This document shows positions 1 to 47,248 of a stretch of 47,248 bases of DNA, piece by piece. The translations under genes and the position numbers were made by a program. This DNA is from a virus (lineage: Duplodnaviria; Heunggongvirae; Uroviricota; Caudoviricetes): the IMG/VR virus record IMGVR_UViG_2711768052_000011. One strand, 5' to 3'. Within the stretch, counting starts at the first letter, position 1. Each line of letters begins with the position of its first letter. Under the pieces are notes generated by a model. That model saw nothing but the letters and a program-made list of their open reading frames with translations. It did not search any database and was not told the origin of the DNA.

Positions 1-1284
1 TTACAGACTTCTGGAAGGTTGCGCAGCTCTTACAACACGCGGTTGATCTTCCGCAGCGTCTTCCAGCGCACTTAAATCACGGTCTTTCACTTCTGGCATT
101 TTCAGCGCAGAGATTAAACCAATCACTGAATATGCCATGATCATAATGGCGATCGGATACCAGGATTCCGTCATGGTGCAGAAAATACCCGCCAGGATAG
201 GACCAAAACCGGAAGCGATAAGACCACCAATTTCTTTAGAAATGGCCATCCGGGTAAAGCGGTTTTTACAGCCGAACATTTCTGCCATGGTAATGTTTTC
301 CAGAGCAAATAATCCCAGCACCGCACAGTTATGAATCACAATCAGTGCAACCATAATGGTGCTCGGGGCATAGCTTTTATCTACAATGATAGAAAGCATT
401 GGCCATGCCAGCACAATCGCGGAGGTATTCATAATAATATACGGGATCCGGCGACCAATTTTATCGGATAACCAACCAAGGAACGGAATGGTCATAAAGC
501 CGAGAATCGAACTAATCATCAATGCATCTGTTGGAATTGCTTTGTTAAACAATAACGTCTGCACTAAATAGCCTGCAAGGAAAGTCTGAATTAACCCGGA
601 GTTACCCGCCTGACCAAAACGCAGCCCTGTTGCCAGCCAGAAGGATTTGCTCTGGAACATGCTACCAGCAGGTGCAGGTTTTGCTGTGGGTTGGTTGCTG
701 TCATTAACCTTCTCAAAGACCGGGCTTTCTTTCAGATTCATACGTAACCAGATAGCAAAGACCATCACGACAACGCTCGCCAGGAACGGTATACGCCATC
801 CCCACGCCAGCAGTTCCTCTTTACTGAGAATGAAGAACATAAAGGCCCAGATTGCCGTTGCGCTCAAGGTTCCGCAGTTAGTTCCCATAGCTACAAATGA
901 GGAGATAATTCCGCGCTTACCTTTTGGTGCATATTCCGCCAGCATCGTACCGGCACCGGAAATTTCCGCACCTGCACCCAACCCCTGAATAATACGCAGC
1001 GTCACCAGCAAGATGGGGGCAAAAACACCAATCTGTGCATAGGTCGGTAACACACCAATTAAGGTGGTACAGATCCCCATCATGGTGATGGTAATAAAGA
1101 GCACTTTTTTACGCCCTATTCTGTCGCCCATTTTGCCGAAAATAAATGCTCCGACAATACGCGCCACATAACCTGCACCGTAGGTTCCCATTGCCAAAAT
1201 TAACGCCATTGCCGTTGATGATTCAGGAAAAAATATTTCATGAAACACCAACGCTGCGCCGAGCGAATATAACTGGAAATCCAT
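1..1284 (-). CDS. ydfJ: MFS-family transporter (ProP/ShiA-like metabolite:H+ symporter), host gene at prophage boundary
   Basis: 427-aa ORF with 12-TM-like hydrophobic pattern; MFS loop motif GKMGDRIGRKK after TM2 and second copy LSDKIGRR; N-terminus starts directly at TM1, so the 5' end may be shortened. Confidence 0.8.
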   Translation of the reverse strand: MDFQLYSLGAALVFHEIFFPESSTAMALILAMGTYGAGYVARIVGAFIFGKMGDRIGRKKVLFITITMMGICTTLIGVLPTYAQIGVFAPILLVTLRIIQGLGAGAEISGAGTMLAEYAPKGKRGIISSFVAMGTNCGTLSATAIWAFMFFILSKEELLAWGWRIPFLASVVVMVFAIWLRMNLKESPVFEKVNDSNQPTAKPAPAGSMFQSKSFWLATGLRFGQAGNSGLIQTFLAGYLVQTLLFNKAIPTDALMISSILGFMTIPFLGWLSDKIGRRIPYIIMNTSAIVLAWPMLSIIVDKSYAPSTIMVALIVIHNCAVLGLFALENITMAEMFGCKNRFTRMAISKEIGGLIASGFGPILAGIFCTMTESWYPIAIMIMAYSVIGLISALKMPEVKDRDLSALEDAAEDQPRVVRAAQPSRSL

Positions 1285-1601
1285 AATTCATAGATGTTTT
1301 TTACCATCCTGTGGATTTTTTGACGTTTTCTAAGTTTTTTCAGGTAGTTGTATTTTTTCTAAAAACCCATGATCTCGATTTTGCTGTTTATCTGAGGCCT
1401 TTTTATGTCCCATATATGCCCCAAAGGTGCTCCATGCAAAATATCTGGCGTAGTCTTCTTTCTTGCCAGTAGTTTTAGAGCTTTCACAATCCAGTCTCCT
1501 CCGCTAAAATTGATCACGGAAGACCTTCATATTAGAACTTGCTATACTCAAAAGCTAAAAGCCAGACTGTTGACGCAGCCGGGCTTTCATTTTTCAGATA
1601 C

Positions 1602-1622
1602 AAAAAAACCGCTCATGGCGGC
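1602..1622 (-). terminator. weak intrinsic terminator downstream of tfa
   Basis: On minus strand a short GC hairpin (CCGC/GCGG) followed by T7 run, immediately after tfa stop; stem only 4 bp. Confidence 0.3.
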
Positions 1623-1629
1623 TTATTCA

Positions 1630-2202
1630 TTACTCAACGTCAAGCGCTCGAATTGAAACCAAATCATCCAGGCCGCTCAACCTCTCTTTCATCTCCCGCT
1701 GGCGACGATAAATTTCGTCGTTGCGATCGACCTGCGCCTGCGCCATTGCTGCAGCCAGTTCTTCCAGTTCCGGCATCGACAGTTTCACCTGTTGATTATC
1801 GGCGTCACCCCACGTCAGAGCGGTTCGTGCTGTATCGAATTTCGCAGCCATTACCACCGGATAAAGACGGGCCAGCGAATCAGGGCCAGCATTCCAGGTG
1901 TGGTCGTTCCATTCGAACGTGAACGGCTTCGCCTCCTGCTCTGTACGCCACGCTTCGATTTCCCGCTTTTTGGCATCTTTCGCTACGGTGATAAGTTCAG
2001 GTGTTATGGTGAACGGGGCGATTTCACCCCATTTGCCACTCTGCAGTTCCTCCCAGATTTGCTGGCCTGTCGTTTCAGTGTCTTCTTGTGTGGCTGTATA
2101 GGGAATGGGAGCCTCCATCCCTTCAAATAAAACCTCACAGTCAATTGCGCCACTTTCAAGATAGCGGGCATTTCCTATTTTTTTTATTTCCATAAAATTC
2201 AC
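1630..2202 (-). CDS. tfa: tail fibre assembly protein (Tfa chaperone)
   Basis: 190-aa ORF directly downstream of and abutting tail-fibre gene; size and position typical of Tfa family. Confidence 0.8.
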   Translation of the reverse strand: MNFMEIKKIGNARYLESGAIDCEVLFEGMEAPIPYTATQEDTETTGQQIWEELQSGKWGEIAPFTITPELITVAKDAKKREIEAWRTEQEAKPFTFEWNDHTWNAGPDSLARLYPVVMAAKFDTARTALTWGDADNQQVKLSMPELEELAAAMAQAQVDRNDEIYRRQREMKERLSGLDDLVSIRALDVE

Positions 2203-3975
2203 CTAATAAACCCGGATAAATAGACCAATCATGATGCCATCAGAACCCACACTCCCCAGCCGTGAGCCCGACAACGCCCGGTATGTCCCCGAAAACGCAC
2301 CGCCTGCATACACAGAAATATCGCTGGTTTGTTGAATCGCGGGGTAGTCTGTTATCCCGACACACTTAAACTCAATAATCATAAGACGTGAGCCGGGATA
2401 CAGGTCACCACGATTTATCTGACGATTTGAATCTGAGCTGTAAGTTCCCTTGTACCCCGCCAGTACAAGACTGCCAATACCGTATCCGTCATATGTCGTT
2501 CCGGGGGTAATCCCGGACAGCGTAGCGACAACGGACGACGGCGTGTATTTCAGGGATTCCCACTCCATCAGTTTGCCAGTGGGCGAGTACCAATTCACAT
2601 GAACGCCACCATTAACACCGTAGAAAATAATATTTTTAGGTTGTTTTTCTGCTTCACCACTGGTATCGGCACTCGTCCAGATGACGTCCACAACACCAAT
2701 AAATAGTTCCCCCTCTATTACGACCCCGTTCTCCGGCCTCGTACTCACGGCATAACGTCCGGGGAGAGCGTTTTTTGCCCACGAGAGGAACATTGACCCT
2801 GACTGAAAATACACTCTGTCTTTGACAGTAAATATTTTCCCGAATCCGGACATGCCGGGGACAGCAAGACGACCGTCTGTGCAGTCGTAAATATCTGCCT
2901 GTGGTTCCATCGTGGCCGCGCTTTTTAGCCCCAGATTATCACGTGACTCCTGTTGTGCTTGTTCACCTGCTGCCGCAATCTCTGACAGATTACCGGACGT
3001 TTTCAGGGTGTTCGTCAGCAGGACATCAATGTCGTTTTTTGCCTGCTCAGCTGCGCGGGCATAACCTGCGGCTACCCGTGCGCTCTGTTCAGATGAGGCC
3101 GCGCTTTCCCCCGCACTTTTCACATCTTCCGCAGTGGCCTTTCTGTCACAGGCTGTGGCCGTTGCATCCTGTCTGGCGTTCTCCGCAAAGCGCTCAGCAT
3201 CATCACGTGCTGCTGCGGTTACCATCACATCCTGTGCGGTCTGCAGTGTGTTTCCTGCAACATTATCGGCGTGACTTTTCGCGTTTTGCGCACTTCGGGC
3301 TGCATTATCAGCGTGACTTTTTGCGCTCTGTTCGCTTCGGGCAGCGTTATCCGCATTGTTTTTTGATTCCTCTGCGCTGGATGCAGAATCATCTGCTGCC
3401 TGTTGAGCCTGCTTTACTGCATCTGTAACACTCTGCACACCCTGTTGCATCTGTCCGGCATTCTGCTCAACTTCTGCAGCCAGATGTTCAACGTGTTGTT
3501 TATCTTCGGCAACCGCGGTGGCGTTCAGCTGTACGTTATCCTCCAGCGTCTGACAGTCTTCCTTTATCTTCTGCGCATCAGCGACATGTTGCCCGGCCTG
3601 TTGTTCGCTTTCCGCTGCGGATTCGGCGCTCTGCTGCGCCTGTGCCACCATTCTCTCAAAGCGTTTCACCACGTCGGGTTTGAGGTCGCCTTCATCGGGA
3701 GCGGTCAGAAAGTCGTTCAGCGTGCCGGGCTTTGCGTCATCGTATACAGCAATGTCGCCAACACAGTACTCGTCGCGCCAGCCCTGTTTCAGATACACGC
3801 GATATTTTCCGGTCCGGGCCTCAAACGAATACTCCCCGTTATTTCCGGTCACCACATCAGCTTCAGTGCGCATCACCACTTCTGATGTGTTCACCCGGGA
3901 TTTCAGAATAATGTGGCATCCGGACATGGGGATGCCTGCGCCATCAGTCAGCGCACCATAAATTAAAACGGACAT
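2203..3975 (-). CDS. side tail fibre protein (Stf-like), second fibre
   Basis: 591 aa from internal Met MSVLIYGALTDGAG (ORF-track frame); conserved phage fibre N-terminal domain (GTLNDFL motif), Ala/Gln-rich shaft, distinct C-terminal domain; followed by tfa. Confidence 0.8.
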   Translation of the reverse strand: MSVLIYGALTDGAGIPMSGCHIILKSRVNTSEVVMRTEADVVTGNNGEYSFEARTGKYRVYLKQGWRDEYCVGDIAVYDDAKPGTLNDFLTAPDEGDLKPDVVKRFERMVAQAQQSAESAAESEQQAGQHVADAQKIKEDCQTLEDNVQLNATAVAEDKQHVEHLAAEVEQNAGQMQQGVQSVTDAVKQAQQAADDSASSAEESKNNADNAARSEQSAKSHADNAARSAQNAKSHADNVAGNTLQTAQDVMVTAAARDDAERFAENARQDATATACDRKATAEDVKSAGESAASSEQSARVAAGYARAAEQAKNDIDVLLTNTLKTSGNLSEIAAAGEQAQQESRDNLGLKSAATMEPQADIYDCTDGRLAVPGMSGFGKIFTVKDRVYFQSGSMFLSWAKNALPGRYAVSTRPENGVVIEGELFIGVVDVIWTSADTSGEAEKQPKNIIFYGVNGGVHVNWYSPTGKLMEWESLKYTPSSVVATLSGITPGTTYDGYGIGSLVLAGYKGTYSSDSNRQINRGDLYPGSRLMIIEFKCVGITDYPAIQQTSDISVYAGGAFSGTYRALSGSRLGSVGSDGIMIGLFIRVY

Positions 3976-4147
3976 ATTTTTCTCGCGATAAATTAAATCA
4001 GGAAGATGCTTCCGGAAGCGCAGGTCATTCAATATCCGGCGCGGTCGATGTATCAACACGGTTCAGCAACACCCGATACTTCTTCCGGACTGAAAGCAAT
4101 GATGCCTGTTCCTGTGTTGCATTTACATCTCACCTTTTCACCCGCGA

Positions 4148-4429
4148 TTAACCAACAGCCAGACTTAACAGACATGCTACAACCGGCATCGCAAAATCCA
4201 TAAGGCTTCTAACACCCCATACGCACGGATCAAAACCACCCTGCCACGGCATATTCATACGCTTGCCATGCCCGAACGTTTCAAGCCAGCGTTCTTCTGC
4301 CAGGGGGGCACTCACAACGAAGAACGTACAACCGACTATCGCACCGTAAACCCAGCTTCCGGTAAAAAGACCAACCAGTATCTGCGCAGCCACATCACAA
4401 AGCACATGAAGGAAAAGTGTTATATCCAT
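4148..4429 (-). CDS. hypothetical small membrane protein between the two fibre genes
   Basis: 93-aa ORF with two hydrophobic segments; no recognisable family; could be non-coding. Confidence 0.3.
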   Translation of the reverse strand: MDITLFLHVLCDVAAQILVGLFTGSWVYGAIVGCTFFVVSAPLAEERWLETFGHGKRMNMPWQGGFDPCVWGVRSLMDFAMPVVACLLSLAVG

Positions 4430-4439
4430 TATCCCCCCC

Positions 4440-7268
4440 TTATCCGATATCGCTTCGGGAAGTTGATAACAACTTTAATTCTGACTCAAGTTCATCAACT
4501 CTTTTTGTCAGTTTCTGAATATGGTGAATAAGCGGAACAACCAGACGATCATACATCACACCTTCAGCAACCATCCCATTATCAGACGCTATACCTGGAT
4601 CATCTTTGTCTGTAAGAGGACGCCAGTGAACATATTGCGGTGCTATCTCTCCGACTTCTTCTGCAATAAGGCCATAATGTCCCCAGTCCTTTCTGTCCCT
4701 TTCACAAGTCGAGCGATACCATACAGGACGAAGTTTCAACAGCTCATCCGCGTACTTGTCCTCTAAAGACTCGATATCCGTCTTGTATCGACGGGATGAA
4801 GTCGAACGAAAAACCATGTTGTAGCCAGCAATCGGACTTACGAACATGTTAGGACTATCGGTTGTTGTCTGAATGTCGAATATTTGCAAACAATAACAAG
4901 TTAACGTCTGGAAGTTTGCATCTAACGAGCCAGCTTCAAGTCTTGACGATGTGAGAAAATTCCTGTTTAAATTGTTAATCTCCGATATGCTGTAAGTTCC
5001 TATCTCAAGTGGTGTCGGCAGGTTTTTAGTATTGTACTGCCTGCGCCAGCCTGGCGAATAACCATCCCCATTGTAAACGTAAATAAATTCGGCGTTTACT
5101 TTTGCACCGGAAACGCTGGTAGTCGTTGCGGTGGTGATCCTGATTGTGTAGTTAGTCATGCCAAAGCTGGTTATTTCAATCAGTGCGCCAGCAAGCGGAA
5201 TAGTGCCGCATTTTGTTTCGCTATCCGGTATTGAGGCGTTATTAGCATAAGCCCACGAACAGCGAGCAATCCATGTACGCTGATTGAATGCGCCGTTATT
5301 TTGCAGCAGTGTAATAAATGACGATGTGGATAACGATTGTCCTGAATCGCCAGTATTCAGCCATGCCTGAGACGAAGCAGCAGCGCCGATGTTACCAGGC
5401 GTTAGAGTTATATCTTTCGTGCCGTCAAAAGCCACATTGTTAATGCTTCTCGCTGTCTGCAATTTGGTGGCGGTTGCCGCGTTCCCCTTCAGTGCCCCGG
5501 TGATCCCGCCAGTAACAGACAACGGACCTGAAATAGTCCCTCCAGTTGTTGGCAGTGCTCCAATATCTGATGGTGTAGGTTTCTGATGTGAGCTAAACAT
5601 CGTATAAACAACACCATCGGTAACGCCGGAAGGCTTACTCGCTGAATATGCTGGCGAGGTATAAACAGAAACTGACGCATTTGCAGTGCAATCCCAATGG
5701 ATATTTACACTCGTCGCATAATTGCCAATCTCAACGTAAATATCATATGTATCGCCGGATGTGTTGATCCAGGCGAAATTTGTTAATCCTGCGCCTGTTC
5801 TTTTCCACAAAGCTCCAGTAATCCCTTTGGGATTTCCATTGCCTGCTCGCAAAACCAGTTCTGAAATGCCTGCCTGCTGTGGGGAGCCGACGTTGTAACC
5901 AGCGCCACCAATCAATGTGATGTAAACGATGGAACTCGCTTGTGGCATGGTAACCGTAGCCAGTTTGAACCACCCTGCCCCGCCAGAGAAAGACATCGTT
6001 ACTGAATTGAAAGTGCCAATATCTTTCGGCGTTAATGTTATATCCGCTGTCAGTGCTTTCCCGTTAACTTTTCGGTTAGATGGTACCCTGCCATTCGCAT
6101 TGTCATTCGCTGCTTTAACTGCCTTCGGTGTCGCGGCAAGCGTTTCAGATGTACTGTTGGTTGCACTACTGAGCTGAACGATCCCCTTTTTCGTCGTGCT
6201 CGCATCCTCAAGCCCCACGGCGGATGCAATATCCTCCGCCCGTTTTGCTGCTGTCTCGGCGCGCGTTGCTGCAGATTCCGCCTTACTTTTGCTCTGAGCT
6301 GCCGCTGTCGCACTGCCAGCAGCCTCTGTCGCCTTCGTGGATGCCGTCGTGGCACTTCCCTTCGCTGCGGATGCTTGTCTGGTCGCCTCATCTTTTGAAG
6401 CAGACGCAGATGATGCCGATGACGCCGCCGAACTGGCGGACGATGCGGCTGCCGTTTTTGAGGATTCTGCACGGGTTTCCGACGCTTTCGCATTCGTCTC
6501 AGATGTCTTCGCTGCGGAAGCAGACCTCGTTGCTGCGCTGGCCTGTTCAGTGGCTTCGCCAGCCTTCGTTGTGGCTGTTGAAGCGGACGAGGCGGCGCTT
6601 TCTGCCGATTTTCCGGCGGCGGTGGCACTGGCTGAGGCCTGCCCGGCACTTGTTGACGCGGCACCGGCACTGGTGGCAGCCGCGCTTTTTGAAGACTCTG
6701 CAGCGGCAGCACTTTTTGATGCTTCAGTGGCCTTTGTTGATGCCGTTCCTGCGCTGGAAGATGCTGACTGAGCCGACGACGCGGCCTGTCCGGCTGACGT
6801 GCTGGCTGCGCGTGCTGAGCCTGCAGCATCGGTTGCATGAGTTGCCGCCTCACGGGCTGATGTGCCGGCATCGCTGGCTGACTTCTTCGCGGCTGCCGTG
6901 TTCTGTGCCACTGCGGACGCGTTACGCGCCACCTCTTCCACCATCAGTTCAAAACGGCGCAGTGCCTCCGGACGGGCATCATCCTCCGTCATGGCACCAA
7001 GAAAATCATTCAGCGTACCGGGTCGGGAATCTTCATACACGGTAATGGTCCCGGCATGTGATGGCGGGAATCCCTCCACCAACAGAATAACGCTGTACTG
7101 ACCATACTCAACGTCCATACTGTAACGCCCGGCTTCATCCGGATTTTCTGAGGCCACCGTGTTCACCACCACCGTGGTGCTGTTACGTTTTGCTTTCAGC
7201 TGGATTGTGCAGTTCTGTATCGGTTTACCTGCACCGTCTTTCAGTACACCTGAAATCTTTACTGCCAT
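4440..7268 (-). CDS. stf: tail fibre protein with lambda Stf-like N-terminus and C-terminal intramolecular-chaperone (peptidase S74-like) domain
   Basis: Start at MAVKISGVLKDGAGKP with GGGGTGA RBS; N-terminal approx. 110 aa and Ala/Ser/Thr-rich shaft match lambda Stf by recall; C-terminus has SSRRYKTDIE ... GLIAEEVGEIAPQYV typical of self-cleaving chaperone domain. Confidence 0.8.
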   Translation of the reverse strand: MAVKISGVLKDGAGKPIQNCTIQLKAKRNSTTVVVNTVASENPDEAGRYSMDVEYGQYSVILLVEGFPPSHAGTITVYEDSRPGTLNDFLGAMTEDDARPEALRRFELMVEEVARNASAVAQNTAAAKKSASDAGTSAREAATHATDAAGSARAASTSAGQAASSAQSASSSAGTASTKATEASKSAAAAESSKSAAATSAGAASTSAGQASASATAAGKSAESAASSASTATTKAGEATEQASAATRSASAAKTSETNAKASETRAESSKTAAASSASSAASSASSASASKDEATRQASAAKGSATTASTKATEAAGSATAAAQSKSKAESAATRAETAAKRAEDIASAVGLEDASTTKKGIVQLSSATNSTSETLAATPKAVKAANDNANGRVPSNRKVNGKALTADITLTPKDIGTFNSVTMSFSGGAGWFKLATVTMPQASSIVYITLIGGAGYNVGSPQQAGISELVLRAGNGNPKGITGALWKRTGAGLTNFAWINTSGDTYDIYVEIGNYATSVNIHWDCTANASVSVYTSPAYSASKPSGVTDGVVYTMFSSHQKPTPSDIGALPTTGGTISGPLSVTGGITGALKGNAATATKLQTARSINNVAFDGTKDITLTPGNIGAAASSQAWLNTGDSGQSLSTSSFITLLQNNGAFNQRTWIARCSWAYANNASIPDSETKCGTIPLAGALIEITSFGMTNYTIRITTATTTSVSGAKVNAEFIYVYNGDGYSPGWRRQYNTKNLPTPLEIGTYSISEINNLNRNFLTSSRLEAGSLDANFQTLTCYCLQIFDIQTTTDSPNMFVSPIAGYNMVFRSTSSRRYKTDIESLEDKYADELLKLRPVWYRSTCERDRKDWGHYGLIAEEVGEIAPQYVHWRPLTDKDDPGIASDNGMVAEGVMYDRLVVPLIHHIQKLTKRVDELESELKLLSTSRSDIG

Positions 7269-7332
7269 ATTCACCCCACAAAAAAGCCCGCCAGAATCTG
7301 CGGGCTGCCATAACACTGTGTTACCTGGCTAA

Positions 7333-7932
7333 TCAGAATTTATAACCGACACCCACGATGAAACCGTCAGTACGCCAGTCGCCACTGCCGGAACCTTCAT
7401 AAGCAATATCAATGGCAACGGATTCTGTCGGGTTAAACTGCACGCCAGCTCCCCACGCCAGAGACGTGTTGCTGTGGCGACCGTCATCACTTCCGGTCAG
7501 CACATCGTGCGTTTTCCCCTTGTTGTCAGTTACGCGGAGATAATCCCCGGAGAAAGTCGACACACGGCTGTAAGCCATACCCGCCATCGCATACGCGCTG
7601 AACCATTCATTCACGCGCACAGACGGCCCCGCCATCACGCTGAACCAGCGGTTACGCACGGAATCTTCATGCCAGCGGGTATCGCTGTAGTGCGTTTTTT
7701 GCTCATCCTCAGCATTGGCATAACTGAAGGACGTAATCAGCCCCAGCGTGTCCGTAAACTCATAACGGTATTTCACGTTAATCCCGTTCAGATTATCGCT
7801 GCCGGGAGCGTTCGTACGGGCATGAAGATACCCTGCGCTCAGTGTGGACTGATGTTCAGACGCCCATGCAGGCGCACCGGATACGGACAGACAGATGGCT
7901 GCGGACAAAATAACAGCACATAATTTACGCAT
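7333..7932 (-). CDS. lom: outer membrane protein Lom (Ail/Lom family)
   Basis: 199 aa, signal peptide, near-identical to lambda Lom by recall, ends in aromatic beta-barrel terminus GVGYKF. Confidence 0.9.
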   Translation of the reverse strand: MRKLCAVILSAAICLSVSGAPAWASEHQSTLSAGYLHARTNAPGSDNLNGINVKYRYEFTDTLGLITSFSYANAEDEQKTHYSDTRWHEDSVRNRWFSVMAGPSVRVNEWFSAYAMAGMAYSRVSTFSGDYLRVTDNKGKTHDVLTGSDDGRHSNTSLAWGAGVQFNPTESVAIDIAYEGSGSGDWRTDGFIVGVGYKF

Positions 7933-7999
7933 AATTACCTCTCGCTTTTCTGCAATAAAAAAGGCGCCATTTCTGGCGCCCGTATCTGGGTTATAAAAT

Positions 8000-10900
8000 T
8001 CAGCTAATCGTGATGCCTGCAGTGGCTTTCTTCATCACCACAACCAGCAAATCGCTGATACTTGCTGTGGGATACCAGTTATTTACCAGCCATGCTGACA
8101 CCGAAAACTCCAGCGTCATGTGGCCGTGACCGGCAGGCATATCAATAACACCACTGTAAATCAGCGTATTATCCAGCGCGGTACGGTTATAAATTTCAGC
8201 ACCGTTTTTCCGTACTATCAGGCGGCATGACGAATAAATATCGTTATTCTCCCGCTCATGTTTAGCGCCGCTGAATGCCACCGCCGGAATAACAATCTGC
8301 CGGTCAAACGGCTGATCGTCATAAACCCTGACGGTGATGGTCCCTGATGGCCACCGTTCCGGTGCACGGGAGTCCCGGGGGAAAGCTTTGCCCACTGTTT
8401 TAACGAGATCGCCTTCAATCTGGTTGGCGGACAGTTTTCCCAGAACCCGACAGTTCTCGTTAATCGTGACGTTGTTGAGCGTCCCGGAGTTCGCATTCAC
8501 GTTACCGCTGATATCGGCATTTTTCGCCGTCAGCCGCCCGTCCGGTGTCAGGGAAAATACCGGAGGATTACCGCCGCTGGTAATGGTGGGAGCCGTCAGG
8601 CGTTTCAGGAACACTTCGTTCATGAATATCTGATCGCCCTGCCCAACAAACATTGGCTTTGTGTTGCCATTCGCAGGATTAATCATCGCAATCCTGTCTG
8701 CCGCCAGCAGCACCTGACTCTGCATGCCGTCAGGGGTGTTCTCAATACCGGCACCAATACCCGCGATATAAAGGCGTCCGTCCTGCATCTGCTGCAGCTT
8801 CACAGCCCACATGCTGTTCAGGTTATTATTTGTATCAACCTGAACCTTCTGTATCTGCTGAATTGCCGCACTCTGGTCTTCCAGTTTCTTATTGACGGTC
8901 TGCGTGATTTCATTGCTGACATCCGTAATGGACGTCCTGATTTCAGCCAGGTCAGGCGCAAGCTGACCGTTATCAATCTGCGTCCACAGCTCCTGAGCCA
9001 GATGGGTTTTCCCTATCTCGCCTTTGAAAAAATCCAGATAACCGGATGCATCATCACTCGGCTGACCAACAGCCTCCACGAATGCCGATTTGCCAACGGT
9101 GTTCACACTGCGGATATAAAAGTAATAATCATGGCCCGGTTTGATATTGATACTGGCGGCTATCCAGTACAGCGCCGTGCCAAGATAGCGTGCTGTGGTT
9201 TCAACCTGCCTGATATCGGTAATCCGCTTTTCCGAGAACCAGAACTCAAACTGTACCGTCGGGTCATAAACGGCAAGATGCGGCGTGGCGGTTATCTGAA
9301 AATAGCCCGGTGTCAGCTCAATCCTCGACGGTGCTGCCGGTGCGGCAATCCGGAACGATACCGACGCCGGATCGCCCTGCTGCCCCCACGCATTTACCGC
9401 CCGGACTGTCAGCCTGTAGTTCCCCAGCGCCAGTTGCGTGAAGCGGTATGTGGTTTCCGTCGTCCGGGCCGTGCTGACCAGCCGCTCACTGCTGTCATCC
9501 GCTGTTACGGTCAGACGGAGCAGGAAGCTCACGCCCTTCACCACCTTCGGCGTGTCCCAGCGCGCCAGCACCTGATATTCCCCGCTGTCTGCGGTGACTT
9601 CGGCGGTCAGGTGCTGCACCGCTGGCGGCGTGACACCATTCACCGTGCTGCTCTGGTCGCCGTCAAAGTGCGCCCCGTTATCCACGATGGCTTCTTTTTC
9701 CGGTACATGCTGCACGGCGGTGATGGCATACGTGCCGTCGTCGTTCTCACGGATACTCACGCAGCGGAACAGGCGCTGGCGCAGCGTCGGCAGCTTCAGC
9801 CCCCACACACTGTATCCGGCAACGCCGTCAGGAACACGGCTCACTTTTACCTTCACGCCGTCGGTGACGGACTGGACCTCCACGCTGACCGGATTGCCAC
9901 TTCCGTCAACCAGGCTTATCAGCGTGGTACCGGAGGATGGCAGCGTGATTTCACGGTCGAGCGTCAGCGTCCGGGTCTGGCTGTTCACCGCCAGCACGCG
10001 CCCACCGGTGCTGATACCCGCATAGTCATCATCACAGATTTCAATGACATCGCCCGGCACATGGCGAAGCCCTTCTGCGCCCACGCTGAAGTCCACGGTC
10101 TGCGTTTCCAGCAGTTCCGTTTTAATCAGCCACAGCCCGGCGCGGTGCGCCTGCCCCCGGCTGGTACAGCCAAAGGCATCCATCTTCGTGACGTTACGAC
10201 CGTAACGGGCAATGGCCTGCGTGTCCTCCACAAGCTCTGTCGCCGTCTCCCAGCCGTTATTCGGGTCAATCCAGTTCACCTCAACGGCATTATGGCGGTC
10301 CTTCAGGGCGCTGAAGCTGTAGCGGAACGGCGCACCATCATCCGGCATCACCACATTACTGCGGTTATAGGTCCACACCTTATCCGACGGTCGGTCCTGC
10401 ACGAACGTCAGCGTCTGCCCGTTCCATACCGGCATACAGCGCATCGCAGAGCAGAAATCACTGAGCACATCCCACGCCTTGCGCTGTGTGGTCAGGTACG
10501 CATTACAGGTGATGCGCGGCTCCGTGCCGCCAAAACCGTCCGGCACCGACTGATCGCAATGCTGGCCGATGACATACAGCGCCCATTTGTCCACATCCGC
10601 CGCACCAAGACGTTTCCCCATGCCGTAGCGCGGATGGGTCAGCATATCCCACAGACACCAGGCCATGTTGTTGCTGTATGCTGGCTTAAACGTTCCGTCC
10701 CAGATACCGCTGTATTGCCGCGTCTGCGGGTTATAGTTCGACGGCACCTGCAGAATGCGCCCGCGCAGATGATAATTACGGCTCACCTGCTGGCTGCCGA
10801 ACTGCTCCGAGTCCACCTGCACGCCGACCAGTGCCGTGTTCGGGTAGCACTGTTTCACATCGATAATTTCGGTGTATGACGACCAGAGCGTTTTGTTCTG

Positions 10901-11479
10901 CAGCTGGTCTGTGGTGCTGTCCGGCGTCATCCTGCGCATCCGGATATTAAACGGGCGCGGCGGCAGGTTATCCACCACCACCGAGGCCAGATACTGTGAA
11001 GTGGTTTTACCCTTAATGGTGATGTCTTTTTCCGTCACCCAGCCACCGTTACGTTGTATCTGAACCAGCAGGCGGACTTCCGATGGATTCCTGTCCCCCT
11101 TTGAGGTGGTTTCCACCAGTGCCTGCACGCCGAAAGTAAAACGCAGACGGTCAATGTTTGCCGACGTGATGGTCCGGGTGATCGGCGTGTCATATTTCAC
11201 TTCTGTACCGAGCACCGTCTCGGAGCCGGAGGATTCAAATCCCTCCGGCGGTGTCTGCTCCTGCTCACCGGCCCTGAACACCACCGTGACGCCGGATATA
11301 TTGGTATTCCCCTCACTGTCCAGCACCGGCGTACTGTTCAGCAGCACGCTTTTTAATCCATCCACCGGACCTTCAACCGGCCCTTCGCTGATGGCATCGA
11401 TCACACTCAGCAACTGCGTGGACTTCAGGTTGTCCTTCGCTTCGCGCGGGGTATGCCCCTTACTGCTTCCTTTACCCAT
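8000..11479 (-). CDS. J: host specificity / central tail fibre protein J
   Basis: 1159 aa, lambda gpJ-like sequence and size, position after I. Confidence 0.95.
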
Positions 11480-11539
11480 TCCTCACGCTCCATAAATGAC
11501 AAAACCGCCCGCAGGCGGTTTCACATAAAACATTTTGCA

Positions 11540-12211
11540 TCAGCGACCAATCACCACAACCTGACCACCGTCCCCTTCGTCTGCCGTGCTGATCTCCTGA
11601 GAAACCACGCGTGACCCCACGCGCATTTCCCCGTACAGAACAGGCAGAACATTGCCCTGGGCAACCATGTTATCCAGTGAGGAGAAATAGGTGTTCTGCT
11701 TACCGTTATCCGTTGTCTGTGTACGGGGAGTTCTGGCTTTCGGTGCCAGCATCTGCGCCACACCACCGAGCACCATACTGGCACCGAGAGAAAACAGGAT
11801 GCCGGTCATACCACCGGCCCCAATGGCTGCCCCCCATGCTGCAAGGGTGGCTCCGGCGGTAAAGAATGATCCGGCAATGGCGGCAGCCCCCAGGACAATC
11901 TGGAATACGCCACCTGACTTGGCCCCGGCGACTCTGGGAACAATATGAATCACAGCGCCATCAGGCAGAGTCTCATGTAACTGCGCCGTTAACCCGGACG
12001 TGCTGACGTCCCGCCCGGCAATCCGTACCTGATACCAGCCGTCGCTCAGTTTCTGACGAAACGCCGGGAGCTGTGTGGCCAGTGCCCGGATGGCTTCAGC
12101 CCCCGTTTTCACACGAAGGTCGATGCGGCGACCAAATCGTTGTAAATCCCCGTAAAGGCAGATGCGCGCCATGCCCGGTGACGCCAGAGGGAGTGTGTGC
12201 GTCGCTGCCAT
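11540..12211 (-). CDS. I: tail tip assembly protein I
   Basis: 223 aa matching lambda gpI by recall; 103-nt overlap with K as in lambda. Confidence 0.9.
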   Translation of the reverse strand: MAATHTLPLASPGMARICLYGDLQRFGRRIDLRVKTGAEAIRALATQLPAFRQKLSDGWYQVRIAGRDVSTSGLTAQLHETLPDGAVIHIVPRVAGAKSGGVFQIVLGAAAIAGSFFTAGATLAAWGAAIGAGGMTGILFSLGASMVLGGVAQMLAPKARTPRTQTTDNGKQNTYFSSLDNMVAQGNVLPVLYGEMRVGSRVVSQEISTADEGDGGQVVVIGR

Positions 12212-12852
12212 TTGTCGGTGTACCTCTCTCGTTTGCTCAGTTGTTCAGGAATATGGTGCAGCAGCTCGCCGTCGCCGCAGTAAATTGCGGCGTGATTCGG
12301 CACTGATGAACCAAAACAGCACAGCAGCACATCGCCCGGCTGTGCCGCTGACAACGGCACCTGATACAGCCCCGTCGCCTCCAGATTATCCAGATAGAGA
12401 TTCTGGCCGTTACGCCACCAGTCATCCTCACGATGAAAGTCCGGCATCTCAATCCCCGCCAGATGATAAGCATCCCGGAACAGTGTGTAACAGTCCGTCA
12501 CACCGTGCTCAAAGCGCCGCCCGGTGAGATGCGGCACACAGCGGAACTTATGAATCGTCCCCCGGCAGACCAGCCACCACGGCAAATCACTCTGCACCTG
12601 CAGCCGCCGGTCGGCCTCACTCAGCCAGGGCAGACCACCGGGGTGGCTGTGGACCAGCGCCACAATCTCACCCTGCATTTCTGCCTGCAGCCAGTCTTCC
12701 GGCGACATACGGAAATACGCCTCCGGCTCACCGGAGATATTCACGCAGGGAAAATATCTTTCCCCCTCCGGCGTGCTTACCACGAAGCCGCACGACTCCG
12801 CTGGCGCACATCGCCGGGCGTGCGCCAGAATCGCTGATTCTGTCTGTGTCAT
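12109..12852 (-). CDS. K: tail tip assembly protein K (NlpC/P60 plus JAB/MPN-like), long form
   Basis: 247-aa ORF; classical lambda K (199 aa) would start at internal Met MSPEDW (approx. 12708); HSHP motif present. Confidence 0.85.
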   Translation of the reverse strand: MTQTESAILAHARRCAPAESCGFVVSTPEGERYFPCVNISGEPEAYFRMSPEDWLQAEMQGEIVALVHSHPGGLPWLSEADRRLQVQSDLPWWLVCRGTIHKFRCVPHLTGRRFEHGVTDCYTLFRDAYHLAGIEMPDFHREDDWWRNGQNLYLDNLEATGLYQVPLSAAQPGDVLLCCFGSSVPNHAAIYCGDGELLHHIPEQLSKRERYTDKWQRRTHSLWRHRAWRASAFTGIYNDLVAASTFV

Positions 12853-12857
12853 GGGAT

Positions 12858-13556
12858 TTACTGCGAAAGTTTGTTAATGGAAAGGAAGCCGCCAAAGTTG
12901 CCGACGTTATTGCGGAACTTACAACCGCTCAGGCATTTGCTGCATTTATCCTTCGTGATATCGGACGTTGGCTGGTCATATTCATCCGCGACAGCCGGAC
13001 CGCTATAACCGCACTCGTCACCGCGATAGGTCCAGGTGCAGGTGTTGGCCAGCATGATACGTCCCGGAAAAACAGCGCCATCCGTTTCCGTCGGCGTGGA
13101 CAGTACAAAGGAGGCACTCACCGCGCTCAGTTCGCTGCACTGCTCAATGCGCCAGCGGCTGATCACCTCCTGCTCCGGATCGGCGTCACTGTTTCCGTTG
13201 ACGAAGTTCACCGCATCCAGAAAACGGGCGTAAACCTTACGCCGGACCACCGTTCCGCCGACCAGACTCTGCAGATCTTCCGCCATCCCGGTGACCATAC
13301 CGTACAGGTTAGAAACCGTCAGCGTGGGGCGCGTACTGGTGCCTTTGCCATTCAGTTCAAAACCACTCCCCTGAATGGGATACGGCTGATACTGTCGCCC
13401 CTGCCAGGTGATCGGCTTACCTTTTTCGTTCTGCTCATTACAGAAAAAATAACGTTCTCCACCGACCTCTGTCAGATCGATTTCCCAGAGCACCACGCTG
13501 GCCGACTGCTCCGCACGGGTGCATTCATTCAATGTTTCCTGCCGGATATCCTGCAT
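12858..13556 (-). CDS. L: tail tip assembly protein L
   Basis: 232 aa, lambda gpL-like, Cys cluster near C-terminus. Confidence 0.9.
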   Translation of the reverse strand: MQDIRQETLNECTRAEQSASVVLWEIDLTEVGGERYFFCNEQNEKGKPITWQGRQYQPYPIQGSGFELNGKGTSTRPTLTVSNLYGMVTGMAEDLQSLVGGTVVRRKVYARFLDAVNFVNGNSDADPEQEVISRWRIEQCSELSAVSASFVLSTPTETDGAVFPGRIMLANTCTWTYRGDECGYSGPAVADEYDQPTSDITKDKCSKCLSGCKFRNNVGNFGGFLSINKLSQ

Positions 13557-13885
13557 CAGTTCACCACCTGTTCAAACTCTGCGCTGAACTCAACACGCAG
13601 CATACTGACCCGCGACGACCATTTTGCGCAGGTCACCTTTATCTGCCGCCACTCATAAGGCGGCGTCCACAGAAAGGATTTCCAGCCACCGTGCTCTTCC
13701 AGAAACGACTCCAGTACCGTGGCCTCCTCACGGGGGACAGAAAGCGTCACGCTGTACGTTTTCAGGTTGGCATTCAGCCCGGCAGGCGCTCGCTGGGAAT
13801 AGCCATCACCAAAGCGCACCTTTCTTACAGAAGGGGCCGAAGCCACATCCATACCGGGTTTCACTTTCCAGCGGAAGGTTTTCAT
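13556..13885 (-). CDS. M: tail tip assembly protein M
   Basis: 109 aa, lambda gpM-like, start overlaps H stop. Confidence 0.9.
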   Translation of the reverse strand: MKTFRWKVKPGMDVASAPSVRKVRFGDGYSQRAPAGLNANLKTYSVTLSVPREEATVLESFLEEHGGWKSFLWTPPYEWRQIKVTCAKWSSRVSMLRVEFSAEFEQVVN

Positions 13886-16443
13886 CGTCCACCTCCGGAG
13901 AACAGACCACCATCACGCATCTGCCCGGTCACAACATCCATTGCCGCCTTACGGGCTACGTCATAAACAGCCTTCAGCGCCTGTGGCCCTATCTGACCGT
14001 TCGTGCCGTCGTTGTTAATCACCACATGGTTATTCTGCTCAAACGTCCCGGACGCCTGCGACCGGCTGTCCGCCATGCTGCCCGGTGTACCGACATAACC
14101 GCCGGTGGCATAGCCGCGCATCAGCCGGTAAAGATTCCCCACGCCAATCCGGCTGGTTGCCTCCTTCGTGAAGACAAATTCACCACGGTGAACAATCCCC
14201 GCTGGCTCATATTTGCCGCCGGTTCCTGTGAATCCTCCGGTTGCAAAATGGAATTTCGCCGCAGCGGCCTGAATGGCTGTACCGCCTGACGCGGATGCGC
14301 CGCCACCAACAGCCCCGCTAATGGCGCTGCCGATACTCCCGACAATCCCCACCATTGCCTGCTTAAGCAGAATTTCTGTCATCATGGACAGCACGGAACG
14401 GGTGAAGCTGCGCCAGTTCTGCTCACTGCCGGTCAGCATCGCTGCCATATTCTGTGCAATACCATCAAAGGTCTGCGTGGCTGCACTTTTTACCTGCGAC
14501 ATACTGTCCGTGGCGCTCTCTTCCCACTCACTCCAGCCGGACTTCAGGCCTGCCATCCAGCTCCCGCGAAGCTGGTCTTCAGCTGCCCATGTCTTTTTCT
14601 GCTCTGACATGACGTTATTCAGCGCCAGAGGATTATCGCCATACTGTTCCTTCAGGCGCTGTTCCGTGGCTTCCCGTTCTGCCTGCCGGTCAGTCAGCCC
14701 CCGGCTTTTCGCATCAATGGCGGCCCGTTTTGCCCGTTGCTGCTGTGCGAATTTATCCGCCTGCTGCTCCAGCGCGTTCAGGCGCTCCTGATACGTAACC
14801 TTGTCGCCAAGTGCAGCCAGCTGGCGTTTGTACTCCAGCGTCTCATCTTTATGCGCCAGCAGGGATTTCTCCTGTGCAGACAGCTGGCGACGTTGCGCCG
14901 CCTCCTCCAGTACCGCGAACTGACTCTCCGCCTTCCACAAATCCCGGCGCTGCTGGCTGATTTTCTCATTCGCTCCGGCATGCTTCTCCAGCGTCCGGAG
15001 TTCTGCCTGAAGCGTCAGCAGGGCAGCATGAGCACTGTCTTCCTGACGATCGCCCGCAGACACCTTCACGCCGGACTGTTTCGGCTTTTTCAGCGTCGCT
15101 TCATAATCCTTTTTCGCCGCCGCCATCAGCGTGTTGTAATCTGCCTGCAGGATTTTCCCGTCTTTCAGTGCCTTGTTCAGTTCTTCCTGACGGGCGGTAT
15201 ATTTCTCCAGCGGTGTCTGCAGCCGTTCGTAAGCCTTCTGCGCCTCTTCGGTATATTTCAGCCGTGATGCTTCGGTATCGCTCTGCTGCTGCGCATTTTT
15301 GTCCTGTTGACTCTGCTGTTCAGCCTTCTTTCGGGCGGCTTCAAGCGCAAGACGGGCCTTTTCACGATCATCCCAGTAACGCGCCCGCGCTTCATCGTTA
15401 ACAAAATAATCATCCTTGCGCAGATTCCAGATGTCGTCCGCTTTCTTAAACGCAGCCTCTGCCTTAATCAGCATCTCCTGAGCGGTATCAGGACGACCAA
15501 TATCCAGCACCGCATCCCACATGGATTTGAATGCCCGTGCTGTCCTGTCTGCCCAGGTTTCCAGCGTGCCCATGTTCTCTTTCAGGCGTCGGGTCTGGTC
15601 ATCAAACCCTTTCGTTGCGGCCTCGTTCGCCGCCTGCAATGCCCCGGCTTCATCGCCGGAACGCTGCAACTGAGCAACATACGCAATCTGCTCCGCCGTC
15701 ACGTTATGGAACTGGCGCGCCATCGCCGTCAGCCCCGACGTCGGGTCAGTGGTCAGCTTCCCGAAGGCTTCAGCGACCTTGTCCACCTCCACGCCGGATG
15801 CAGAAGAGAAACGCGTCACACTCTGGCTGATGGACGCAATCTGAGCCTCACCGCTTACCCCCGCCTTAACCAGTGCGCTGAGTGACTCGCTGGTCTGGTT
15901 AAACGTCAGCCCTGCCGCCTGCCCGGCTCTGGACAGGACCAGCATACGATCTGCCGTCAGACCCGACTGATTGCCGGCAAGGACCAGCGTTTTGTTGAAA
16001 TCGGACAGGGTTGAGTTGCCCTGATACCAGGCATACGCCAGCGCACCGGTCGCCACCGCCAGCGAGGTGGCCCCGACCATCGGCAGGGTGATCGCACCTG
16101 CAAGCCCCCTGAACATGGGGATCATCCCGCCGAAGGAGTCCTTCACCTGCCCCCCCTGTTGCAGCAGGATCAGCCACGGACTTTGCCCGCCTGCAAGCTG
16201 CGTGGCCACGTCGGTGAACTGTGCAGGCAGCATACGCATGGCGGCTTTATACTGCCCGACGGAAATTCCCGCTTTCTGTGCAGCCAGCGCCTGCCGGTTC
16301 ATCGACTGTTCAACGACTGCCGCTGTTTTTTTCGCATCACTTTCCGTACCGGAAAAATGACGCCTGACTCTGGCCATCTGCTCGTCAAATCTGGCCGCAT
16401 CCAGACTCAAATCAACGACCAGATCGCCTACCGGTTCAGCCAT
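13882..16443 (-). CDS. H: tail tape measure protein H
   Basis: 853 aa (same as lambda gpH), coiled-coil-rich, position between T and M. Confidence 0.9.
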   Translation of the reverse strand: MAEPVGDLVVDLSLDAARFDEQMARVRRHFSGTESDAKKTAAVVEQSMNRQALAAQKAGISVGQYKAAMRMLPAQFTDVATQLAGGQSPWLILLQQGGQVKDSFGGMIPMFRGLAGAITLPMVGATSLAVATGALAYAWYQGNSTLSDFNKTLVLAGNQSGLTADRMLVLSRAGQAAGLTFNQTSESLSALVKAGVSGEAQIASISQSVTRFSSASGVEVDKVAEAFGKLTTDPTSGLTAMARQFHNVTAEQIAYVAQLQRSGDEAGALQAANEAATKGFDDQTRRLKENMGTLETWADRTARAFKSMWDAVLDIGRPDTAQEMLIKAEAAFKKADDIWNLRKDDYFVNDEARARYWDDREKARLALEAARKKAEQQSQQDKNAQQQSDTEASRLKYTEEAQKAYERLQTPLEKYTARQEELNKALKDGKILQADYNTLMAAAKKDYEATLKKPKQSGVKVSAGDRQEDSAHAALLTLQAELRTLEKHAGANEKISQQRRDLWKAESQFAVLEEAAQRRQLSAQEKSLLAHKDETLEYKRQLAALGDKVTYQERLNALEQQADKFAQQQRAKRAAIDAKSRGLTDRQAEREATEQRLKEQYGDNPLALNNVMSEQKKTWAAEDQLRGSWMAGLKSGWSEWEESATDSMSQVKSAATQTFDGIAQNMAAMLTGSEQNWRSFTRSVLSMMTEILLKQAMVGIVGSIGSAISGAVGGGASASGGTAIQAAAAKFHFATGGFTGTGGKYEPAGIVHRGEFVFTKEATSRIGVGNLYRLMRGYATGGYVGTPGSMADSRSQASGTFEQNNHVVINNDGTNGQIGPQALKAVYDVARKAAMDVVTGQMRDGGLFSGGGR

Positions 16444-16870
16444 ACCGGACTCCTCCTGCGATCCCTTCTGATACTGTCATCAGCATTGCGTCATCCTCCG
16501 TCATGTCCGCCACATCCGGGGAAGTAGGGATAACTTCATTCCCGTCCGGGCCAAAGCGGACACCTCCGGCAAGCCCTGCCGCTTTCTGCATCAGCACATC
16601 ATCTTCAGGCTCTTCGTCAGCCTCGCGCCGGTTCAGCAGACTGAAATCCAGCGGATGCATATCCGGATCGCTGAAAAACAGGCTGAGCACGGTGTACGTC
16701 AGCCCGGAAAAGTGCATATCCAGCAGAACATCATGAAAATAATGGGTACTGTAAAAGCGGTGCCAGTCGGCATACTCCGTGGATGACATCCCGGCAAGCA
16801 TGGCACGCCAGTCGGGTCGCCCCATCTCACGCGCCAGTTTCAGGGCAAAACTCAGCTCACCGTCGAACAC
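16436..16870 (-). CDS. T: tail assembly chaperone T frame (expressed as G-T fusion by -1 frameshift)
   Basis: 144-aa ORF overlapping 3' end of G in -1 frame; slippery heptamer at G/T junction. Confidence 0.85.
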   Translation of the reverse strand: MFDGELSFALKLAREMGRPDWRAMLAGMSSTEYADWHRFYSTHYFHDVLLDMHFSGLTYTVLSLFFSDPDMHPLDFSLLNRREADEEPEDDVLMQKAAGLAGGVRFGPDGNEVIPTSPDVADMTEDDAMLMTVSEGIAGGVRYG

Positions 16871-17274
16871 TTTCCCGCAGAAACAGGCTCTGCAGGCCCG
16901 GCGTCCTCTGCCTGTTCAGGGGAATTATTCACCACAAACTCAGACATTCCGGACAGACGTAACACCACGTTTTCAGCCTGAGCAATTGCCTCCGTGGGCC
17001 AGGTGGTAAGCACTTCCTGCTCAATCTGCGTAATGGCTTCATTCATGGACGGCAGCTTTGTCTTCTGCGGATGGTTATGCCACAGAGACATCGCCACCAG
17101 AAACGCCCCGCCTCTGATAAGATCCTCTACAGACACCTGCAGGTTGCCACTGGATTCAGCCTTTTTTTCCTGCTCTTTCAACCAGGCAAGATGCTCAATA
17201 CGCTGCAGGGCTGACAGTTCAGAAAGCGTGACGGTCACACCGTTATGTTCAAATGATTCGGTTTTCAGGAACAT
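16852..17274 (-). CDS. G: tail assembly chaperone G
   Basis: 140 aa, lambda gpG-like, acidic C-terminus. Confidence 0.9.
   Translation of the reverse strand: MFLKTESFEHNGVTVTLSELSALQRIEHLAWLKEQEKKAESSGNLQVSVEDLIRGGAFLVAMSLWHNHPQKTKLPSMNEAITQIEQEVLTTWPTEAIAQAENVVLRLSGMSEFVVNNSPEQAEDAGPAEPVSAGKCSTVS
16870..16876 (-). other. programmed -1 ribosomal frameshift slippery site (G GGA AAG) for G-T fusion
   Basis: Plus-strand CTTTCCC is GGGAAAG on coding strand, located at G stop / T overlap as in lambda. Confidence 0.8.
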
Positions 17275-17289
17275 CGCTGACTCTCCGGA

Positions 17290-18030
17290 TTAACTGGCGG
17301 TGACGTTGATTTCTGCAACCGCAGCAAGTTCACCATTACCGGATACAACCGGAATGTTGACCTTACCTGCAGCGACGCCTTTCACAGTGATGGTCATACC
17401 ACTGACCGACACGGTGGCTTTTGTTTTATCCGCAGACACCGCACGAAAGCTCTTGTCGGTTACGCCCTCCGGCTGGAAGGCCACGGTCAGCGTGGTGCTC
17501 TGCCCTTTCACCACCGAGGTGCTGGCAGGCGTCACGGTCATGCCGGTTGCCGCTGTTACCATGCTGCGATCTTCTGCCATCGACGGACGTCCCACATTGG
17601 TGACTTTCACCGTGCGGGTGATCACTTCCTTCGCCGTCACCGCCTTACCGATACTGCTGACCCAGCCACGGAACACATCGACCGTGCCGTTCGGGAAGCG
17701 GATTTTATAGGCACGGGTATCGCCTTCATTAAACCACGCCAGCAGCGCCTGCTGCCCCTGCTCTCCGGGCATCCACGCCAGCGTGAAGCTGGTATCTCCG
17801 GCAGATTTCTGCCCCTGCCCGGTCGCAGTCCAGTCCGCATCCTCATCATCGAGATAGCTGTCGTCATAGGACTCAGCGGTCAGTTCGCCGGGCGTCAGGT
17901 CTTTAACTTTAGCCAGACGCGACCAGTCAACGTCTGAAAGCGGGTTCGCATAAGGGTCACCGTTCCCCTTATAAACCCACAGTGTGGTCCCGGCCCCTTT
18001 CACCGGCATTGTTGGATTTGGTACAGGCAT
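17290..18030 (-). CDS. V: major tail protein V
   Basis: 246 aa from [16 protein letters not shown], lambda gpV-like including C-terminal Ig-like domain. Confidence 0.9.
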
Positions 18031-18037
18031 AGCGTCC

Positions 18038-18433
18038 TCACATTTCATAGGTAATGACATAAGTCAGATCGGCTGAACTCCACAGGCCCGCATCATCGTC
18101 GCGCCGGTAGTCATAGCCGCTGGCCACCATACTGGTGATCAAATCTGACAGTGCCGGGACATCGCTCATCACCGGATAAATCCGGGACTCCATCCACGCA
18201 TCCAGCTCTGAATCCGGCACCTGAGCAGGCAGGAAAACTTCGATATGCAGCTCCGCCTGCCAGGTATCGCTGTCCAGCTCTTCGCCCGTGTATTCAGCGC
18301 CGGTGAGATAAACGGCAACTGCCGGAAAATCCGCCTCATCAAAAACAGCGGGGCGACCATCAAAAAGCGTCGCCCCGGTGTCATGCTTCTCCAGTGCATC
18401 CAGTACGGCTGCACGGAGTTCAGTATGTTTCAT
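18038..18433 (-). CDS. U: tail terminator protein U
   Basis: 131 aa, lambda gpU-like. Confidence 0.9.
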
Positions 18434-19008
18434 CGCTTTATTACCATTCTCAGTTGATGCTGCAGCGCATAGCCCAGCTCTTTCGGAAGACGTTCACGCC
18501 GTATCCGCTCAATATTCTGTTTAAACGCCGTGGTCAGCGGCACCGCCATCGGGATTTTCACCACATCAATGGGGTAACGGTTTTTCCCGGCCACACGCTG
18601 CATGACATGCCAGCGGCCATTTTTCAGTTGCTGAATAAACGCGCCGGGAATACGACGGTTTCCCACCACAAGCACGCTGCCGCCACCTTTCAGGGATGAA
18701 CGCTGCCCCTTTTTACGACGCCTGCGGCGCGAAAGGACAACCCGCGCATTACCCAGCTTGATTACGGGCAAATCCCCCCGGTTAACTTTGATTCTGGCCT
18801 GCGGATTTTTGACCGTGGCCCTTTTCAGCCTGGCCCTTTCCTTTACCAGTTTCCGGCGTACCTTTGTCTCACGAGCAACCTGTGACGCCGACTGCGATAT
18901 CGCGGATGAAGCAACGCGGTTAATGGCCATTGCGGCGGCACCGGGCACCGCCGTTTTACTGATACGGCTGAGGTTTTCAACGGCCTGCTCAAGACCTTTT
19001 ATGGCCAT
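18430..19008 (-). CDS. Z: tail completion protein Z
   Basis: 192 aa, lambda gpZ-like, basic RRRRRKK stretch. Confidence 0.9.
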   Translation of the reverse strand: MAIKGLEQAVENLSRISKTAVPGAAAMAINRVASSAISQSASQVARETKVRRKLVKERARLKRATVKNPQARIKVNRGDLPVIKLGNARVVLSRRRRRKKGQRSSLKGGGSVLVVGNRRIPGAFIQQLKNGRWHVMQRVAGKNRYPIDVVKIPMAVPLTTAFKQNIERIRRERLPKELGYALQHQLRMVIKR

Positions 19009-19019
19009 ACATCCCCCTT

Positions 19020-19373
19020 TCAGCGGCGACGGTTAACGGCAGGCGGTACGCCCCGCCCAAGCCAGAGATGACAGCTTCCGCCATCATCCGGCGAAATCCG
19101 GTCTATCCAGAAGTTTTCCTCACCGATGGTCAGCGTGTCGCCGCGCCGCAGCTGCCGCACCTCATCAGTCCGGACAAACAGGGACGGGCTGGAGCCTTCA
19201 ACGCGTACGCCCTGTCCGGCATAGCTGATATTTTCAGGGTCATCAAAAACACCACATATCACAACACCGGACTGCTCACCGGATGTAATGATGGCTGACG
19301 TTCCCATGTACCCGCGTATCGTTTCATCGGCGCGGGCAATGGCAGCATCGAACAGGTTATCGAAATCAGCCAC
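19020..19373 (-). CDS. FII: head-tail joining protein FII
   Basis: 117 aa, lambda gpFII-like. Confidence 0.9.
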   Translation of the reverse strand: MADFDNLFDAAIARADETIRGYMGTSAIITSGEQSGVVICGVFDDPENISYAGQGVRVEGSSPSLFVRTDEVRQLRRGDTLTIGEENFWIDRISPDDGGSCHLWLGRGVPPAVNRRR

Positions 19374-19384
19374 AGCGTCTCCCG

Positions 19385-19786
19385 TTATTGCATTCTGGCC
19401 AGGCCGCGCTCTGTCATTTCAGCTGCCACACCGGCAGAGACACGGAACGCCGTTCCCGGCAGCACAAATGCCACAGGTTCATCCCGCATGGCGTGGAGTG
19501 CATCGGTATGCAGCGTCACCAGTGCCACGACCGTGACCAGCTCAGCCGCATCCTGAATCACGGTATCCGGCTGCGCTGATACCACCTCATTTTCATGTCC
19601 GGTCAGCGCATTTTCCGGGCTGAGAGGTGTGTCCTGACCAGCAATGTCATCCGTATCATCAAGCTCTTCTTCCAGTTCGGCCACTCGCTGCGCAATATCT
19701 GCTGCGCTTCCCGACATATCCGGTTCCCGACCCAGAATCCGGGACAGTTCACCAAGTCGTTTCAGATTTTGTTCTTTCGTTGCCAT
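19385..19786 (-). CDS. FI: DNA packaging protein FI
   Basis: Start at MATKEQNLKRL; C-terminal half matches lambda gpFI by recall. Confidence 0.85.
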   Translation of the reverse strand: MATKEQNLKRLGELSRILGREPDMSGSAADIAQRVAELEEELDDTDDIAGQDTPLSPENALTGHENEVVSAQPDTVIQDAAELVTVVALVTLHTDALHAMRDEPVAFVLPGTAFRVSAGVAAEMTERGLARMQ

Positions 19787-19836
19787 ATCAGTTCCCTGCG
19801 AAAACAACACGGGGGCATTTCACCCCCGCTCACGGA

Positions 19837-20865
19837 TTATTTCACCTGTACCACCACAAACTCATCAGGATCCGGCAGTACCATCAACGGCGCGGACTGC
19901 GTCATAGTGAATTCACGGGCAGGGTCACCCACCGTCATCCAGTGTTTCGGATAACGGGAAGAGGACACCACACCTTCAGACAATGCCTGCGCATCCTGAA
20001 TTGCGCCGTAGCAACGAATCCCATCTGCAGCAGTATTCCCCAGGACCAGCGTGCCGTCTGGCAGATAACGTTTTTCGGTACCATCCTCTGCCACATAAGA
20101 CGTTTTTGCCACCACAATGGCCAGATCGCCGTAATACCCTTTGAAGGACACCACTGCGCCCAGATCTTTCACTGCCGTTTCGAGTTGTGAATTTGAACCG
20201 CGACGGGTATCCAGTTTTTCGCGGAACAGCTTAAAGCCATTCAACAGACGCCAGGCCTTGCCATCCATAATGGCAATATTCACCAGGCCACTGGCCTGAT
20301 CGCAGTACATGTCAATATCATGTGTCGGGTCAAACGTATCGCGGTTCTGATTTGACCACTCACTCCCACCTGCCTGTGTAATATTGTTTTTCGTTGATCT
20401 GCCGAAATCGACCTCAATTTTCTCGAACTGCTCCCCTTCCATGGTGTACTTGCCATACAGCACGGCATTCACCGCCTGCATCTCTTCCACCTGGACAATG
20501 GCGTGTTCTTCCTGTTTGAGATTATCGGTGATGATACGCAGACGACGGTAAGCCGGATCGTTCAGTTGAGCTGGATCTTCACCGGGAAGACGCTCCACCG
20601 CCTGCTGGTAATTAAATTCGTGTTTCGGCTTGACGTAACCCGGACGCAGTACGCGGGTTTCACCGCCACGGTGACGCAGAACCCTGCCCTCAACAACAGG
20701 AGAAACATAGGCTGCCACCGGCGTTTTGCCGGTAATTTTATCCAGCATCACTTCTTCTGTATGGAAATTGATCGTGCGACGAAAAAAAAGCTCCAGAAAC
20801 AGAGCACGAAATTTCACTTTTTGCTCGGTATAACCAAGCAACTGGCGGGTTGTAAACAATCCCAT
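19837..20865 (-). CDS. E: major capsid protein E
   Basis: 342 aa, lambda gpE-like along whole length by recall. Confidence 0.9.
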   Translation of the reverse strand: MGLFTTRQLLGYTEQKVKFRALFLELFFRRTINFHTEEVMLDKITGKTPVAAYVSPVVEGRVLRHRGGETRVLRPGYVKPKHEFNYQQAVERLPGEDPAQLNDPAYRRLRIITDNLKQEEHAIVQVEEMQAVNAVLYGKYTMEGEQFEKIEVDFGRSTKNNITQAGGSEWSNQNRDTFDPTHDIDMYCDQASGLVNIAIMDGKAWRLLNGFKLFREKLDTRRGSNSQLETAVKDLGAVVSFKGYYGDLAIVVAKTSYVAEDGTEKRYLPDGTLVLGNTAADGIRCYGAIQDAQALSEGVVSSSRYPKHWMTVGDPAREFTMTQSAPLMVLPDPDEFVVVQVK

Positions 20866-20937
20866 AAATATGGTTCCTTTAATTCAGAAAAAACAAAAGC
20901 CGCAATGCGGCTCTGTAAAAGTGAAATAAAATATCGC

Positions 20938-21282
20938 TCAGGCGTGGCTGATCGCACTGCCCACAAATGCGTTTGCTTGTTTCACCGCATCCACCGAATC
21001 AGGCCAGAGCAGCGATTCGGTGGCAAACGTACCGCTTTTGTAGTAAGTCAGCACAGGCTCGGTCCCGGCAAGCGCCAGTGCCAGCACACCCACAGCCGTT
21101 CCGGCTTTCTGACCATCCCAGACCACCAGTTTTCCGGTGGCGTCATCCAGCATCAGCGGCGTCAGTGCAGGTGTGGCAGACGTGATACCACTTTTACCCA
21201 CAGCTGTATGCACCGGGTCATTGCCAGCGAAAATGCGCGCACCTGTGCGCTGTTCAGTAACGGTTTTCATCATCAGTTTCAC
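20938..21282 (-). CDS. D: head decoration protein D
   Basis: 110-114 aa, lambda gpD-like (TPLMLD, YKSGTF motifs). Confidence 0.85.
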   Translation of the reverse strand: MKLMMKTVTEQRTGARIFAGNDPVHTAVGKSGITSATPALTPLMLDDATGKLVVWDGQKAGTAVGVLALALAGTEPVLTYYKSGTFATESLLWPDSVDAVKQANAFVGSAISHA

Positions 21283-21296
21283 CTCTGTAATTTTGC

Positions 21297-22796
21297 TCAG
21301 TTACCAGGCATCGCATGCAGTGCTGTCACTTCAGCATCATCCCCGACAGCACCACCTCCGACAGCTTTCGGCGAATACATCCCCATAAAACGTTCAAACG
21401 CCCGTGCTGTGGCATCTGAAACTGGCGCAGCCTTATCCGGTGCTGCGGCCAGTATGTCGCGGGCAGCCTTCGCCGTCATGCCGGGAAAAGCGGCCAGTTT
21501 TTCAGCCTGTGCCTCAGCCCCTTTTGCCTCATCCAGGGCCATGATCTGATCACGGAGTGAAGATCCGGCATCCGCCTGCGGTGAAGCAGCCAGAATCGGG
21601 CGGGCTTTTTCCACGGTCATATCCGGCATCGCAGCCAGCGTTGCCGCCAGCTGTTCACGACCTTTCGCCTCTTCACACGCCATAATGCGATCGGCCTCAC
21701 TCTGTACAGACTCAGCAGATTGTTGTGGTGCAGCCACGGCCAGAATCGCCCGCGCCTGTTCAACGCTCACCCCCTGTTGTCCTGCCAGCATCGTGGCAAG
21801 CTGTTCACGTCCCTTCGCTTCCTGACACGTCAGGATCCCCATCACTCGCTGGTTCTCCTGCGCAGCGGCTTCCATTGCAGTTAATTGCGGCATAGTGCCT
21901 CCTGTATCGTGTGTGTTCAGCGCCGCATCCATCACTGTGATGGCATCTGACGCATTGATTAATTCATCCGCCAGTCCGATATCTATTCCGGCCTGACCGT
22001 CATAAACGGCGGCTTCAGTACTCATCACCGCCTCAGAACTCATGCCTGTATAAAGCGCCACCTTGTCAACAAACATCTGGCGTGCTTCATCAATACGTCG
22101 TTGAAAATCCGCACACACACCTGCCGGCAATGCCTGAATGCAGTTGCCGTCAACCTTGTGCTTACCAGAGTAAATCAGCGTGATATCCACCCCTTCCTGT
22201 GCCAGTTGTTTCTCGTAACTGGTATGCGCCATCATCACACCAATCGAACCAATTTTTGCCGTTTGTGTGACCAGACGACGCGTACAGGCCGCCGCCAGTA
22301 ACATAGCTGCAGAACAGGCCATCTCATTGCACAACGCCCAGACTGGTTTTTTCTCCCGGAGGCGGTAAATCATGTCGGCACAGTCAAACGCCCCGGCAGC
22401 CTGCCCTCCGGGACTGTCAATGTCCAGCAGTACCCCCCGGACCGAGGGATCCACCATTGCCTGCTGAAGGCAGGCGACAATGCCGTCATAGCCAGTCATT
22501 CCGGAAAACGGCCGCATTCCACCCAGCCGATGAACCAGCGTGCCTGTCACCGGCAGAATGGCAATGCCGTTCACTACGCGGTAAACACGGGCCGATCGTT
22601 TACCTCCGGCCATGTACTCATCCGTTTCAGCCAGCATCTCAGGGGCATCAAGGTGTACCTGTTGCTGAGGTACCGAAAGGCTTGTTGCGCCCATCTCACG
22701 CCCCAGTGCACAAAAGAAAACCCGCGCATAGGCGGGTTCCAGAAGAAGCGGTGCATTGAATGCTGCAGCAATAATGTGTGAAAGATTACGTCTCAT
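21297..22796 (-). CDS. C: prohead protease C with in-frame scaffold (Nu3-like) C-terminal region
   Basis: 499 aa; N-terminal S49/ClpP-like protease region resembling lambda gpC, Ala/Glu-rich repetitive C-terminus. Confidence 0.85.
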   Translation of the reverse strand: MRRNLSHIIAAAFNAPLLLEPAYARVFFCALGREMGATSLSVPQQQVHLDAPEMLAETDEYMAGGKRSARVYRVVNGIAILPVTGTLVHRLGGMRPFSGMTGYDGIVACLQQAMVDPSVRGVLLDIDSPGGQAAGAFDCADMIYRLREKKPVWALCNEMACSAAMLLAAACTRRLVTQTAKIGSIGVMMAHTSYEKQLAQEGVDITLIYSGKHKVDGNCIQALPAGVCADFQRRIDEARQMFVDKVALYTGMSSEAVMSTEAAVYDGQAGIDIGLADELINASDAITVMDAALNTHDTGGTMPQLTAMEAAAQENQRVMGILTCQEAKGREQLATMLAGQQGVSVEQARAILAVAAPQQSAESVQSEADRIMACEEAKGREQLAATLAAMPDMTVEKARPILAASPQADAGSSLRDQIMALDEAKGAEAQAEKLAAFPGMTAKAARDILAAAPDKAAPVSDATARAFERFMGMYSPKAVGGGAVGDDAEVTALHAMPGN

Positions 22797-24378
22797 GTGG
22801 TGTTGCCTCCTCTTCCGGCCTGCGGCTATCCGCTATCTGCTGCTGATACGTCTGTGCTATCCACACCGGACGGGAGAGCCCGGCTTTTTCCCGCTCTGTG
22901 GATTCCCTGACCTGCTGGCGGAAAATGTCCTGATAATCTTCCCCCATCAGTGCCAGCTCTTTCTCATACGTACTCAGTCCGGCCTCAATGCGCATCACTG
23001 ATTCCTGGACTTCCTTGAGCCCGTCAATGGCCATTCTTCCGGAGCCAATCCACTCTGCCCGTGACCAGGCTGAACGCGCCTGATAAAAATCAAAACGTGC
23101 CCGTGGCGGACGAATAATCCCCCGAAGAAGCGCCTCTTCCAGCCAGCAGGAAAACATCTGCGTAGCCAGCCGGGACGCAATAAATTTTCGTCGTCCCATA
23201 AAATAGCGCCACGACTCATTGGCTGAGGCACGGGCACTTGAGTAACTGACCTTCGAGTAATCACGGGAAAGCTGTTCGTAGGAAACGCCCAGACCGGCGG
23301 CGATATATCGCAGCAGCGCCTGTTCAAGTGCCGAAAATCCATTGTCTGAATCCTGCGCCGTCTGCAGGTTCAGCGCATCACCGGGGAAAAGGTGCGGAAT
23401 TTTAACACCGCCCAGCGTCACGTTATTCATGTCATACCAGCGGGTAAACTTCTCCAGAATATTAATGAGCGGATTATCCTGCTGACCTTCCGGTGCACCC
23501 GCGATATATTCAAATGCCTTTTCGGTATCAAGTTCACTTTCGATCGTGGCAGCATACATCGCCTTCACAATGGCCGACTGAAGCTGTGTGGCCTGCAGGG
23601 AATCGAGCATCTTCAGACGCTCCATGACGCTGTAGAACTGATTAGCTCCACGGGTCTGCCCGTCCTCTACCGGTTCAAAGATATGCAACATGGCCGGACG
23701 CCCGGTGGGAAGTTCACGGGGGATCCGCTCCCAGCGCCCACTACCAGAGAACGGAAAATCATCTTCACAGACATGATAGGCCTGTGCCCTGCCGCACCGG
23801 TCCATTTCCACCCCGGCCCGCAGAAAGCGGTTTCCCATACCATGCCCTGGTGTGTCCACCCGTTTCGGACTCACGGCTTTAAAACGCGTACGAAATAACT
23901 GTGTACTTTCCGCATCCCAGACCGGCTGCACAAAGATTTCGCCGTTAAAGGCATGCACTCCCACACCTTCACGAATAAACTCCGTAAACGTGCGTTTACC
24001 TTCAGCGTCGATTTCGCCAAACATCCCTTCCGCATATTCCGACCAGGCTGTCTCCACCTCATCGACAAAGTTCTTTGCCGAACTCTCCCGCATCCCCAGC
24101 CAGCGCCAGTTGGGACGATAGCTGATAAGAAACATGTGCCCGACTATGTGATCCTTATGCAGTGCCACCGCATTGGCCGCAATGCCGTTATTGCGTACCA
24201 GATCATCGGCACGGGCATTACCCAGACGCAACGCGGGTAGCAGGGCTGCATCTGCACTCTGAGCCGGTGGCAACCATTCCGCCATTTGCCCACCAAATCC
24301 TGCACCACCACCGCTGTAGCTGAGACTCTCACGAAGCGGAGCGCCATTCACATCAATCAGGACAGGCGCACGTTTCAT
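22786..24378 (-). CDS. B: portal protein B
   Basis: Start at MKRAPVLIDVNG; near-identical to lambda gpB by recall. Confidence 0.9.
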   Translation of the reverse strand: MKRAPVLIDVNGAPLRESLSYSGGGAGFGGQMAEWLPPAQSADAALLPALRLGNARADDLVRNNGIAANAVALHKDHIVGHMFLISYRPNWRWLGMRESSAKNFVDEVETAWSEYAEGMFGEIDAEGKRTFTEFIREGVGVHAFNGEIFVQPVWDAESTQLFRTRFKAVSPKRVDTPGHGMGNRFLRAGVEMDRCGRAQAYHVCEDDFPFSGSGRWERIPRELPTGRPAMLHIFEPVEDGQTRGANQFYSVMERLKMLDSLQATQLQSAIVKAMYAATIESELDTEKAFEYIAGAPEGQQDNPLINILEKFTRWYDMNNVTLGGVKIPHLFPGDALNLQTAQDSDNGFSALEQALLRYIAAGLGVSYEQLSRDYSKVSYSSARASANESWRYFMGRRKFIASRLATQMFSCWLEEALLRGIIRPPRARFDFYQARSAWSRAEWIGSGRMAIDGLKEVQESVMRIEAGLSTYEKELALMGEDYQDIFRQQVRESTEREKAGLSRPVWIAQTYQQQIADSRRPEEEATPHET

Positions 24379-24581
24379 AACCTCACTCCCAGCGGACGAC
24401 GACGGCGGCAAGTTGTGCCGAGTACGGCCTCCGCATCATTGATCGCACGGTTAAGTTCATCCAGAGAAGCTGCCGTATATTCAATTCTTCGACCATCTTT
24501 CTGTACCGACACCACCCGTTTACCGGTTAATAAATCAAGGCGTGCCTGACGCAGTGCCTTCAGTTCATCAATAGTTACCAT
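24375..24581 (-). CDS. W: head-tail joining protein W
   Basis: 68 aa, lambda gpW-like. Confidence 0.9.
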   Translation of the reverse strand: MVTIDELKALRQARLDLLTGKRVVSVQKDGRRIEYTAASLDELNRAINDAEAVLGTTCRRRRPLGVRL

Positions 24582-26496
24582 TCACTCCTCCGGACAGTTT
24601 TGCTGCCAGTTCTTCAAGGGTTGGCCGGACAGTTTCCTTCTCCCGGGATTTTGCCAGTACAGCCAGATCAAGCTGCCAGCGTTGCACGGACACACGTAAT
24701 GCCGCGTAGGCATACACCAGGCAGTCCAGCGCTTCGTTACGCCGCTTTTTGTTATCCCACAGCAGACGCATCTTCCCTTTTTCCCACTTCTCCACGAGCT
24801 CTTCCGCCACCAGTTGCTGCGCCTCTGTCTGCGAAAAAATCTCCGGATCATCAGGAAAACGGATGGCATACGACGTGGCTTCATCCGCAGGCGTGGGAGC
24901 GGACTTCATACGGGCATAGAGAATTTCTTTTGCGGTGTCCGTCCCCACCTCACACAGATAAACACCCCGCTGATTGCGAGTTTTCGGCATGGTGATCACT
25001 GGCTTGCCATAGACAGAAGCGCCTTTTACCGGCAACACCCGAAAAACACCGTGTTTTTTTGATCTCCGATAAACTATTTCACCATCGATCCCCCCGATGT
25101 CCCAGCAGACACGGGAAATGGACATTTCGGTACCATCTGCATGGCAGTATTTTTTGTTGATCGCCGCATCCACACGTAACAGCGTCTCTTCCTCATCAGG
25201 ACGCCCCATAATGATGATTTTATCCACCAGAAAGGCTTCCTCTCCCGGAGCCCATCCCCAGACATACATCTCAAAACGGTTTCGCTGAGAGTCAATGCCC
25301 GCCGTCAGATAAACCACCCGAAAAGGCACCGCAGCCGTGTAACGCACAACCTTATCCATCAGTGCCTGGTAATCGAGTTTTTCACCCACAGCCTCTTCGT
25401 AGGTCTCTCCCAGCGTGGTGTTAATAAATGTCTTGACGCCGTTCGGATCTTTCAGCGCATCCAGCCAGTCGTAGACAATCTGCACCCAGGTGGTGAACGG
25501 GCTATAGGCCGTCCAGATGTGGTACGTGATGGAGCGCGGTGGCGGCATCTCCTCATCACTGGCACTGAAAAATGCCAGACCGTCACGCGTCCACATCCCG
25601 GTATTGTCACAAATCCAGCGTCCGTCGATCTGGTCAAGTTCCGACTGCCGGATCACACAGCCATTATGTTCACACAGGTAATACACCGTTTCCGGTTTAC
25701 CCTTCTCCCATTTCAGGCCAAACGGCGTCGCATCATCACCAAACTTCAGATACTGGATCTCCCCGCAATGAGGGCAAGGAACATAAAACCGCATGAAATG
25801 CGCAGATTCATTCGCGGCTTTCTCAATCTGACAGGAGCCTTTAATTTTTGGCGTTGAACCGCGTATGGATTTAGGCCATACCGAGCCTTCAATACGTTTA
25901 TCACCAAGCAGCGTCGGCGAACCTTCTTTTTCCACATCCGGTTCAAACGAGGAGAGTTCGTCATAGCAGACCACATCCACAGATTTTTCACGGTAATTTT
26001 TGGCAGCAGCTCCCCCCAGGCACCAGAACCCCACACCGGAGGAAAAACGCTTCAGGGTGAGCGTGTTGTCACGATGTTTTCTGCCCAGCCACGGAGACAA
26101 CGCTTTAAGGCAGGGGACATCCCGCAATGTTGCTTCCACATGCGCTTTCATAAAATCTTCAGCGGCAGAATCAGTAGGCTGGAAAAGCAGGCTGTTACGG
26201 GATTTATGCTCTATAAAATACCCGACCACACCCAGCAACATTTTGGTGTAACCCACGCGCGCCGATTTAATCAGATTAATGGTACGGATCTGGTCGTTAC
26301 CCATGCTATTCATGATAGCGACCTGAAATGGCAGGGTTTTCCATTCCCCCTCACCATATGACGATTCTTTAGGCAGGTAATAATTTTGATCTGCCCATTC
26401 AACTGCCGTTACTGGCAATGCCCTTACCAGCGGCTGCAACGCAGTTCTGACAGCCCGGGCCATATTATTCAGTTGTTGTCTGGATATACTCATCAA
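24568..26496 (-). CDS. A: terminase large subunit A
   Basis: 642 aa, lambda gpA-like throughout (AVEWADxNYYLPKES, Walker-type ATPase region, C-terminal nuclease). Confidence 0.9.
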   Translation of the reverse strand: MMSISRQQLNNMARAVRTALQPLVRALPVTAVEWADQNYYLPKESSYGEGEWKTLPFQVAIMNSMGNDQIRTINLIKSARVGYTKMLLGVVGYFIEHKSRNSLLFQPTDSAAEDFMKAHVEATLRDVPCLKALSPWLGRKHRDNTLTLKRFSSGVGFWCLGGAAAKNYREKSVDVVCYDELSSFEPDVEKEGSPTLLGDKRIEGSVWPKSIRGSTPKIKGSCQIEKAANESAHFMRFYVPCPHCGEIQYLKFGDDATPFGLKWEKGKPETVYYLCEHNGCVIRQSELDQIDGRWICDNTGMWTRDGLAFFSASDEEMPPPRSITYHIWTAYSPFTTWVQIVYDWLDALKDPNGVKTFINTTLGETYEEAVGEKLDYQALMDKVVRYTAAVPFRVVYLTAGIDSQRNRFEMYVWGWAPGEEAFLVDKIIIMGRPDEEETLLRVDAAINKKYCHADGTEMSISRVCWDIGGIDGEIVYRRSKKHGVFRVLPVKGASVYGKPVITMPKTRNQRGVYLCEVGTDTAKEILYARMKSAPTPADEATSYAIRFPDDPEIFSQTEAQQLVAEELVEKWEKGKMRLLWDNKKRRNEALDCLVYAYAALRVSVQRWQLDLAVLAKSREKETVRPTLEELAAKLSGGVNGNY

Positions 26497-26971
26497 GTAA
26501 CTCCGGTAATTTATCCCCTGCCCGTGCGCACTGATTTGCTCCCTTTGCGATAAGGGTTTTCAGATGATCAATGTGACGCGGAGTTAAATCAGGGAACTGT
26601 CGTTGCATGGATAAAGGAATGGAATCAAGCGTACTGGACAATGCCATCGCCAGCTTACTGAGAGCAAAAACACAGAACTCTGAATCAACAAGTTTTCCTT
26701 CTGTTACCTGATTTTTAAGTTTTTGCGCTACGGTCTGTTCTTCAGTCAGTTCAGCTCTGGCGCGGAGCAATCTTTCCTCCAGATCACTCTCGTCATCACG
26801 TGTTTTCTGATTTTGTTGTCGCCTTTCGCGATCTATCTCCAGTACGGTTTTAACGTCATAAAAAACTTCCCTCCCCCGACGCTCAACAGGAGGAACGCCC
26901 CATTTATCAAATGCCTGAACGGATATACCGATAGAGGAGGCCATATCGCTTTTATTCAATAAAAAGGCCAT
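26465..26971 (-). CDS. Nu1: terminase small subunit Nu1
   Basis: C-terminal two-thirds alignable to lambda Nu1; chosen start MAFLLNKSD has GGAG 5 nt upstream; alternative starts at 26989 or 27076. Confidence 0.75.
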   Translation of the reverse strand: MAFLLNKSDMASSIGISVQAFDKWGVPPVERRGREVFYDVKTVLEIDRERRQQNQKTRDDESDLEERLLRARAELTEEQTVAQKLKNQVTEGKLVDSEFCVFALSKLAMALSSTLDSIPLSMQRQFPDLTPRHIDHLKTLIAKGANQCARAGDKLPELLDEYIQTTTE

Positions 26972-27149
26972 CTCCTCTCCATAAGTCATCGATAAAAAGC
27001 GATACAACAACCATGCGTTTTTGCAAAAACGTTTGATCTTGTTGATGTTTTTTACATTAACGACATCAAAAAACACCGTCAGGTTGTTGTATTTATTTGA
27101 TTTTTATCTTACTTATCAATGAGATATAGCAAACAATTAAACAACAACC

Positions 27150-27240
27150 CCCCCCCTCAAAAAATTTCATAAATAGCGAAAACCCGCGCGCCTGCCGCCC
27201 CGTGGAAGGCCTCCCCACCGGAAGGACCCACACAAATGAG
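27150..27240 (-). other. cos site (cosN with flanking sequence); candidate 12-nt cohesive end GGGCGGCAGGCG at approx. 27189..27200
   Basis: Minus strand reads GGGCGGCAGGCGCGCGGGTTTTCGCTATTTATGAAA, matching the lambda left end (GGGCGGCGACCTCGCGGGTTTTCGCTATTTATGAAA) by recall; upstream side resembles lambda right end. Confidence 0.75.
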
Positions 27241-27617
27241 AGCGTTTATCATTAACATTTGCAGATAAGATGACGTACATCATTGAAACGCCATTCAGCC
27301 ATATACCGGCAGCATTCGTAGTTGCACTCCGTAACTCTGCGACTAAGGTTAAAAACATGGCCCTCTTTTGCCACCGGCAAATCTTCAATGGATTTCCCCT
27401 GCCGGTTTTTTATTTTCGTCGATGCATAACATTGCATTTACATCAATAGCGGCTATTGTCATTAGTATGTTGCATCAATGCATGGGTGGTATTGGCGGTC
27501 TTCGCCGGCCGCTTCTGTGTAGCTGCTCCCTGTGACCGGTTTTTTATTTCTCACATTACAGCAACCCCTTAGAGTGAAGGGCTGCTGTAATGCCTGTTAC
27601 TCAGTAACTACCGCACC

Positions 27618-27926
27618 TTACGGTAATTTCATGAAGGCAAATACCGGACAGCCCGGATGACGAGCATCTTCTGTTGCTTCCAGCATTGACTCACCAAACC
27701 ACTCCGTCGTGGCGCGACCGTCAGCTGCTTTGTAGTGGATCAAGTACTGGTTTTCGCCATCCGCATACTGCGCACGGGCTTTAACCTCACCCCATTCATC
27801 ACTGATGCGCATCTCCACCAGTTGAGACAACTCAAACTTAAACGGAGCAGCATCAGCACCAATTACAATCGGTTTGTTTTCTGTTTTTCCATCATCGTCT
27901 CCTGATATCGAAGCCCGTCGCCGCAC
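27618..27926 (-). CDS. hypothetical protein between lysis cassette and cos
   Basis: 102-aa ORF (apparent GTG start, no clear SD); soluble, no recognised motif. Confidence 0.3.
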   Translation of the reverse strand: MRRRASISGDDDGKTENKPIVIGADAAPFKFELSQLVEMRISDEWGEVKARAQYADGENQYLIHYKAADGRATTEWFGESMLEATEDARHPGCPVFAFMKLP

Positions 27927-28066
27927 CGGGCACTGATCAACATTTGAGTATTCGCGGCGACAGAAAGAATTTATTTTATTGAATAGCCACTAACACAGAA
28001 TTTCATGCTTTCCGGACGCTGGCGCGCCCTTCATTTTTCAGCAAAATATTCCGCTATTACAGATGA

Positions 28067-28249
28067 TCAGTTCTGCAGACACTGCCGAACGCCATCGATA
28101 AGCTGGCAGACCTGAGAAGCCGTATCGAAAAGCTGGCGCGCCTTATCCAGGCTGACGCATCCCACCAATAAAAAAGGCACCAGTATCGCTACCAGTGCCC
28201 ATTTCGCCGCCGTTCGCGGCATTCTGTGTGTCCAGTGTTTTCTGCTCAT
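28067..28249 (-). CDS. putative lysis-associated lipoprotein (o-spanin/Rz1-like candidate)
   Basis: Start MSRKHWTHRMPRTAAKW; basic n-region, hydrophobic core, lipobox LVGC; 14 nt downstream of endolysin stop; short, not proline-rich. Confidence 0.4.
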   Translation of the reverse strand: MSRKHWTHRMPRTAAKWALVAILVPFLLVGCVSLDKARQLFDTASQVCQLIDGVRQCLQN

Positions 28250-28263
28250 AACACACCTGGTTA

Positions 28264-28650
28264 TCAGCGTTTCAACTGAAAGTGAGGCCCGTCTTTCAGT
28301 GTTTTCCAGTCCCCACCCCATTCGATGGCAGTTCCCAGCTCTGCGGCAGCCTGCTTAAATGCCTGCGCGATTTTCTCGTACAGAGGCCAGTCCCATGACA
28401 CCTGGCTGCCAATGTAGGCCACAACATCCACCGCATCACCTGTAAGGTGGCGGCTGTTCATGGTCTGGCTTTTCCCTGCCGCTACCAGCTGTTTCTGGCG
28501 ATACTTACTGCGCAGACCTTCCGTGATACCAAAATCAACCTCCGTCAGCTCCAGCGCACGGCGAACGACAGCAACCAGCTGTGGTTTGACGCCCTCCAGA
28601 TTTTTTTCACTGCGACGGCTGAATCTGAATTTACCCGGCATCATATTCAC
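28264..28650 (-). CDS. endolysin, L-alanyl-D-glutamate peptidase (peptidase M15, T5-Lys type)
   Basis: Zn-binding motifs HxxGxAxD (RHLTGDAVD) and DxxH (KDGPHF); overall pattern resembles T5 endolysin by recall. Confidence 0.8.
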   Translation of the reverse strand: MNMMPGKFRFSRRSEKNLEGVKPQLVAVVRRALELTEVDFGITEGLRSKYRQKQLVAAGKSQTMNSRHLTGDAVDVVAYIGSQVSWDWPLYEKIAQAFKQAAAELGTAIEWGGDWKTLKDGPHFQLKR

Positions 28651-28922
28651 CTCAACAATGGAAAGATTTTTGTGACGTTCCCGCGTGCGCGTATCACCAG
28701 CACGCAGAACAGCAGGTTAAAAAACACTTCCAGCCAGCCCGTTGCTAACGGGCGACCACACAGATAGCTGAGGGGCGCAAAGGCATACAGCAGCATCAGC
28801 AGCCAGGCCAGCCATGACATCAGCGGTTTGTGTCTGGAGTCACGACGACGATAAAAAAAGAGCGTCAGCACGATAACCGTGCATAACGCCACATTCAGTA
28901 ATCCGGGAAGGTTACTTAACAT
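28647..28922 (-). CDS. membrane protein in lysis cassette (holin/antiholin candidate)
   Basis: 91 aa, three hydrophobic segments, GGAGG RBS, start overlaps preceding gene stop. Confidence 0.45.
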   Translation of the reverse strand: MLSNLPGLLNVALCTVIVLTLFFYRRRDSRHKPLMSWLAWLLMLLYAFAPLSYLCGRPLATGWLEVFFNLLFCVLVIRARGNVTKIFPLLR

Positions 28923-29304
28923 TGCCGCCTCCTCCGCCCCGCAGGCGCGAGAACAGGCCGGACACCAGTGATGCGATATCCTGCTGGTGGATGAACGACA
29001 GAATCTTCACCGACACCACCGCCACCAGCACCGCACACAGTGCATCCGCAGATGTACCGTCATAACCTGTTTTTGATGCAATCCAGGCTGACAGTACACG
29101 CGCCCCCAGTACACCAACAATGAACGACACCAGAAAATGTGCCGCCACACGCCAGGCTGAAATCTTCTGCGGCATCGTTGCCACAAACAACGCCCCGGCG
29201 AACGCACCAAACACAATCCCGAAATCCGTTCCGGTAAACAGCCCGAATACCGTCGCCCCGCCGAGCGCCGCAGCCGTGCCGGAACCGGATAAGGGTTCAG
29301 ACAT
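28912..29304 (-). CDS. putative holin (3-TM, Gly/Ala-rich helices)
   Basis: Start MSEPLSGSGTAAALGG with GGAGA RBS; multiple TM segments, charged C-terminus. Confidence 0.5.
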   Translation of the reverse strand: MSEPLSGSGTAAALGGATVFGLFTGTDFGIVFGAFAGALFVATMPQKISAWRVAAHFLVSFIVGVLGARVLSAWIASKTGYDGTSADALCAVLVAVVSVKILSFIHQQDIASLVSGLFSRLRGGGGGNVK

Positions 29305-29391
29305 ACTTTTTCTCCTGTAAATAAAAAAGGGCCACCAACGGCCCATAAAAACACCCCATCAAAGGCACCCGCAGATGCCTTTTGTGTGGTG

Positions 29392-29544
29392 TTATTCAGA
29401 TTTACGCAGTAAAGGCCGGAGCACGACCAGCGCCATCGCCACCAGCACACCATCTGCCAGCACCGACATCAGCCGTCCGGTGAAATCCACCACCACTACC
29501 AGAAACAGCAGGATGGCAGCCAGCACAAGGCGCGCACTTTTCAC
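29392..29544 (-). CDS. small hydrophobic membrane protein (approx. 50 aa), translationally coupled
   Basis: GTG start overlaps stop of upstream gene (GTGA); product VKSARLVLAAILLFLVVVVDFTGRLMSVLADGVLVAMALVVLRPLLRKSE; not in ORF track (below 60 aa). Confidence 0.35.
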   Translation of the reverse strand: MKSARLVLAAILLFLVVVVDFTGRLMSVLADGVLVAMALVVLRPLLRKSE

Positions 29545-29966
29545 AGGTACTGCTCCAGCGGCAACTGCAACGCCTGTGCAATTTTCTTGAGCTGCACTTC
29601 TTCATCAGGACCGATGCCGTCCTGGTCAGCAATATCCAGACACAGACACAGCACGTTAACTGCATCATCAGTACCGGCAACATCAGCCAGCTGACGAAGG
29701 GCTTCGGCATTGGCAGAACGCGGTGACGCTTCATAACGGGCGCGGATATTTGCACTCATTTGTGCAATCTCACCCGAGAACGGCGCAAAGGCAGGAAGTG
29801 CTGCAATGGTTTTCTCCAGCACAGCGATTTCTTTCGCATCACAGGTGCCGTCGGCGAATGCTATGGAATACGCACCCCAGACGGTCGCCTCCACTGCATC
29901 GCGGTTCTCCATCTTCTTCACTTCGGTAATGGCCTTGCGGGTTTTCTTTTTGAAAATACCAAACAT
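29541..29966 (-). CDS. hypothetical protein, TerB-like features, first gene of lysis cluster
   Basis: 141 aa soluble acidic protein with ADG and acidic patches reminiscent of TerB-like fold; AAGGAAAAG RBS. Confidence 0.45.
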   Translation of the reverse strand: MFGIFKKKTRKAITEVKKMENRDAVEATVWGAYSIAFADGTCDAKEIAVLEKTIAALPAFAPFSGEIAQMSANIRARYEASPRSANAEALRQLADVAGTDDAVNVLCLCLDIADQDGIGPDEEVQLKKIAQALQLPLEQYL

Positions 29967-30335
29967 CGTGACTTTTCCTTTTAGTGGGTGAGCCTGCGCC
30001 CGGGGGTGACCAGCCCACAGAGAAAGTCACACTGACCATCCCGTAAGCTCACCCCTGAAAGGCTCTGTGGTTTTTGATGTGCGCCGGGCGTGGCGCAAAG
30101 AAATGAAATAAGACTTACCTGAAATTAAGGTTAATCTGAGGATTTAAACCATTTTTAAAGCTTAGTAATATCAACTCGTCTCCTGAAGGAGACAGATACT
30201 TATGATTCTTCATGGACTTTGTCCCGCGGCGTTAATCCGACGGCCGCGCTTTTTTTGCGCCATATTCATCGCTAACTTACATGGCATTGCCACACGGGCA
30301 TTATCAGTGTCCGTGTTTCTTTTTTTAGGATTCAG

Positions 30336-30364
30336 AATAAAAAAAACCGCCCGGTGGAGGCGGT
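30336..30364 (-). terminator. intrinsic terminator in late leader
   Basis: Minus strand ACCGCC-(7 nt loop)-GGCGGT followed by T8. Confidence 0.6.
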
Positions 30365-30631
30365 AAAGGATGTATTTCCAGGTTTTGCTTAATATATGAA
30401 TAATCTCAATGTCATGGTGTTATTTACAACACCAGAATGATGCATCACCGACCCTGCCAGGAAATATAAAATCTCCGCCGAAAATGCACCATTCTGCTGC
30501 CGTAAAAAAATCAGCACTGCGGCTACACCCGACCCCAAATCATAGCCAGAGAACAGAATGTTTTTAACAATCTACCCCCACGTAATAAAAAAATACGTCA
30601 GTGCCGTCACTATAAGGCGTATTTCAAATGT

Positions 30632-30680
<49 letters not shown>

Positions 30681-30833
30681 TGCTCTATCCGGATGAGCTA
30701 GTGACGGTTTTATTGCCACATCCGTAACAACAGTCGACAGGAATAATATACATTCAGAATCAGCCGCCTTAGCTAATTGTGCAACCATCTGCTCTTTGCA
30801 AGTGCACTTAACGTCCTGCGCCACTTTTCAGGC

Positions 30834-30862
30834 ATAAAAAAACCCGCTCAGTGGCGGGATCT
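30834..30862 (-). terminator. intrinsic terminator (candidate tR')
   Basis: Minus strand CCCGC-(6 nt)-GCGGG followed by T8. Confidence 0.55.
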
Positions 30863-30989
30863 TTTGATAAAAACGACAAAGGCACCATTAAGGTGCCTTT
30901 TACACAGGGGCAGCAGGCTTGTCATCACCTCATCGCTACTCCTGGCTTCCTGTTCGGAAGTCTCACAAGTCCCATCAGGGTACAGCGAC

Positions 30990-31018
30990 AGTATCAGCCA
31001 ACACACTATGTGTGTCAA
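30990..31018 (-). promoter_or_regulatory. candidate sigma70 promoter (possible late promoter pR')
   Basis: Minus strand TTGACA, 17-nt spacer containing palindrome ACACACTATGTGTGT, then GATACT. Confidence 0.35.
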
Positions 31019-31053
31019 TATAAATTCATATCGAATTCGATAATCGTTTTCGA

Positions 31054-31455
31054 TTATCGATACAGATAAGCCATCCCTATCCCGTGCAATACCGCCCGTT
31101 TAATATTCTCAAACTCATCTTCCGCAATCATAGGAACAATATAATTTCGTCCCTCCCAGGTTCTGGTTTTTATGCGATCCAGTCGGCTCAATGAAACCGT
31201 CATCAACATGTCACATTTTACCCAGCAAGTAATATGCTCATTACCAGGTATGGGGTTTTCTGATAACTCATGATGGCAATCTCTGCGAGGGAGCGGTTCA
31301 GTAGTGCTTATTGGTACCACTGTTACCAATTGATTGTTGTGCCTGTTTCTGGACACGACCACCACTGGCCTGACCTTGACTATTTCCGGAACAACCATTC
31401 CCCGAAAATCACACATTAAAACAGAACGAACAGACGGCTGATACTTTAATACCAT
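31054..31455 (-). CDS. MazF/PemK-family toxin-like protein (orphan, no adjacent antitoxin)
   Basis: Start MVLKYQPSVRSVLMCDFRGMVVPEIVKVRPVVVVSRN parallels MazF N-terminus (MVSRYVPDMGDLIWVDF...RPAVVLS) by recall; ORF track extends to 31533. Confidence 0.5.
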   Translation of the reverse strand: MVLKYQPSVRSVLMCDFRGMVVPEIVKVRPVVVVSRNRHNNQLVTVVPISTTEPLPRRDCHHELSENPIPGNEHITCWVKCDMLMTVSLSRLDRIKTRTWEGRNYIVPMIAEDEFENIKRAVLHGIGMAYLYR

Positions 31456-31555
31456 AAATCTCTTTGCCTGATAATGACGACTTGTGAACTCCACTACAAA
31501 CAAAATGATTCTGCTGAACAGGCAGTTTCGCACTATACATTATAACCTGTTAAGC

Positions 31556-31585
31556 CAACAAAAAAACCCGCTCGGCGGCGGGATT
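31556..31585 (-). terminator. intrinsic terminator downstream of Q-like gene
   Basis: Minus strand CCCGC-(6 nt)-GCGGG followed by T7; same core as terminator at 30834..30862. Confidence 0.5.
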
Positions 31586-31648
31586 TGCTTACTTTGCCAT
31601 CGAGTACAAAATCGGCAAAATATCAGATTTGCACGAAATATATGCCTT

Positions 31649-32344
31649 TTAATCTACTTTTGCAACACTTTGCTTTGAAAATGCCGTCTTTTGTTCTGAA
31701 CGTGTTCTCATCACAAACAATAAAGCCTCACTATCCAGCCGGTGGAAAATGTGTTTCATTGCAACCCAGTGACCAGTAAATGTTTTGGACCAGTTTTTTG
31801 TTGTTACTCCCGCCAGTAATGCCAGTTCCTGATATTCATAAGTTTCACGCCCAGCTAGCTCACTCTTCACATCCTGTGCCGCCAGCCAGATTAATTTTTT
31901 CAGGCGCTCCCGTGTTTTCTCCGCAATTTTTCTGGTACCAGATTGCGCGTTAAATTCATTCCACGCCCACTGTGTTATCGCAATCTGGTGTTCCCAGCAA
32001 ATGCTGCCGCTGTAACACCACAGCAACCAGGCTTTATAGTGTTCTTCAAGAGACAGAACCGCCCGTCGCCATGATGATGTCGAAAACTCAACCTGACTTA
32101 CCAGAGGAATTGACGTCCTCTTTGCCAGCGATTGTTTCCCCGGGATTGGTGGATTATCCCGCGTTATCATTTTTCCGGTCACTTCATCGCGGTACCGGAT
32201 TTTTTTACGCCTGTAACGCCCTGTATCAAACATGGCATTCTCCTGCCAGGCTTCAAGCTGACCTTTTGTTGCCTCACTCAAATCGGCGGTGGCAATAATG
32301 AGCTGCTCACGAACAAACTGTAAATACTGGTTATTCATGCGCAC
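31649..32344 (-). CDS. putative late antiterminator Q-like protein
   Basis: 231-aa ORF immediately downstream of rusA (10-nt overlap) and upstream of lysis region; sequence not confidently matched. Confidence 0.5.
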   Translation of the reverse strand: MRMNNQYLQFVREQLIIATADLSEATKGQLEAWQENAMFDTGRYRRKKIRYRDEVTGKMITRDNPPIPGKQSLAKRTSIPLVSQVEFSTSSWRRAVLSLEEHYKAWLLWCYSGSICWEHQIAITQWAWNEFNAQSGTRKIAEKTRERLKKLIWLAAQDVKSELAGRETYEYQELALLAGVTTKNWSKTFTGHWVAMKHIFHRLDSEALLFVMRTRSEQKTAFSKQSVAKVD

Positions 32345-32694
32345 TCCAGCCCTGTGATTTTTATCCCCAACCGACCACCAGGAACGACCTGACCGCGCAC
32401 AATATTGATTTCATCAAACTGCTCGTCGTCGATAAGCAGTCCCGCATACGTCAGCGCATCCAGCGGTGCTTTCAGAATATTGTCCAGGTCACGACGGCGC
32501 TTATCCGGCGGCTCTGCAATGATCTTTATCGCCAGCCTTCCGGACAGGTTTAATTTCAGCCGCTGCTGGCGAACAATAAGCGCCACATCACGGCGATAAC
32601 GCTCACCGGCTTTTGATACAAAATATGTGCTGCCACGACGTCGCCAGTAGGTGTTCACCGTCGGCGGGTAAGGCAAAACAAACTCTATACGCAT
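32335..32694 (-). CDS. rusA: crossover junction endodeoxyribonuclease RusA (Holliday junction resolvase)
   Basis: 119 aa; motifs PPxxNxYW and RRRDLDN plus acidic catalytic residues match RusA. Confidence 0.85.
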   Translation of the reverse strand: MRIEFVLPYPPTVNTYWRRRGSTYFVSKAGERYRRDVALIVRQQRLKLNLSGRLAIKIIAEPPDKRRRDLDNILKAPLDALTYAGLLIDDEQFDEINIVRGQVVPGGRLGIKITGLECA

Positions 32695-32706
32695 CAGTAA
32701 CCTCTT

Positions 32707-33681
32707 TTACCCGAGCACACCGGTTGCAAAGGCGTGATCAAGAAAACGAAAAATTAAATCAATCTGGGAACCATGCTTTTCTTCAAATGCCAGCGGATCA
32801 GCATGAAGTTCGTTGTGATGCTCCCGGCACAACGGTAGCGTGAAAATATCGTGGGCTTTTGTCCCTATTCCGCCCTGACCATGACCAATCAGGTGATGGG
32901 GATCGTCGGCTGGCTTACCACAACACGCACACGGCTGTGTCTTTACCCAGCGCGTATATTTCTCATTTACCCAACGGCGACGTTTAGGTCGCTTCATGAA
33001 AGATTCCGGAGACTCCGGATCAACAGCAATGCTGACCACCGTCTTTTCCTGTGGTGGGTTTTGCTGGTGGGCGTGAGGCAGCGGCGCAAGATTTTTTGTG
33101 CGCTGCTTCAGTATGCTGATGGCGGTCTGCTCTCCCGGTACGATGTCGCTTTCGCGGTACACCGAGCGAATTTTTTCCGCACGTAACCCCAGAGAACGAC
33201 GTAATACTACCTCCGGTAGTGCGTCCGCCACCTGATTGCAGACAGCCCACCAGGATAATTCAGCCAGCGATAATTCCCGCTCCTGTGTGCCATTCATTGC
33301 ATGGCGCATGACGTCAATCATCCATGCTGACAGGTTTTGGTGAGCAAGTTGCTCAAGTGATTCGGAGGACTGGTCACGCAACTGGTTGTCACAGTGCCAG
33401 CACAACACCATCGCGCCAGCACCGTAACGATGTATGACGGTTTCGCTGTGATGGTAATCACCATGAGGCCACTGGCAGGATTTAATATGGCGCAACAGCC
33501 AGTCAGACAATGCACCAGCACCACCAGCAGCACGAATCACCCGCTCATCGCTGAAAAATGGCAGTAATGATTTATCCTCCGCCAGCGGCTGGCGAACGGC
33601 AGGGACGACTCCGGACGGCAGACCGCGCATGCTTTTCGGTTCAGGCTCCACCAGCACTCGAGGGTTATGAAATACTTGCAT
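32707..33681 (-). CDS. prophage protein, YdfU-like (DUF968-type), C-terminal Cys/His cluster
   Basis: Internal Met MQVFHNP chosen because longer ORF overlaps upstream gene; C-terminus CACCGKPADDPHHLIGHG ... CREHHNELH; position as ydfU in K-12 Qin. Confidence 0.6.
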   Translation of the reverse strand: MQVFHNPRVLVEPEPKSMRGLPSGVVPAVRQPLAEDKSLLPFFSDERVIRAAGGAGALSDWLLRHIKSCQWPHGDYHHSETVIHRYGAGAMVLCWHCDNQLRDQSSESLEQLAHQNLSAWMIDVMRHAMNGTQERELSLAELSWWAVCNQVADALPEVVLRRSLGLRAEKIRSVYRESDIVPGEQTAISILKQRTKNLAPLPHAHQQNPPQEKTVVSIAVDPESPESFMKRPKRRRWVNEKYTRWVKTQPCACCGKPADDPHHLIGHGQGGIGTKAHDIFTLPLCREHHNELHADPLAFEEKHGSQIDLIFRFLDHAFATGVLG

Positions 33682-33754
33682 GGATTCACGGCCCGGCCTA
33701 AGGACCACCAGCCCGAGTTCCGGTACCAGAACAGGTCGAAGTAATATCCGCACG

Positions 33755-34033
33755 TTACCTCCAGATCCGTTGCTGGTATGTGCGGGATGGGCGCGGTGGG
33801 CGTTCGGAATAAGGGAGCCTGACATAGATTATCCAGTGACGATAATCGAGGCTGAGGGCTTTCTTAATCTCGTATCCGCGTCTGCGATAGTTATGAATTA
33901 GCCATTCGGCCTGTTCTTCAGTACATGGGTCATGCTGGAACCAGTCAGATTTGAAAGTGCGGGAACGCCGCCCGTGCCTGCTGGCAAAGACGGCAGAATC
34001 ATCAGAATTGTGTAATTTGGTATCGTGCGCCAT
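33755..34033 (-). CDS. hypothetical protein (rem-like position)
   Basis: ORF between hokD and ydfU-like gene; start uncertain (ORF track to 34162). Confidence 0.3.
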   Translation of the reverse strand: MAHDTKLHNSDDSAVFASRHGRRSRTFKSDWFQHDPCTEEQAEWLIHNYRRRGYEIKKALSLDYRHWIIYVRLPYSERPPRPSRTYQQRIWR

Positions 34034-34199
34034 CGGTTGTCTCTGCTGGCGCAGCAGGTGCCAGTTGTTCAGGCTGGCGTGCGAATTGTAAACCAGAATG
34101 CTAGGAAAAAACAAAACCCGCCGAAGCGGGTTAAGTGCGGGTGCGTTGAGGATGCCTGACACATCAGAGGTGGCGAGGGATTCTCCCCCGCCTGGTCTC

Positions 34200-34355
34200 T
34201 TACTCCTCAGGTTCGTAAGCTGTGAAGACAGCGACCTCCGTCTGGCCGGTTCGGATTCGTACCTCGCAGAGGTCTTTCCTCGTTACCAGTGCCGTCACTA
34301 TGACGGTTAAACAGATGACGATCAGGGCGATTAACATCGCCTTTTGCTGCTTCAT
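34200..34355 (-). CDS. hokD: Hok/Gef-family membrane toxin
   Basis: 51-aa product MKQQKAMLIALIVICLTVIVTALVTRKDLCEVRIRTGQTEVAVFTAYEPEE matches E. coli HokD (RelF) by recall; AAGGAG RBS. Confidence 0.85.
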   Translation of the reverse strand: MKQQKAMLIALIVICLTVIVTALVTRKDLCEVRIRTGQTEVAVFTAYEPEE

Positions 34356-34566
34356 AGCCTGCTTCTCCTTGCCTTTCGGCACGTAAGAGGCTAACCTAGA
34401 TTTGCCGTTCATAGATTGAGCCTCAGATTAATGTTAAGCGTCTTGCAGGACGCGTAATGTTAACTGGGGCTTTTCTCTATCTGCCTTTGGTGTTCATGCC
34501 TGAGACAGATAGCCTCAAGCACCCGCAGCCATTCTACTTAACTCCCGTTACCTCGCCAATATAAAA

Positions 34567-34656
34567 TCAATCAGAAAGGCGATCCATAAGAACAACAGCA
34601 AGACAATAAATTGCCATTACAGCTGCAATAGCCAGCGCACATTTGAGAACCAGCAC
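34567..34656 (-). CDS. candidate small hydrophobic peptide (29 aa), possible type I toxin-like
   Basis: AGGAGG, 5-nt spacer, GTG start; product MLVLKCALAIAAVMAIYCLAVVLMDRLSD; hand-derived, not in ORF track. Confidence 0.3.
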   Translation of the reverse strand: MLVLKCALAIAAVMAIYCLAVVLMDRLSD

Positions 34657-34970
34657 GACAACCTCCTGTATTGGACGTACACCAGTCCTGATAAATATGA
34701 GGCTGTCTCATCATTGATGAGATACAACTATTGGGTATAGTTTCTGTGATTTTGTTCTGTAGAAATGGAACACAACAACCAGTCTCCACCAGCACTTCTT
34801 TAAATACGCCAAGTCCGACGCAAGCTAACCTTCTAGTCCGCTTTGAGCGAACTGTGGAAGCTCGCAAATGTTGTTACATCTGATGAAGGCATTACTCAAA
34901 GGAGGGGATAGTAGTCAACGTGGAGCAGGCCATGTTAGTATTTTTATACAATTCGACTAAGGGAAAAACA

Positions 34971-35840
34971 ATGAGGCTTTACATAATAGGAAATGGATTT
35001 GACATGCGTCATGGCTTACCAACAGGATACAAGCACTTTAAGTCGTATGTAGAAAAAAATGACCAAGATCTATATGACGCGATAGAAGAATACATTCCTG
35101 CTGGGGACGAGTGGAATGAGTTAGAAAATGCTTTAGGTGAAATTGATTATGAGCTTATCCTTCAAAACAGTGAGATATTTTTGGCTTCATACAATACCGA
35201 TGATTGGAGCGATGCTTATCATCACGATTACCAATATGAAGTAAATAAAATCACACAAATGCTGTCAGCTCGTTTGAAGGAGCAATTCGCTGATTGGGTT
35301 AAAGGGATTAACATAGCCGATGCTTACAATCCTAAGCAATACATCCCGCCCATACCAAGAGAAAGCATCTATTTTTCATTTAATTATACAAATACCTTGC
35401 AGCAGATCTATGCCGTTCCAGACGAGCAAATCATACATATTCACGGAAATTGTAGTTACGATGACGATCTCATACTTGGTCATAGTTTTAGGGTGGAAAA
35501 GTCACTAAATCCATATATAGGACCGGATCAAGATACAAGAATAGCAGAGGCATACGACAGAATAAACGAATACTTCGGTAATACATTCAAGCCCAGCGAA
35601 GACATAATTAAAGAAGAAAACGTTTTTTTCTCATCGCTTAAAAATGTGGACGAGGTCATCGTTTTAGGCCACTCGCTCGCCGAAGTTGACGGTGAATACT
35701 TTACTGAAATAAATAAAAGCATCCAAGAAAATGCTCGATGGATAGTTGCTTTATATAGAGGTGAGAAAAAATCAGGCAGTTTAGAAGATTATGGTATCAG
35801 AGGCTCAAATATTTCTTACGTACAGTATGAAGATATCTGA
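34971..35840 (+). CDS. AbiH-like abortive-infection protein
   Basis: N-terminus MRLYIIGNGFDMRHGLPTGYKHF matches AbiH-family hallmark; AT-rich; ORF track begins at GTG 34920 with AAGGAGG upstream. Confidence 0.6.
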   Translation: MRLYIIGNGFDMRHGLPTGYKHFKSYVEKNDQDLYDAIEEYIPAGDEWNELENALGEIDYELILQNSEIFLASYNTDDWSDAYHHDYQYEVNKITQMLSARLKEQFADWVKGINIADAYNPKQYIPPIPRESIYFSFNYTNTLQQIYAVPDEQIIHIHGNCSYDDDLILGHSFRVEKSLNPYIGPDQDTRIAEAYDRINEYFGNTFKPSEDIIKEENVFFSSLKNVDEVIVLGHSLAEVDGEYFTEINKSIQENARWIVALYRGEKKSGSLEDYGIRGSNISYVQYEDI

Positions 35841-35923
35841 ATGAGACTTCATATTATAACTATAATTATGTAAAAAAGGCTGGTATTTTATACCTTGAGG
35901 AAAATAGATAAGAGGAATGAGGT

Positions 35924-37321
35924 TTGGTTATGATGAATTATACTGATGAGTCAACTTTTCTTGAAAAGTACAAACCGTTTAGGAAGTTTTGGACAATTTT
36001 ATCACCTCATTATGTATCTTTAATGCATGCACTTGCCAAAATGATAAGGGGAGGGAATCCAATTCAAGAACTACCTTCCAATGATGAGGATTTTCTTGCA
36101 GAGTATGAAACCTGTCTCAAAAATTGGAAAGACTCACAAAAAATCATATCTTTTGAGATTATTATTCGGCTGAGAGATATAAAAAGATTGGAAACTGAAA
36201 AAAAAGAGCACCATCGAAACAAGGATAAAGAAAATAAAGAAAAGTGTATTAATGAAATAAGTTTAAAAAAATTTGAAATTCTTATTCTTCGCCGTTGTAT
36301 TGACTCAATAATTTGGAGCATTCTTGATGAAGAACACTCTAGTTTGCGGCGTTTACCTATTAATGCAAGCAATGACAATCTATCAGAAGATAACATAATT
36401 GATTCTATGGTCGCAGCCGATCTTATCAACCAGGACAAACACTCCGTAGCGATTGTCTCTGACATGAGCACATTTGTTCATGTGGGAGATTTAGTCACCT
36501 TTAATCTACTGGATGGCTTCCAGCTCGTGGAAGTTAAAACAGGTGAAAAGAATAATGAGCTTTATGAAGCTGCTGAATTTTCTGTTATCTCAGAATGTCC
36601 GCACTTTGAAGAAAACTTCATTAACAATATGCCTGATAATGATGTTAAGCAATTTAATCGCATAAAAAGGCAAATCATTCGTGGCATGAATGTTCTGGAG
36701 GCGATTAATACTGGCGAGGGCTTTGACAACTTTCATCAGTCTAAAGTTAAAATCAATGAGATAGATCATCCGTCTGAATTTTATACCCACCGCTTAGTTA
36801 AAATGTGGGAGATTATTCGCGGAGGAAAAAATTGGGCAATTGATACTATTGATGAATGTTTGTTCTTAGGTATGTACCGTGATTCTGAAATGGGCTTTGT
36901 TGCCTTCAATGGATGGATGGATAGTCTCGGTATAAAAAGCCCTGTTGTGAATATAAATGATTCATTCTTTGACCCTTTGTCTCGACCATTTATGAGTTTG
37001 CATCTGCCAACTGAAATGCTCTCCGATCTCATGTCGGGACAAATAATCATCGTCATGTGTTTTGACAATGAACTTTTTTTTCACCGTGCTAACAAAACGT
37101 ACCCGGGTTTATATCTCCTTAGCGATGCAGCAAGAACAAAGCAGCCATTAGAAAATATTCTTCGTGTTGGTTCACAAGGGATAGCTTCTTACGTAGATGG
37201 GAATACCAGCTTTTTAGGTAATGGTATTGAATCCCGTATCCTTTTCGATCAGCAACGACCCGACAACATTATTGAGTGGAGCTATGCTAGAAGCGATCTC
37301 AAAAAGCAACATGAAGCATAA
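35924..37321 (+). CDS. uncharacterised 465-aa partner protein, possible PD-(D/E)xK-like motif
   Basis: Co-oriented 83 nt downstream of AbiH-like gene; TTG/ATG start region with GAGG SD; charged coiled-coil-like stretch; VGDLV ... LVEVK motif. Confidence 0.55.
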   Translation: MVMMNYTDESTFLEKYKPFRKFWTILSPHYVSLMHALAKMIRGGNPIQELPSNDEDFLAEYETCLKNWKDSQKIISFEIIIRLRDIKRLETEKKEHHRNKDKENKEKCINEISLKKFEILILRRCIDSIIWSILDEEHSSLRRLPINASNDNLSEDNIIDSMVAADLINQDKHSVAIVSDMSTFVHVGDLVTFNLLDGFQLVEVKTGEKNNELYEAAEFSVISECPHFEENFINNMPDNDVKQFNRIKRQIIRGMNVLEAINTGEGFDNFHQSKVKINEIDHPSEFYTHRLVKMWEIIRGGKNWAIDTIDECLFLGMYRDSEMGFVAFNGWMDSLGIKSPVVNINDSFFDPLSRPFMSLHLPTEMLSDLMSGQIIIVMCFDNELFFHRANKTYPGLYLLSDAARTKQPLENILRVGSQGIASYVDGNTSFLGNGIESRILFDQQRPDNIIEWSYARSDLKKQHEA

Positions 37322-37583
37322 GCCGTTGGATGGGATTTCCCATGAATTGCCATGGATAATCTAGACACTTCGAGCCGTTGATAATGTTGATTTTCGTATT
37401 CTGTCGGTGGAGTATCCCGAAAGGTATAGAGCAAAACCTGGAGAAAACACACAGCATCCCATTTTAATCTTTAACTCTGACCTTCCATAATGTCCGCTGT
37501 TGGCACAAAGCGGACAACCACGCTAGCTCTACCCTGTGCCACAAAATGTCAATTTGCATCTGAACTAATGCACTTTAATCTCG

Positions 37584-38006
37584 TCACTTCAATAAATACC
37601 GAACATCCCCCTGATAAAACGACAATATGCGCTGCATAACCTCACTCTTCCGGCACTCGCGACAGATTATGTTCAGGTGCCTGTCGTAGCGGCGTATTTC
37701 TCCGTCTGGTAACGACCAGATAAAGTCCGGATCAACTACAGATGTTTTCTTCAGCTTTGCTCTCGAGAGTTTTTTGCGGGCGTTTTGCCAGTCCTTACGA
37801 GCCTGTTCTGACGGGAATAACCCATAGCCAGAGTTGTATACATCCCCACTGGCAACCAGCTCTCTGGCCAGAACGTTCATCAGATATCTTGTTGCCCCAG
37901 TTTTAGTTTCCAGTTGTCTTAACGTCTCGCGCCCACTCTGGCGTACAAGTTCAACAACCTGCCCTTTAATTTTTTCCCGCTCTTCTTGTGTAAATACTTT
38001 TGCCAC
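37584..38006 (-). CDS. hypothetical phage early protein
   Basis: 140 aa, GTG start with AGGAGG SD, last gene of minus-strand early operon; C-terminal CxxC. Confidence 0.5.
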   Translation of the reverse strand: MAKVFTQEEREKIKGQVVELVRQSGRETLRQLETKTGATRYLMNVLARELVASGDVYNSGYGLFPSEQARKDWQNARKKLSRAKLKKTSVVDPDFIWSLPDGEIRRYDRHLNIICRECRKSEVMQRILSFYQGDVRYLLK

Positions 38007-38046
38007 AAGCCCTCCTGAAAATTACCTCATGACCAGAAATTAACAC

Positions 38047-39156
38047 TTACCCCCTGAACCCCGGCGGAATTTCGGTGTCCGGTTCAGAAATATGATTCAC
38101 ACAACGCTGGTTGTTCGTGCCGCTTACCGGGAGCAACCAGGGGTTTTCAAAATTCCGGTCCGGTCCAAAAAACGTCGTCGCTCGCTGAACAAATTCCGTT
38201 CCCGTTTTCCCGGTAGCTGCCAGGTATCTTGCGTAACGCCTCACGCCATCCAGCATGGCCTCTGGTGGCACCCCCTCACGTAATCTGGCCTTCCAGGCAC
38301 TGAAAGCGGATTTCTTCGGGTTTGCCCCGGCACGCAACGGGTACTCCCGCCAGACCTGTTCGAACACATCCGGATAATCCACTCGTCCCACAGACAGCCC
38401 GGTGTTTTCCGGGACTACCCGATCGGCTTCCCGCTGAATGGCGGAATCGGCTTCAGGCTGCTGCAGTTGGTGTGATTGCTCCGGCCTTGGGGTCATCACC
38501 TGCTGCACAGCGCCCGAATCGGCTTTCAGCGCATACGCTGAATCGGCTTCCGGTGTCGTGCCTGCTGGCTGACCAGGATTGACGGTCTGAACATCCCCTG
38601 CCTGGTTCGTGGTGTTTTTTTCGCCATGAACCATAGTGTTTTTGTCCTGTTCCTGTTCTTTCTCCTGCTCCTGTTCTTGGCTTCGAAGCCCCTTCAAAGC
38701 CCCTTCGAAGCCCCTTACCGAATTTCGGCTATTATTCCGCCTCACATCCAGATGGAAATCCGTTTTATATCTGTCGTAAAACGCTGACAGAAAAGCGTTT
38801 TCAGGTAATGATGCATACTCATTCCTGACACCTGCACAACGGTTATCGCCAGGCTTCAACGTTTTCCCAACCTGCCAGGCTGCCATTTCATGGACCCAGA
38901 CCATCTCGGCATCATGGTCATAGCTACAAAAACCAGCTTCAACAGCCCTTTTAAGCCCCTTTGAAGCCCCTTCCAGACCAAGCCCGGTTTCATGAGCAAG
39001 GTATAAAACTGGCAGGTAATACAAACCCAGCATATTTGCGTGAGGGGATGTCATCAGGTAAAAAGCAACAACTTGCGCTTCTGCACCCGCCTTTCTAAGT
39101 TCTCTCCCCGTTTCTCCCAGCCAGAATCGCGGAGAAACTTTTGCGTAATCACGCAT
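38047..39156 (-). CDS. putative replication protein (replisome organiser / YdaU-like)
   Basis: Start MRDYAKVSPRFWLGETG with GAGG RBS (ORF track to 39267); low-complexity EQEQEKEQEQ linker; contains iteron-like repeats. Confidence 0.5.
   Translation of the reverse strand: MRDYAKVSPRFWLGETGRELRKAGAEAQVVAFYLMTSPHANMLGLYYLPVLYLAHETGLGLEGASKGLKRAVEAGFCSYDHDAEMVWVHEMAAWQVGKTLKPGDNRCAGVRNEYASLPENAFLSAFYDRYKTDFHLDVRRNNSRNSVRGFEGALKGLRSQEQEQEKEQEQDKNTMVHGEKNTTNQAGDVQTVNPGQPAGTTPEADSAYALKADSGAVQQVMTPRPEQSHQLQQPEADSAIQREADRVVPENTGLSVGRVDYPDVFEQVWREYPLRAGANPKKSAFSAWKARLREGVPPEAMLDGVRRYARYLAATGKTGTEFVQRATTFFGPDRNFENPWLLPVSGTNNQRCVNHISEPDTEIPPGFRG
38684..38716. repeat. iteron-like tandem 11-bp repeats, cluster 1 (3 copies of cRAAGCCCCTT)
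   Basis: Three head-to-tail copies with 11-bp period inside replication gene, read in three different codon frames. Confidence 0.5.
38942..38972. repeat. iteron-like tandem 11-bp repeats, cluster 2 (2-3 copies of AAGCCCCTT core)
   Basis: TTAAGCCCCTT TGAAGCCCCTT preceded by degenerate copy; approx. 230 bp from cluster 1. Confidence 0.45.
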
Positions 39157-39167
39157 GGCTACCTCAT

Positions 39168-39196
39168 CTGGTGCCGAACCTTCCTCCGGATATAAT
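39168..39196 (+). promoter_or_regulatory. candidate promoter for plus-strand ORF 39235..39690
   Basis: Perfect TATAAT approx. 38 nt upstream of GGAGG-ATG; weak -35. Confidence 0.3.
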
Positions 39197-39234
39197 CTGT
39201 GGTTCCCAATCGACAGAACCAGAGGAGGTTCGAC

Positions 39235-39690
39235 ATGTATTTTTTGAAAAGCCTTTATCAGGCTCATGTATTAAATGTTGCAGCAACAAACCGCTGGTGT
39301 AACAGCCCCGAAATGCTCCCGGATTACAGAGCCTGGCTGCGCGCCGAAACATACCTTCGTCTCGACATATTGATTAGCGAACTTCAAAAAGAGACTGCAT
39401 CCATTCATAACCTTCAGGGTATCGACGCTGTTCGCATTCTGGTATCGCGCCATAGTGCTCTCTCAATAATTGAAGTGCGTCATCTCTCTTTTTCTGAACT
39501 GATTTTCTTGCTTCAACCAGCTCTGGAATCAGCGAATATCCCACCGGAAGTGATCCAATACCCACCTCATGTTGACGAGCAGTTACAAGATGTGCCATAC
39601 AACCAGCGTGCTGGATTGACTCCCTGCTCAGAGGCTGAATGGGATCACTCTCTGCTGAAGAAATACCAAGATTTGTATAATCCTCAATAA
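39235..39690 (+). CDS. hypothetical protein (convergent to early operon)
   Basis: 151 aa; GGAGG, 6-nt spacer, ATG; codon usage looks typical; overlaps a minus-strand ORF. Confidence 0.4.
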   Translation: MYFLKSLYQAHVLNVAATNRWCNSPEMLPDYRAWLRAETYLRLDILISELQKETASIHNLQGIDAVRILVSRHSALSIIEVRHLSFSELIFLLQPALESANIPPEVIQYPPHVDEQLQDVPYNQRAGLTPCSEAEWDHSLLKKYQDLYNPQ

Positions 39691-39883
39691 GCCCGGCACA
39701 CGCTTCTGCATCAGCCAGCTTTATTCTGGTTTCCTTGCGCTGTTCTCTGGCTGACAAACGCCAGAGCAGCGCATTAGCTTTATGTATCAACCACTCTGCC
39801 AGCTCCACATCAGATAAACCGCCACGCCAGATGTGCGGACTGTTTTCGTAAACGCTCAGTGTCAATTTTTTGTCATTACTCAT
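39374..39883 (-). CDS. hypothetical protein downstream of ydaT (alternative to plus-strand ORF)
   Basis: Start MSNDKKLTLSVY 13 nt after ydaT stop; weak SD; several AGA/ATA codons; overlaps 39235..39690. Confidence 0.3.
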   Translation of the reverse strand: MSNDKKLTLSVYENSPHIWRGGLSDVELAEWLIHKANALLWRLSAREQRKETRIKLADAEACAGLIEDYTNLGISSAESDPIQPLSRESIQHAGCMAHLVTARQHEVGIGSLPVGYSLIPELVEARKSVQKKRDDALQLLREHYGAIPECEQRRYPEGYEWMQSLFEVR

Positions 39884-39896
39884 ATTTATTACCCAA

Positions 39897-40322
39897 TTAA
39901 TGCACAGCCAGAGTGTTTCCTGCCGGGCCACCACGATTCATCTGATTGAAACCAGCGATCGCCACTGCGACAAAATCATCAGCGTCTCTCACCAGTCGTT
40001 CCCGCGTCTCCACCAGCTCCCGAAAATAAGCTGAACTGTGGCTGCGCATTCTGGCCACCAGCAAAGGTGGCATTGCCTTTTCGATCGCTGGTAACAACGC
40101 CTGAATTTTTTCAACTGCATCAGGGGTGTCTTTCTCCACCCAGCGGAAAATTTTCTGAGTATTGCGAGCCAGGGCTTCCGGATGGCTGTCGTCATACAGT
40201 TCTGGGAACGTCATACCCAGTTCAAAATAAGCCCTGGTTATTTCAGCTGCCGGAACTTTTTCACCGTCCGGATGCGCCCAGGCATTCATCGCCATGCGGA
40301 TGTGTTCATGCTTGATTTTCAT
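39897..40322 (-). CDS. ydaT: YdaT-like prophage protein (toxin-associated family)
   Basis: 141 aa directly downstream of ydaS-like gene as in Rac-type immunity regions; name by recall. Confidence 0.7.
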   Translation of the reverse strand: MKIKHEHIRMAMNAWAHPDGEKVPAAEITRAYFELGMTFPELYDDSHPEALARNTQKIFRWVEKDTPDAVEKIQALLPAIEKAMPPLLVARMRSHSSAYFRELVETRERLVRDADDFVAVAIAGFNQMNRGGPAGNTLAVH

Positions 40323-40587
40323 GAATCAAGCTCCTAGAAAGTGGTTGTGTTAACATTTTGGTATCTTCCAGCTCGGGCCAAATATTCATCCAATCAAAAG
40401 GCCTTAGTTGCTGACGTGTAACTTCACCATTACTGGCTCGCTCAATAAGGACACATAACGATGCCCCTAACACTTGACCTTTACTCAATGCCTTTCTTAG
40501 ATAACCGATGCTGGTACCACACTCGCATGCAAACATACGCTGTTCATCTGACGAAAGAGAATTGAGAAATATTCTTAATTCTTCCAT
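40306..40587 (-). CDS. ydaS: YdaS-like Cro/HTH-type small regulator
   Basis: 93 aa, divergent from repressor gene, HTH-like segment CGTSIGYLRKALSKGQV. Confidence 0.7.
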   Translation of the reverse strand: MEELRIFLNSLSSDEQRMFACECGTSIGYLRKALSKGQVLGASLCVLIERASNGEVTRQQLRPFDWMNIWPELEDTKMLTQPLSRSLIHENQA

Positions 40588-40594
40588 AGCTACT

Positions 40595-40660
40595 CCTTAG
40601 TAAACACAGCAAAGAATACCCACAGGTAAACAAAAGTCAATACCCGCAGGTTGTTTACCT
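40595..40660. promoter_or_regulatory. operator-like repeats in divergent immunity promoter region
   Basis: Direct repeats AATACCCACAGGT / AATACCCGCAGGT approx. 25 bp apart and inverted repeat AGGTAAACAA ... TTGTTTACCT between ydaS and repressor starts. Confidence 0.4.
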
Positions 40661-40687
40661 TGCAGTAATCGCATCTATTATTTACCT

Positions 40688-41107
40688 ATGGACAAATATG
40701 AATTTAGACGACAGCAACTCATCAAAATTCGTGATGAGAAATGCGATGGTAAAGCGGTTAACGTGGCCAGAAAGATCGGGCGCGAGCCTTCTTATGTATC
40801 AAGAATGTTGTACCCAGAGGGGAAAAAGGGAAAAAAACGGATCGCTGATGATATGGTGGAGATTATCGAAGAGTCCTTTGGGTTACCCCGGGGATGGATG
40901 GATGGTATCGTTTCATCATCAACGAACACAGCCTCCAGTTATGAAACAAGGGTTCTAACGCCACGACAACGTATTTTTTTAGATCTCTTAGACGAACTGC
41001 CAGAAAGTGAAGCGGATAACTTATTAAAAACTCTTGAAGAGAAAAAACAGTATTACAATATGATCTACGAAGAAATCCGTAAAAAGAAAGCACAAAACGC
41101 ATCATAG
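40688..41107 (+). CDS. putative prophage repressor (HTH, no LexA-like S24 domain)
   Basis: 139 aa divergent from cro-like gene; HTH-like VNVARKIGREPSYVSRML. Confidence 0.6.
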   Translation: MDKYEFRRQQLIKIRDEKCDGKAVNVARKIGREPSYVSRMLYPEGKKGKKRIADDMVEIIEESFGLPRGWMDGIVSSSTNTASSYETRVLTPRQRIFLDLLDELPESEADNLLKTLEEKKQYYNMIYEEIRKKKAQNAS

Positions 41108-41369
41108 CTCACCAAACAACTAGTCACCAGTTAAGACACCGCAAAAAGTTACCCATGGGTATTTACTTTTTAAATACCTATGGGTATCCTTCTTTTCATA
41201 CCAACCCACCCCGCCCCACAGAATGCAGGGCAATACTTCGAGTTACCAGGCAGTGGTCAGGGGTTAAGTAGCCAGCCCGAGGCGTAAGAACATGACGGCA
41301 GGGTTCAACTTTAACTATGCAGCAGGTTTTTGTTCCGCCACCCCGGCGTTAAGGGGAAATGAGGTCAGC

Positions 41370-41522
41370 ATGGATACTATCGATCTTGGCAACAACGAGT
41401 CTCTGGTATACGGCGTGTTTCCAAACCAAGACGGCACGTTCACGGCGATGACGTATACCAAAAGCAAAACGTTTAAAACCGAAGCTGGCGCGCGTCGCTG
41501 GTTAGCCAGAAATACTGACTGA
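41370..41522 (+). CDS. ydfA: YdfA-like small protein
   Basis: Start MDTIDLGNNESLVYGV (ORF track from 41292); position after repressor as in Qin. Confidence 0.5.
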   Translation: MDTIDLGNNESLVYGVFPNQDGTFTAMTYTKSKTFKTEAGARRWLARNTD

Positions 41523-41866
41523 TGAGGTTGACGATGGAATTTAAAGATTTACCAATGCCATTCCAGGAAATGGCAGCGAATATAGTTCATTCTCAATTGG
41601 CGACTCTTGACCTGAGTACCGTAGAAAAAGAAACCATCGATACTATATCCGGTAACGTGCGTCGTGCCTTTATCGGTCTGTACGAAGAGAAGCAGCTCTC
41701 TGATAACCAGGATTTACATGAAGAAAAATACTTCCTGGATCTAATGGACATCATTAATAAGGGGCTTGGCTTGTTAATGGAAAAGAAAGGGATTCGGATA
41801 GAACCCCTTGAAAATTGCTTCGTAACAAGAAGCATCAATTCTTTTGATTCAAAACAAGAGAATTAA
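41522..41866 (+). CDS. hypothetical protein (position of ydfB/ydfC)
   Basis: 114-aa ORF, start overlaps previous stop. Confidence 0.5.
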   Translation: MRLTMEFKDLPMPFQEMAANIVHSQLATLDLSTVEKETIDTISGNVRRAFIGLYEEKQLSDNQDLHEEKYFLDLMDIINKGLGLLMEKKGIRIEPLENCFVTRSINSFDSKQEN

Positions 41867-42110
41867 TTACAGATTTAACATGCTCTTTCTCATGATTGAA
41901 GCTCTCAGGGTTGAAAGTGCCCGGCTGAAGCGAGTCGATATAATCAACGAGATTCTTTCGTACCGTTTCATCTTTATTCATGGCAGATGCAAGGTATGAA
42001 ATTGCTAACAATGTTATATCACTACGCGCCGCAGCATGCTGTAGTGTTTTATCAAAATCATTAATTTTCCGTATAAGAGAGTTAAGAGTTTCATTGACAT
42101 CAAACCCCAT
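41835..42110 (-). CDS. hypothetical 91-aa protein, opposite orientation within early-left region
   Basis: Start MGFDVNETLNSL with GGAGG RBS at 5-nt spacing; longer ORF-track version (to 42443) rejected. Confidence 0.45.
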   Translation of the reverse strand: MGFDVNETLNSLIRKINDFDKTLQHAAARSDITLLAISYLASAMNKDETVRKNLVDYIDSLQPGTFNPESFNHEKEHVKSVINSLVLNQKN

Positions 42111-42240
42111 TTCATCCTCCTGAGGGTTAGTAATTAAGGAGTTCTCCACGGGTGAGGTGGAGTGCGTGCGCCGGACACGGGTGAGCATCCGGCACTGACA
42201 GTTTACTGAAAGGATATCTCCCTGAAAAGTCAGGGCATAA

Positions 42241-42343
42241 CGCGAAATGGCGCGGCGAAGTTGTTGGTTCATAGATAGCCTGTCGTTAAATTTTCGTCGA
42301 CCGTGCGCTTCCGGTTGTGGCACTCCGCGAAATGGCGCGGCGG
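42241..42343. repeat. two copies of 17-nt direct repeat CGCGAAATGGCGCGGCG upstream of dicF
   Basis: Exact copies at approx. 42241..42257 and 42327..42343. Confidence 0.45.
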
Positions 42344-42444
42344 TAAGTATGGCGGGGTTATTCCTTCCCCGTTGAGGACACCGGGTTGTCAGGTTGACCA
42401 TACGCTTAAGTGACAACCCCGCTGCAACGCCCTCTGTTATCAAT

Positions 42445-42502
42445 TTTCTGGTGACGTTTGGCGGTATCAGTTTTACTCCGTGACTGCTCTGCCGCCCTTT
42501 TT
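42445..42502 (+). ncRNA. dicF: DicF small RNA (cell-division inhibitor sRNA) with intrinsic terminator
   Basis: TTTCTGGTGACGTTTGGCGGTATCAGTTTTACTCCGTGACTGCTCTGCCGCCCTTTTT matches K-12 DicF by recall; GGCGG/CCGCC stem plus T5. Confidence 0.75.
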
Positions 42503-42671
42503 AAAGTGAATTTTGTGATGCGGTGAATGCGGCTAAGCGCACGCGGAACAGTTAAAACCAAAAACAGTGTTATGGGTGGATTCTCTGTATCCGGCGTTAA
42601 TTGTTAACTGGTTAACGTCACCTGGAGGCACCAGGCACCGCATCACAAAATTCATTGTTGAGGACGCGATA

Positions 42672-42860
42672 ATGGAAACGTTATTACCAAACGTTAATAC
42701 GTCTGAAGGTTGTTTTGAAATTGGTGTCAAAATCAGTAACCATGTATTTACTGAAGATGCCATTAATAAGAGAAAACACGAACGGGAGCTATTAAATCAA
42801 ATATGCATTGTTTCAATGCTGGCCCGTTTACGTCTGATGCAAAAAGGATACTGGCAATGA
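42672..42860 (+). CDS. dicB: cell division inhibitor DicB
   Basis: 62-aa product METLLPNVNTSEGCFEIGVKISNHVFTEDAINKRK... near-identical to K-12 DicB by recall. Confidence 0.8.
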   Translation: METLLPNVNTSEGCFEIGVKISNHVFTEDAINKRKHERELLNQICIVSMLARLRLMQKGYWQ

Positions 42861-43060
42861 ACACTGCTATTGCCCTCACTCTGACTGTTTTTCTTAATAC
42901 TGGTGAGCCTGTTGACATGGTTATTGACATTTACGGTTCAATGAAAGAATGCATGGCTGCCGCAGCAGAACAGAAAATTCCCGGTAACTGCTATCCGGTC
43001 GATAAAGTTATTCACATGAATAATAACGAAATCCCGACAGGATTAAAAACAGCGCCGTAA
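42857..43060 (+). CDS. ydfD: YdfD-like small protein
   Basis: Start MNTAIALTLTVFL overlaps dicB stop (ATGA); hydrophobic N-terminus. Confidence 0.65.
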   Translation: MNTAIALTLTVFLNTGEPVDMVIDIYGSMKECMAAAAEQKIPGNCYPVDKVIHMNNNEIPTGLKTAP

Positions 43061-43140
43061 TTAATATCCGGTTTCATTTTTATATGCCAGCAATGGCAGG
43101 GATTTGTTCACCCTTAAATCTGTAATGAGGTTAAAACAAA

Positions 43141-45612
43141 ATGAGTAAAGTCTTTATTTGCGCCGCCATTCCGGACGAACAGGCAATAAAGGAAGAAGGT
43201 GCAGTTGCTGTAGCCACTGCCATCGAAGCCGGTGACGAACGCCGCGCCCGTGCCAAATTTACCTGGCAATTCCTGGAGCAATATCCGGCTGCTCAGGACT
43301 GTGCTTATAAATTTCTTGTCTGCGAGGATAAACCCGGTATACCCCGCCCTGCCCTCGATTCCTGGGATGCTGAATATATGCAGGAAAACCGCTGGGATGA
43401 GGAGTCTGCTTCCTTTGTCCCGGTTGAGACTGAATCAGATCCGATGAACGTCACTTTTGACAAGCTGGCCCCTGAAGTACAGAACGCTGTCATGGTTAAG
43501 TTCGACACATGTGAAAACATCACCGTTGATATGGTGATTAGCGCGCAGGAATTGTTGCAGGAAGACATTGCAACATTCGACGGACATATCGTTGAAGCGT
43601 TGATGAAAATGCCAGAAGTTAACGCCATGTATCCGGAGCTTAAGCTGCATGCCATCGGGTGGGTTAAGCATAAATGTAAGCTTGGTGCCAAATGGCCCGA
43701 AATTCAGGCAGAGATGCGCATCTGGAAAAAACGTCGCGAAGGTGAACGCAAGGAAACCGGAAAATACACGTCTGTTGTTGATCTCGCCCGCGCCAGAGCC
43801 AATCAACAGAACACTGAAAATTCAACAGGAAAAATCAACCCGGTCATTGCTGCCACTCATCGCGAATACGAGCAGACATGGAAAACACTGGATGACGAAC
43901 TGGCCTACGCTCTCTGGCCTGGTGACATTGATGCCGGAAACATTGACGGCAGCATCCATCGCTGGGCAAAAAATGAAGTTATCGACAACGACCGCGAAGA
44001 CTGGAAACGTATCTCGGCATCAATGCGCAAACAGCCTGATGCCCTTCGCTACGACCGCCAGACTATTTTTGGCCTTGTCCGTGAACGTCCGATCGACATT
44101 CACAAAGACCCTGTGGCACTGAACAAATACATTACTGAATACCTGACTACAAAGGGCGTGTTTGAAGATGAAGGAAGAAATCAGGGCGCAACTGATACTC
44201 TCTCGTCGCCAGTACCAGAAACTGATGCAGTGGAAACGGCAATTCCGGACAACGAAAAAACCGAATGCAAAGTGGAAGTCGAACCATCTGTAGAGCGTGA
44301 GGGGCCGTTCTACTTCCTCTTCACCGACAAGGATGGCGAAAAATACGGTCGCGCAAACAAACTTTCTGGTCTGGATAAGGCACTGGCTGCCGGGGCTACT
44401 GAAATCACGAAAGAAGAATATTTCGCCCGCAAAAACGGTACATACTCAGGTTCACAACAAAATACTGGTGCATCTGACACGACCGCACAACCAAGGCCGG
44501 TAAAAGTTACCGCTGACGAAGTAAACAAAATTATGCAGGCAGCCAATATCAGCCAGCCTGACGCCGATGAACTGCTTGCAGTATCACGTGGTGAATTTGT
44601 TGCAGGTATTAGCGATCCGAATGATCCGAAATGGGTGAAGGGGATTGAAACCCGCGATTCTGTGAACCAGAACCAGCAAGAAACGGAACAGAACGACCAG
44701 AAAGCGGAACAAAACAGCCCAAATACGCAACAAAACGAGCCAGAAACGAAACAATCCGAACCAGTAGCGCAACAGGAACCGGAAAAGATCTGCACCGCCT
44801 GCGGTAAGAGCGGTGGCGGCAACTGCCCTGATTGTGGTGCGGTGATGGGCGACGCAACATACCAGGAAACATTCGATGACAAGAACCAGGTTGAAGTTCA
44901 GGAAGACGATTCGGAGAAAATGGAAGGCGCTGAACATCCACACAAGGAGAATGCTGGCAGCGCTCAGAACCACGCCAGCGATAGTGAAACTGGCGAGGCG
45001 ACAGATTCCTTAGTTAATATGAACGGTCATCACAAAATCACATCCACCAGCAGAGTATGGAATCACCTGTCGGTCGACCTTGAAACGATGGGAACAAATC
45101 CCGATGCACCAATCAACTCCATTGGCGGTAAATTTTTTGATCCCGAAACCGGAGAGATGGGGCCGGAGTTCAGCAAAACGATTGATGCAAAAACAGGTGG
45201 CGGCACTGTCGACATAAGCTCAATCGAATGGTGGCTGGTGCAGTCCAGCGAGGCCAGATCTGCAATTTTGGTAAATCAAATCCCATTAGATGATGCGCTG
45301 CTGCAATTCAGAGAATTCATCAGCGAGCATTCAGATGAAAAACTCGTGCAGGTATGGGGCAATGGCGCAACTTTCGACAACGTGATTTTACGCCGTTCAT
45401 ATGAACGGCTGGGGATCCCCTGCCCGTGGCGTTACCACAACGATCGCGACGTGCGCACAATCGTTGAGCTGGGAAAAACCATCGGTTTTGATGCCAGAAC
45501 AGCTATTCCGTTCGAAGGAGTACCACACAATGCACTGGATGACGCCCGCCACCAGGCGAAATACGTTTCAGCAATCTGGCAAAAACTGATCCCGAATCAG
45601 GCTGATTTTTAA
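43141..45612 (+). CDS. large exonuclease: YdfE-like N-terminal region, Gln/Glu-rich linker, CxxC zinc-ribbon, C-terminal DEDDh 3'-5' exonuclease domain
   Basis: 823 aa; exo motifs VDLETMG, WGNGATFDNVIL, HNALDDARHQAKY; CTACGKSGGGNCPDCG. Confidence 0.75.
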   Translation: MSKVFICAAIPDEQAIKEEGAVAVATAIEAGDERRARAKFTWQFLEQYPAAQDCAYKFLVCEDKPGIPRPALDSWDAEYMQENRWDEESASFVPVETESDPMNVTFDKLAPEVQNAVMVKFDTCENITVDMVISAQELLQEDIATFDGHIVEALMKMPEVNAMYPELKLHAIGWVKHKCKLGAKWPEIQAEMRIWKKRREGERKETGKYTSVVDLARARANQQNTENSTGKINPVIAATHREYEQTWKTLDDELAYALWPGDIDAGNIDGSIHRWAKNEVIDNDREDWKRISASMRKQPDALRYDRQTIFGLVRERPIDIHKDPVALNKYITEYLTTKGVFEDEGRNQGATDTLSSPVPETDAVETAIPDNEKTECKVEVEPSVEREGPFYFLFTDKDGEKYGRANKLSGLDKALAAGATEITKEEYFARKNGTYSGSQQNTGASDTTAQPRPVKVTADEVNKIMQAANISQPDADELLAVSRGEFVAGISDPNDPKWVKGIETRDSVNQNQQETEQNDQKAEQNSPNTQQNEPETKQSEPVAQQEPEKICTACGKSGGGNCPDCGAVMGDATYQETFDDKNQVEVQEDDSEKMEGAEHPHKENAGSAQNHASDSETGEATDSLVNMNGHHKITSTSRVWNHLSVDLETMGTNPDAPINSIGGKFFDPETGEMGPEFSKTIDAKTGGGTVDISSIEWWLVQSSEARSAILVNQIPLDDALLQFREFISEHSDEKLVQVWGNGATFDNVILRRSYERLGIPCPWRYHNDRDVRTIVELGKTIGFDARTAIPFEGVPHNALDDARHQAKYVSAIWQKLIPNQADF

Positions 45613-45681
45613 TGTTCAACCGTCGCCGGTTGTGACTGGTATTCTGCAACCGGCGCTCATCTGAAGTAAGAGATAAAAGCG

Positions 45682-45933
45682 ATGAGCGAAGTAATCATGA
45701 TTGTCTCTCCCGGTAAATGGGTATCCGAAGAACAGCTAATTGCGCTGAAAGGAATAAAAAAGGGAACGCTAAAAAAAGCCAGGGAAAAATCGTTTATGGA
45801 AGGAAGGGAATATAAGCATGTAGCCCATGACGGTATGCCATGGGATAACAGCCCATGCTTTTACAACCTGGAAGAAATTGATCGCTGGATTGAACGTCAG
45901 GCATCAGCAAGACCAAGACGTCATCTTACTTGA
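45682..45933 (+). CDS. xis: putative excisionase
   Basis: 83-aa basic protein immediately upstream of integrase. Confidence 0.55.
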   Translation: MSEVIMIVSPGKWVSEEQLIALKGIKKGTLKKAREKSFMEGREYKHVAHDGMPWDNSPCFYNLEEIDRWIERQASARPRRHLT

Positions 45934-45952
45934 CTAAAAACAATACTAACCA

Positions 45953-47248
45953 ATGAGAGAAGCTAAAATGAAATATCCGACAGGCGTGGAAAACCATGGA
46001 GGGAAATTGCGTATCTGGTTTGTTTATAAAGGTGTAAGAGTCAGAGAAAATCTTGGGGTTCCTGACACAGCAAAAAACAGGCGCATTGCAGGTGAGCTGC
46101 GCGCCTCTGTTTGTTACGCAATAAAAACCGGCGTTTTCGACTATGCAAAACAGTTTCCCTCCTCACACAATCTGGAAAAATTTGGTGAGGCCCGACAAGA
46201 TTTAACCATAAAAGAACTGGCTGAAAAATTTCTGGCACTGAAAGAAACGGAAGTCGCAAAAACGTCACTCAACACGTACCGTGCCGTCATCAAAAATATT
46301 CTGAGCATAATCGGTGAAAAAAATCTTGCATCGTCGATTAATAAAGAAAAATTGCTGGCGGTACGTAAAGAGTTACTTACTGGATACCAGATCCCCAAAA
46401 GTAATTATGTTGTTACGCAACCGGGGAGATCGGCTGTCACCGTAAATAATTACATGACAAATCTTTACGCCGTGTTCCAGTTTGGTGTTGATAACGGTTA
46501 CCTGGCAGATAATCCGTTTAAGGGGATCTCGCCATTAAAGGAATCAAGAACCATTCCTGATCCTCTTTCACGGGAGGAATTTATCTGTCTTATCGACGCC
46601 TGCAGAAATCAGCAGGCCAAAAATTTATGGTGTGTTTCTGTTTATACAGGCATTCGCCCAGGTGAACTGTGTGCGCTTGGGTGGGAGGACATAGATCTGA
46701 AAAATGGAACAATGATGATCAGGAGAAATTTAGCAAAAGATCGTTTTACGGTACCGAAAACACAGGCTGGTACCAATCGGGTAATTCACCTTATCAAGCC
46801 TGCAATCGACGCTCTCAGGAGTCAGATGACACTAACGAGGCTGAGCAAAGAACATATTATTGACGTTCACCTCAGAGAGTTCGGCAGAACAGAAAAACAA
46901 AAATGCACCTTTGTTTTTCAACCTGAAGTGTCAGCGAGAGTAAAAAATTATGGTGACCATTTTACCGTTGACTCAATAAGGCAGATGTGGGACGCAGCGA
47001 TAAAGCGCGCTGGCCTCCGCCACCGCAAATCATATCAGTCGAGACATACTTATGCCTGCTGGTCGCTGACAGCCGGTGCCAACCCGGCATTCATAGCAAA
47101 CCAGATGGGACATGCAGATGCGCAAATGGTGTTTCAGGTATACGGGAAATGGATGTCTGAAAACAATAATGCACAGGTAGCCCTGCTAAATACACAGCTA
47201 AGCGAGTTTGCCCCAACCATGCCCCAAAACGAGGTGGCGCAAAATTAA
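45953..47248 (+). CDS. int: tyrosine-type site-specific integrase
   Basis: 431 aa; C-terminal catalytic region with R ... HxxR ... Y pattern (SRHTYACWSLTAG); stop at last base of window. Confidence 0.85.
   Translation: MREAKMKYPTGVENHGGKLRIWFVYKGVRVRENLGVPDTAKNRRIAGELRASVCYAIKTGVFDYAKQFPSSHNLEKFGEARQDLTIKELAEKFLALKETEVAKTSLNTYRAVIKNILSIIGEKNLASSINKEKLLAVRKELLTGYQIPKSNYVVTQPGRSAVTVNNYMTNLYAVFQFGVDNGYLADNPFKGISPLKESRTIPDPLSREEFICLIDACRNQQAKNLWCVSVYTGIRPGELCALGWEDIDLKNGTMMIRRNLAKDRFTVPKTQAGTNRVIHLIKPAIDALRSQMTLTRLSKEHIIDVHLREFGRTEKQKCTFVFQPEVSARVKNYGDHFTVDSIRQMWDAAIKRAGLRHRKSYQSRHTYACWSLTAGANPAFIANQMGHADAQMVFQVYGKWMSENNNAQVALLNTQLSEFAPTMPQNEVAQN

Follow-up and report, generated by a model that had tools for sequence, protein, structure and literature searches.

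The side tail fibres of Ur-lambda are specified by stf and tfa (orf-401/orf-314/orf-194), which lie after J and lom in a terminator-then-start arrangement. Where gpV meets gpM, twelve copies of the Stf anchor make up a collar that carries four trimeric fibres (PMC12617516). The tip of lambda Stf is T4 gp37-like and needs a separate Tfa protein of the Caudo_TAP family. T5 pb1, the K1F endosialidase, and the GA-1 neck appendage instead end in a Peptidase_S74 intramolecular chaperone domain of about 120 residues with an S-x-x-x-x-K dyad at its start; T5 uses a separate collar protein. In Alteromonas phage V22 (gp26/gp27) and in the Campylobacter CJIE1 H-fibre locus, a small DUF4376 gene is present directly 3' of the fibre gene. 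Experimental work has identified V22 gp27 as a fibre chaperone that is required for function and is absent from the mature complex (PMC7289586). Function of the CJIE1 H-fibre also requires its DUF4376 gene, implying a chaperone role (PMC7882524). Several receptor-binding proteins encoded in a row are found in K1-5 and SP6 (dual tailspikes), in DT57C (LtfA/LtfB), and in T4 (long and short fibres), where they widen or layer host recognition, where co-mounting has been demonstrated, and where adaptors are known. A search of the literature turned up nothing relevant on lambda-like phages that bear two side fibres.

Every component of the locus described here is a member of a known family, and the locus with its two fibres is an ordinary outcome of phage gene shuffling. 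It lies within a stretch of 47,248 nucleotides (IMGVR_UViG_2711768052_000011; "the window") whose host element is an apparently complete lambda-like E. coli prophage, inserted in ydfJ at the Qin site. A related strain is 98.9% identical across the structural region (window positions 7122-27603), and its prophage contains integrase, Q, lysis, head, and tail genes, with pseudogene flags confined to the fibre region. An ORF scan of the window gives, downstream of J and lom and on the minus strand, stf1, an ORF of 93 residues, stf2, and an ORF of 187-190 residues (Table 1). For stf1, the 93-residue ORF, and stf2, the boundaries are those that an earlier note on this DNA had given. The tandem fibre genes that it described are confirmed: both are complete, they share one kind of N-terminal anchor, and their C-termini are unrelated. 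The locus resembles that of Ur-lambda in its position and in the terminator that precedes the start of stf1, and differs in having a T5/Dhillonvirus-like tip with a predicted self-cleaving S74 domain, a tfa scar of 41 codons, and a second fibre. The explanation that we favour, at roughly even confidence, is a mosaic side-fibre locus in which stf2 and its DUF4376 neighbour are imported, both fibres are made late, and both are mounted on the virion. Against it, the full arrangement is rare, with 4 of 5426 complete E. coli genomes; in its favour, stf1 and stf2 travel together, with adjacent accession numbers in several draft genomes. For comparison, four related complete genomes were used: SE11, GPEC79-13-647, EC21Z-048, and A30. 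An NCBIfam search with all four proteins returned no matches.

Table 1. Features of the two-fibre locus (positions in the window)
Feature	Position	Strand	Basis
lom, Ail/Lom outer-membrane protein, upstream landmark	7333..7932	-	Pfam Ail_Lom, E 2.4e-127
Intrinsic-terminator-like hairpin in the lom/stf1 gap, followed by GGGGTGA and the stf1 ATG	7285..7306	-	Terminator scan, sequence
stf1, side tail fibre, 942 aa from ATG (stop included in coordinates)	4440..7268	-	ORF; continuous in four relatives
stf1 residues 1-134, lambda-type ("type A") collar anchor	6867..7268	-	phage_tail_N, E 5.8e-72; 9e7m match
stf1 residues 135-350, Ala/Ser/Thr-rich shaft	6219..6866	-	Composition, spurious ORFs, repeat
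stf1 residues 621-757, resembles phage Mu fibre protein S	4998..5408	-	PDB 8ju3 residues 197-328, domain E 3.5e-30
stf1 residues 758-823, distal tip predicted to stay after cleavage	4800..4997	-	Siphophage tip similarity
stf1 residues 824-942, Peptidase_S74 intramolecular chaperone (predicted cleavage before Ser824)	4443..4799	-	Pfam, dyad
93-aa ORF, three hydrophobic segments	4148..4429	-	phrog_1443, E 4e-37; hydropathy
Canonical tfa scar, last ~41 codons (32+9)	3998..4120	-	Translation, PGAP note
stf2, second fibre, 590 aa (stop included in coordinates)	2203..3975	-	ORF; phrog_2636, E 1e-173; WP_064759256.1
stf2 residues 1-134, "type B" anchor	3574..3975	-	phage_tail_N, E 2.9e-58; identity matrix
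stf2 residues 340-590, receptor-binding-type C-terminal domain, ending ...GLFIRVY	2206..2958	-	
DUF4376 protein, putative intermolecular chaperone of stf2	1630..2193 (2202 with GTG)	-	Pfam, sequence, V22 gp27 precedent
Intrinsic terminator closing the fibre operon, at the prophage edge before truncated ydfJ	1606..1624	-	Terminator scan, sequence

The N-terminus of Stf1 is lambda Stf-like, as the earlier note had said. The phage_tail_N domain (PF08400) scores 240.5 bits against a cut-off of 26.6, and the first 95 residues are 91% identical to the collar domain of Ur-lambda Stf (PDB 9e7m; E 3e-51). A further likeness to Ur-lambda Stf is the Ala-rich coiled-coil shaft, which in Stf1 (residues 135-350) is 38% Ala, 24% Ser, and 12% Thr and whose DNA includes a 21-nt repeat at 6624-6673. 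This region was also correctly described as a source of long spurious ORFs in other frames, three of which were found (6050-6871 minus, 6224-7045 plus, and 6337-6771 plus). A Phage_fiber_2 match in Pfam covers residues 357-396.

Distally, Stf1 is unlike lambda Stf. A gp37-like tip that depends on a downstream Tfa is absent in Stf1; the tip carries an S74 domain, and tfa is a scar. Together, the tip and the chaperone domain are 53-67% identical to the lateral-fibre tips of virulent E. coli siphophages, and Pfam matches Peptidase_S74 (PF13884) to residues 824-880 at 35.8 bits (cut-off 22). Against solved structures, this domain gives weak matches (E 0.1-1). The segment SSRRYKTDI aligns with the start of the cleaved GA-1 chaperone (3gud) and with a T5-like fibre (8hqz), which places a Ser-Lys dyad, S824-S-R-R-Y-K829, opposite S-D-E-R-H-K of 3gud at the beginning of the domain. 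The Pfam match and the dyad agree with the proposal of a C-terminal self-cleaving chaperone domain, with cleavage as a prediction. The Stf1 tip, which is of the T5/Dhillonvirus lateral-fibre kind, should be folded by its own S74 domain, which would then cleave itself before Ser824 using Lys829. Unlike the T5 fibre with its separate collar protein, Stf1 is anchored through a lambda-type collar domain.

In RefSeq, PGAP has split stf1 of SE11, GPEC79-13-647, EC21Z-048, and A30 into an N-terminal pseudogene and a "tail fiber domain" CDS. If these flags were correct, stf1 would be broken and stf2 would be the only working fibre, a reading that we consider highly improbable and that the sequences refute. 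A single uninterrupted stf1 ORF of 958-985 codons is present in the four genomes and in the window, and the exact 942-aa protein has been deposited full length, within a cluster of 942-aa members. Moreover, stf1 is under purifying selection, with 30 synonymous and 8 non-synonymous changes relative to SE11 (dN/dS 0.09), 20 and 10 relative to A30, and a dN/dS range of 0.09-0.16 within the lineage. The break in RefSeq is an annotation artefact that arose because a mosaic protein was annotated by homology. The exact Stf2 protein is WP_064759256.1, whose cluster has many full-length 590-aa members, and both fibre ORFs are intact in all four complete relatives. The outcome that the earlier note had named as fatal to its claim, that one of the two genes is a truncated pseudogene, is thus not what the full-length clusters and the continuous stf1 ORF reveal.

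Between the fibre genes, where a putative membrane ORF had been noticed, the 93-aa ORF indeed has three hydrophobic segments by hydropathy (residues 1-23, 24-45, and 73-93). It is translationally coupled to stf1, with AGGGGGGGA five bases 5' of its ATG. The family to which it belongs, phrog_1443, has no annotated function; homologues are present in 53 phages, phage 21 among them, and usually come after an S74-containing ORF. A role as a specific partner of S74 fibres was considered and rejected: the phage 21 copy follows a lectin-type fibre and a 92-aa ORF, and the ORF is deleted in strain A30.

The tfa scar, overlooked by the earlier note, lies between the 93-aa ORF and stf2. It is without the first ~150 codons of the gene, and a conserved Trp codon has become TGA; it carries the conserved Tfa C-terminal motif and is a remnant rather than a gene, labelled by PGAP "tail fiber assembly protein, missing N-terminus". 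Between 4033 and 4064, homology changes from phage 21-like to a myovirus block. Read from the sequence, the scar marks a recombination joint. The stf2 and DUF4376 genes would then be a two-gene cassette that entered through a recombination event within the conserved tfa 3' end, and its probable source is the block of fibre, tfa, type-B fibre, and DUF4376 that contractile-tail prophages of the phiP27/Rac-SA53-like and P2-like kinds have as standard. Prophages of the phiP27/Rac-SA53/E. coli W type (tail1-tail4) have the same order of tfa 3' end, type-B fibre, and DUF4376, with 85-86% identity to the present block in the anchor and 80-84% in DUF4376, but at most 56% in the receptor-binding tip. 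There, a baseplate-attached fibre with an intact tfa precedes the block, whereas here stf2 follows a lambda-type S74 fibre, the small membrane ORF, and the tfa scar, on a lambda-like tail. Switching by an invertible segment, in the style of Mu or P1, was examined and rejected: there are no inverted repeats and there is no invertase within 1285-8000, and where an invertase does lie close to the fibre genes (Turner, phi458), the locus has a single fibre. There are also no deletion-prone direct repeats of more than 42 nt between the two anchors.

Pfam finds no domain in Stf2 beyond phage_tail_N (PF08400; residues 1-134, 196.1 bits, cut-off 26.6); the structure model of the tip resembles phage receptor-binding proteins. 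The stf2 Shine-Dalgarno sequence is weak. The gap between stf2 and the next gene is only 9 nt, and a coupled Shine-Dalgarno sequence, AGGTGA, overlaps the stf2 stop. This helper ORF encodes 187 residues from an ATG at 2193 or 190 from an alternative GTG at 2202. It matches DUF4376 (PF14301) at 62 bits (cut-off 25), and its AlphaFold2 model (pLDDT 87) has many counterparts among the viral DUF4376 models of BFVD. The earlier note had assigned to stf2 a separate Tfa chaperone. A separate partner does seem to be there, in the form of a coupled small gene of a fibre-chaperone family, but it is not Tfa: the helper has no Caudo_TAP (PF02413) match in Pfam, and profile-profile comparison by hhalign gives a probability of 0.7%. 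As controls, Mu U, Mu U', and five lambda-type or myovirus Tfa proteins match Caudo_TAP with E values of 1e-18 to 1e-44. The domain search suggested by that note thus recovers phage_tail_N in both fibres and Peptidase_S74 in Stf1, with DUF4376 in the place of Tfa.

The helper tracks the fibre tip. A DUF4376 partner that is 76-84% identical comes after every examined fibre of the stf2 C-terminal family (...PGxYxALSG...GLF[IV]Rxx), and it does so across five other contexts. The gene has few non-synonymous changes within the lineage. Its kinship with the V22 and CJIE1 genes is at the level of the Pfam domain, the fibre tips differ, and chaperone activity of the E. coli protein is putative. By analogy with V22 gp27, the DUF4376 protein most probably folds the Stf2 tip in trans without being retained in the fibre.

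Both fibres would be made late in infection, via Q-antiterminated transcription as in lambda. Late synthesis is expected because the four genes close the late operon: the terminator scan reveals no strong terminator between them, from stf1 to DUF4376, and a good one after the last gene.

The anchors of Stf1 and Stf2 are distinct subtypes, about 43% identical in the identity matrix. The type-B anchor is found in contractile-tail contexts in at least 71 of the 80 sampled IMG/VR loci, and in none of these 80 is it the sole fibre after lom. Such an overwhelmingly myoviral home suggests that stf2 and DUF4376 may be passengers dragged in with the tfa 3' end, that a type-B anchor has no docking site on this tail, and that the virion carries only Stf1; the second module, intact and co-transcribed, would nevertheless be heading for decay. 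We regard this as possible, though somewhat doubtful. The A-then-B tandem also occurs in RMDEC465 and L127, and a divergent B-like copy is present in L040, yet these type-B copies in other lambda-like prophages are split (L127), 5'-truncated (L040), or located in a prophage with a frameshifted J (RMDEC465). In addition, the fibre locus is an accretion zone rich in orphan remnants, which include the tfa scar and orphan S74 ORFs. Relative to A30, stf2 has 4 synonymous and 20 non-synonymous changes scattered along the gene, a proportion opposite to those in stf1; the pattern is suggestive of relaxed constraint, with only 7-24 changes and a very recent divergence that inflates dN/dS. A module in decay is harder to reconcile with the intact ORFs in all four complete genomes, the many full-length members of the 590-aa cluster, and the few non-synonymous changes in the DUF4376 gene. 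Furthermore, the type-B anchor is still about 41-43% identical to the Ur-lambda collar domain 9e7m (E 2e-14 to 3e-15, 59.7 bits). Divergence of this kind appears to be tolerated, since a third anchor subtype, only 53% identical to that of lambda, is borne by the single side fibre of other lambda-like prophages.

If both fibres are mounted, as we favour, Stf2 may either mix into the tip collar or occupy a separate ring, such as one at the neck. That Stf1 sits on the tip collar and Stf2 on a neck collar, like gp40 of Vibrio phage XM1, seems unlikely, even though several observations point that way. The Stf2 N-terminus matches neck-bound XM1 gp40 (7kjk), a "collar spike" fibre with an Ig-like N-terminal domain, with an E value of 3.9e-7, and the Stf1 N-terminus has no match to it even at E<=10. 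In XM1, gp40 is attached to both the connector and the tail terminator (PMC10457771). The type-B anchor is 74-86% identical between siphovirus and myovirus contexts, and the neck is a candidate site because it is the one structure common to long non-contractile and contractile tails. Wherever upstream sequence was covered, the type-B fibre of contractile-tail prophages follows a baseplate fibre and its Tfa. However, the type-B anchor is closer to the lambda tip-collar domain than to XM1 gp40, with which it scores only 33 bits in a match that is partly coiled coil. To our knowledge, no lambda-like phage has neck fibres. It is quite improbable, in our estimate, that the type-B fibre and DUF4376 constitute a portable "plug-in" cassette for contractile and non-contractile tails, docking via a shared structure such as the neck and giving this virion two separate fibre sets, with self-maturing Stf1 in a collar at the tip and chaperone-dependent Stf2 in another at the neck.

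A virion with both fibres is the most likely outcome, and because it would carry both, it would have two primary adsorption specificities. The dual or switched receptor specificity proposed by the earlier note is plausible but unproven, given the contractile-tail home of the type-B anchor, its often broken copies in other lambda-like prophages, and the mostly non-synonymous changes in stf2. In K1-5/SP6, DT57C, and T4 co-mounting has been demonstrated, whereas here we infer it.

The comparison of anchors yields a simple sequence rule, in which lambda-type anchors belong to first fibres and type-B anchors to add-on fibres paired with DUF4376. This rule aids the reading of fibre loci and helps to expose the mis-annotation in RefSeq. 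Under the passenger reading, the locus simply illustrates, clearly, the stacking of fibre modules through recombination in the conserved 3' part of tfa. If both fibres are mounted, it represents a natural inducible lambda-like phage with two adsorption specificities and two folding routes, and it would offer a template for lambda-based delivery particles with swapped or doubled fibres.

The window is a segment of E. coli chromosome, a truncated ydfJ (1-1284) followed by a lambda-like prophage of ~46 kb up to its integrase. K-12 has its defective Qin prophage at this very site, and the prophage of the window is an intact relative of it. The closest strain (L095) is 99.8% identical in the fibre region (1285-8000) and 98.9% identical in the structural region. 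It has a full gene complement (integrase, excisionase, repressor, replication, Q, lysis, terminase, head, and tail), and no pseudogene flags are present in its prophage outside the fibre region. The early region (~27600-47248) is mosaic relative to L095, with blocks of 88-97% identity and gaps; in L095 it holds dicB, ydfABC, hokD, a MazF-type toxin gene, and a TerB-family gene.

Features of the fibre locus, with window positions, and the loci of type C fibres in two other prophages, with positions in those loci
Feature	Position	Strand
J	8000-11479	minus
lom	7333-7932	minus
Terminator-like hairpin	7306-7285	minus
stf1 (first side tail-fibre gene, 942 aa)	4440-7268	minus
93-aa ORF	4148-4429	minus
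tfa scar (remnant of a canonical tfa)	3998-4120	minus
stf2 (second side tail-fibre gene, 590 aa)	2203-3975	minus
187-190 aa ORF (DUF4376)	1630-2202	minus
Strong terminator	1624-1606	minus
Type C locus, L096 (CFSAN029787)	7001-8987	
Type C locus, L098 (OkiPb01715)	6995-9672	

Good Shine-Dalgarno sequences tightly couple the 93-aa ORF to the stf1 stop and the DUF4376 ORF to the stf2 stop. A terminator scan inside the cluster finds just weak stem-loops (5-7 pairs) without a T run. Among the 5426 complete E. coli genomes, the exact combination of components seen here is rare (4 genomes).

Both fibre genes are complete. The stf1 ORF is uninterrupted in the window and in each of four closely related complete genomes. 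Public collections hold exact copies of the 942-aa and 590-aa proteins, in clusters that consist mostly of full-length members, and stf1 differs from its SE11 counterpart by 30 synonymous and 8 non-synonymous changes (dN/dS 0.09). Thus, neither gene is the truncated pseudogene that would have contradicted the earlier note. The pair also travels together in several draft genomes, on neighbouring accession numbers. In the four related genomes RefSeq nevertheless splits stf1 into a pseudogene fragment and a separate CDS, labelled by PGAP 'pseudogene, missing C-terminus' and 'tail fiber domain'; given the continuous ORF, the split is an artefact that arose in annotating a mosaic protein.

Pfam bears out the domains first read from the sequence, with phage_tail_N at residues 1-134 of both fibres. 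Beyond this anchor, stf1 contains a Phage_fiber_2 repeat and, above the curated cut-off, Peptidase_S74 (824-880), and it includes a Mu S-like shaft segment and a T5/Dhillonvirus-like tip. The S74 domain opens with S824-S-R-R-Y-K829, which aligns to the beginning of the released GA-1 chaperone (3gud) and to the C-terminal end of an L-shaped fibre of T5 type (8hqz). The shaft (38% Ala, 24% Ser, 12% Thr) does generate long spurious ORFs in other frames, as had been noticed. It carries a 21-nt in-frame tandem repeat unit (6624-6673), and a 21-nt insertion in the shaft of strain EC21Z-048 indicates that shaft length varies through repeat slippage. The stf2 shaft has a 42-nt (14-aa) in-frame repeat unit (3257-3351).

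No recognisable Pfam domain is found in stf2 past its anchor, and the helper encoded downstream is not the Tfa protein that the earlier note had supposed. The 190-aa ORF matches DUF4376 rather than Caudo_TAP, the Tfa family, and profile-profile comparison of helper and Tfa reveals no relationship. An AlphaFold2 model of the helper (pLDDT 87) matches many predicted viral DUF4376 proteins and no solved structures. There are precedents for a chaperone of this kind. In phage V22, fibre gp26 is functional only with the help of the DUF4376 protein gp27, which is encoded right after it and is absent from the final complex (PMC7289586), and the H-fibre of Campylobacter CJIE1 needs a downstream DUF4376 gene (PMC7882524). 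The latter paper states that Mu U contains DUF4376; however, in our Pfam scan Mu U and U' match only Caudo_TAP, a family that five lambda-type or myovirus Tfa proteins also match. Therefore, the claim of different chaperone strategies for the two fibres is right, and the name Tfa is wrong.

The DUF4376 subfamily is present in 136 of 5426 complete E. coli genomes, and its members are 76-84% identical across contexts. They accompany one family of fibre C-termini (...PGxYxALSG...GLF[IV]Rxx) regardless of anchor or shaft; other proteins carry this tip family on three different anchors. None of the relatives among the search matches exceeds 50% identity to the stf2 tip (residues 340-590), the model of which (pLDDT 71) is similar to phage receptor-binding proteins.

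Aligned over their first 95 residues, the anchors fall into three groups. Type A, the lambda type, comprises lambda, phage 21, and the stf1 proteins of the window and RMDEC465 (88-97% mutual identity). Type B comprises the stf2 proteins of the window and RMDEC465 and the second fibres of ETEC4090, E. coli W, Rac-SA53, and a P2-like prophage. Its members are 71-96% identical to each other and 61-66% identical to a truncated B-like copy in L040 (IMG/VR), and all of these share just 38-48% identity with type A. Type C (53% identity with the lambda type, 40-47% with type B) stands directly after lom in two other lambda-like prophages, as their sole side fibre and paired with DUF4376. At least 71 of 80 IMG/VR loci with type B are contractile-tail contexts, usually in the order baseplate J, fibre, tfa, type-B fibre, DUF4376. 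Three, including this prophage, are lambda-like, and in none of the 80 does a type-B fibre stand alone after lom. Gp40, the collar spike bound to the neck of Vibrio phage XM1, is matched by the N-terminus of type B (E 3.9e-7) but not by that of type A.

In Ur-lambda, a collar of twelve Stf anchors at the gpV-gpM junction bears four trimeric fibres (PMC12617516). Stf1 would anchor in the same way and mature by S74 self-cleavage. We consider it an even question whether Stf2 is mounted as well, either by sharing or mixing into the tip collar or by building a separate ring at another site, possibly the neck; the estimates for these arrangements overlap with that for dual mounting, since both are forms of it. 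Somewhat less probable is that stf2 is a passenger, unable to dock. The genes of the locus are intact, coupled, and predicted to be co-transcribed, the A-then-B tandem recurs elsewhere, and type C indicates that anchor divergence is tolerated, all of which argue for mounting. On the other hand, the home of type B is myoviral, the copies in other lambda-like prophages are broken, truncated, or in a prophage with a frameshifted J, and stf2 differs from its A30 counterpart by 4 synonymous and 20 non-synonymous substitutions.

What remains of a canonical tfa between the small ORF and stf2 is its final ~41 codons (a 25-residue stretch of the translation is not shown), with the conserved Trp codon now TGA. 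DNA homology to a myovirus-type block (tfa end, stf2, DUF4376) extends to 4033, and from 4064 onwards the homology is to phage 21-type sequence, with its small ORF and tfa remnant; this switch places the recombination joint within the conserved tfa 3' end. In STEC367 (L093, 5943-8209), a P2-like prophage, a type-B fibre and DUF4376 follow gene D at the very end of the tail cluster, beside a DinI-like gene and the integrase, a cargo-like position. In two lambda-like prophages, ipaH-family type III secretion effector genes lie directly past DUF4376 (L008, RMDEC465, 582-2333; L096, 5179-6821), in line with the effector-exchange locus known to follow tail fibre genes.

The 93-aa ORF, a member of phrog_1443 (a family without assigned function), has three hydrophobic segments, in keeping with the membrane protein proposed earlier; a role in superinfection exclusion is only a guess. 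A frameshift relative to 97-aa homologues alters its last ~5 residues. In A30, whose prophage adjoins uspF/ompN rather than lying in ydfJ, a clean 300-bp deletion (window 4150-4449) removes this ORF and the stf1 stop codon, lengthening stf1 to 985 codons. In IMG/VR loci the small ORF is usually 3' of an S74-containing ORF, often an orphan fragment behind another complete fibre, and in roughly one case in three a tfa remnant comes after the small ORF. In many of these loci (L012-L091) orphan S74 ORFs of 234 or 346 aa lie directly upstream of it, and a few loci also carry duplicated tfa remnants and DUF4376 fragments. Together, these remnants resemble a graveyard of older fibre modules.

All components of the locus (lambda Stf anchor, S74 chaperone, Mu S-like segment, T5/Dhillonvirus-like tip, DUF4376, and Tfa scar) come from known families, and other prophages too have fibres in tandem whose helpers differ; only the pattern of anchor subtypes is mildly new. 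Fibre modules accrete in the region behind stf.

Follow-up and report, generated by a model that had tools for sequence, protein, structure and literature searches.

A phiP27-type lysis cassette in a prophage of Escherichia coli SE11 with a candidate lysis lipoprotein and no recognisable inner-membrane spanin

The DNA analysed here, a stretch of 47,248 nucleotides that we refer to as the window, is a lambdoid prophage of Escherichia coli SE11, which it matches at 100% identity. Positions 28,067–29,966 hold six ORFs, every one on the minus strand, and all six appear in the RefSeq annotation of SE11 with the limits that an earlier note on this DNA had given them. That note had grouped them as a single non-canonical lysis cassette. 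They fall into two units, an accessory module of two genes resembling tciA and tciB, and a set of four genes that by sequence corresponds to a phiP27-type cassette for late lysis. The features discussed below are listed in order along the minus strand.

31649–32338, minus strand: Q antiterminator gene (RefSeq annotation)
29541–29966, minus strand: tciA-like TerB-family protein, 141 aa (PF05099, 28.7 bits, cut-off 24.4; phrog_632 at 4e-64)
29392–29544, minus strand: tciB-like DUF3927 membrane peptide, 50 aa (PF13064 at 1.6e-14; phrog_1470, TciB-like, at 7e-24)
29319–29344, minus strand: terminator-like hairpin GGGCCGTTGGTGGCCC (29344–29329) followed by a T-run (consensus scan)
28912–29304, minus strand: Phage_holin_8 membrane protein, 130 aa, first holin candidate (PF16931 at 6e-24; phrog_198, holin, at 3e-42)
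28647–28922, minus strand: Phage_holin_3_7 protein with three transmembrane (TM) segments, 91 aa, second holin/antiholin candidate (PF05449 at 6e-22; phrog_217, holin, at 1.5e-38)
28264–28641, minus strand: M15C L-alanyl-D-glutamate endopeptidase endolysin, 125 aa (PF13539, Peptidase_M15_4; phrog_465)
28067–28249, minus strand: prolipoprotein in the predicted spanin slot, 60 aa (phrog_7528, function unknown)
28165–28200, minus strand: terminator-like hairpin with an 11-bp stem and GCGA loop, followed by UUUUUUAUU (consensus scan)
27618–27926, minus strand: soluble ORF of the phiP27 L33 type (phrog_1935 at 3e-54; no TM segment)

The tciA-like and tciB-like ORFs do not belong to the lysis cassette, in which the earlier note had included them; they are homologues of P1 tciA and tciB and occur as a pair in 23 of 95 related loci. 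Both the TerB-domain and the DUF3927 profiles score above their cut-offs, as in the TciA–TciB module, and the tciA gene is 78% identical in nucleotide sequence to that of phage P1. The order tciA–tciB is that of P1, where a TerB-family protein is likewise followed by an overlapping DUF3927 peptide. The GTG start of the SE11 peptide overlaps the tciA stop codon as GTGA, read as tcac at 29541–29544 of the plus strand, and the overlap described earlier is real. The P1 locus continues into tciC, which is not seen in the SE11 prophage, and the SE11 pair, unlike that of P1, belongs to a lambdoid prophage, where it separates the Q gene from the holin genes. This variable slot is that of stx2e in phiP27, which carries stx2e and tRNAs where SE11 has tciA/tciB. 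On these sequence relationships, the pair is predicted to be an accessory (‘moron’) module rather than a lysis function. Separately, a truncated tRNA is reported by Rfam at 30643–30700, and ARAGORN returned no tRNA.

The hairpin at 29344–29329 separates the tciAB module from the ribosome-binding site of the first holin (AGGAGA, 6 nt upstream of the ATG at 29304) and may function as a terminator. A consensus scan also places a tR'-like hairpin at 31582–31567. By analogy with lambda, Q likely drives late transcription through the cassette.

The two genes that precede the endolysin encode members of established holin families. The Phage_holin_8 and Phage_holin_3_7 profiles score 84.9 bits (cut-off 26.4) and 77.9 bits (cut-off 25.4), respectively, and hydropathy analysis indicates three hydrophobic segments in each protein. 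The 91-aa gene overlaps the 130-aa gene by 11 nt; the 130-aa protein is homologous to phiP27 L28 and the 91-aa protein to L29. One of the two is probably the holin, and the other its partner or its regulator. Deletion of a holin gene downstream of stx2e, possibly the homologue of phiP27 L28, reduced the release of Stx2e (PMC12571312).

Pfam, PHROG and PDB matches agree with the earlier identification of the third cassette gene as an M15 L-Ala-D-Glu endolysin. The protein scores 48.2 bits against PF13539 (cut-off 25) and matches ChiX (5opz, 1.5e-43), 8q2g (3e-42) and the T5 L-Ala-D-Glu peptidase (2mxz, 2.8e-23). Its zinc motif, H-x6-D...H, consists of H65, D72 and H120, which align with SRHLTGHAVDV...GPHFQL in ChiX. 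No signal sequence, SAR sequence or TM segment is found in the endolysin, and it is predicted to be cytoplasmic. The name ‘T5-type’ is accurate for the enzyme family; it gives no evidence of exchange with T5. Serratia ChiX is a nearer relative than the T5 enzyme, and endolysins of this kind are widespread among temperate phages of enterobacteria, phiP27 and P88 being examples. Module exchange itself is real, with the same holin pair and lipoprotein flanking either an M15 or a GH108 endolysin in related loci.

Two close homologues of this endolysin have different downstream neighbours. One is ChiX of the Serratia marcescens ChiWXYZ system (type 10 secretion), where it is presumably followed by the ChiY and ChiZ spanins. 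The other is the M15 endolysin of P88-type cassettes, which in P88 is directly followed by a DUF2570-domain protein where the SE11 prophage has the lipoprotein. We take DUF2570 to mark Rz-like i-spanins.

The last gene of the SE11 cassette encodes a prolipoprotein in a position that, from gene order and sequence, appears equivalent to the Rz/Rz1 spanin slot. The LVGC lipobox noted earlier is correctly called and is the only one encoded by an ORF of the window. Its cysteine is Cys31, and the mature part comprises 30 residues counting Cys31 and 29 after it. Residue +2 is Val in the SE11 prophage and Val or Ala across the family, not Asp, in keeping with the lipid signal of an o-spanin. The n-region is unusually long, with 16 residues, a charge of +5 and invariant H5, T7, H8 and R9; the signal peptide (residues 14–32) is the sole hydrophobic segment. 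The mature part has a net charge of 0, contains no proline and is amphipathic, with a hydrophobic stripe in heptad register. Cys31, Cys48 and Cys57 are invariant, the latter two being present in 20/20 aligned members, and the C-x8-C spacing is retained in a divergent subfamily. Jpred assigns helix to 25 of the 30 mature residues, and AlphaFold2 run on the family alignment gives one long helix (residues 12–59) with a low-confidence pLDDT of 69. At 30 residues, the mature helix falls far short of the width of the periplasm. An alternative start giving an 84-aa product was rejected: the sequence upstream varies with context, and M-x-R-K-H-W is conserved as the start.

The hairpin at 28165–28200 is embedded in the signal-peptide coding sequence, at codons 17–29. 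Folding of the 5' 110 nt of the gene gives z = -4.3, and a 24-nt core of the hairpin is invariant across five genera, with flanking synonymous sites near saturation. In the alignment 95.5% of cells are paired, and among divergent members compensatory changes occur at two of the pairs; the covariation is modest, the observed values being reached in 38–48 of 500 shuffles. Rfam contains no family for this hairpin. Because conservation of the signal peptide reflects, at least in part, a constraint at the nucleotide level, it is not evidence on protein function. The mature part shows synonymous divergence together with amino-acid conservation, and we rejected on this basis the idea that the ORF is a terminator with a chance reading frame. 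Its pN/pS ratio of ~0.2–0.3 indicates that the mature lipoprotein is under purifying selection.

Homology searches place the lipoprotein in a family of its own. There is no match in Pfam or NCBIfam, the only PHROG match is phrog_7528 with no lysis family among the PHROG hits, and a literature search on its peptide motifs returned nothing. When 1.8 billion cluster representatives were searched with a profile, only 21 clusters were recovered; all belong to the same small lipoprotein family, and none connects it to Rz1, to release proteins or to entericidins. The family is very small and occurs in Escherichia, Salmonella, Citrobacter, Yersinia, Lelliottia and Cronobacter; the gene is present in 314 of 5426 complete E. 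coli genomes.

The endolysin gene is the only constant neighbour of the lipoprotein gene. The lipoprotein follows a same-strand endolysin in 91 of 95 related loci (60 M15 and 31 GH108). It directly adjoins the endolysin in 49 of these, with gaps of -4 to +15 nt (14 nt in the SE11 prophage), and the stop and start codons of the two genes often overlap, as ATGA in Yersinia and Mu-like phages. In 42 of the 91 loci, 250–1070 bp of variable small genes intervene, some of which encode TM peptides (phrog_1115, phrog_4906). The two genes are thus not tightly linked everywhere, and a partner could be encoded in some of the variants. The lipoprotein is accompanied by holin partners of four kinds, in lambdoid, Mu-like and myovirus-type backbones, and divergent lipoproteins follow a lambda-S-type holin and an endolysin in a three-gene cassette. 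The phiP27 L33 homologue, at a fixed distance of ~+363 nt downstream of the lipoprotein in about half of the related loci, is an optional neighbour and lies outside the cassette assignment.

These distributions bear on whether the lipoprotein acts in lysis at all. It might instead be a late accessory or regulatory protein, concerned for example with lysis timing, envelope stress or protection from superinfection, with the outer membrane failing unaided once the wall has been removed. Accessory lipoproteins are known to be encoded behind phage lysis genes, lambda bor being an example, and the SE11 lipoprotein matches no lysis family. The interval between endolysin and lipoprotein is a hotspot of insertion, and cassettes without the lipoprotein exist: it is missing from two holin8 + holin3_7 + GH108 cassettes, one in Cronobacter (L102) and one in Raoultella (L104). 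Furthermore, 91 of the 677 phages in a 2018 spanin census (~13%) had no recognisable spanin (PMC6139136), so a dedicated outer-membrane factor is not logically necessary. Against an accessory role, the lipoprotein appears to be translated together with the endolysin from the late operon and to be silent in lysogens, because the two genes are separated by 14 nt, or overlap as ATGA elsewhere, and no promoter-like site of its own was found. The linkage also persists where the class of endolysin, the type of holin or the virion module has been exchanged. In phage GER2, which bears Rz in a canonical S-R-Rz cassette, the lipoprotein gene copy is a pseudogene broken by stop codons. On balance we regard an accessory function as improbable.

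The cassette is already known as sequence, since it corresponds to L28-L29-L30 of the Stx2e phage phiP27 (Recktenwald & Schmidt 2002; GenBank NC_003356). In phiP27 these genes and the lipoprotein ORF (20679–20861) have the same order downstream of Q. Identity to SE11 over L28–L30 and the lipoprotein is 92–93%; at the amino-acid level it is 96% for the M15 endolysin and 90% for the lipoprotein, and the two holin families are the same. The phages differ in a ~470-bp insertion between endolysin and lipoprotein, which phiP27 has and SE11 lacks and which contains L31 and an antisense phrog_36812 gene. The cassette is common, and is also carried by the Shiga-toxin phage phiSTEC1575-Stx2k and by an LT-II-encoding prophage of Y. 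kristensenii (L091).

A spanin assignment has been published for phiP27. In the census of Kongari et al. 2018 (PMC6139136), the phiP27 lipoprotein is listed as an o-spanin forming a singleton family, and the proposed i-spanin is a 64-aa ORF at 20348–20542 with a TTG start. Among 98 sequences that we searched, this i-spanin candidate occurs in 3, each being phiP27 itself or a near-identical copy. It lies antisense to the phrog_36812 gene, has no PHROG match and is absent from the SE11 window. The phrog_36812 gene, by comparison, is conserved at the protein level, with 45% identity in a related locus (L037).

Our own scan took in all ORFs of the 47-kb window, on either strand and with any start codon. 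The absence of an i-spanin gene, proposed earlier for the lysis region, extends to this entire stretch: apart from out-of-frame or already explained ORFs, none combines one N-terminal TM segment with a soluble tail. The finding that would have overturned the earlier claim, an embedded Rz1 or a canonical spanin pair, was not encountered on either strand with any start codon, and no u-spanin is recognisable in the window. Out-of-frame ORFs at 29402–29755 and 29007–29453 were considered as nested spanins and rejected, being unconserved, Cys/Arg/Gly-rich junk inside the tciAB and holin genes. The DUF3927 peptide was likewise rejected as an i-spanin; it has two hydrophobic stretches and no periplasmic domain, and it occurs in only a subset of loci.

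The lipoprotein could nevertheless be an ordinary o-spanin of a two-component system that fuses the membranes as Rz–Rz1 does, with an inner-membrane partner that has escaped recognition. The partner might be a phage TM protein of very small size or unusual form, a holin-family protein, or a protein of the host or a cryptic prophage. The lipoprotein resembles Rz1-type o-spanins of lambda in its small size, in its gene position behind the endolysin, and in having a lipobox, a sorting signal for the outer membrane and periplasmic cysteines, and its phiP27 homologue has been classed with them (PMC6139136). Nested spanin genes have also been overlooked before, as in LambdaSo, and small TM ORFs (phrog_1115, phrog_4906) lie immediately upstream of the lipoprotein in some related loci. 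Those ORFs, however, are absent from all 49 directly adjacent cassettes, that of SE11 included. No partner candidate exists in any frame of the window, as a two-component spanin would require, and no membrane protein is constant across a family that associates with four kinds of holin partner. The published phiP27 partner is a non-conserved antisense ORF, and the six-genus host range makes dependence on one cryptic-prophage Rz unlikely. The lipoprotein itself differs from Rz1, which has 10 prolines in 40 unstructured residues, in being proline-free, 30 residues long and predicted to be helical, and it has no match to an Rz1 family. We consider a hidden two-component spanin unlikely.

The reading that we prefer, at about even confidence, is that the prophage encodes a spanin-slot lysis lipoprotein that would act without a phage-encoded i-spanin, in a phiP27-type cassette beside tciA/tciB. 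We know of no precedent for a lone o-spanin-like lipoprotein at work. The known one-gene alternatives to Rz–Rz1 resemble it in part. Like the unimolecular spanin T1 gp11, it is the product of one gene in the spanin slot with an N-terminal lipoprotein signal; T1 gp11, however, has a C-terminal TM anchor, and the SE11 protein, with no such anchor and 30 mature residues, cannot bridge both membranes. The disruptin phiKT gp28 (Holt et al., bioRxiv 10.1101/515445) is likewise small, amphipathic and helical and takes the place of a spanin in a phage that lacks one, but it is cationic and has no lipid anchor, whereas the SE11 lipoprotein is net neutral and lipid-anchored and contains three cysteines.

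The bacteriocin release or colicin lysis proteins (PF02402) offer a further comparison, sharing a ~30-residue mature lipoprotein, a conspicuous signal peptide and expression linked to envelope permeabilisation. A slowly processed lipoprotein and a stable cationic signal peptide could, on this model, permeabilise the envelope via outer-membrane phospholipase A. This is a mechanistic sub-variant of the preferred reading, one without direct membrane destabilisation. Colicin lysis proteins match the lipoprotein in size and architecture (60-aa precursor, ~30-aa mature part, LLVGC-type lipobox), and the long conserved n-region recalls the pCloDF13 release protein, whose stable signal peptide is functional. 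There is no sequence relationship, however: 20 members of the lipoprotein family fail to match PF02402 Lysis_col at E <= 10. The composition also differs, the mature part being helical and heptad-patterned rather than Gly/Ser/Thr-rich, and the colicin genes lie in a colicin operon, not a phage late operon. The embedded RNA hairpin explains part of the signal-peptide conservation. We consider a release-protein mechanism very improbable.

Under the preferred reading of a lone lysis lipoprotein, Q-modified RNA polymerase would pass the terminator-like hairpins into the lysis cassette. The Phage_holin_8 and Phage_holin_3_7 proteins would make the inner membrane permeable at a defined time, releasing the signal-less M15C endopeptidase, which would strip the peptide stems from peptidoglycan. 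The prolipoprotein would be lipidated at Cys31, cleaved from its signal peptide and, with Val or Ala rather than Asp at +2, sorted to the outer membrane. Its mature helix of 30 residues, neutral and amphipathic with a heptad pattern and two invariant cysteines, would destabilise that membrane without a phage inner-membrane partner.

Lysis of Gram-negative hosts is modelled in three steps, carried out in turn by a holin, an endolysin and a spanin; in a single known case a cationic disruptin replaces the spanin. We suggest tentatively, with rather more doubt than belief, that the lipoprotein represents a third class of outer-membrane disruptor after spanins and disruptins: a lipid-anchored, two-cysteine helix of ~30 residues with no inner-membrane partner, whose signal peptide and embedded hairpin are both functional. 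It might act through disulfide-linked self-association in the outer membrane, or through transient bridging between lipidated copies in the inner and outer membranes, and the hairpin could, for example, restrict synthesis of the protein to Q-antiterminated transcripts. The lipoprotein may provide a new single-protein outer-membrane step in place of the usual two-protein spanin. If it performs this step alone, no smaller protein that disrupts the outer membrane and is genetically tractable would be known, and the published spanin assignment for phiP27 would need correction. The cassette also bears on the release of the toxins that are encoded beside such cassettes.

The window holds an entire lambdoid prophage, integrated at ydfJ, and is identical in sequence to positions 1738089-1785336 of the E. 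coli SE11 chromosome (NC_011415.1). All genes of the cassette lie on the minus strand, between the Q antiterminator gene and a lambda-type terminase. The six ORFs that an earlier note had grouped as a lysis cassette are present at the limits it gave, and all six are annotated in RefSeq.

Genes in and around the cassette of the SE11 prophage
31649-32338, Q antiterminator gene, upstream of the cassette
29541-29966, minus strand, TerB-family protein of 141 aa (PF05099; phrog_632)
29392-29544, minus strand, DUF3927 peptide of 50 aa, its GTG start overlapping the TerB-gene stop as GTGA
28912-29304, minus strand, first holin candidate, 130 aa (Phage_holin_8)
28647-28922, minus strand, second holin candidate, 91 aa (Phage_holin_3_7)
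28264-28641, minus strand, endolysin of 125 aa (Peptidase_M15_4)
28067-28249, minus strand, prolipoprotein of 60 aa with lipobox LVGC
27618-27926, minus strand, soluble ORF homologous to phiP27 L33 (phrog_1935)
26467-26973, Nu1 homologue of the lambda-type terminase, downstream of the cassette

The holins, endolysin and lipoprotein match L28, L29, L30 and ORF 20679-20861 of the Stx2e phage phiP27 at 88-98% amino-acid identity; as sequence, the cassette is therefore the phiP27 cassette, a known type, and not new. Among solved structures, the endolysin comes closest to Serratia ChiX (5opz, E = 1.5e-43), with two phage L-Ala-D-Glu peptidases and then the T5 enzyme (2mxz, 2.8e-23) behind it. It contains the zinc motif H65-x6-D72...H120 and has no hydrophobic segment, and therefore requires a hole-forming holin. 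About half of the related loci carry a homologue of the L33-like ORF, placed ~363 nt beyond the start of the lipoprotein gene; in RefSeq this ORF is annotated in a 64-aa version only.

The TerB protein and the 50-aa peptide, which the earlier note had counted as lysis genes, are better described as an accessory module outside the lysis machinery. The TerB gene shares 78% DNA identity with tciA of phage P1, and there too a small overlapping gene, tciB, comes next. The pair occurs in only 23 of 95 related loci (not all independent, several being copies of the same prophages), and the slot it fills between Q and the holins is held by stx2e and tRNAs in phiP27. A terminator-like hairpin (29344-29329 plus a T-run) also stands between tciB and the first holin, which has a strong ribosome-binding site. 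A truncated tRNA at 30643-30700 (minus strand), detected by Rfam (model positions 8-63 of 71, 48.5 bits) and not called by ARAGORN, occupies the slot of phiP27 ileZ and argO and is thus probably a decayed phage tRNA. Terminator-like hairpins are abundant between Q and tciA (30100-31600; 19 in 5.4 kb versus 6.1 expected), and this stretch includes a tR'-like site (31582-31567) and a PemK/MazF-family toxin gene (31054-31455) with no antitoxin annotated beside it. A weak isrK-like match lies at 31561-31632 (19.5 bits, under the family threshold). The tciAB, holin, M15 and lipoprotein region is also found in PP818812.1, 'Actinobacillus phage vB_Apl-pPE4', at 86-99% amino-acid and 92.6% nucleotide identity to E. 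coli prophages, to which it is common; the host label of this record looks doubtful.

The lack of a recognisable Rz/Rz1 pair, also claimed previously, holds across the entire element. When ORFs from all ATG, GTG and TTG starts are scanned on either strand of the full 47-kb window, exactly one has a lipobox, and none is a credible candidate for a protein with one TM segment at its N-terminus and a soluble stretch of 30 residues or more behind it. This confirms the absence of a visible i-spanin, u-spanin or embedded Rz1. The hits of the TM-plus-tail scan are the Lom signal peptide, a tail assembly protein and out-of-frame translations within known genes.

A spanin census lists phiP27 as a 'separated' two-component spanin forming a singleton family, with a combined periplasmic length of 62 residues, the shortest in its data set; the supplementary table places the i-spanin at 20348-20542 (64 aa) and the o-spanin at 20706-20861 (51 aa) (Kongari et al. 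2018; PMC6139136). The census o-spanin is the homologue of the window lipoprotein. The i-spanin ORF (NC_003356 20348-20542; 3813-4007 in L002, our phiP27 locus) has a TTG start, lies inside a ~470-bp phiP27-specific insertion and is antisense to a 90-aa ATG-start ORF matching phrog_36812. Another locus keeps the latter ORF at 45% protein identity but does not conserve the 'i-spanin' frame. Of the 98 sequences searched, only 3 have the i-spanin ORF, each of them phiP27 or a near-identical copy; the window lacks it. For these reasons the assignment appears unsupported and looks spurious. That the lipoprotein is an o-spanin, as the census has it, with a partner that goes unrecognised is unlikely; among the related loci compared, no membrane protein is a constant neighbour of its gene.

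The constant neighbour is the endolysin, which lies upstream on the same strand in 91 of the 95 loci with upstream sequence (M15 in 60, GH108 in 31). The two genes are directly adjacent in 49 loci (gap -4 to +15 nt), and the lipoprotein ATG overlaps the endolysin stop as ATGA in Yersinia prophages with differing virion modules and in one Mu-like phage. Divergent members form a three-gene cassette of lambda-S-type holin, endolysin and lipoprotein. In the related cassette of phage P88, the slot after the M15 endolysin is instead held by a protein with a DUF2570 domain, which we take to mark Rz-like i-spanins. Phage GER2 (L098, MG710528) has a canonical S-R-Rz cassette and retains the lipoprotein gene only as a copy broken by several stop codons (L098 3489-3680), ~750 bp downstream, consistent with redundancy of the lipoprotein where a spanin is present. 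Some loci argue against a tight functional link: in 42, endolysin and lipoprotein are set apart by 250-1070 bp of variable small genes, one prophage with LT-II toxin genes has a frameshifted lipoprotein copy, and two holin8, holin3_7 and GH108 cassettes lack the lipoprotein. These exceptions leave some room for an accessory or regulatory role late in infection, in which case no factor would be dedicated to the outer membrane, a reading we consider improbable beside the recurrent pairing with endolysins. The interval itself (L024-L087 and L099 among the loci compared) is an insertion hotspot, with variable cargo in 42 of 91 loci that includes small TM peptides (phrog_1115, phrog_4906), a KilA-N protein and, in L099, LT-II enterotoxin genes.

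The lipoprotein family is tiny: clustering at 90% identity leaves 158 clusters, and almost all come from Escherichia, Salmonella, Citrobacter, Cronobacter and Yersinia. When 1.8 billion representatives are searched with a profile, only 21 family clusters at 50% identity come up, and the family has no match in Pfam or NCBIfam. The signal peptide has a long, cationic, conserved n-region (M-x-R-K-H-W-T-H-R-x-P-R-x-A-A-K) and a conserved h-region, ALVAILVPFLLVG. A bacteriocin-release-protein-like route, via phospholipase A and a stable signal peptide, would be a mechanistic sub-variant and is quite improbable. Cys31 is conserved, with Val, Ala or Thr at +2, as are Cys48 and Cys57 in C-x8-C spacing; a divergent subfamily with the mature sequence VSLEKARNWFGVAADVCDTVKKIKDRC retains the cysteine pattern. 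The mature peptide lacks proline, bears no net charge and shows an amphipathic heptad stripe. An AlphaFold2 model contains a helix spanning residues 12-59 (pLDDT only 69), and Jpred predicted 25 of 30 residues of the mature phiP27 o-spanin to be helical (PMC6139136). Between genera, pS of the mature part is 0.4-0.86 versus pN of 0.08-0.27, so purifying selection acts on it as a protein.

Within the signal peptide, codons 17-29 (window 28200-28165, minus strand) form a hairpin with an 11-bp stem and a GCGA loop, with UUUUUUAUU after it; hairpin and U-tract together form a terminator-like element. The 24-nt hairpin core does not vary between E. coli, Salmonella, Citrobacter, Yersinia and Lelliottia, with neighbouring codons near synonymous saturation, and pS is 0.09-0.39 in the hairpin region versus mostly 0.2-0.86 in the flanks. 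The changes seen in the alignments fall in the loop, the closing codon and the T-tract. More divergent members keep both hairpin and T-tract (95.5% of cells paired), with compensatory changes at two pairs in one of them (L107); covariation is modest, the observed values being reached by 38-48 of 500 shuffles. These features are evidence for selection at the nucleotide level, which partly explains why the signal peptide appears more conserved than the mature protein. They suggest a dual-coded regulatory element, acting as RNA or DNA, such as a Q-overridable terminator.

From family membership and lambda biology, the likeliest course is that late transcription would be Q-dependent, the two holin-family proteins would trigger, and the cytoplasmic M15C endopeptidase would escape and remove peptidoglycan peptide stems. 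Deleting the holin downstream of stx2e reduces Stx2e release in porcine STEC (PMC12571312). The lipoprotein may then perform the outer-membrane step, given where its gene lies, its translational coupling, the way it is kept when modules are swapped, and the lack of an alternative. We put the chance that it acts in lysis without a phage i-spanin at about even. The observation in the earlier note is thus confirmed and its interpretation only partly right, the TerB/DUF3927 pair not being lysis genes and the cassette being of known type. The new point that can be supported is that a lipoprotein in the spanin slot is conserved on its own, its published phiP27 partner looking spurious, and this makes it a good candidate, and one that is easy to test, for an outer-membrane disruptor working as a single component.

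Follow-up and report, generated by a model that had tools for sequence, protein, structure and literature searches.

The minus-strand segment at 31018..30836 of a 47,248-nt Caudoviricetes sequence (the window, by which the whole stretch of DNA analysed is meant) is best explained as a small-RNA gene partnered with the gene for a YifN-type toxin, and not as a Q-utilisation site, a reading to which we assign a probability of roughly 0.7. The MazF-fold gene and the structured RNA, the latter with promoter-like elements, form an obligate syntenic pair, and 30983..30870 is very likely a conserved structured RNA gene in its own right, linked to yifN, and not the late promoter. Over 30600..31700 the window shares 100% identity with prophages of E. 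coli EC21Z-048 and GPEC79-13-647, and 99.9% with that of SE11; the minus-strand order is RusA, Q, pR′, terminator T1, the yifN-like gene, the small-RNA gene, a tRNA-Gly-like remnant, a TerB-like gene, holin and M15 endolysin. The features of the module and of its downstream flank are as follows.

31054..31455, minus strand: YifN-type PemK/MazF-fold gene, 133 aa, putative endoribonuclease toxin (Pfam PF02452, E 5.6e-14)
31037..31060, minus strand: perfect 10-bp inverted repeat, TCGATAATCG-AAAA-CGATTATCGA (read from the sequence)
31018..30990, minus strand: candidate small-RNA promoter, TTGACA-17-GATACT (promoter scan and conservation)
30983..30870, minus strand: structured small RNA of ~114 nt, with the tail UUUGUCGUUUU (covariance-model hit, covariation and folding)
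30900..30878, minus strand: P4 hairpin of the small RNA, AAAGGCACC-UUAAU-GGUGCCUUU, a 9-bp stem followed by GUCGUUUUUA (terminator scan)
30858..30836 (stem 30858..30843), minus strand: terminator T2, CCCGCCACUGAGCGGG + U7 (terminator scan)
30643..30700, minus strand: tRNA-Gly(UCC)-like remnant lacking the 5′ acceptor strand (Rfam tRNA, 48.5 bits, model positions 8–63)

Across the candidate site the minus strand reads tatatTTGACAcacatagtgtgttggctGATACTgtcgctGTACCCTGATGGGACTTGTGAGACTTCCGAACAGGAAGCCAGGAGTAGCGATGAGGTGATGACAAGCCTGCTGCCCCTGTGTAAAAGGCACCTTAATGGTGCCTTTGTCGTTTTTATCAAAAGATCCCGCCACTGAGCGGGTTTTTTTATG. A first-pass annotation of this DNA had pointed here to a TTGACA, a 17-nt spacer containing a palindrome and a GATACT, all of which lie on the minus strand where it placed them (-35 at 31018..31013, -10 at 30995..30990, spacer 17 nt). 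The site matches the sigma70 consensus at 10/12 positions and ranks first in a 3-kb scan; as 10/12 sites occur in the whole window at the rate expected by chance (6 observed, 6.4 ± 2.7 expected), comparative evidence must carry the promoter argument, and its weight derives from conservation, the motif alone being no proof. With a -10 hexamer defined by A at position 2, T at position 6 and 4–5/6 matches to TATAAT, 25 of 30 diverse homologues have such a hexamer at -12..-7, exactly 6 nt ahead of the first conserved G, accompanied by TTG-type -35 elements ~17 nt further upstream that often fall within the end of the toxin ORF; enterobacterial homologues share promoters of the form TTGACA/T-16 to 18-(A/G/T)A(T/G)A(C/A)(T/A). 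This fixed -10 geometry, maintained across phyla, is the main argument for a primary transcript that would begin at ~30983. The 15-nt palindrome ACACACATAGTGTGT within the spacer region (31015..31001, minus strand) was considered as an operator and rejected, being confined to the E. coli lineage and missing from the promoters of loci L012, L019, L117, L121, L123, L125 and L129. The 10-bp inverted repeat spans the yifN stop codon, its loop being flipped in L023 and one of its arms deleted in L016.

A covariance model (R1) built from 30 diverse sequences yields a single hit in the window, at 30983..30870 (102 bits, E 1.5e-22). With G30983 numbered +1, P0 pairs positions 4–6 with 11–13 and is separated by the conserved segment GACUUGUGAGAC from hairpin P2 (24–28 with 34–38), which is followed by AGCC; the long-range helix P3 joins 40–49 with 70–79, carries in its loop the near-invariant GGUGAUGACAAGCC (GGYGAUGACAAGCC in consensus form) and is followed by CUGUGAA; and P4 (84–92 with 98–106) leads into the tail UUUGUCNUUU (UUUGUCGUUUU in the feature list). 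P4 corresponds to a second hairpin that the first-pass annotation had described inside its putative leader, and is probably the small RNA's own intrinsic terminator; nearly all homologues have a hairpin at this position, with differing sequence. The strong terminator of the same annotation is likewise real (30858..30843 plus U7 by terminator scan) and constitutes T2, the back-up terminator behind the small RNA. T2 nearly copies T1 in sequence, its position in other lineages holds a different terminator sequence or none, and blastn against 50,697 phage records matched the terminator alone, in Stx2c phages.

The window RNA folds with a minimum free energy of -43.9 kcal/mol (fold z = -4.7). Two alignments were scored, an independent MAFFT alignment and a 66-sequence model-guided alignment, the latter leaning towards the modelled helices. 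In the MAFFT alignment 83.4% of cells are paired, compared with 75.6% after shuffling and 37–55% in slid controls, and P2 and P3 are both supported; in the model-guided alignment the corresponding values are 92.9%, 79.7% and 38–56%, with 17 pairs changing on both sides, covariation at 9/9 pairs of P3 and 4/5 of P2, and a covariation score of 0.426 (0.175 shuffled) that none of 500 shuffles reaches. A pseudoknot, P1 (14–19 with 62–67), may form between part of the P3 loop and the 5′ GACUUGU; it would cross P3 and is absent from the covariance model. P1 is 82–87% paired and nearly invariant, one pair showing a GC/AU exchange. GAUGACAA could instead pair with the UUGUC tail at the 3′ end (GACAA/UUGUC), an alternative that is 91% paired and equally invariant, and since the bases of both pairings hardly vary, covariation gives no choice between them. 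A 25-aa ORF inside the RNA (MTSLLPL...) was rejected as coding because indels shift its frame between copies. Scans of the window RNA and 12 diverse loci against Rfam 15 gave no family match at the gathering score, only sub-threshold matches to generic hairpins; in all, the Rfam scans covered the window, its local region and 13 related loci. Searches of the non-subscription literature found no description of a yifN-linked RNA or of its conserved sequences.

The 133-aa product of the neighbouring gene carries the RefSeq label PemK/MazF family toxin and the COG-style name ‘YifN (PemK superfamily)’, and its PHROGs matches comprise one family of unknown function and a ‘MazF-like growth inhibitor’. 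Its AlphaFold model (pLDDT 90.6) was used as the Foldseek query, for which the best matches are MazF structures of S. aureus, B. subtilis, M. tuberculosis and E. coli (probability 1.0, TM 0.66–0.81). In an hhalign comparison the invariant R29 and S50 of YifN align with R29 and T52 of MazF, catalytic residues of the E. coli enzyme; the predicted model thus has a MazF fold in which the catalytic Arg and Ser/Thr positions are kept. Searches of PDB sequences with the protein and its profile returned no matches, and PADLOC has no model for the YifN-type protein. A conserved upstream ORF that might encode a protein antitoxin was found at none of 27 diverse loci, where the neighbours are unrelated genes; upstream of yifN the window has pR′ and T1 only.

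The association of gene and RNA extends well beyond the enterobacteria. A profile scan covering one genome per species confirmed at least 568 YifN relatives within the first 600 candidate stretches, and 80 of the loci were examined (toxin homologues 43–58% identical), their sources including Pseudomonas, Caulobacterales, Burkholderiales, Neisseria, Pasteurellaceae and a Cytophagales MAG. At 77 of the 80, R1 finds exactly one hit, on the toxin strand and just 3′ of the toxin gene, with scores of 35–110 bits; many of these are hits in Pseudomonas species closely related to one another, which leaves fewer than 77 independent observations, yet several classes are spanned. Every enterobacterial locus is matched as well, and the model gives no hit in two Q82-type phages without yifN. 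As to the remaining loci, the contig of L096 stops 107 nt past the toxin gene, and in L106 and L116 weak matches (11–12 bits, E ~0.04–0.06) immediately precede the toxin gene, that of L106 carrying GCGAUAACAAGCC and that of L116 a more diverged GGCGAAGCAAGCUCC.

The genomic settings of the module are varied. It stands beside a lambda-type Q in L012 and L117 and beside a Q21-type Q in L019, L123, L125 and L126, and it follows Mu Mor in L118. L127 has it on a Rep3/MobA plasmid and L128 in an integrative element, the copies of L121 and L122 occupy chromosomal sites unrelated to phages, and other metagenomic contigs carry it too. By host, the Xenorhabdus and Arsenophonus modules come with a Q21-type Q (PF06530), those of Enterobacter with a lambda-type Q and once after Mu GemA/Mor/gp27, and that of Atlantibacter is chromosomal and non-phage. 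Searching viral contigs for the core GGACTTGTGAGACTTCCG recovered the divergent copies L011, L012 and L019, an earlier contig pattern search with a fixed 16-nt spacing having given no matches; these copies hold together a ~72% identical toxin, a TTGACT-17-AATACT promoter and the RNA body, the last with compensatory-looking changes.

Loci in which the pair is broken are informative in one direction. The E. coli prophages L002 and L003 have the same Q, pR′ and T1 without the toxin gene and rejoin the window at 31010, within the promoter spacer, and therefore lack the -35. That the yifN segment (31507..31011, 497 bp, with CAT microhomology flanks) is an insertion that created a hybrid promoter was considered and dropped because divergent relatives keep gene, promoter and RNA together; it is more likely that L002-type loci arose by deletion. 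In L004, which has a lambda-type Q (PF03589), a lambda-like pR′ (TTGATT-16-TGgTAAATT, then AACGATGGG, as in lambda itself) runs into the RNA body from 30980 on, and in three E. coli prophages of the L004 type the RNA body and terminator lie ~60 nt past the lambda-type pR′, at the 6S/tR′ position. RNA-only loci (L002, L004 and L005 types) occur in at least 12 E. coli genomes, whereas loci with the toxin alone are rare at most; an antitoxin would be expected to show this asymmetry. In K-12, a yifN pseudogene is followed by TTGACA-17-GATAAT and a truncated RNA (16.4 bits), a case of joint decay.

That the RNA is the antitoxin of the YifN-type toxin is put forward tentatively, at a little under even odds; the lack of a protein antitoxin, the RNA-only loci and the joint decay in K-12 are all consistent with such a role. 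The proposal, held with the same reserve, would have the YifN branch controlled by a dedicated, single-copy, pseudoknotted RNA of ~110–130 nt that has its own promoter, with no protein antitoxin involved. The sigma70 promoter TTGACA-17-GATACT would start a transcript near G30983, which would fold into P0, P2 and a long P3 displaying the GGYGAUGACAAGCC loop and end either at P4 (~114 nt) or at the back-up T2 (~148 nt). The RNA would then restrain or neutralise the MazF-like endoribonuclease, probably by direct binding, with the single-stranded GAUGACAAG perhaps offered to the toxin as a pseudo-substrate; GAUGACAAG contains ACA, the cleavage motif of E. coli MazF. Together yifN and the RNA would make up a mobile two-part module, a moron in the late operon between the tR′ (T1) and the lysis genes, in which Q-modified polymerase would transcribe the toxin strongly late in infection and the RNA would be made constitutively. 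The start site and 3′ ends of the RNA, the toxicity of the protein and its neutralisation are all predictions made from sequence. The RNA persists without the toxin in L002, L004 and L005, and in L004 it is embedded in the lambda-type pR′ leader, which suggests that it may also act independently of the toxin, as a leader or terminator.

Among known systems, the yifN–RNA module is by analogy most like type III toxin–antitoxin systems (ToxIN, CptIN and TenpIN), resembling them in logic and differing in architecture. In both, an endoribonuclease of Kid/MazF-related fold (putative for YifN) is paired with a structured non-coding RNA in place of a protein antitoxin, an RNA that forms a pseudoknot in type III systems and may do so in the yifN module, and both are mobile, type III systems often being phage- or plasmid-borne. 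Type III antitoxins, however, consist of tandem 34–36-nt repeats that lie upstream, are co-transcribed with the toxin through a terminator and are processed by the toxin, whereas the yifN module has a single ~114-nt RNA, usually downstream and with its own promoter, no tandem repeats being found within 30700..31700; the toxin, moreover, belongs to the Pfam PemK/MazF family and not to ToxN/AbiQ. With the type II systems MazEF, PemIK and Kid–Kis the module has in common its toxin fold and the positions of the catalytic Arg and Ser/Thr, but no MazE, PemI or other conserved protein gene adjoins yifN, whose conserved neighbour is instead an RNA. Type I systems (tisB/istR-1, zorO/orzO and shoB/ohsC) offer the parallel of a small RNA promoted separately or divergently beside a toxin gene and, in some lineages, of 9–12 nt complementary to the toxin leader; unlike the small membrane peptides of type I, the yifN product is predicted to be a 133-aa soluble protein of RNase fold.

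The likeness to type I systems raises the alternative that the RNA is a trans-acting antisense repressor pairing with the yifN mRNA leader, which we regard as unlikely. Because RNAduplex over full lengths proved uninformative, the longest stretch of complementarity was used as the test. The window has 9 nt of perfect complementarity between GACUUGUGA of the RNA and UCACAAGUC of the leader at -32 (a length reached by 1% of shuffles), and L117, L012 and L019 have 11–12 nt between GGUGAUGACAA and UUGUCAUCACC at -25 (0–0.3% of shuffles), in each case involving the most conserved segments of the RNA; in all, leader complementarity is seen at four of seven enterobacterial loci (E. coli, Enterobacter and Klebsiella-type, 9–12 nt). 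The Atlantibacter and Xenorhabdus loci, by contrast, show complementarity not above chance, and at 55 distinct loci of other lineages the longest complement is mostly 6 nt, about the shuffle mean, so that pairing with the leader is not conserved across the family. The paired segment of the RNA is, furthermore, not the same in the window and in Enterobacter, and an elaborate conserved fold would be unusual for a plain antisense RNA. Antisense pairing is at most a lineage-specific extra layer.

It is improbable that the RNA is no separate gene but a structured 3′ UTR and terminator on the yifN mRNA that stabilises the message or insulates the moron, with the promoter hexamers incidental, even though the covariance-model hits lie directly 3′ of yifN on the same strand, the RNA ends in terminator hairpins and late read-through transcripts would include it in any case. 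A -10 element at a fixed 6-nt distance in 25 of 30 homologues, accompanied by good -35 elements, would hardly be expected unless transcription starts there; L106 and perhaps L116 have an RNA-like element upstream of the gene; the RNA survives without yifN at the E. coli RNA-only loci; and terminators have no need of ~60 nt of covarying helices or of an invariant 11-nt loop.

The first-pass annotation had read the site as a lambdoid pR′ with a 6S-like leader and tR′, at which Q drives read-through into the lysis genes. Of this, the sigma70 promoter making a short, structured, terminated transcript is retained, and the late promoter or qut site acted on by Q is not, such a function now being very improbable. 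The architecture does invite the comparison: a promoter, ~110–150 nt and a strong terminator resemble the lambda pR′/6S/tR′ arrangement, in which likewise a constitutive sigma70 promoter ahead of the lysis genes yields a short terminated RNA; in L004-type prophages a lambda-type pR′ leader does contain the RNA body and terminator; and T2 resembles in sequence both T1 and the tR′ of phage 434. A complete Q82-type promoter, pause and terminator unit, however, already adjoins Q and co-varies with Q type, its elements being the following.

31649..32344, minus strand: Q antiterminator of the phage-82 type, 231 aa (Pfam PF06323, E 6.6e-93)
31606..31665, minus strand: probable pR′ and Q82-type pause region (promoter scan and conservation)
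31560..31582 (stem 31582..31567), minus strand: terminator T1, the tR′ of the Q82-type unit, CCCGCCGCCGAGCGGG + U7 (terminator scan)

In a tblastn comparison the window Q shares 77% identity with its phage 82 counterpart and 73% with that of phage 434. The Q-proximal promoter, TTGCAA-17-TATATT, overlaps the Q stop codon (-35 at 31665..31660, -10 at 31642..31637), and its predicted +1 is A31630, seven nt past the -10. It is followed by the extended -10-like TGaTATTTT at 31625..31617 (+6..+14, with TG at +6/+7 and TATTTT at +9..+14), by GCC at 31616..31614 (+15..+17) and then by an AT-rich stretch, the pause being predicted at +25 (31606). This spacing agrees with the published layout of the phage 82 pR′, in which an extended -10-like pause element is combined with GCC at +15–17 and a pause at +25 (PMC5001585). 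At the position homologous to T1 a terminator is annotated in phage 434, and the ~100 nt past Q are kept with the Q82-type Q in L002, phage 434 and vB_EcoS-689R5. As far as can be judged from sequence, with the start site and pause of pR′ both predicted, 31665..31560 is probably the real late unit of this prophage, ~650 bases upstream of the candidate promoter, and its pR′–T1 transcript would be ~70 nt long (31630..31560). A start immediately past Q had been named beforehand in the first-pass annotation as counting against its reading, and it is there that this predicted unit sits; in the comparison with phage 82 that it had called for, the Q-proximal leader fits the pR′ layout and the candidate leader does not. 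With a Q82-type unit directly 3′ of Q, the reported promoter is very unlikely to be Q's cognate late promoter, and this prophage's late promoter is relocated accordingly.

The candidate site itself departs from a pR′ unit in further respects. Its -35 lies 631 nt past the Q stop codon, with the yifN-like gene intervening, and its +1..+26 (GUACCCUGAUGGGACUUGUGAGACUU) contain no conserved -10-like pause element; TACCCT (+2..+7) was considered as a lambda-like pause element and rejected, since it forms the stem of P0 and other lineages have TTCCCG instead. Of the four features that define pR′–qut–tR′, a short transcript with an intrinsic terminator is present (P4 with its U-rich tail, and T2), and the other three, adjacency to Q, a pause element and co-variation with Q, fail. 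The promoter and RNA are instead kept with yifN beside three unrelated Q families (PF06323, PF03589 and PF06530) and at sites without any Q, outside phages as well as within them, and because they track yifN across Q types the promoter belongs to the toxin–RNA module and not to Q.

Lambdoid prophages encode further small RNAs close to their late regulatory region, StxS and DicF among them, that are produced in lysogens. StxS is a terminated pR′ transcript, of which the analogue in the window would be the ~70-nt pR′–T1 RNA and not the yifN-linked RNA, which differs from StxS and DicF in its own promoter, its toxin partner and the absence of any sequence or Rfam similarity. DicF is also present in the window.

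A chance promoter match ahead of ordinary terminators, with no specific function, is barely credible, for although 10/12 sigma70 matches occur at the chance rate in the window and terminator-like hairpins are common in the region, it is contradicted by 35–110-bit hits beside yifN at 77 of 80 distant loci and by strong covariation.

As a matter of routine, annotations class proteins of the YifN type (‘PemK/MazF family toxins’) as type II despite their having no adjacent antitoxin gene, a missing partner to which the structured RNA beside nearly every yifN copy, with its own promoter, gives a concrete and testable answer. If the antitoxin proposal is true, the module would be a large and phylogenetically broad addition to the very small set of systems that pair a protein toxin with an RNA antitoxin, and would represent a previously unrecognised, widespread class of RNA antitoxin carried by phages as a late-operon moron. 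The RNA would in addition be a new family for annotation, Rfam 15 having none, and the yifN–RNA module recurs in the Q-to-lysis interval of lambdoid and Mu-like prophages. A putative RNase placed under Q-dependent late read-through, with its RNA made constitutively, would be relevant to host shut-off or to abortive-infection defence.

The tRNA-Gly-like remnant downstream, at which ARAGORN finds no tRNA, is outside the module; relatives have intact tRNAs at its position, and it marks the usual tRNA slot of the late region.

The yifN-RNA module (a YifN-type MazF-fold putative toxin gene, usually followed directly by the conserved structured small RNA) is not confined to lambdoid prophages. In an Enterobacter genome (L118 1..4100), the module and the tRNA genes that follow it are preceded by the Mu-like genes for GemA, Mor and gp27 and succeeded by those for holin and lysozyme; the downstream part is identical to that of the lambda-type-Q prophage L117. 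Lambdoid and Mu-like phages have swapped the module plus lysis cassette.

Copies and RNA-like elements at other loci are:
L132 14906..15030 (NC_000913.3, about 3959905..3960029), minus strand: promoter-like hexamers and truncated RNA copy after a yifN pseudogene, E. coli K-12 MG1655
L005 2300..2340 and 2490..2599: extra P4-like hairpin and orphan RNA copy, E. coli A34
L116 1860..1990 and L106 1860..1945: divergent, shorter RNA-like elements, Pseudomonas sp. B22129 and Alysiella crassa

Directly 3′ of the K-12 pseudogene lies TTGACA-17-GATAAT, with the shortened RNA copy beginning ∼33 nt beyond it and retaining helix P0, GGGACCUGCGAAGCC and a hairpin/terminator; the covariance model scores this copy at 16.4 bits with 64 model positions absent, and the K-12 toxin gene and RNA seem to have decayed jointly. 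The orphan copy of E. coli A34 is 80% identical, its neighbours being a ParDE pair on one side and a Panacea-domain gene on the other. The locus has neither yifN nor a good promoter, and the P4-like hairpin alone (GGTACCGTAATGGTGCCTTTGTCAT) is duplicated 190 nt upstream of the RNA copy. At the two distant loci the RNA-like element stands 5′ of the toxin gene rather than 3′, carrying GCGAUAACAAGCC (L106) or the more diverged GGCGAAGCAAGCUCC (L116), each followed by a terminator. Their order resembles the RNA-then-toxin arrangement of type III systems, but the covariance model matches are weak (11–12 bits).

Within the prophage, the toxin gene is bordered by the following minus-strand features:
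31560..31582: terminator T1, after the probable Q82-type late promoter pR', CCCGCCGCCGAGCGGG followed by T7
31539..31544: perfect TATAAT, 16 nt beyond the T1 U-run, with the yifN start codon 84 nt further on
31474..31482 and about 31464..31473 (also L117 2476..2487): toxin-leader segments complementary to the RNA
31037..31060: perfect 10-bp inverted repeat, TCGATAATCG-AAAA-CGATTATCGA, across the yifN stop codon
30836..30858: terminator T2, the back-up after the RNA, CCCGCCACTGAGCGGG followed by T7

In E. coli and Enterobacter/Klebsiella copies, 9–12 nt of the toxin mRNA leader are complementary to the RNA at its two most conserved segments, GACUUGUGA and GGUGAUGACAA; leaders of lineages beyond these lack such complementarity. 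The TATAAT, for which no recognisable −35 element was found, could serve as a weak promoter of the toxin gene's own in the lysogen. The loop of the stop-codon repeat is flipped to TTTT in one copy (L023), and the loop and one arm are deleted in another (L016), variants suggestive of hairpin-mediated rearrangement. T1 and T2 are near copies of one another, and T2 with its adjoining ATGCC is also similar to phage 434 tR' and, in Atlantibacter, to the module's second terminator. These likenesses could reflect common ancestry or a joint where modules recombined.

Further RNA features of the prophage are:
30643..30700, minus strand: tRNA-Gly(UCC)-like remnant, matching tRNA model positions 8–63 only
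34350..34524, minus strand: sok antitoxin RNA (Rfam, 110 bits)
42446..42497, plus strand: DicF small RNA (Rfam, 76.7 bits)

The tRNA-like remnant has an unpaired 5′ acceptor strand and was not called as a tRNA by ARAGORN; related prophages hold intact clusters (Met/Thr/Gly, Thr/Gly or Ile/Arg) at the same slot. Given the sok and DicF matches, the prophage carries at least two more regulatory RNAs, with hokD annotated in SE11 at the place homologous to the sok RNA.

What the first reader, a model, noticed from the sequence alone, without database searches (positions are those of the whole stretch)
31054..31533. Orphan MazF/PemK-like toxin gene inserted between Q and the late leader
From internal Met MVLKYQP the product parallels the MazF/Kid N-terminus (DF ... 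E ... K-RP-VV-S, then VTVVPISTT) by recall. No small antitoxin ORF precedes or follows it. It sits between the Q-like gene (which has its own terminator) and the putative late promoter, where lambda has no gene. It could be a solitary toxin, an anti-defence or exclusion factor, or a toxin neutralised in trans.
Basis: partly seen in the sequence, partly recalled or inferred. Interest (0 to 1): 0.6.

Follow-up and report, generated by a model that had tools for sequence, protein, structure and literature searches.

The report
MazF-like toxin with hidden RNA partner
The prophage gene really is a MazF-type RNA-cutting toxin with no protein antidote, but it is not alone: a conserved, apparently undescribed small structured RNA gene sits right behind it, here and in hundreds of bacteria and phages, and is most likely its RNA antidote.

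Summary
The ORF is real. The true gene is 31455..31054 (minus strand), 133 aa. It is a PemK/MazF-family protein: Pfam E 7.6e-14, AlphaFold pLDDT 91, and best PDB folds all MazF. The MazF catalytic Arg29, Thr52 (here Ser50) and Glu24 are invariant in its family. No protein antitoxin is present.

(1) The gene does not lie before the late promoter. A phage-82-type pR' overlaps the end of Q, and "Q's terminator" is tR'. The gene is therefore the first gene of the Q-antiterminated late operon, in the interval where related phages carry tRNA genes.

(2) The gene is not orphan.

A covariance model finds this RNA directly downstream of 73 of 80 homologous genes across many phyla. A reduced copy lies directly upstream in 6 more. 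Covariation is strong: 23 of 26 pairs show compensatory changes. The RNA matches no Rfam 15 family, and I found no paper describing it. RNA-only derivatives exist; homologues without the RNA are nearly absent.

Best reading (inferred, about 0.55): a type III-like toxin–RNA-antitoxin module carried as a prophage moron.

The parts
31649..32344 (-). Q antiterminator gene, phage-82 type
   Evidence: Pfam PF06323, E 6.6e-93. About 78% nt identity to phage 82 Q (H40). PGAP annotates 31649..32338.
31637..31665 (-). Late promoter pR' (82-type): -35 TTGCAA 31665-31660, -10 TATATT 31642-31637, inferred +1 at 31630
   Evidence: Found by the promoter scan. Conserved with Q in phages that lack the toxin gene (A2). 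The position fits the features described for 82 pR' in PMC5001585.
31606..31630 (-). Initial transcribed region with sigma70-dependent pause/Q-loading signals: AAA start, TG at +6/+7, -10-like TATTTT at +9..+14, GCC at +15..+17, U at +25
   Evidence: Read from the sequence. It matches the text description of 82 pR': extended -10-like element, GCC at +15-17, AT-rich stretch, pause at +25 with a terminal U. The segment is invariant in four phages.
   Evidence: Terminator scan. Conserved, with a changed loop, in PPompW and 606R7 phages, where tRNA genes follow it directly.
31539..31544 (-). Perfect TATAAT at the start of the inserted cassette; possible weak own promoter of the toxin gene (poor -35)
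   Evidence: Sequence. Retained in toxin-deleted derivatives L100 and L124. Function not shown.
31054..31455 (-). MazF/PemK-fold endoribonuclease-like gene (133 aa), YifN-type subfamily. AAGAG Shine-Dalgarno at 31464-31460.
   Evidence: PF02452 E 7.6e-14. PHROG 15698 E 1.5e-47. AF2 pLDDT 91.1. Foldseek best hits are MazF structures, E ~1e-6, TM 0.75-0.82. Family-invariant R29, S50 and E24 align to MazF R29, T52 and E24.
30990..31018 (-). sRNA promoter: TTGACA, 17 nt, GATACT
   Evidence: 10 of 12 matches to consensus. TTGAC is invariant between E. coli, Enterobacter and Xenorhabdus. A -10 hexamer lies at a fixed 7 nt from the RNA 5' end in 63 of 75 distinct loci.
30866..30983 (-). Conserved structured sRNA (~115 nt). 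P1 30980-30978/30973-30971. Conserved linker ACUUGUGAGAC 30970-30960. P2 30960-30956/30950-30946. P3 30944-30935/30914-30905. P3a 30930-30927/30918-30915, capped by the near-invariant loop GAUGACAA 30926-30919. Terminator 30900-30878. Tail CCUUUGUCGUUUUU 30882-30869.
   Evidence: CM hit 30982..30871, 84.9 bits, E 2e-17. MFE -44 kcal/mol, z -4.0, same helices. Covariation shown. No Rfam family matches. No tandem repeats.
30836..30860 (-). Second terminator. It is a 25-nt direct-repeat copy (92%) of the tR' terminator at 31560-31584. The two copies, 724 nt apart, bracket the toxin+RNA cassette.
30643..30700 (-). 5'-truncated tRNA remnant (tRNA-Gly in related phages): what is left of the tRNA array that normally follows tR'
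   Evidence: Rfam tRNA hit covering model positions 8-63 of 71. ARAGORN finds no tRNA. The matching stretches are annotated tRNA-Gly in related phage records, and 606R7 carries tRNA-Met, -Thr and -Gly after Q.

Best explanation
The locus is a two-gene toxin-RNA module carried as a moron at the head of the late operon of a lambdoid (Qin-site, phage-82-Q-type) prophage.

Gene 1 (31455..31054) encodes a MazF-fold endoribonuclease of a compact 'YifN-type' subfamily that keeps the MazF catalytic residues. Gene 2 (30983..30866) is a ~115-nt structured sRNA. It has its own sigma70 promoter and intrinsic terminator, and it displays a near-invariant apical loop, GAUGACAA(GCC).

I propose that the sRNA is the antitoxin. 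It would bind the toxin directly and occupy its RNA-binding groove as a decoy or pseudo-substrate, in the manner of a type III system. It would be made in excess from its own strong promoter, and it is also carried in cis at the 3' end of every toxin transcript.

In the lysogen, pR' transcripts stop at tR'. The toxin gene is then reached only by whatever weak promoter the cassette has, while the sRNA is made constitutively. After induction, Q-modified polymerase reads through tR', the toxin gene and both downstream terminators into the lysis genes.

The likely pay-off for the prophage is abortive-infection-type defence and/or addiction. Phages that carry the RNA alone may use it to neutralise such toxins.

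Shown here: the fold, the conserved catalytic residues, the pR'/tR' placement, the RNA's existence, structure and promoter, and the tight protein-RNA linkage. Inferred: toxicity, RNA-protein binding, the decoy mechanism and the biological role.
For: Protein. Pfam PF02452. AF2 model pLDDT 91. Foldseek hits are all MazF. Family-invariant R29, S50 and E24 align with E. coli MazF R29, T52 and E24.

No protein partner. None is annotated in the whole prophage, and there is no conserved adjacent ORF in 80 loci.

RNA detection. An nhmmer profile from 3 sequences, and then a covariance model, hit directly downstream on the same strand in 73 of 80 genome loci. Every one of the 81 hits in 877 kb lies just after such a gene, apart from one extra copy in L012 after a HicB-like gene. 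Control phages without the gene give no hit. In 6 of the 7 remaining loci a reduced homologue with the same loop lies directly upstream, in a ToxI-terminator-ToxN-like order. A 37%-identical Vibrio element homologue has the RNA too.

RNA structure. In the MAFFT alignment 90.6% of cells are paired against 75.2% when shuffled, and 19 of 26 pairs show double changes. In the CM alignment the figures are 97.2% against 80.9%, and 23 of 26 pairs. In both, 0 of 500 shuffles reach the observed value and slid controls stay at or below 55.5%. One-nucleotide indels in hairpin loops exclude a coding function.

Own promoter. A -10 box sits at a fixed 7 nt from the RNA 5' end in 63 of 75 loci.

Asymmetry expected of an antitoxin. 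RNA-first scans find the RNA without the toxin in about one third of cases: 14 of 41 viral loci and 35 of 105 metagenomic loci. These include precise toxin-ORF deletions (L100, L124) and a decayed toxin gene (L136). Toxin genes without the RNA are essentially absent.

Not antisense. The loop shows no complementarity to the toxin translation-initiation region beyond chance: 4.83 against 4.78 nt.

Placement. The Q/pR'/tR' module is shared with phages that lack the cassette and fits the published 82 pR' features. The cassette follows three unrelated Q families, and Mor in a Mu-like prophage.

Precedent (own knowledge). Type III toxins such as ToxN and AbiQ have a Kid/MazF-like fold and are inhibited by bound RNA. 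Phage PhiTE escapes ToxIN with an RNA mimic of ToxI.
Against: No experiment here shows toxicity, RNA expression or RNA-protein binding.

The RNA is single-copy and structured, not a tandem array processed by the toxin as in all known type III systems. In most loci it follows rather than precedes the toxin gene.

One third of RNA copies have no MazF-like neighbour, and some sit right after other genes. These include a Gp49/HigB-like plus HigA-like pair, an orphan HicB-like gene, and a Pseudomonas 87-aa protein. The RNA may therefore have a function of its own.

PADLOC has no model for the protein, so a defence role is unsupported by databases.

The toxin's own promoter is not identified with confidence. 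The pR' assignment rests on conservation and a text description of 82 pR', not on an aligned reference sequence.
Confidence: 0.55

Rival explanations
1. The protein and the RNA form a ribonucleoprotein whose job is not toxin and antidote. For example, the MazF-fold protein might process or be guided by the RNA, or the RNA might be a sensor or scaffold of a defence or RNA-maturation complex. The protein would not be growth-inhibitory on its own.
For: The pair is conserved in either gene order. One clade sits in a fixed chromosomal locus between rsgA and motB in many Pseudomonas species, which looks like a housekeeping location rather than a mobile one. The RNA also occurs on its own.
Against: The catalytic residues of a cutting enzyme are invariant. 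The gene is frequently deleted or decayed while the RNA stays, which is the signature of a costly toxin. The module is mobile, on prophages and plasmid-like contigs with ParA or integrase neighbours.
Confidence: 0.15
2. A truly solitary toxin kept silent only by transcription. It lies behind tR' and is made only when Q antiterminates, in a cell that will lyse anyway (host shut-off or exclusion factor). The downstream RNA would be an unrelated phage sRNA or a 3' stabiliser/terminator.
For: The gene is downstream of pR'/tR'. It follows three unrelated Q families. No good -35 precedes the TATAAT at 31544.
Against: The same protein-RNA pair is found in chromosomal, non-phage contexts with no Q. 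The RNA has its own promoter everywhere. Linkage persists when the order is inverted. A mere terminator would not keep a near-invariant 8-nt loop and linker across phyla.
Confidence: 0.12
3. The RNA is a type I-like antitoxin or regulator that base-pairs with the toxin mRNA (or another mRNA) and blocks its translation or stability.
For: In Enterobacter the loop is complementary to 10 nt of the toxin 5' UTR, and in one Pseudomonas to 7 nt. In the window, I noted by eye a possible imperfect 9-bp pairing that includes two G-U pairs (from the sequence; not computed).
Against: Across 24 diverse loci the longest complementary run equals the background: 4.83 against 4.78 nt. The loop is near-invariant across phyla while the toxin 5' regions are not conserved.
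Confidence: 0.08
4. One reading: an orphan type II toxin neutralised in trans by a host or other-prophage MazE/ChpBI/PemI-type antitoxin.
For: No protein antitoxin is found in the prophage. A precedent exists for a solitary MazF neutralised in trans (MazF-mx with MrpC; own knowledge).
Against: The protein is only about 15-22% identical to solved MazF proteins and scores 13.9 bits against a 120-bit cut-off on the MazF equivalog model. Homologues in taxa with very different antitoxin repertoires all keep the RNA instead.
Confidence: 0.03

Closest known systems
MazEF / PemIK (Kis-Kid) type II toxin-antitoxin systems
   Same: The toxin has the MazF/Kid fold and belongs to Pfam PF02452. It conserves the equivalents of E. 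coli MazF Arg29, Thr52 and Glu24.
   Different: No MazE/PemI-type protein gene is adjacent or anywhere in the prophage. The protein is about 20 residues longer, with inserted loops. It belongs to a compact separate subfamily of 1280 representative clusters. Its conserved partner is an RNA.
Type III toxin-antitoxin systems (ToxIN, AbiQ/antiQ, CptIN, TenpIN)
   Same: A small endoribonuclease with a Kid/MazF-related fold is linked to a dedicated non-coding RNA gene (own knowledge for the ToxN fold). The module is mobile and occurs on prophages. In one clade the order is RNA, terminator, toxin, as in toxIN. RNA-only copies occur in phages, recalling the pseudo-ToxI of phage PhiTE.
   Different: The RNA is one structured ~115-nt unit with three hairpins and its own promoter and terminator. 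It is not a tandem array of 34-45-nt repeats cut by the toxin. In most loci it lies downstream of the toxin gene. The toxin is a bona fide PemK-family member by sequence. Binding and inhibition are untested.
Morons in the Q-to-lysis interval of lambdoid phages (stx genes, tRNA arrays, StxS leader sRNA)
   Same: The cassette sits immediately after pR'/tR' and before the holin genes, co-oriented with the late operon. Related phages have tRNA genes at exactly this point.
   Different: The cargo is a toxin-RNA pair bracketed by two copies of the tR' hairpin, not a virulence factor. The sRNA is not the pR' leader here, although in some phages (L107 type) it lies inside that leader.
Solitary MazF of Myxococcus xanthus (MazF-mx, neutralised by MrpC)
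   Same: A MazF-family gene with no adjacent protein antitoxin.
   Different: Here there is a conserved cis-linked RNA gene, and no evidence for a trans-acting protein.

Membership tests
PemK/MazF toxin family (Pfam PF02452) | Sequence match above the curated threshold | tested here: met
   52.3 bits against a cut-off of 23.1, E 7.6e-14. All 113 homologues carry PF02452.
PemK/MazF toxin family (Pfam PF02452) | SH3-like barrel plus C-terminal helix (MazF/Kid/CcdB fold) | tested here: met
   AF2 pLDDT 91.1, pTM 0.85. The listed best 50 Foldseek PDB hits are all MazF-family toxins (MazF, MoxT, YdcE), with TM (target-normalised) 0.63-0.82.
PemK/MazF toxin family (Pfam PF02452) | Catalytic residues (E. 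coli MazF Arg29, Thr52; Glu24) | tested here: met
   R29, S50 and E24 are invariant in 31 diverse homologues and align to MazF R29, T52 and E24 in the profile alignment to 5ck9.
PemK/MazF toxin family (Pfam PF02452) | Sequence-specific endoribonuclease activity and growth inhibition | not testable with these tools
   Needs expression and cleavage assays.
Type II toxin-antitoxin system (MazEF-like) | Adjacent co-transcribed protein antitoxin gene | tested here: not met
   No such ORF here. No conserved adjacent ORF in 80 loci.
Type III toxin-antitoxin system | Protein endoribonuclease toxin genetically linked to a dedicated non-coding RNA gene | tested here: met
   RNA found next to 79 of 80 homologous genes (73 downstream, 6 upstream). 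The window copy is at 30982..30871. The RNA shows covariation and is non-coding.
Type III toxin-antitoxin system | Antitoxin is a tandem array of short repeats processed by the toxin | tested here: not met
   TRF finds no repeats in 30700-31700. The RNA is a single structured unit.
Type III toxin-antitoxin system | Order: promoter, RNA, terminator, toxin | tested here: not met
   In the window, and in 73 loci, the RNA is downstream with its own promoter. The canonical order is seen only in the rsgA-linked Pseudomonas clade and in Alysiella.
Type III toxin-antitoxin system | RNA binds and inhibits the toxin protein | not testable with these tools
   No protein-RNA structure predictor or assay is available here.
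Type I toxin-antitoxin system | Antisense complementarity of the RNA to the toxin mRNA | tested here: not met
   Longest Watson-Crick run between the loop and -90..+30 of the toxin gene is 4.83 nt, against 4.78 nt in controls, over 24 loci.
Phage 82-type Q / pR' / tR' late-control module | Promoter just after Q with an AAA start, an extended -10-like pause element, GCC at +15-17 and U at +25, followed by an intrinsic terminator | tested here: met
   Sequence at 31665..31560 compared with the description in PMC5001585. The module is conserved as a unit in phages with different downstream cargo. No reference 82 pR' sequence could be aligned.
Rfam RNA families (release 15) | Match to any curated covariance model | tested here: not met
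   No hit at gathering score. Only terminator-level noise at E up to 10, in the window and in 9 homologous loci.

The most novel reading that the evidence does not exclude
A previously unrecognised class of toxin-antitoxin module, present in more than a thousand protein clusters across Proteobacteria, Chloroflexi, Bacteroidota and CPR bacteria and on temperate phages. In it, a bona fide PemK/MazF-family RNase is neutralised by a single-copy, independently transcribed structured sRNA rather than by a MazE-type protein. The sRNA would present an invariant GAUGACAAG loop as a decoy for the active site. Phages that carry the RNA alone, some inside their constitutive pR' leader, would use it as an RNA anti-toxin against such systems. 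This would be an evolutionary bridge between type II MazEF and type III ToxIN-like systems.
Probability: 0.5. Interest if true: 0.85.

Novelty: new variant of a known kind. Interest (0 to 1): 0.8.

Why it matters
MazF is the textbook type II toxin and is always discussed with a protein antitoxin. A whole MazF subfamily with a structured-RNA partner would add a new antitoxin type. It would link type II and type III systems by descent. It would explain a class of 'orphan' PemK/MazF annotations in RefSeq. It would add a widespread sRNA family that Rfam lacks.

The system is small (about 520 nt for the gene and the RNA), so the idea is directly testable in E. coli. If the loop is a decoy for the RNase, it also reveals the enzyme's recognition sequence and gives a programmable RNA inhibitor.

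For phage biology, it shows another cargo type at the Q/tR' moron site, and possible RNA-only counter-defence genes expressed from the constitutive late leader.

Tried and rejected
- **Protein antitoxin search.** I checked all ORFs of 30 aa or more around the gene, the PGAP annotation of the whole SE11 prophage, and neighbour-ORF clustering in 80 loci. Nothing was conserved. The first clustering was polluted by antisense ORFs of the gene itself and had to be redone.
- **C-terminal autoinhibitory tail (fused antitoxin).** Rejected. The C-terminal helix aligns with the normal MazF C-terminal helix. The extra length lies in internal loops.
- **Pseudoknot between the conserved linker CUUGUGAGAC and the loop ACAAGCC.** Rejected. 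Sequences with a different linker (L041, L067, L077) keep the loop unchanged, and A17 usually faces C92.
- **Pairing of the loop with the UUUGUC tail.** By eye there was one possible compensatory case (Haemophilus), but the other loop variants do not co-vary. No count was made, so this is left open.
- **Antisense pairing with the toxin translation-initiation region.** At background level. An RNAduplex shuffle test timed out and was replaced by a simpler count.
- **Known RNA family.** Rfam at gathering and at E up to 10 gave nothing.
- **Defence databases.** PADLOC gave no hit.
- **GenBank phage records.** No blastn match to the RNA.
- **Literature.** Searches on YifN, orphan MazF, RNA antitoxin and PemK found nothing describing the pair. 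One preprint on mining ncRNA-protein co-evolution (10.64898/2026.09.22.753630) could not be opened.
- **Resemblance of the loop (GAU[G/A]ACAAG) to the universally conserved 16S rRNA stretch GUCGUAACAAGG.** I noted this from memory. A 7-nt match is expected by chance about once in rRNA-sized sequence, so it is only an idea.
- **A 'clade without RNA'.** The Pseudomonas rsgA-linked genes and Alysiella at first looked RNA-free. This was overturned when the unfiltered model search found a reduced RNA upstream of each gene.
Full report
**1. What the window is.** The window is about 99.5% identical over the 2.4-kb query around the gene to a lambdoid prophage of E. coli SE11, inserted in ydfJ (the Qin site). 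All late genes run on the minus strand. The order on that strand is: RusA, Q (31649..32344, Pfam PF06323, the phage-82 type), the ORF in question, about 1.1 kb without annotated genes, a TerB-like gene, a DUF3927 gene, two holins, an endopeptidase and the terminase.

**2. The observation.** The ORF 31054..31533 exists (159 aa from GTG). Homologues and RefSeq start at the internal Met (31455; MVLKYQP...; 133 aa). It matches Pfam PemK_toxin at 52 bits against a cut-off of 23. It matches a PHROG of unknown function strongly, and 'MazF-like growth inhibitor' weakly. PADLOC gives nothing, and phmmer finds no solved structure.

An AlphaFold2 model built on 31 homologues is confident (pLDDT 91.1). 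Its best PDB matches are all MazF proteins from S. aureus, B. subtilis, M. tuberculosis and E. coli, with E about 1e-6 and TM up to 0.82.

In the family alignment, R29, S50 and E24 are invariant. A profile alignment to E. coli MazF puts them on R29, T52 and E24. By established knowledge these are the catalytic and essential residues. The 'MazF-like' part of the finding is therefore sound. RefSeq already names the gene 'type II toxin-antitoxin system PemK/MazF family toxin'.

**3. Where the gene sits.** The evidence says otherwise.

- A promoter-like site, TTGCAA-17-TATATT, overlaps the Q stop codon (31665..31637).
- If transcription starts at the first A of AAA (31630), the transcript carries TG at +6/+7, a -10-like TATTTT at +9..+14, GCC at +15..+17, an AT-rich stretch and U at +25.
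- This is the set of features that PMC5001585 describes for phage 82 pR' and its sigma70-dependent pause at +25.
- The hairpin and T7 at 31582..31560 then end a leader of about 70 nt, so this hairpin is tR'.
- The block from Q through this terminator is conserved at about 90% in PPompW and 606R7 phages. In those phages tRNA genes follow the terminator directly. Similarity to the window stops exactly after the T-run.

The MazF-like gene is therefore the first gene behind tR' in the Q-dependent late operon. This is the interval where related phages carry tRNA genes and, by general knowledge, Stx phages carry stx. I could not align a reference 82 pR' sequence, so this step is well supported but not proven.

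**4. The family is 'solitary' only for proteins.** 113 homologues were found, many labelled by JGI 'YifN (PemK superfamily)'. An exhaustive profile search finds 1280 representative clusters, 162 of them below E 1e-30. This is a compact subfamily distinct from mainstream MazF. In 80 genome loci from Pseudomonas, Caulobacteraceae, Neisseriaceae, Burkholderiales, Geobacter, Anaerolineales, Cytophagales and a CPR bacterium, no adjacent small ORF is conserved.

**5. The hidden partner.** I aligned the DNA downstream of the gene from E. coli, Enterobacter (79% protein identity) and Xenorhabdus (71%). About 150 nt proved to be better conserved than expected for a spacer. It starts with TTGACA-17-GATACT and ends in a terminator.

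- A three-sequence nhmmer profile found the element just after the stop codon in about 70 of the 80 loci.
- A covariance model built from 36 non-redundant copies gave 81 hits in 877 kb searched on both strands. Every hit lies directly downstream of a MazF-like gene on the same strand, apart from one extra copy in L012. There were no hits in the two control phages that lack the gene.
- The window copy is 30982..30871 (84.9 bits, E 2e-17).

The RNA has the following parts:

- a short hairpin P1 (CCC/GGG);
- a conserved linker, CUUGUGAGACU;
- a variable hairpin P2;
- an 8-bp stem P3 topped by a 3-4-bp P3a, which presents the near-invariant loop GAUGACAA(GCC);
- GUGAA;
- an intrinsic terminator, and a tail CCUUUGUC-UUU.

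Base-pair statistics are strong. In the sequence-only MAFFT alignment, 90.6% of cells pair against 75.2% after shuffling, and 19 of 26 pairs show changes on both sides. In the model-fitted alignment the figures are 97.2% against 80.9%, and 23 of 26 pairs. In both, 0 of 500 shuffles reach the observed value, and partners slid by 1-3 columns pair in at most 55.5% of cells. One-nucleotide indels in hairpin loops and stem-preserving double changes rule out a protein-coding reading. The E. coli RNA alone folds into the same helices (-44 kcal/mol, z -4.0).

A -10 hexamer lies at a fixed 7 nt from the RNA 5' end in 63 of 75 distinct loci. It often overlaps the toxin stop codon, and a TTG-type -35 is visible about 17 nt further upstream in many of them. 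The RNA is thus an independent transcription unit as well as the 3' end of toxin transcripts.

No Rfam 15 family matches it, in the window or in nine homologous loci. It is never annotated in the 37 of 5426 complete E. coli genomes that carry it.

**6. Linkage survives inversion of gene order.** Seven of the 80 loci lacked the downstream RNA. One is a 1-kb contig. The other six are five Pseudomonas loci, where the gene sits between rsgA and motB, and one Alysiella locus. With filters off, all six show a reduced homologue directly upstream of the gene. It has P1, P3 with loop GCGAAG-CAAGC or GCGAUAACAAGCC, and a terminator. This is the order RNA, terminator, toxin known from toxIN.

A 37%-identical homologue in a Vibrio tectivirus-like element also has the RNA downstream. 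The K-12 yifN pseudogene has no convincing copy.

**7. RNA-first searches.** I scanned collections for the two conserved RNA words, to ask what lies upstream of the RNA.

- In viral contigs, 27 of 41 copies follow a MazF-like ORF.
- In metagenomes, 70 of 105 copies with enough flank do so.

The exceptions are informative:

- E. coli-type cassettes in which the toxin ORF is precisely deleted but the leader and the RNA remain (L100, L124);
- a decayed toxin gene (L136);
- phages in which the RNA sits about 125 nt after a lambda-type Q, inside the late leader (L107 group);
- stand-alone copies with their own promoter;
- copies immediately after other small modules, namely a Gp49/HigB-like plus HigA-like pair, an orphan HicB-like gene, and a Pseudomonas 87-aa protein.

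The RNA often survives without the protein, whereas the protein almost never occurs without the RNA. That asymmetry is what one expects of an antitoxin and its toxin. It also leaves room for an independent RNA function.

**8. Mechanism.** An antisense (type I) mechanism is not supported. Complementarity between the invariant loop and the toxin translation-initiation region equals background (4.83 against 4.78 nt), and the 5' regions are not conserved.

Three things point to recognition by the co-conserved protein rather than by a variable mRNA: a loop and a linker that stay constant across phyla; a partner protein that keeps an RNase active site; and the known precedent that Kid/MazF-fold toxins (ToxN, AbiQ) are inhibited by bound RNA (own knowledge).

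I therefore favour a type III-like RNA antitoxin acting as a decoy or pseudo-substrate. Unlike all known type III antitoxins, it is not a tandem repeat array, and it usually lies downstream with its own promoter. Toxicity, binding and the biological role are inferred, not shown.

**9. The phage context.** The cassette (toxin plus RNA) is bracketed by two 92%-identical 25-nt copies of the tR' hairpin, 724 nt apart. It has displaced most of the tRNA array, leaving a 5'-truncated tRNA.

The same cassette follows three unrelated Q families: PF06323 here, PF03589 in Enterobacter and PF06530 in Xenorhabdus. It also follows Mor/gp27 in a Mu-like prophage, always ahead of the lysis genes. 27 of 41 viral RNA loci have a Q gene within 2.2 kb upstream.

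In a lysogen, pR' transcripts should stop at tR' while the sRNA promoter (10 of 12 matches to consensus) is active. After induction, Q-modified polymerase should read through the toxin gene, the RNA and both terminators. Either a defence/addiction role or a late host-shut-off role would fit this context.

**10. Novelty and verdict.** The protein annotation is already in RefSeq. The RNA partner, its structure, its distribution and the protein-RNA linkage are not in Rfam 15 or in any paper I could find. One preprint on ncRNA-protein co-evolution mining could not be read.

I rate the pair as a new variant of a known kind: a type III-like module built on a true PemK/MazF toxin. Confidence that the protein-RNA pairing is real is high. 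Confidence that the RNA is the antitoxin is moderate, about 0.55.

Noticed in passing
window 34200-34524 (minus strand): A hokD/sok type I toxin-antitoxin locus. Rfam matches sok at 110 bits, and PGAP annotates a Hok/Gef family protein. It lies in the same prophage, upstream of the DUF968/RusA/Q genes.
   Followed up: no
window 42446-42497 (+), 43561-43749 (+), 40336-40761 (-): DicF sRNA (Rfam 76.7 bits), dicB, ydfA/ydfB and a YdaT-family 'toxin' gene. This is a Qin/Rac-like immunity and cell-division-inhibition region.
   Followed up: no
window 30643-30700 (minus strand): A 5'-truncated tRNA. Rfam matches model positions 8-63 of 71, and ARAGORN calls nothing. Related phages have tRNA-Met, -Thr (or -Lys) and -Gly (or -Arg) here, so the cassette insertion apparently removed most of the array.
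   Followed up: partly
window 31560-31584 and 30836-30860: A 25-nt direct repeat (92% identical), 724 nt apart. It consists of two copies of the tR' hairpin and brackets the toxin+RNA cassette. It could be a footprint of how the cassette was inserted.
   Followed up: partly
window 31561-31633 (minus strand): The short pR' leader gives weak sub-threshold Rfam similarity to the Salmonella Gifsy prophage sRNAs IsrK and IsrJ (19-21 bits). The terminated late leader may itself be an sRNA, like StxS in Stx phages.
   Followed up: no
L012 8789-9349: In an Oxalobacteraceae genome, a second full-length copy of the RNA (89 bits) lies 18 nt after an orphan HicB-like antitoxin gene (PF15970). It is 3.8 kb from the MazF-like gene and its own RNA copy.
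   Followed up: partly
L151, L170, L194, L195, L210, L228 (metagenome contigs); truncated forms in L145, L165, L193, L209: The RNA lies 11-28 nt after a pair of genes that, from the sequences, look like a Gp49/HigB-like killer and a HigA-like antidote (not checked against Pfam). There is no MazF-like gene. In some contigs the antidote gene is truncated and runs into the RNA.
   Followed up: partly
L107, L110, L111, L126, L128, L131 (viral contigs): Phages in which the RNA lies about 125 nt after a gene that looks like a lambda-type Q (assigned from its sequence and CXXC motifs; not run against Pfam). The RNA is apparently inside the constitutive pR' leader and is followed by a second terminator. 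There is no toxin gene, so this may be an RNA-only counter-toxin.
   Followed up: partly
L076, L078, L082, L083, L086 (Pseudomonas), about 4890-5400: A chromosomal clade of the gene is fixed between rsgA (a 30S-maturation GTPase, with orn nearby) and motB, with the reduced RNA upstream. This stable, non-mobile location hints at a housekeeping or domesticated role.
   Followed up: partly
window 29392-29966 (minus strand): A TerB-family gene and a DUF3927 gene lie between the cassette and the holins. They are further late-operon morons of unknown role.
   Followed up: no
L082 2634-2754: A TwoAYGGAY RNA motif (Rfam RF01731, 58.7 bits) lies near orn/rsgA in Pseudomonas orientalis. It is unrelated to the finding.
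   Followed up: no

Follow-up and report, generated by a model that had tools for sequence, protein, structure and literature searches.

Small proteins such as MgtS/YneM, AcrZ, KdpF and YnfS have fewer than 50 amino acids, one hydrophobic helix and short charged ends, and their genes have a good ribosome-binding site and are missed by standard gene callers. The toxins TisB, ZorO, DinQ, ShoB, Fst/Ldr and Hok of type I pairs are also short peptides with a hydrophobic helix, and they are located in mobile or conflict regions. In hok loci, a short upstream frame on the same strand, mok, lies inside the hok mRNA, overlaps hok and couples hok translation. Here we describe a 29-codon open reading frame, hereafter the small ORF, in a stretch of 47,248 nucleotides from a virus of the Caudoviricetes (IMG/VR record IMGVR_UViG_2711768052_000011; the whole stretch is referred to as the window). 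The small ORF belongs to the early-rightward (nin) region of a lambdoid prophage of the Rac/Qin type, where the minus-strand gene order is DUF977, small ORF, hokD, a rem-like ORF, DUF968, RusA and antiterminator Q; between the first two of these, the plus strand encodes AbiH and a 465-aa protein. In size, single transmembrane (TM) helix and strong ribosome-binding site, it resembles TisB, ZorO, DinQ and Fst. The comparisons presented below indicate that it is probably a genuine gene for a small membrane protein that is not tied to hok and is no type I toxin of the classical kind.

The 29-codon frame and its conservation

The small ORF occupies minus-strand positions 34567..34656 and comprises 29 codons, beginning with GTG and followed by TGA (34569..34567), that encode the peptide MLVLKCALAIAAVMAIYCLAVVLMDRLSD. 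The Shine-Dalgarno sequence AGGAGG (34667..34662, minus strand) is separated by a spacer of 5 nt (TTGTC) from the GTG at 34656, and the start, length, strand and ribosome-binding site given in the initial annotation agreed exactly with the window sequence. Sites that combine AGGAGG, a spacer of 4-9 nt, an ATG or GTG and an ORF of at least 25 codons occur only eight times in the 47 kb, and the other seven head longer ORFs of 91-853 codons, one of which is the DUF977 gene. The peptide has a strongly hydrophobic stretch of 19 residues at positions 6-24, with a Kyte-Doolittle value of 2.70 and a Hessa scale sum of -2.9 kcal/mol; K5 precedes this stretch, D25, R26 and D29 follow it, and the C-terminal tail, DRLSD, is acidic. 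Both scales bear out the earlier description of a single-TM-like peptide, with one segment predicted to be long enough to span the membrane, as in small inner-membrane proteins; the peptide also has the small, hydrophobic character of type I toxins.

Searches of the peptide against Pfam (E up to 10), NCBIfam, PHROGs and PADLOC returned TM-segment noise only, and BLASTP against the neighbouring HokD gave no alignment at E up to 100. Membership of the Hok/Gef family (PF01848) was rejected on the basis of the Pfam and HokD comparisons, and YnfS, the 29-aa protein of Qin, was rejected as a paralogue due to the dissimilarity of the two sequences. A literature search for the peptide sequence found no paper containing or discussing it, and the peptide is a new, uncharacterised member of the small hydrophobic prophage proteins. 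The small ORF overlaps, in another frame, a 98-aa Cys-rich ORF with a TTG start (34571..34867), which had been considered implausible from the outset. This longer ORF was rejected as coding and is spurious: its frame is without constraint (pN/pS about 0.85) and its N-terminal two-thirds is absent in other contexts.

Conservation of the small ORF was analysed with two IMG/VR scans of at least 120 loci each, one anchored on a degenerate amino-acid pattern and the other on the non-coding upstream sequence, the latter providing a sample selected without reference to the ORF itself. In the upstream-anchored sample, the GTG and the open frame were present in 128 of 128 complete copies among the matches listed, and these encode peptides of 29 aa (124 copies), 35 aa (three copies) and 31 aa (one copy), the 35-aa peptides being the result of an 11-nt deletion across the stop. 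Since all copies are closely related (at least about 78% nucleotide identity, in Escherichia and Shigella only), intactness alone is weak evidence, with a probability of no stop of 0.56 under the null. The 35 distinct ORF sequences among the matches listed had 10, 11 and 21 variable columns at the first, second and third codon positions, respectively (binomial p = 0.019), and their pairwise pN/pS was 0.36 in the frame of the small ORF compared with values of 0.51-0.87 for the remaining five frames. When changes were counted by parsimony on a neighbour-joining tree built from 41 distinct segments, again among the matches listed, there were 39 synonymous and 35 non-synonymous events and no stops, counts that recombination can inflate, while the synonymous excess and the frame specificity remain. 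When the same mutation types were re-placed at random, the average was 20.5 synonymous events, and 39 was reached in 0 of 10,000 randomisations.

In addition, the amino-acid replacements were nearly all conservative (A/V/T, M/V/L/I, D/E/N, R/H and L/F), hydrophobicity and C-terminal charge were retained across the variants, and indels, present in the flanks, were absent from the 90-nt ORF. Conservation of the reading frame in related prophages, which the initial annotation had left to be established, was thus found for both frame and start, together with frame-specific purifying selection on the amino-acid sequence. Judged from these sequence comparisons, the small ORF very probably is a gene that encodes a small membrane peptide.

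Comparison across contexts revealed that the shared sequence extends from about 75 nt 5' of the GTG to about 18 nt beyond the stop. The resulting module of about 150 nt, composed of a -10-like CATATT, the ribosome-binding site and the ORF, behaves as an independent unit that moves between different flanks. The Shine-Dalgarno sequence of other copies reads AGGAGA, GGGAGG, GGGGGT or, in one case, AGAAGA, with unchanged spacing (41 distinct upstream variants among the matches listed). The CATATT hexamer (34694..34699, minus strand), a candidate promoter element, is located 43 nt before the GTG in 41 of 41 distinct upstream variants of the coding-sequence-anchored sample, among the matches listed. 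At the -35 position, 17 nt 5' of CATATT (34717..34722, minus strand), most of the listed copies have TTGAAT, TTGAAG or TTGCTG and the window has TCTCAT. TTGAAT-17-CATATT is a plausible but weak sigma-70 promoter for the small ORF, being a consensus match only (4/6 + 4/6) that is absent from the standard promoter scan list, and with TCTCAT as its -35 the promoter of the window copy is predicted to be weaker. The change from TGAA to CTCA that destroys the -35 in the window variant also generates a perfect 8+1+8 palindrome, TCTCATCAaTGATGAGA (34706..34722, both strands). The palindrome overlaps the -35 position of the small ORF as well as the -35-like TTGATG of a plus-strand promoter-like site (34714-34741) facing AbiH. 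It is limited to the sequence variant of the window (14 of 159 sampled copies, among the matches listed), and could be either an operator or a chance 4-nt change.

The hokD locus and the adjoining hotspot

The hokD coding sequence (34200..34355, minus strand) encodes 51 aa (Pfam HOK_GEF, E 1e-23), and a mok-like in-frame extension of its ORF starts at 34412 on the same strand. The hok mRNA leader (34350..34524, minus strand) matched the full length of Rfam RF01794 with 110 bits and an E value of 2e-25. The match has the same orientation as hok and extends from the 5' tac-like GGGUGCUUGAGG to the AUG of hok, and its position places the 5' end of the hok mRNA at about 34524, downstream of the small ORF. 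The promoter scan detected a hok promoter-like site, TTGGCG-17-TAGAAT (34531..34559, minus strand). From the end of the small ORF it is 8 nt to the hok -35 and 43 nt to the 5' end of the hok mRNA, and the ORF thus lies outside the hok transcript. No terminator-like site was detected in these 43 nt, so that transcripts of the small ORF would probably run on into hok. The hokD locus of the window (34115-34524, minus strand) looks complete, unlike K-12 hokD, with a 5' tac-like GGGTGCTTGAGG (34524..34513), a 3' fbi-like CCTCAACGCACCC (34151..34139), the mok extension, the full Rfam leader and a terminator (34132..34115).

Among the matches listed, the small ORF is followed by hok in 130 copies, by a different sequence in 14 and by an IS-interrupted hok in one; the 14 hok-less copies have unrelated downstream sequence with a convergent DUF1971 gene. 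Conversely, the hokD loci of O157:H7, ST131 and a small plasmid are without the small ORF, and in these loci its last ~25 nt persist, joined to unrelated genes upstream. The remnant in ST131 comprises six codons (MDHLSD and stop) directly after QueH. The retention of these last ~25 nt in ORF-less hokD loci indicates that the two modules overlap over about 34555..34597 (minus strand), a segment that contains the last ~10 codons, the stop and an A/T-rich stretch to the hok -35, and that is kept from about 34597 in ORF-less hok loci and down to about 34555 in hok-less copies of the ORF. As an A/T-rich sequence at about -40 to -70 of the hok promoter, the shared segment may represent promoter-upstream sequence or a recombination boundary.

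On the other side of the small ORF, the AbiH abortive-infection gene (34971..35840, plus strand; Pfam PF14253, E 7e-69; PADLOC AbiH) is divergent from the small ORF and is variable cargo of the hotspot in the window. Directly downstream of AbiH on the same strand, a 465-aa ORF (35924-37321) without Pfam or PADLOC match may be an uncharacterised partner of AbiH, the two genes forming a defence operon. A hypervariable hotspot (34700-37583) separates DUF977 from the small ORF. The nearest upstream genes of the small ORF belong, among the matches listed, to more than 40 unrelated families in both orientations, including AbiH, SIR2 and QueH, and several of these hotspot neighbours resemble anti-phage defence genes, as judged by eye. 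This diversity of upstream neighbours indicates that the small ORF and hok form the conserved right border of the hypervariable hotspot; as a marker of this border, the small ORF is useful for delimiting such defence/moron islands.

Distribution, annotation and the copy on Shigella virulence plasmids

A 256-nt query centred on the small ORF was covered by at least 80% in 1715 of 5426 complete E. coli genomes (~32%). The small ORF is also present in E. albertii and in the temperate phages Tritos, Evi, mEp460_ev081 and HannyBb, while K-12 Qin is without it and has relBE at the equivalent position. In a pattern scan of contigs, all true copies came from records of Escherichia or Shigella or from short contigs of metagenome bins that bear other names and are presumed to be E. 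coli prophage DNA; the remaining matches were due to chance. The most divergent chromosomal copy, with 79% nucleotide identity, was observed in E. coli C10 (NZ_CP195940.1; locus L003, positions 1501-3017), where an 11-nt deletion across the stop results in a 35-aa peptide (…FSDWRGRGS) and an ISEsa1 transposase pseudogene is found in place of hok.

The statement in the initial annotation that the ORF is unannotated was correct for RefSeq, since none of 40 sampled records annotates it, and incorrect for GenBank, UniRef and one RefSeq-style MULTISPECIES entry, which list 29-aa proteins. GenBank calls the gene in REL606 and BL21(DE3) (ACT39199.1 and ACT43394.1; variant MLVLKCTLAIVAVMAIYCLVIVLMDHLSD), one 29-aa variant is named 'MULTISPECIES: hypothetical protein [Enterobacteriaceae]' (650 contigs), and the variant of the pINV virulence plasmids corresponds to UniRef A0A0M1UIT1_ECOLX (542 contigs). 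A search of ~5.8 billion protein clusters with a 40-codon DNA reference, including 11 upstream in-frame codons, gave 33 matches. Those with names were assigned to Escherichia or to multispecies Enterobacteriaceae as hypothetical, membrane or putative membrane proteins without Pfam domains, and gene callers had often given the matches spurious N-terminal extensions. In the HannyBb record (PP925841.1 33919-34208; locus L005, positions 1454-1743), two opposite-strand 'hypothetical protein' genes are annotated across the stretch of the small ORF, which is probably a mis-annotation caused by overlooking the 29-codon gene. Thus, a widespread gene for a predicted small membrane protein is usually omitted by the RefSeq pipeline, and is replaced by wrong-strand annotation in at least one phage record.

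When plasmids were searched with tblastn, an intact homologue of 29 codons, MLVLKGTLAIAAVMTIYCLIVVLMERFSD, was found on 135 pINV plasmids of Shigella/EIEC; none of the records among the matches listed annotates it. The pINV copy shares 79% amino-acid identity and ~78-82% nucleotide identity with the window ORF, and only one of the 16 nucleotide differences between the two ORFs is at codon position 2; conservation of the pINV ORF (82%) exceeds that of its flanks (78-79%) by a small margin only. On pCP301 (AF386526.1 219920-220009; locus L179, positions 3001-3090), the copy is located ~290 nt upstream of icsP on the same strand, and has an ATG start, unchanged AGGAGG-TTGTC spacing and TTGAGT-17-CATATT upstream. 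It is followed by a hok-type promoter and only ~65 nt of decayed hok leader.

On the M90T plasmid (CP037924), the small ORF corresponds to complement(90908..90997). According to the dRNA-seq data of S. flexneri M90T, the start sites near this copy are 90709 and 90726, both for icsP, and 91318, the last one belonging to a 'novel' co-directional transcript that begins 321 nt upstream of the ORF ATG (PMC7132871 Table S3). The same table has no start site at the predicted promoter of the small ORF (~91027) or at the hok-type promoter (~90861), and no plus-strand start site from 90219 to 91397. Under the conditions of that experiment, no activity of the promoter of the small ORF itself is detectable, and the ORF has no antisense transcript. 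The small ORF is not mentioned in the part of the icsP literature covered here. The intact copy, part of a prophage fragment, lies within the intensively studied upstream regulatory region of icsP in Shigella, and because an expressible ORF is located inside this region, icsP reporter constructs may also carry a putative membrane peptide.

Candidate role, alternatives and related systems

The small ORF probably represents an autonomous gene of Rac/Qin-type lambdoid prophages that encodes a 29-residue single-pass inner-membrane peptide. It would be transcribed rightward as part of the early (nin-region) operon, whose genes hok, DUF968, RusA and Q share its strand, and possibly also from its own weak sigma-70 promoter, TTGAAT-17-CATATT, with a -35 that is degraded to TCTCAT in the window. 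The peptide is predicted to insert into the inner membrane, where the distribution of charges, following the positive-inside rule, suggests an N-in/C-out orientation. It would act in the membrane as an accessory (moron-type) factor, and in conflicts between phage and host or between phages it could modulate a membrane protein or the integrity of the membrane. If the peptide is toxic or modulatory, it would constitute a new small effector.

It is improbable that the small ORF is not a gene, that is, that conservation acts on the DNA as hok promoter-upstream sequence, divergent cargo promoters or mosaic boundary, and that the frame is incidental. Such a situation would be compatible with the coincidence of the module ends with mosaic junctions, with the close identity of the copies, among which an open 29-codon frame could persist by chance, with a pINV ORF barely better conserved than its flanks, and with the lack of a start site at the predicted Shigella promoter (PMC7132871 Table S3). 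However, the excess of synonymous events over every randomisation, the third-position bias combined with the lowest pN/pS of the six frames, the avoidance of codon position 2 in the pINV comparison, the invariant start codon with a consensus ribosome-binding site at fixed spacing in nearly all listed copies, and the restriction of indels to the flanks all argue for selection on a translated sequence. Constraint on the peptide itself, expressed in the conservative replacements and in the retention of hydrophobicity and C-terminal charge, also makes it highly unlikely that the act of translation alone matters, for example by barring Rho termination before hok and the nin genes, with a peptide that has no role. 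A strong ribosome-binding site within an otherwise untranslated gap of ~450 nt in a long operon is consistent with that function, but the module persists where the downstream operon has been replaced. The constraint on the amino-acid sequence is, furthermore, unneeded for a purely cis-acting leader of hok. The initial annotation had raised this latter reading, in which translation of the small ORF as a leader or upstream ORF regulates hok expression, and it is very improbable. The short distance to the hok -35 with no terminator-like site between, the presence of hok after ~90% of the sampled copies (among the matches listed) and the retention of the last ~25 nt in ORF-less hok loci fit such a role. 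Nevertheless, the ORF is located outside the hok mRNA, which begins at the 5' tac-like end at ~34524, whereas a mok-like leader would lie inside this mRNA and overlap or be coupled to hok; prophages and pINV have copies of the ORF that are not accompanied by hok, and hokD occurs without the ORF in O157:H7, ST131 and the small plasmid. The retained 3' remnant, given its A/T-richness and its position relative to the hok promoter, is better explained by the promoter-upstream sequence or recombination boundary proposed above. With a module that is independent, in places without hok and wholly upstream of the hok promoter, the leader idea is unsupported. The small ORF is not part of hok/mok/sok regulation, and it is next to hok because of common ancestry at the right edge of the hotspot.

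The small ORF could also encode the toxin of a new type I pair, a membrane peptide that kills or arrests the cell unless an antisense or trans-acting sRNA blocks its translation, and this we regard as unlikely. Besides the size, single TM helix and ribosome-binding site shared with TisB, ZorO, DinQ and Fst, the ORF adjoins another type I toxin (hok) in a prophage conflict hotspot, a plus-strand promoter-like TTAACT-18-TAAAAT (34538..34567) would fire antisense into the ORF in the window, and the RNAalifold consensus pairs the ribosome-binding site with the 3' end of the ORF. The antisense site, a candidate for the plus-strand sRNA promoter that the initial annotation had proposed to look for, is not conserved across contexts, however: many hok-linked copies have TGAAAT in place of its -10, and the -35 is located within the hok promoter and is missing from non-hok copies. 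No conserved antisense promoter or terminator was found across the contexts of the small ORF, the hok leader is the only Rfam match at the locus, and M90T dRNA-seq shows no transcription start on the plus strand from 90219 to 91397, around the pINV copy (PMC7132871 Table S3). The promoter comparison, Rfam and the pINV dRNA-seq data thus gave no antisense or complementary sRNA encoded at the locus. A structured mRNA hiding the ribosome-binding site was not found either, as the putative mRNA is not unusually structured (MFE z = -0.61 compared with shuffled sequences), the six-sequence alifold consensus has a covariation term of -0.97 with compensatory pairs in 1 of 33, and the 5' untranslated region would be only ~33 nt long if the predicted promoter is used. 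Moreover, the pINV ORF persists with an ATG start, a perfect ribosome-binding site and no visible antitoxin, and the peptide is without similarity to Hok and without match to a Pfam, NCBIfam or PADLOC family. Quite unlikely, too, is an unrecognised membrane-active effector, either a type I-like toxin with its RNA antitoxin elsewhere or a partner or antagonist of Hok, that serves as hotspot anchor and has been co-opted in the icsP region.

The reading as an autonomous gene for a small membrane protein can be set against the systems described at the beginning. With TisB, ZorO, DinQ, ShoB, Fst/Ldr and Hok, the small ORF shares the length of the peptide, the hydrophobic helix and the location in a mobile or conflict region, but neither an antitoxin RNA nor a long structured 5' untranslated region was found at its locus, and the peptide has no similarity to Hok. 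With mok, it has in common that it is a short upstream frame in a hok locus on the same strand, but mok belongs to the hok mRNA and is tied to hok translation, whereas the small ORF is placed upstream of the hok promoter and occurs without hok. Unlike the MgtS/AcrZ/KdpF class, the small ORF has no match in NCBIfam or Pfam, but it shares with MgtS/YneM, AcrZ, KdpF and YnfS the length below 50 aa, the single hydrophobic helix, the short charged ends, the good ribosome-binding site and the omission by standard gene callers. Dissimilar in sequence from YnfS, it nevertheless has the same length of 29 aa and belongs to the same type of prophage.

Follow-up and report, generated by a model that had tools for sequence, protein, structure and literature searches.

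The window analysed here is a 47,248-nucleotide stretch of DNA from a virus of the Caudoviricetes (IMG/VR record IMGVR_UViG_2711768052_000011), and the region of interest is a variable cargo slot of a lambdoid (Qin/Rac-like) prophage, lying between a hokD/sok module and DUF977/replication genes (34851..37487). Its borders are given by blastn, as the flanks match phages Tritos and Evi up to position 34850 and again from 37488/37489. The left side carries hokD/mokD (34200..34412, minus strand) and the sok RNA (34350-34524), and the right side the DUF977 gene (37584..38006, minus strand) and a replication gene. As an earlier inspection of the letters had proposed (hereafter the sequence-only reading), the slot holds two co-oriented plus-strand open reading frames (34920..35840 and 35924..37321) in opposite orientation to their minus-strand neighbours. 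The same inspection had called this cassette more AT-rich than its surroundings, which the base composition confirms: the GC content of 34920-37321 is 0.367 (vs. 0.509 for the whole window and 0.48 and 0.47 for the 5-kb flanks), the minimum among all 2.4-kb intervals of the window (which average 0.511, sd 0.051). It had also equated the slot with the place where K-12 Qin carries relBE beside hokD, and relB-relE-ydfV-flxA does adjoin hokD at the corresponding position of Qin, with yet other cargo in the same hokD-proximal slot of phages Tritos, Evi and HannyBb. The cargo of Evi includes an acetyltransferase, a non-defence moron. Of 5,426 complete genomes of E. coli, 65 contain the identical cassette at full length. 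Overall, these observations support the AT-rich cassette as foreign DNA, carried as cargo at a variable position of the prophage.

Gene 1 (34971..35840, plus strand) encodes an AbiH-family abortive-infection protein of 289 aa. Its likely start is the ATG at 34971, with upstream alternatives at GTG 34920 and ATG 34932, and this start is favoured because 289 aa is the annotated length of the plasmid homologues and because the Pfam alignment starts at residue 3. The N-terminus MRLYIIGNGFD, from which membership of AbiH had originally been proposed, is present in the sequence, and the proposal holds over the full length of the protein: Pfam PF14253 is matched with E = 6.6e-69 (233.3 bits vs. a curated gathering cut-off of 30.9, residues 3-259 on model positions 1-258 of 260), the PADLOC AbiH model with E = 1.3e-27 (the match being split into three stretches), and PHROGs with phrog_19951 (5.5e-181), while RefSeq labels the protein “AbiH family protein”. 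The motifs GNGFD (34989-35003), FNYT (35379-35390), HIHG (35436-35447) and LGHSL (35664-35678), all on the plus strand, stand in SIR2-like order. A resemblance of AbiH to SIR2 has been reported (PMC13064643), and a phmmer search of gene 1 against the PDB matched no sirtuin. Judged from its sequence, gene 1 is a genuine AbiH and an ordinary member of a known family, carried in a prophage cargo slot of a familiar kind.

Gene 2 (35930..37321, plus strand) encodes a protein of 463 aa from an unannotated family, and is a candidate single-gene defence protein. Its open reading frame begins at 35924, and the ATG at 35930 is favoured as the start because 463 aa corresponds to the RefSeq call, with the exact sequence in the protein collection. 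The earlier statement that no family could be assigned to it stands, since Pfam, NCBIfam, PADLOC, PHROGs and PDB sequences all returned no match. Direct family assignment of ten distant relatives likewise gave nothing, the database names of gene 2 proteins are all “hypothetical protein”, and the DefensePredictor supplements contained no accession match for the family. Nor did the defence-family HMMs of PADLOC-DB (2023) assign it, a later description being possible. Two open reading frames considered as hidden relatives, one of 484 aa in Providencia and one of 444 aa in phage Tritos, were ruled out (hhalign probability below 1% for each).

Despite the missing name, the family is large: a profile search recovered 723 proteins, each representing a cluster at 50% identity, of which 214 scored E <= 1e-30. 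Almost all are 430-490 aa long, and they are drawn from several phyla (Proteobacteria, Spirochaetes, Verrucomicrobia, Myxococcota, and Bacillus). Among complete E. coli genomes ~1% carry gene 2, which also occurs in Klebsiella and Salmonella. It was absent from 50,697 phage genome records searched by tblastn, which argues against a core phage function. Evolutionarily, the comparison with a plasmid copy of the cassette gave low dN/dS ratios for gene 1 (0.23, dS = 0.183) and gene 2 (0.21, dS = 0.188), and at the level of codon substitution purifying selection acts on both.

Counting residues from the MNY at 35933, the predicted organization of gene 2 (plus strand throughout) is as follows: a long, charged, coiled-coil-like antiparallel helical hairpin (residues 51-130, 36083..36322) ending in a conserved RRxxDxxxW128, a conserved core (residues 171-260, 36443..36712) with a candidate PD-(D/E)xK-type site on a beta-beta-beta-alpha unit, and a C-terminal alpha/beta domain (residues 262-462, 36716..37318) in which P352, P443 and an R-x3-D element are conserved. 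Some eleven residues are near-invariant across the family, including D177 (codon 36461-36463), D186 (36488-36490), E200-x-K202 (36530-36532 and 36536-36538) and Q247 (36671-36673). In 103 diverse core sequences D177, D186, E200, K202, G204, R243 and Q247 are invariant, a pattern also seen in a set of 40 sequences whose identity falls as low as 20%, and the same residues together with N207 are at least 90% conserved in a 148-sequence alignment.

The sequence-only reading had pointed to VGDLV...LVEVK as a PD-(D/E)xK-like element. The element is there, and its D...ExK is the most conserved feature of the family; the nuclease itself was not confirmed by fold or profile searches. The structural model of gene 2 has strands at 171-175, 187-191 and 195-199 followed by a helix at 205-220, with the acidic D186 at the start of beta2 (187-191) and E200-x-K202 on beta3 (195-199), as in the PD-(D/E)xK residue pattern. 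Fold searches gave no structural match to the alpha-beta-beta-beta-alpha-beta core of solved nucleases, the core HMM had no significant match among PDB sequences, and hhalign aligned the family significantly neither with YraN of E. coli nor with a shallow alignment of YraN sequences or a NucS-like neighbour. Below threshold, the 103 core sequences matched SduA_C (7), NERD (2), PDDEXK_10 (2) and YraN-type models (3 + 2), and these Pfam and NCBIfam matches cover only 2-7% of family members.

One could read the D-D-ExK-Q core as part of a new, non-nuclease fold that binds a ligand or a protein, with some other effector mechanism such as oligomerisation through the helical hairpin or membrane/protein targeting, and we give this explanation somewhat less than an even chance. 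It would have to accommodate an invariant set that is exactly acidic-acidic-Glu-x-Lys, with a 14-residue spacing, on beta2 and beta3 after an alpha-beta unit, as well as sub-threshold matches that go repeatedly, and only, to PD-(D/E)xK nucleases in two independent libraries, and weak hhalign alignments that place D186 and the ExK in register with the motifs of a NucS-like protein. The core of gene 2 resembles the PD-(D/E)xK nuclease pattern in sequence and in the model, and we regard it as a candidate active site.

The genomic surroundings of gene 2 were surveyed in about 20 contexts, a neighbourhood sample rather than a genome-wide statistic, of which at least 16 (homologues at 23-61% identity) lacked AbiH; a related-loci search with a closer gene 2 alignment gave 7 loci. 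Among prophages, homologues without AbiH lie between gpU and the tail fibre genes of a P2-like element and directly after the integrase in 186/P2-like prophages of Klebsiella and Pantoea, and a 28%-identical relative adjoins the portal gene gpQ of a P2-like prophage, the P2 gpA-gpQ (old/tin) site being a defence hotspot defined by Rousset 2022 (PMC9122126). On other mobile elements, homologues occur in plasmid tra regions, in one case as an insertion, and on a small Mob plasmid, and, again without AbiH, on Rahnella and Ewingella plasmids and as cargo of ICEs. Known defence genes recur as neighbours: an Aeromonas homologue lies beside AAA_15/AAA_21 ATPase and UvrD helicase genes (read as Gabija-like) and a pPIWI-associated nuclease, another beside HicAB and AbiTii. 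In Pantoea and Erwinia the homologue is found ~17-18 nt downstream of a co-oriented Abi_2 gene, and in B. cereus 35 nt downstream of a co-oriented RVT_1 (reverse transcriptase) gene. Members from Pseudomonas, Spirochaetia, Opitutaceae and Myxococcota were found without AbiH, and some homologues sit in non-defence surroundings, for instance following an aconitase gene or beside repair genes (SRAP, ImuB/DnaE2-like). No shared neighbour was found among 15 homologues. Broadly speaking, gene 2 recurs in variable prophage and plasmid slots and beside known defence genes.

Within the cassette, gene 1 and gene 2 are separated by an 89-nt spacer (35841..35929, plus strand) in which a purine-rich stretch, GAGGAATGAGG, precedes gene 2 as its ribosome-binding region. 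A terminator scan predicted no terminator-like hairpin between them; promoter and terminator counts were at or below shuffled expectation, so these scans say nothing firm on transcription. Both genes and the spacer (34934-37343) are common to IncFIB plasmids at 93% nucleotide identity. The sequence-only reading had combined the two genes into a two-component module, and in its fuller form this would be a true two-gene abortive-infection system, in which AbiH is the SIR2-like effector and gene 2 a sensor, regulator or second effector, portable enough to join further Abi effectors as well (Abi_2, a HEPN protein, or a reverse transcriptase, for example). The co-orientation, the short gap free of a predicted terminator, and the transfer of both genes as a unit between IncFIB plasmids and a lambdoid prophage, their dS values being equal (0.183 vs. 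0.188), are consistent with such a system. The Abi_2 and RVT_1 arrangements of Pantoea, Erwinia and B. cereus add to this, as three lineages with gene 2 directly 3' of a classical Abi-type gene could mean functional coupling rather than mere clustering, and the unannotated neighbours frequent in “solo” gene 2 contexts could be unrecognised partners.

However, AbiH moves without gene 2: Providencia plasmids match only 34840-35857 (AbiH alone, ~90-91% identity) and have an unrelated 484-aa open reading frame downstream, and Klebsiella IncFIB phage-plasmids carry a 51%-identical AbiH alone in their ligase-phoH slot, with no co-oriented partner. Conversely, gene 2 homologues lacked AbiH in every other context examined, at least 16 of these contexts had no AbiH, Abi_2 or reverse transcriptase neighbour, and no neighbour recurs. 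The pair is known only as one ~93%-identical cassette, shared by the E. coli prophage and IncFIB phage-plasmid-like plasmids, so that the pairing amounts to a single evolutionary event and comes close to homologues that never co-occur; conserved co-occurrence across divergent homologues was not seen in the contexts examined. Defence catalogues list AbiH as a single-gene system, and PADLOC has one AbiH protein model. The lactococcal AbiH was also cloned as a single gene (Prevots 1996, as cited in PMC13064643). Taken together, we consider a two-gene system unlikely. As each gene recurs without the other while the pair forms one cassette, gene 1 and gene 2 are evolutionarily separable on the distribution of their sequences, and they look like separate immunity genes travelling together rather than one two-part system.

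It is equally doubtful that gene 2 has no immune role and is a mobile-element accessory protein (e.g., a nuclease of recombination or repair, an exclusion or anti-defence factor, or an addiction/maintenance function) merely sharing a moron slot with AbiH: no defence-family HMM assigns its members, some relatives follow the aconitase gene or neighbour the SRAP and ImuB/DnaE2-like repair genes, and cargo slots carry non-defence morons too (e.g., the acetyltransferase of phage Evi), but defence-type locations recur (P2 gpA-gpQ, prophage ends after int, Gabija-like genes, HicAB/AbiTii, AbiH, Abi_2), the distribution is patchy, horizontally moved and cross-phylum with gene 2 always a lone cargo gene, and its absence from the phage genome records speaks against a core phage function.

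The best explanation of the locus, to which we assign a probability of roughly 0.55, is a horizontally acquired AT-rich cassette of two separable genes, AbiH and an autonomous single-gene anti-phage gene 2. The 2.6-kb cassette would have been acquired into the hokD/sok-replication slot of a Qin/Rac-like prophage, where the two genes are probably co-transcribed. On the sensing of a superinfecting phage, AbiH may kill the infected cell or arrest it by consuming NAD+. Gene 2 would act on its own as an anti-phage protein, its helical hairpin and/or C-terminal domain either keeping the core inactive or mediating oligomerisation and sensing, and its core may be a PD-(D/E)xK-type nuclease that depends on metal and attacks nucleic acid of the phage or the host.

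A more far-reaching reading, to which we give somewhat less than an even chance, is that gene 2 founds an undescribed and widespread single-gene anti-phage family of at least 723 50%-identity clusters, characterised by a hairpin, a D-D-ExK-Q core and an alpha/beta domain without detectable relative in solved structures, Pfam, PADLOC or NCBIfam, and that in some lineages it may also be added, as a plug-in partner, behind Abi effectors that are unrelated to one another (AbiH, Abi_2, reverse transcriptase). The value of the locus lies in gene 2, an easily cloned E. coli entry point to a large family that the curated libraries searched leave unnamed. In its genomic settings gene 2 resembles an immune gene, and candidates for its active site are pinpointed (D177, D186, E200, K202, Q247). 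Should gene 2 protect against phages, it would represent a new single-gene system and improve the annotation of hundreds of “hypothetical protein” clusters, and combinations such as AbiH with gene 2 or Abi_2 with gene 2 would offer a natural case of neighbouring defence genes acting independently or in synergy.

Among known systems, Thoeris ThsA/ThsB and SIR2-HerA are two-gene SIR2-containing systems whose partners co-occur systematically. The cassette shares with them a sirtuin-like protein gene beside a second gene in one co-oriented unit, but the window's genes are separable and gene 2 resembles none of their components. The AbiH of Lactococcus lactis is matched by gene 1 in its full-length fit to PF14253, its sirtuin-like motif order and its carriage on mobile elements, although gene 1 belongs to an enterobacterial prophage/plasmid lineage far from the lactococcal protein; the mechanism of AbiH is still unproven (PMC13064643). 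As for location, the slot next to hokD in Qin/Rac-type prophages has the behaviour of the defence hotspots of P2 and P4. A family member of gene 2 lies beside gpQ at the P2 hotspot of Rousset 2022, and the window's cassette lies in a cargo slot next to hokD, yet this lambdoid slot is not the one characterised in that study, the main text of which contains 0 occurrences of AbiH and likewise no gene 2 (PMC9122126).

The closest analogy for gene 2 is Shedu, a single-gene defence whose protein, SduA, ends in a PD-(D/E)xK nuclease domain (Pfam SduA_C, PF14082). Membership of Shedu itself is not indicated, as SduA_C/DUF4263 stayed below threshold, with no match for the window's protein and matches at E 0.0023-0.04 for relatives only, and the PADLOC SduA model matched 1 of 103 core sequences. 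SduA_C is nevertheless the Pfam family most often matched by the core regions of the gene 2 family (7 of 103, best E 0.0023), and gene 2, too, is a cargo gene standing alone, with a D...ExK core, changing neighbours, and sites in defence islands or prophages.

The window belongs to a lambdoid E. coli prophage of the Qin/Rac type. In strain EC21Z-063, the annotated gene order of a near-identical locus reads ydfU(DUF968) - hyp - hokD - AbiH - hypothetical - DUF977 - replication - YdaT-like - HTH - HTH - ydfA ... dicB. The two plus-strand ORFs described in the sequence-only reading, gene 1 (34920..35840) and gene 2 (35924..37321), were recovered between minus-strand neighbors (hokD/mokD at 34200..34412 on the left, and a DUF977 gene at 37584..38006, then a replication gene, on the right), with a predicted direction of expression opposed to that of the early genes around them; a terminator scan predicted none between the two. 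Judging by their homologues, gene 1 probably starts at ATG 34971 (289 aa, the same length as in the plasmid annotation, with the Pfam model starting at residue 3) and gene 2 at ATG 35930 (463 aa, the RefSeq call, whose exact sequence was found in the protein collection). This cassette (34920-37321) is as AT-rich as had been claimed: its GC content of 0.367, vs. 0.509 for the window, is the minimum among all 2.4-kb windows across the 47 kb (mean 0.511, sd 0.051).

Since the flanks are conserved to 34850 and again from 37488 in the phages Tritos and Evi (blastn), 34851..37487 represents a replaceable slot. K-12 Qin carries relE-relB-ydfV-flxA there, adjoining hokD, in line with the slot having been recognized as that of relBE, while Evi carries an acetyltransferase and a regulator, HannyBb other small genes, and Tritos a 444-aa ORF unrelated to gene 2. 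This single plus-strand hypothetical ORF (OV696610.1, locus L031, 2158-3492) is a further uncharacterized cargo gene of the hokD-proximal hotspot, and was ruled out as a gene 2 relative by an hhalign probability of 0.3%. Overall, among 5,426 complete E. coli genomes the full cassette was detected in 65, against none of 50,697 phage records, and it is most likely prophage cargo gained by horizontal transfer. An imperfect inverted repeat of 36 nt (75% complementary; 34823-34858 and 37493-37528) is placed exactly at both slot edges, within the flanks conserved in other phages, and could be due to chance or serve the hotspot as a boundary or recombination element. Immediately to the left of the slot, Rfam searches also revealed a full-length sok antitoxin RNA (34350-34524, 110 bits), which overlaps the hokD/mokD leader (region 34200-34524, minus strand). 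They further gave a DicF sRNA (42446-42497, plus strand, 76.7 bits) and, in the late region, a tRNA-like match that is partial (30643-30700, minus strand, 48.5 bits, model positions 8-63 of 71).

Gene 1 adds a new member to a known family, as its N-terminus had suggested: it matches essentially the whole Pfam AbiH model (PF14253, 233 bits for a cut-off of 30.9, E = 6.6e-69), PADLOC AbiH (1.3e-27) and phrog_19951 (5.5e-181), with no PDB match by phmmer. AbiH is reported to resemble sirtuins and possibly to act through NAD+ depletion, a mechanism that is unproven (2026 review, PMC13064643). The gene 1 motifs GNGFD, FNYT, HIHG, and LGHSL occur in sirtuin motif order, which we infer from likening them to the known SIR2 motifs. 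Judged from this literature, AbiH would most likely serve as an autonomous abortive-infection effector, sirtuin-like and perhaps an NADase.

Gene 2 was named “hypothetical protein” in every source, and the view that it has no assignable family was upheld, with no match in four curated libraries (Pfam, PADLOC, NCBIfam, PHROGs) or among PDB sequences. A word-indexed search yielded just 42 clusters, from Enterobacterales and Aeromonas. When 1.84 billion representatives were searched exhaustively with a profile, 723 proteins reached E <= 1e-3, of which 214 also reached E <= 1e-30; almost all are 430-490 aa long and match end to end. The family extends to Pseudomonas, Spirochaetia, Opitutaceae, Myxococcota, Dechloromonas, and Bacillus cereus. 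Ten of its distant members, some of them ~680 aa long with an extended N-terminus, likewise had no Pfam or PADLOC match. In these longer forms (P0156, P0158, P0167, P0170; locus L040, 6001-8037) the extension is ~240 aa, again without a Pfam match, and the P0156 gene has a 4-nt overlap with the stop of an SRAP-domain gene, with ImuB/DnaE2-like error-prone polymerase genes nearby. The family was not found in the literature searched, in which supplements were searchable in part, or in PADLOC-DB, dated 2023; it may have been described earlier elsewhere.

The sequence-only reading had proposed that AbiH and gene 2 form a two-component abortive-infection module, which the analysis did not support. 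Providencia plasmids share with the window only 34840-35857, i.e., AbiH alone (90% nucleotide and about 91% amino acid identity), with homology stopping 17 nt past the AbiH stop codon and an unrelated 484-aa ORF downstream. The latter fills this position in about 20 Providencia plasmids (e.g., P. huaxiensis NZ_CP145919.1, locus L029, 5181-6635) and is without a Pfam match and unlike gene 2. Klebsiella IncFIB phage-plasmid-like plasmids similarly have an AbiH by itself in the ligase-phoH slot, at 51% identity. Elsewhere the pair occurs only in four IncFIB plasmids (Enterobacter, Klebsiella, Raoultella), as a single block (34934-37343) 93% identical to the window at the nucleotide level, with equal dS for gene 1 and gene 2 (0.183 and 0.188) and purifying selection on both (dN/dS 0.23 and 0.21). 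The pairing thus amounts to a single evolutionary association, and every more distant gene 2 homologue examined was without AbiH.

These AbiH-free homologues lie in P2-like prophages (between gpU and tail fibre genes, or adjoining portal gpQ), directly after the integrase at 186/P2-like prophage ends in Klebsiella/Enterobacter and Pantoea, within a conjugative tra region, and on further plasmids, one a small Mob plasmid and others from Rahnella and Ewingella. The site adjoining gpQ is the hotspot that Rousset et al. (2022) defined between gpA and gpQ. Others stand beside HicAB and AbiTii, or, in Aeromonas, beside a pPIWI-associated nuclease and genes that we read as Gabija-like (AAA_15/AAA_21 ATPase and UvrD helicase domains), and those of Pseudomonas, Spirochaetia, Opitutaceae, and Myxococcota have unrelated neighbors. 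In one Spirochaetia MAG (OY759746.1, locus L025, 3824-4579), a NucS_C/YhcG-like PD-(D/E)xK nuclease (E = 4e-7) lies upstream of a 30%-identical homologue. No partner was common to these contexts (all-against-all BLASTP, 15 neighbor proteins). Together, the module boundaries, the single paired cassette, and the AbiH-free homologues argue that gene 1 and gene 2 are separable.

Two arrangements qualify this. In Pantoea and Erwinia, an Abi_2 (HEPN-type) gene precedes the gene 2 homologue by ~17-18 nt, and in B. cereus a reverse transcriptase gene stands ahead of a distant, frameshifted homologue on a plasmid. With AbiH, three different Abi-type genes are therefore found upstream of gene 2 in three lineages, which could be ordinary defence-gene clustering or a hint of optional coupling. 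The Abi_2 (PF07751) arrangement (plasmid loci L002, L003, and L004, 4918-5982, and L022, 3878-4948; 55%-identical homologue) is a different tight pair, adjoining genes for arsenic resistance and a Tn3-type resolvase. The B. cereus homologue (NZ_CP129006.1, locus L016, 3060-6166; 26% identity), annotated as three fragments through a frameshift or assembly error, lies 35 nt downstream of the RVT_1 gene, with ABC-three-component system genes adjoining.

An AlphaFold2 model of gene 2 (24 homologues, pLDDT 85, pTM 0.85; residues counted from MNY at 35933) suggests a long, charged hairpin of helices (51-95 and 99-130) joined by a disordered linker to a helix (152-165), three strands (171-175, 187-191, and 195-199), and further helices (205-260), with an alpha/beta domain (262-462) at the end. 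D177, D186, E200, K202, G204, R243, and Q247 are invariant in the core alignment (n = 103) and, with W128 and P443, in 40 sequences whose identity goes as low as 20%; these nine, N207, and P352 are >=90% conserved among 148 sequences. D186 directly precedes strand two, and E200-x-K202 lies where strand three ends, the same arrangement as in PD-(D/E)xK nucleases. It is this element that the sequence-only reading had noticed. When the cores of 103 diverse members were scanned singly at permissive thresholds, SduA_C, the Shedu nuclease domain, was the Pfam model matched by most members (7/103, best E 0.0023; NERD and PDDEXK_10, 2/103 each) and the sole repeated Pfam match for full-length sequences; in NCBIfam, YraN-type PD-(D/E)xK models recurred most often or shared first place (3 + 2 members), and no PADLOC match recurred. 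Alignments by hhalign to YraN (single sequence and shallow alignment) and to a NucS-like protein were not significant, though in the latter D186 and ExK were in register with the nuclease motifs. On this evidence, a PD-(D/E)xK-type nuclease core is plausible but unproven, at slightly better than even odds.

Conservation, predicted topology, and genomic habit suggest that gene 2 would most likely act as a second, autonomous immune protein, in which the helical hairpin, the C-terminal domain, or both would control a nuclease-type core. A specialist would regard gene 2 as a good candidate rather than a surprise. Membership in Shedu or another named family was rejected, the matches being sub-threshold or not significant; what gene 2 would have in common with Shedu is a familiar type, that of the solitary nuclease-like defence gene sited in hotspots of mobile elements.
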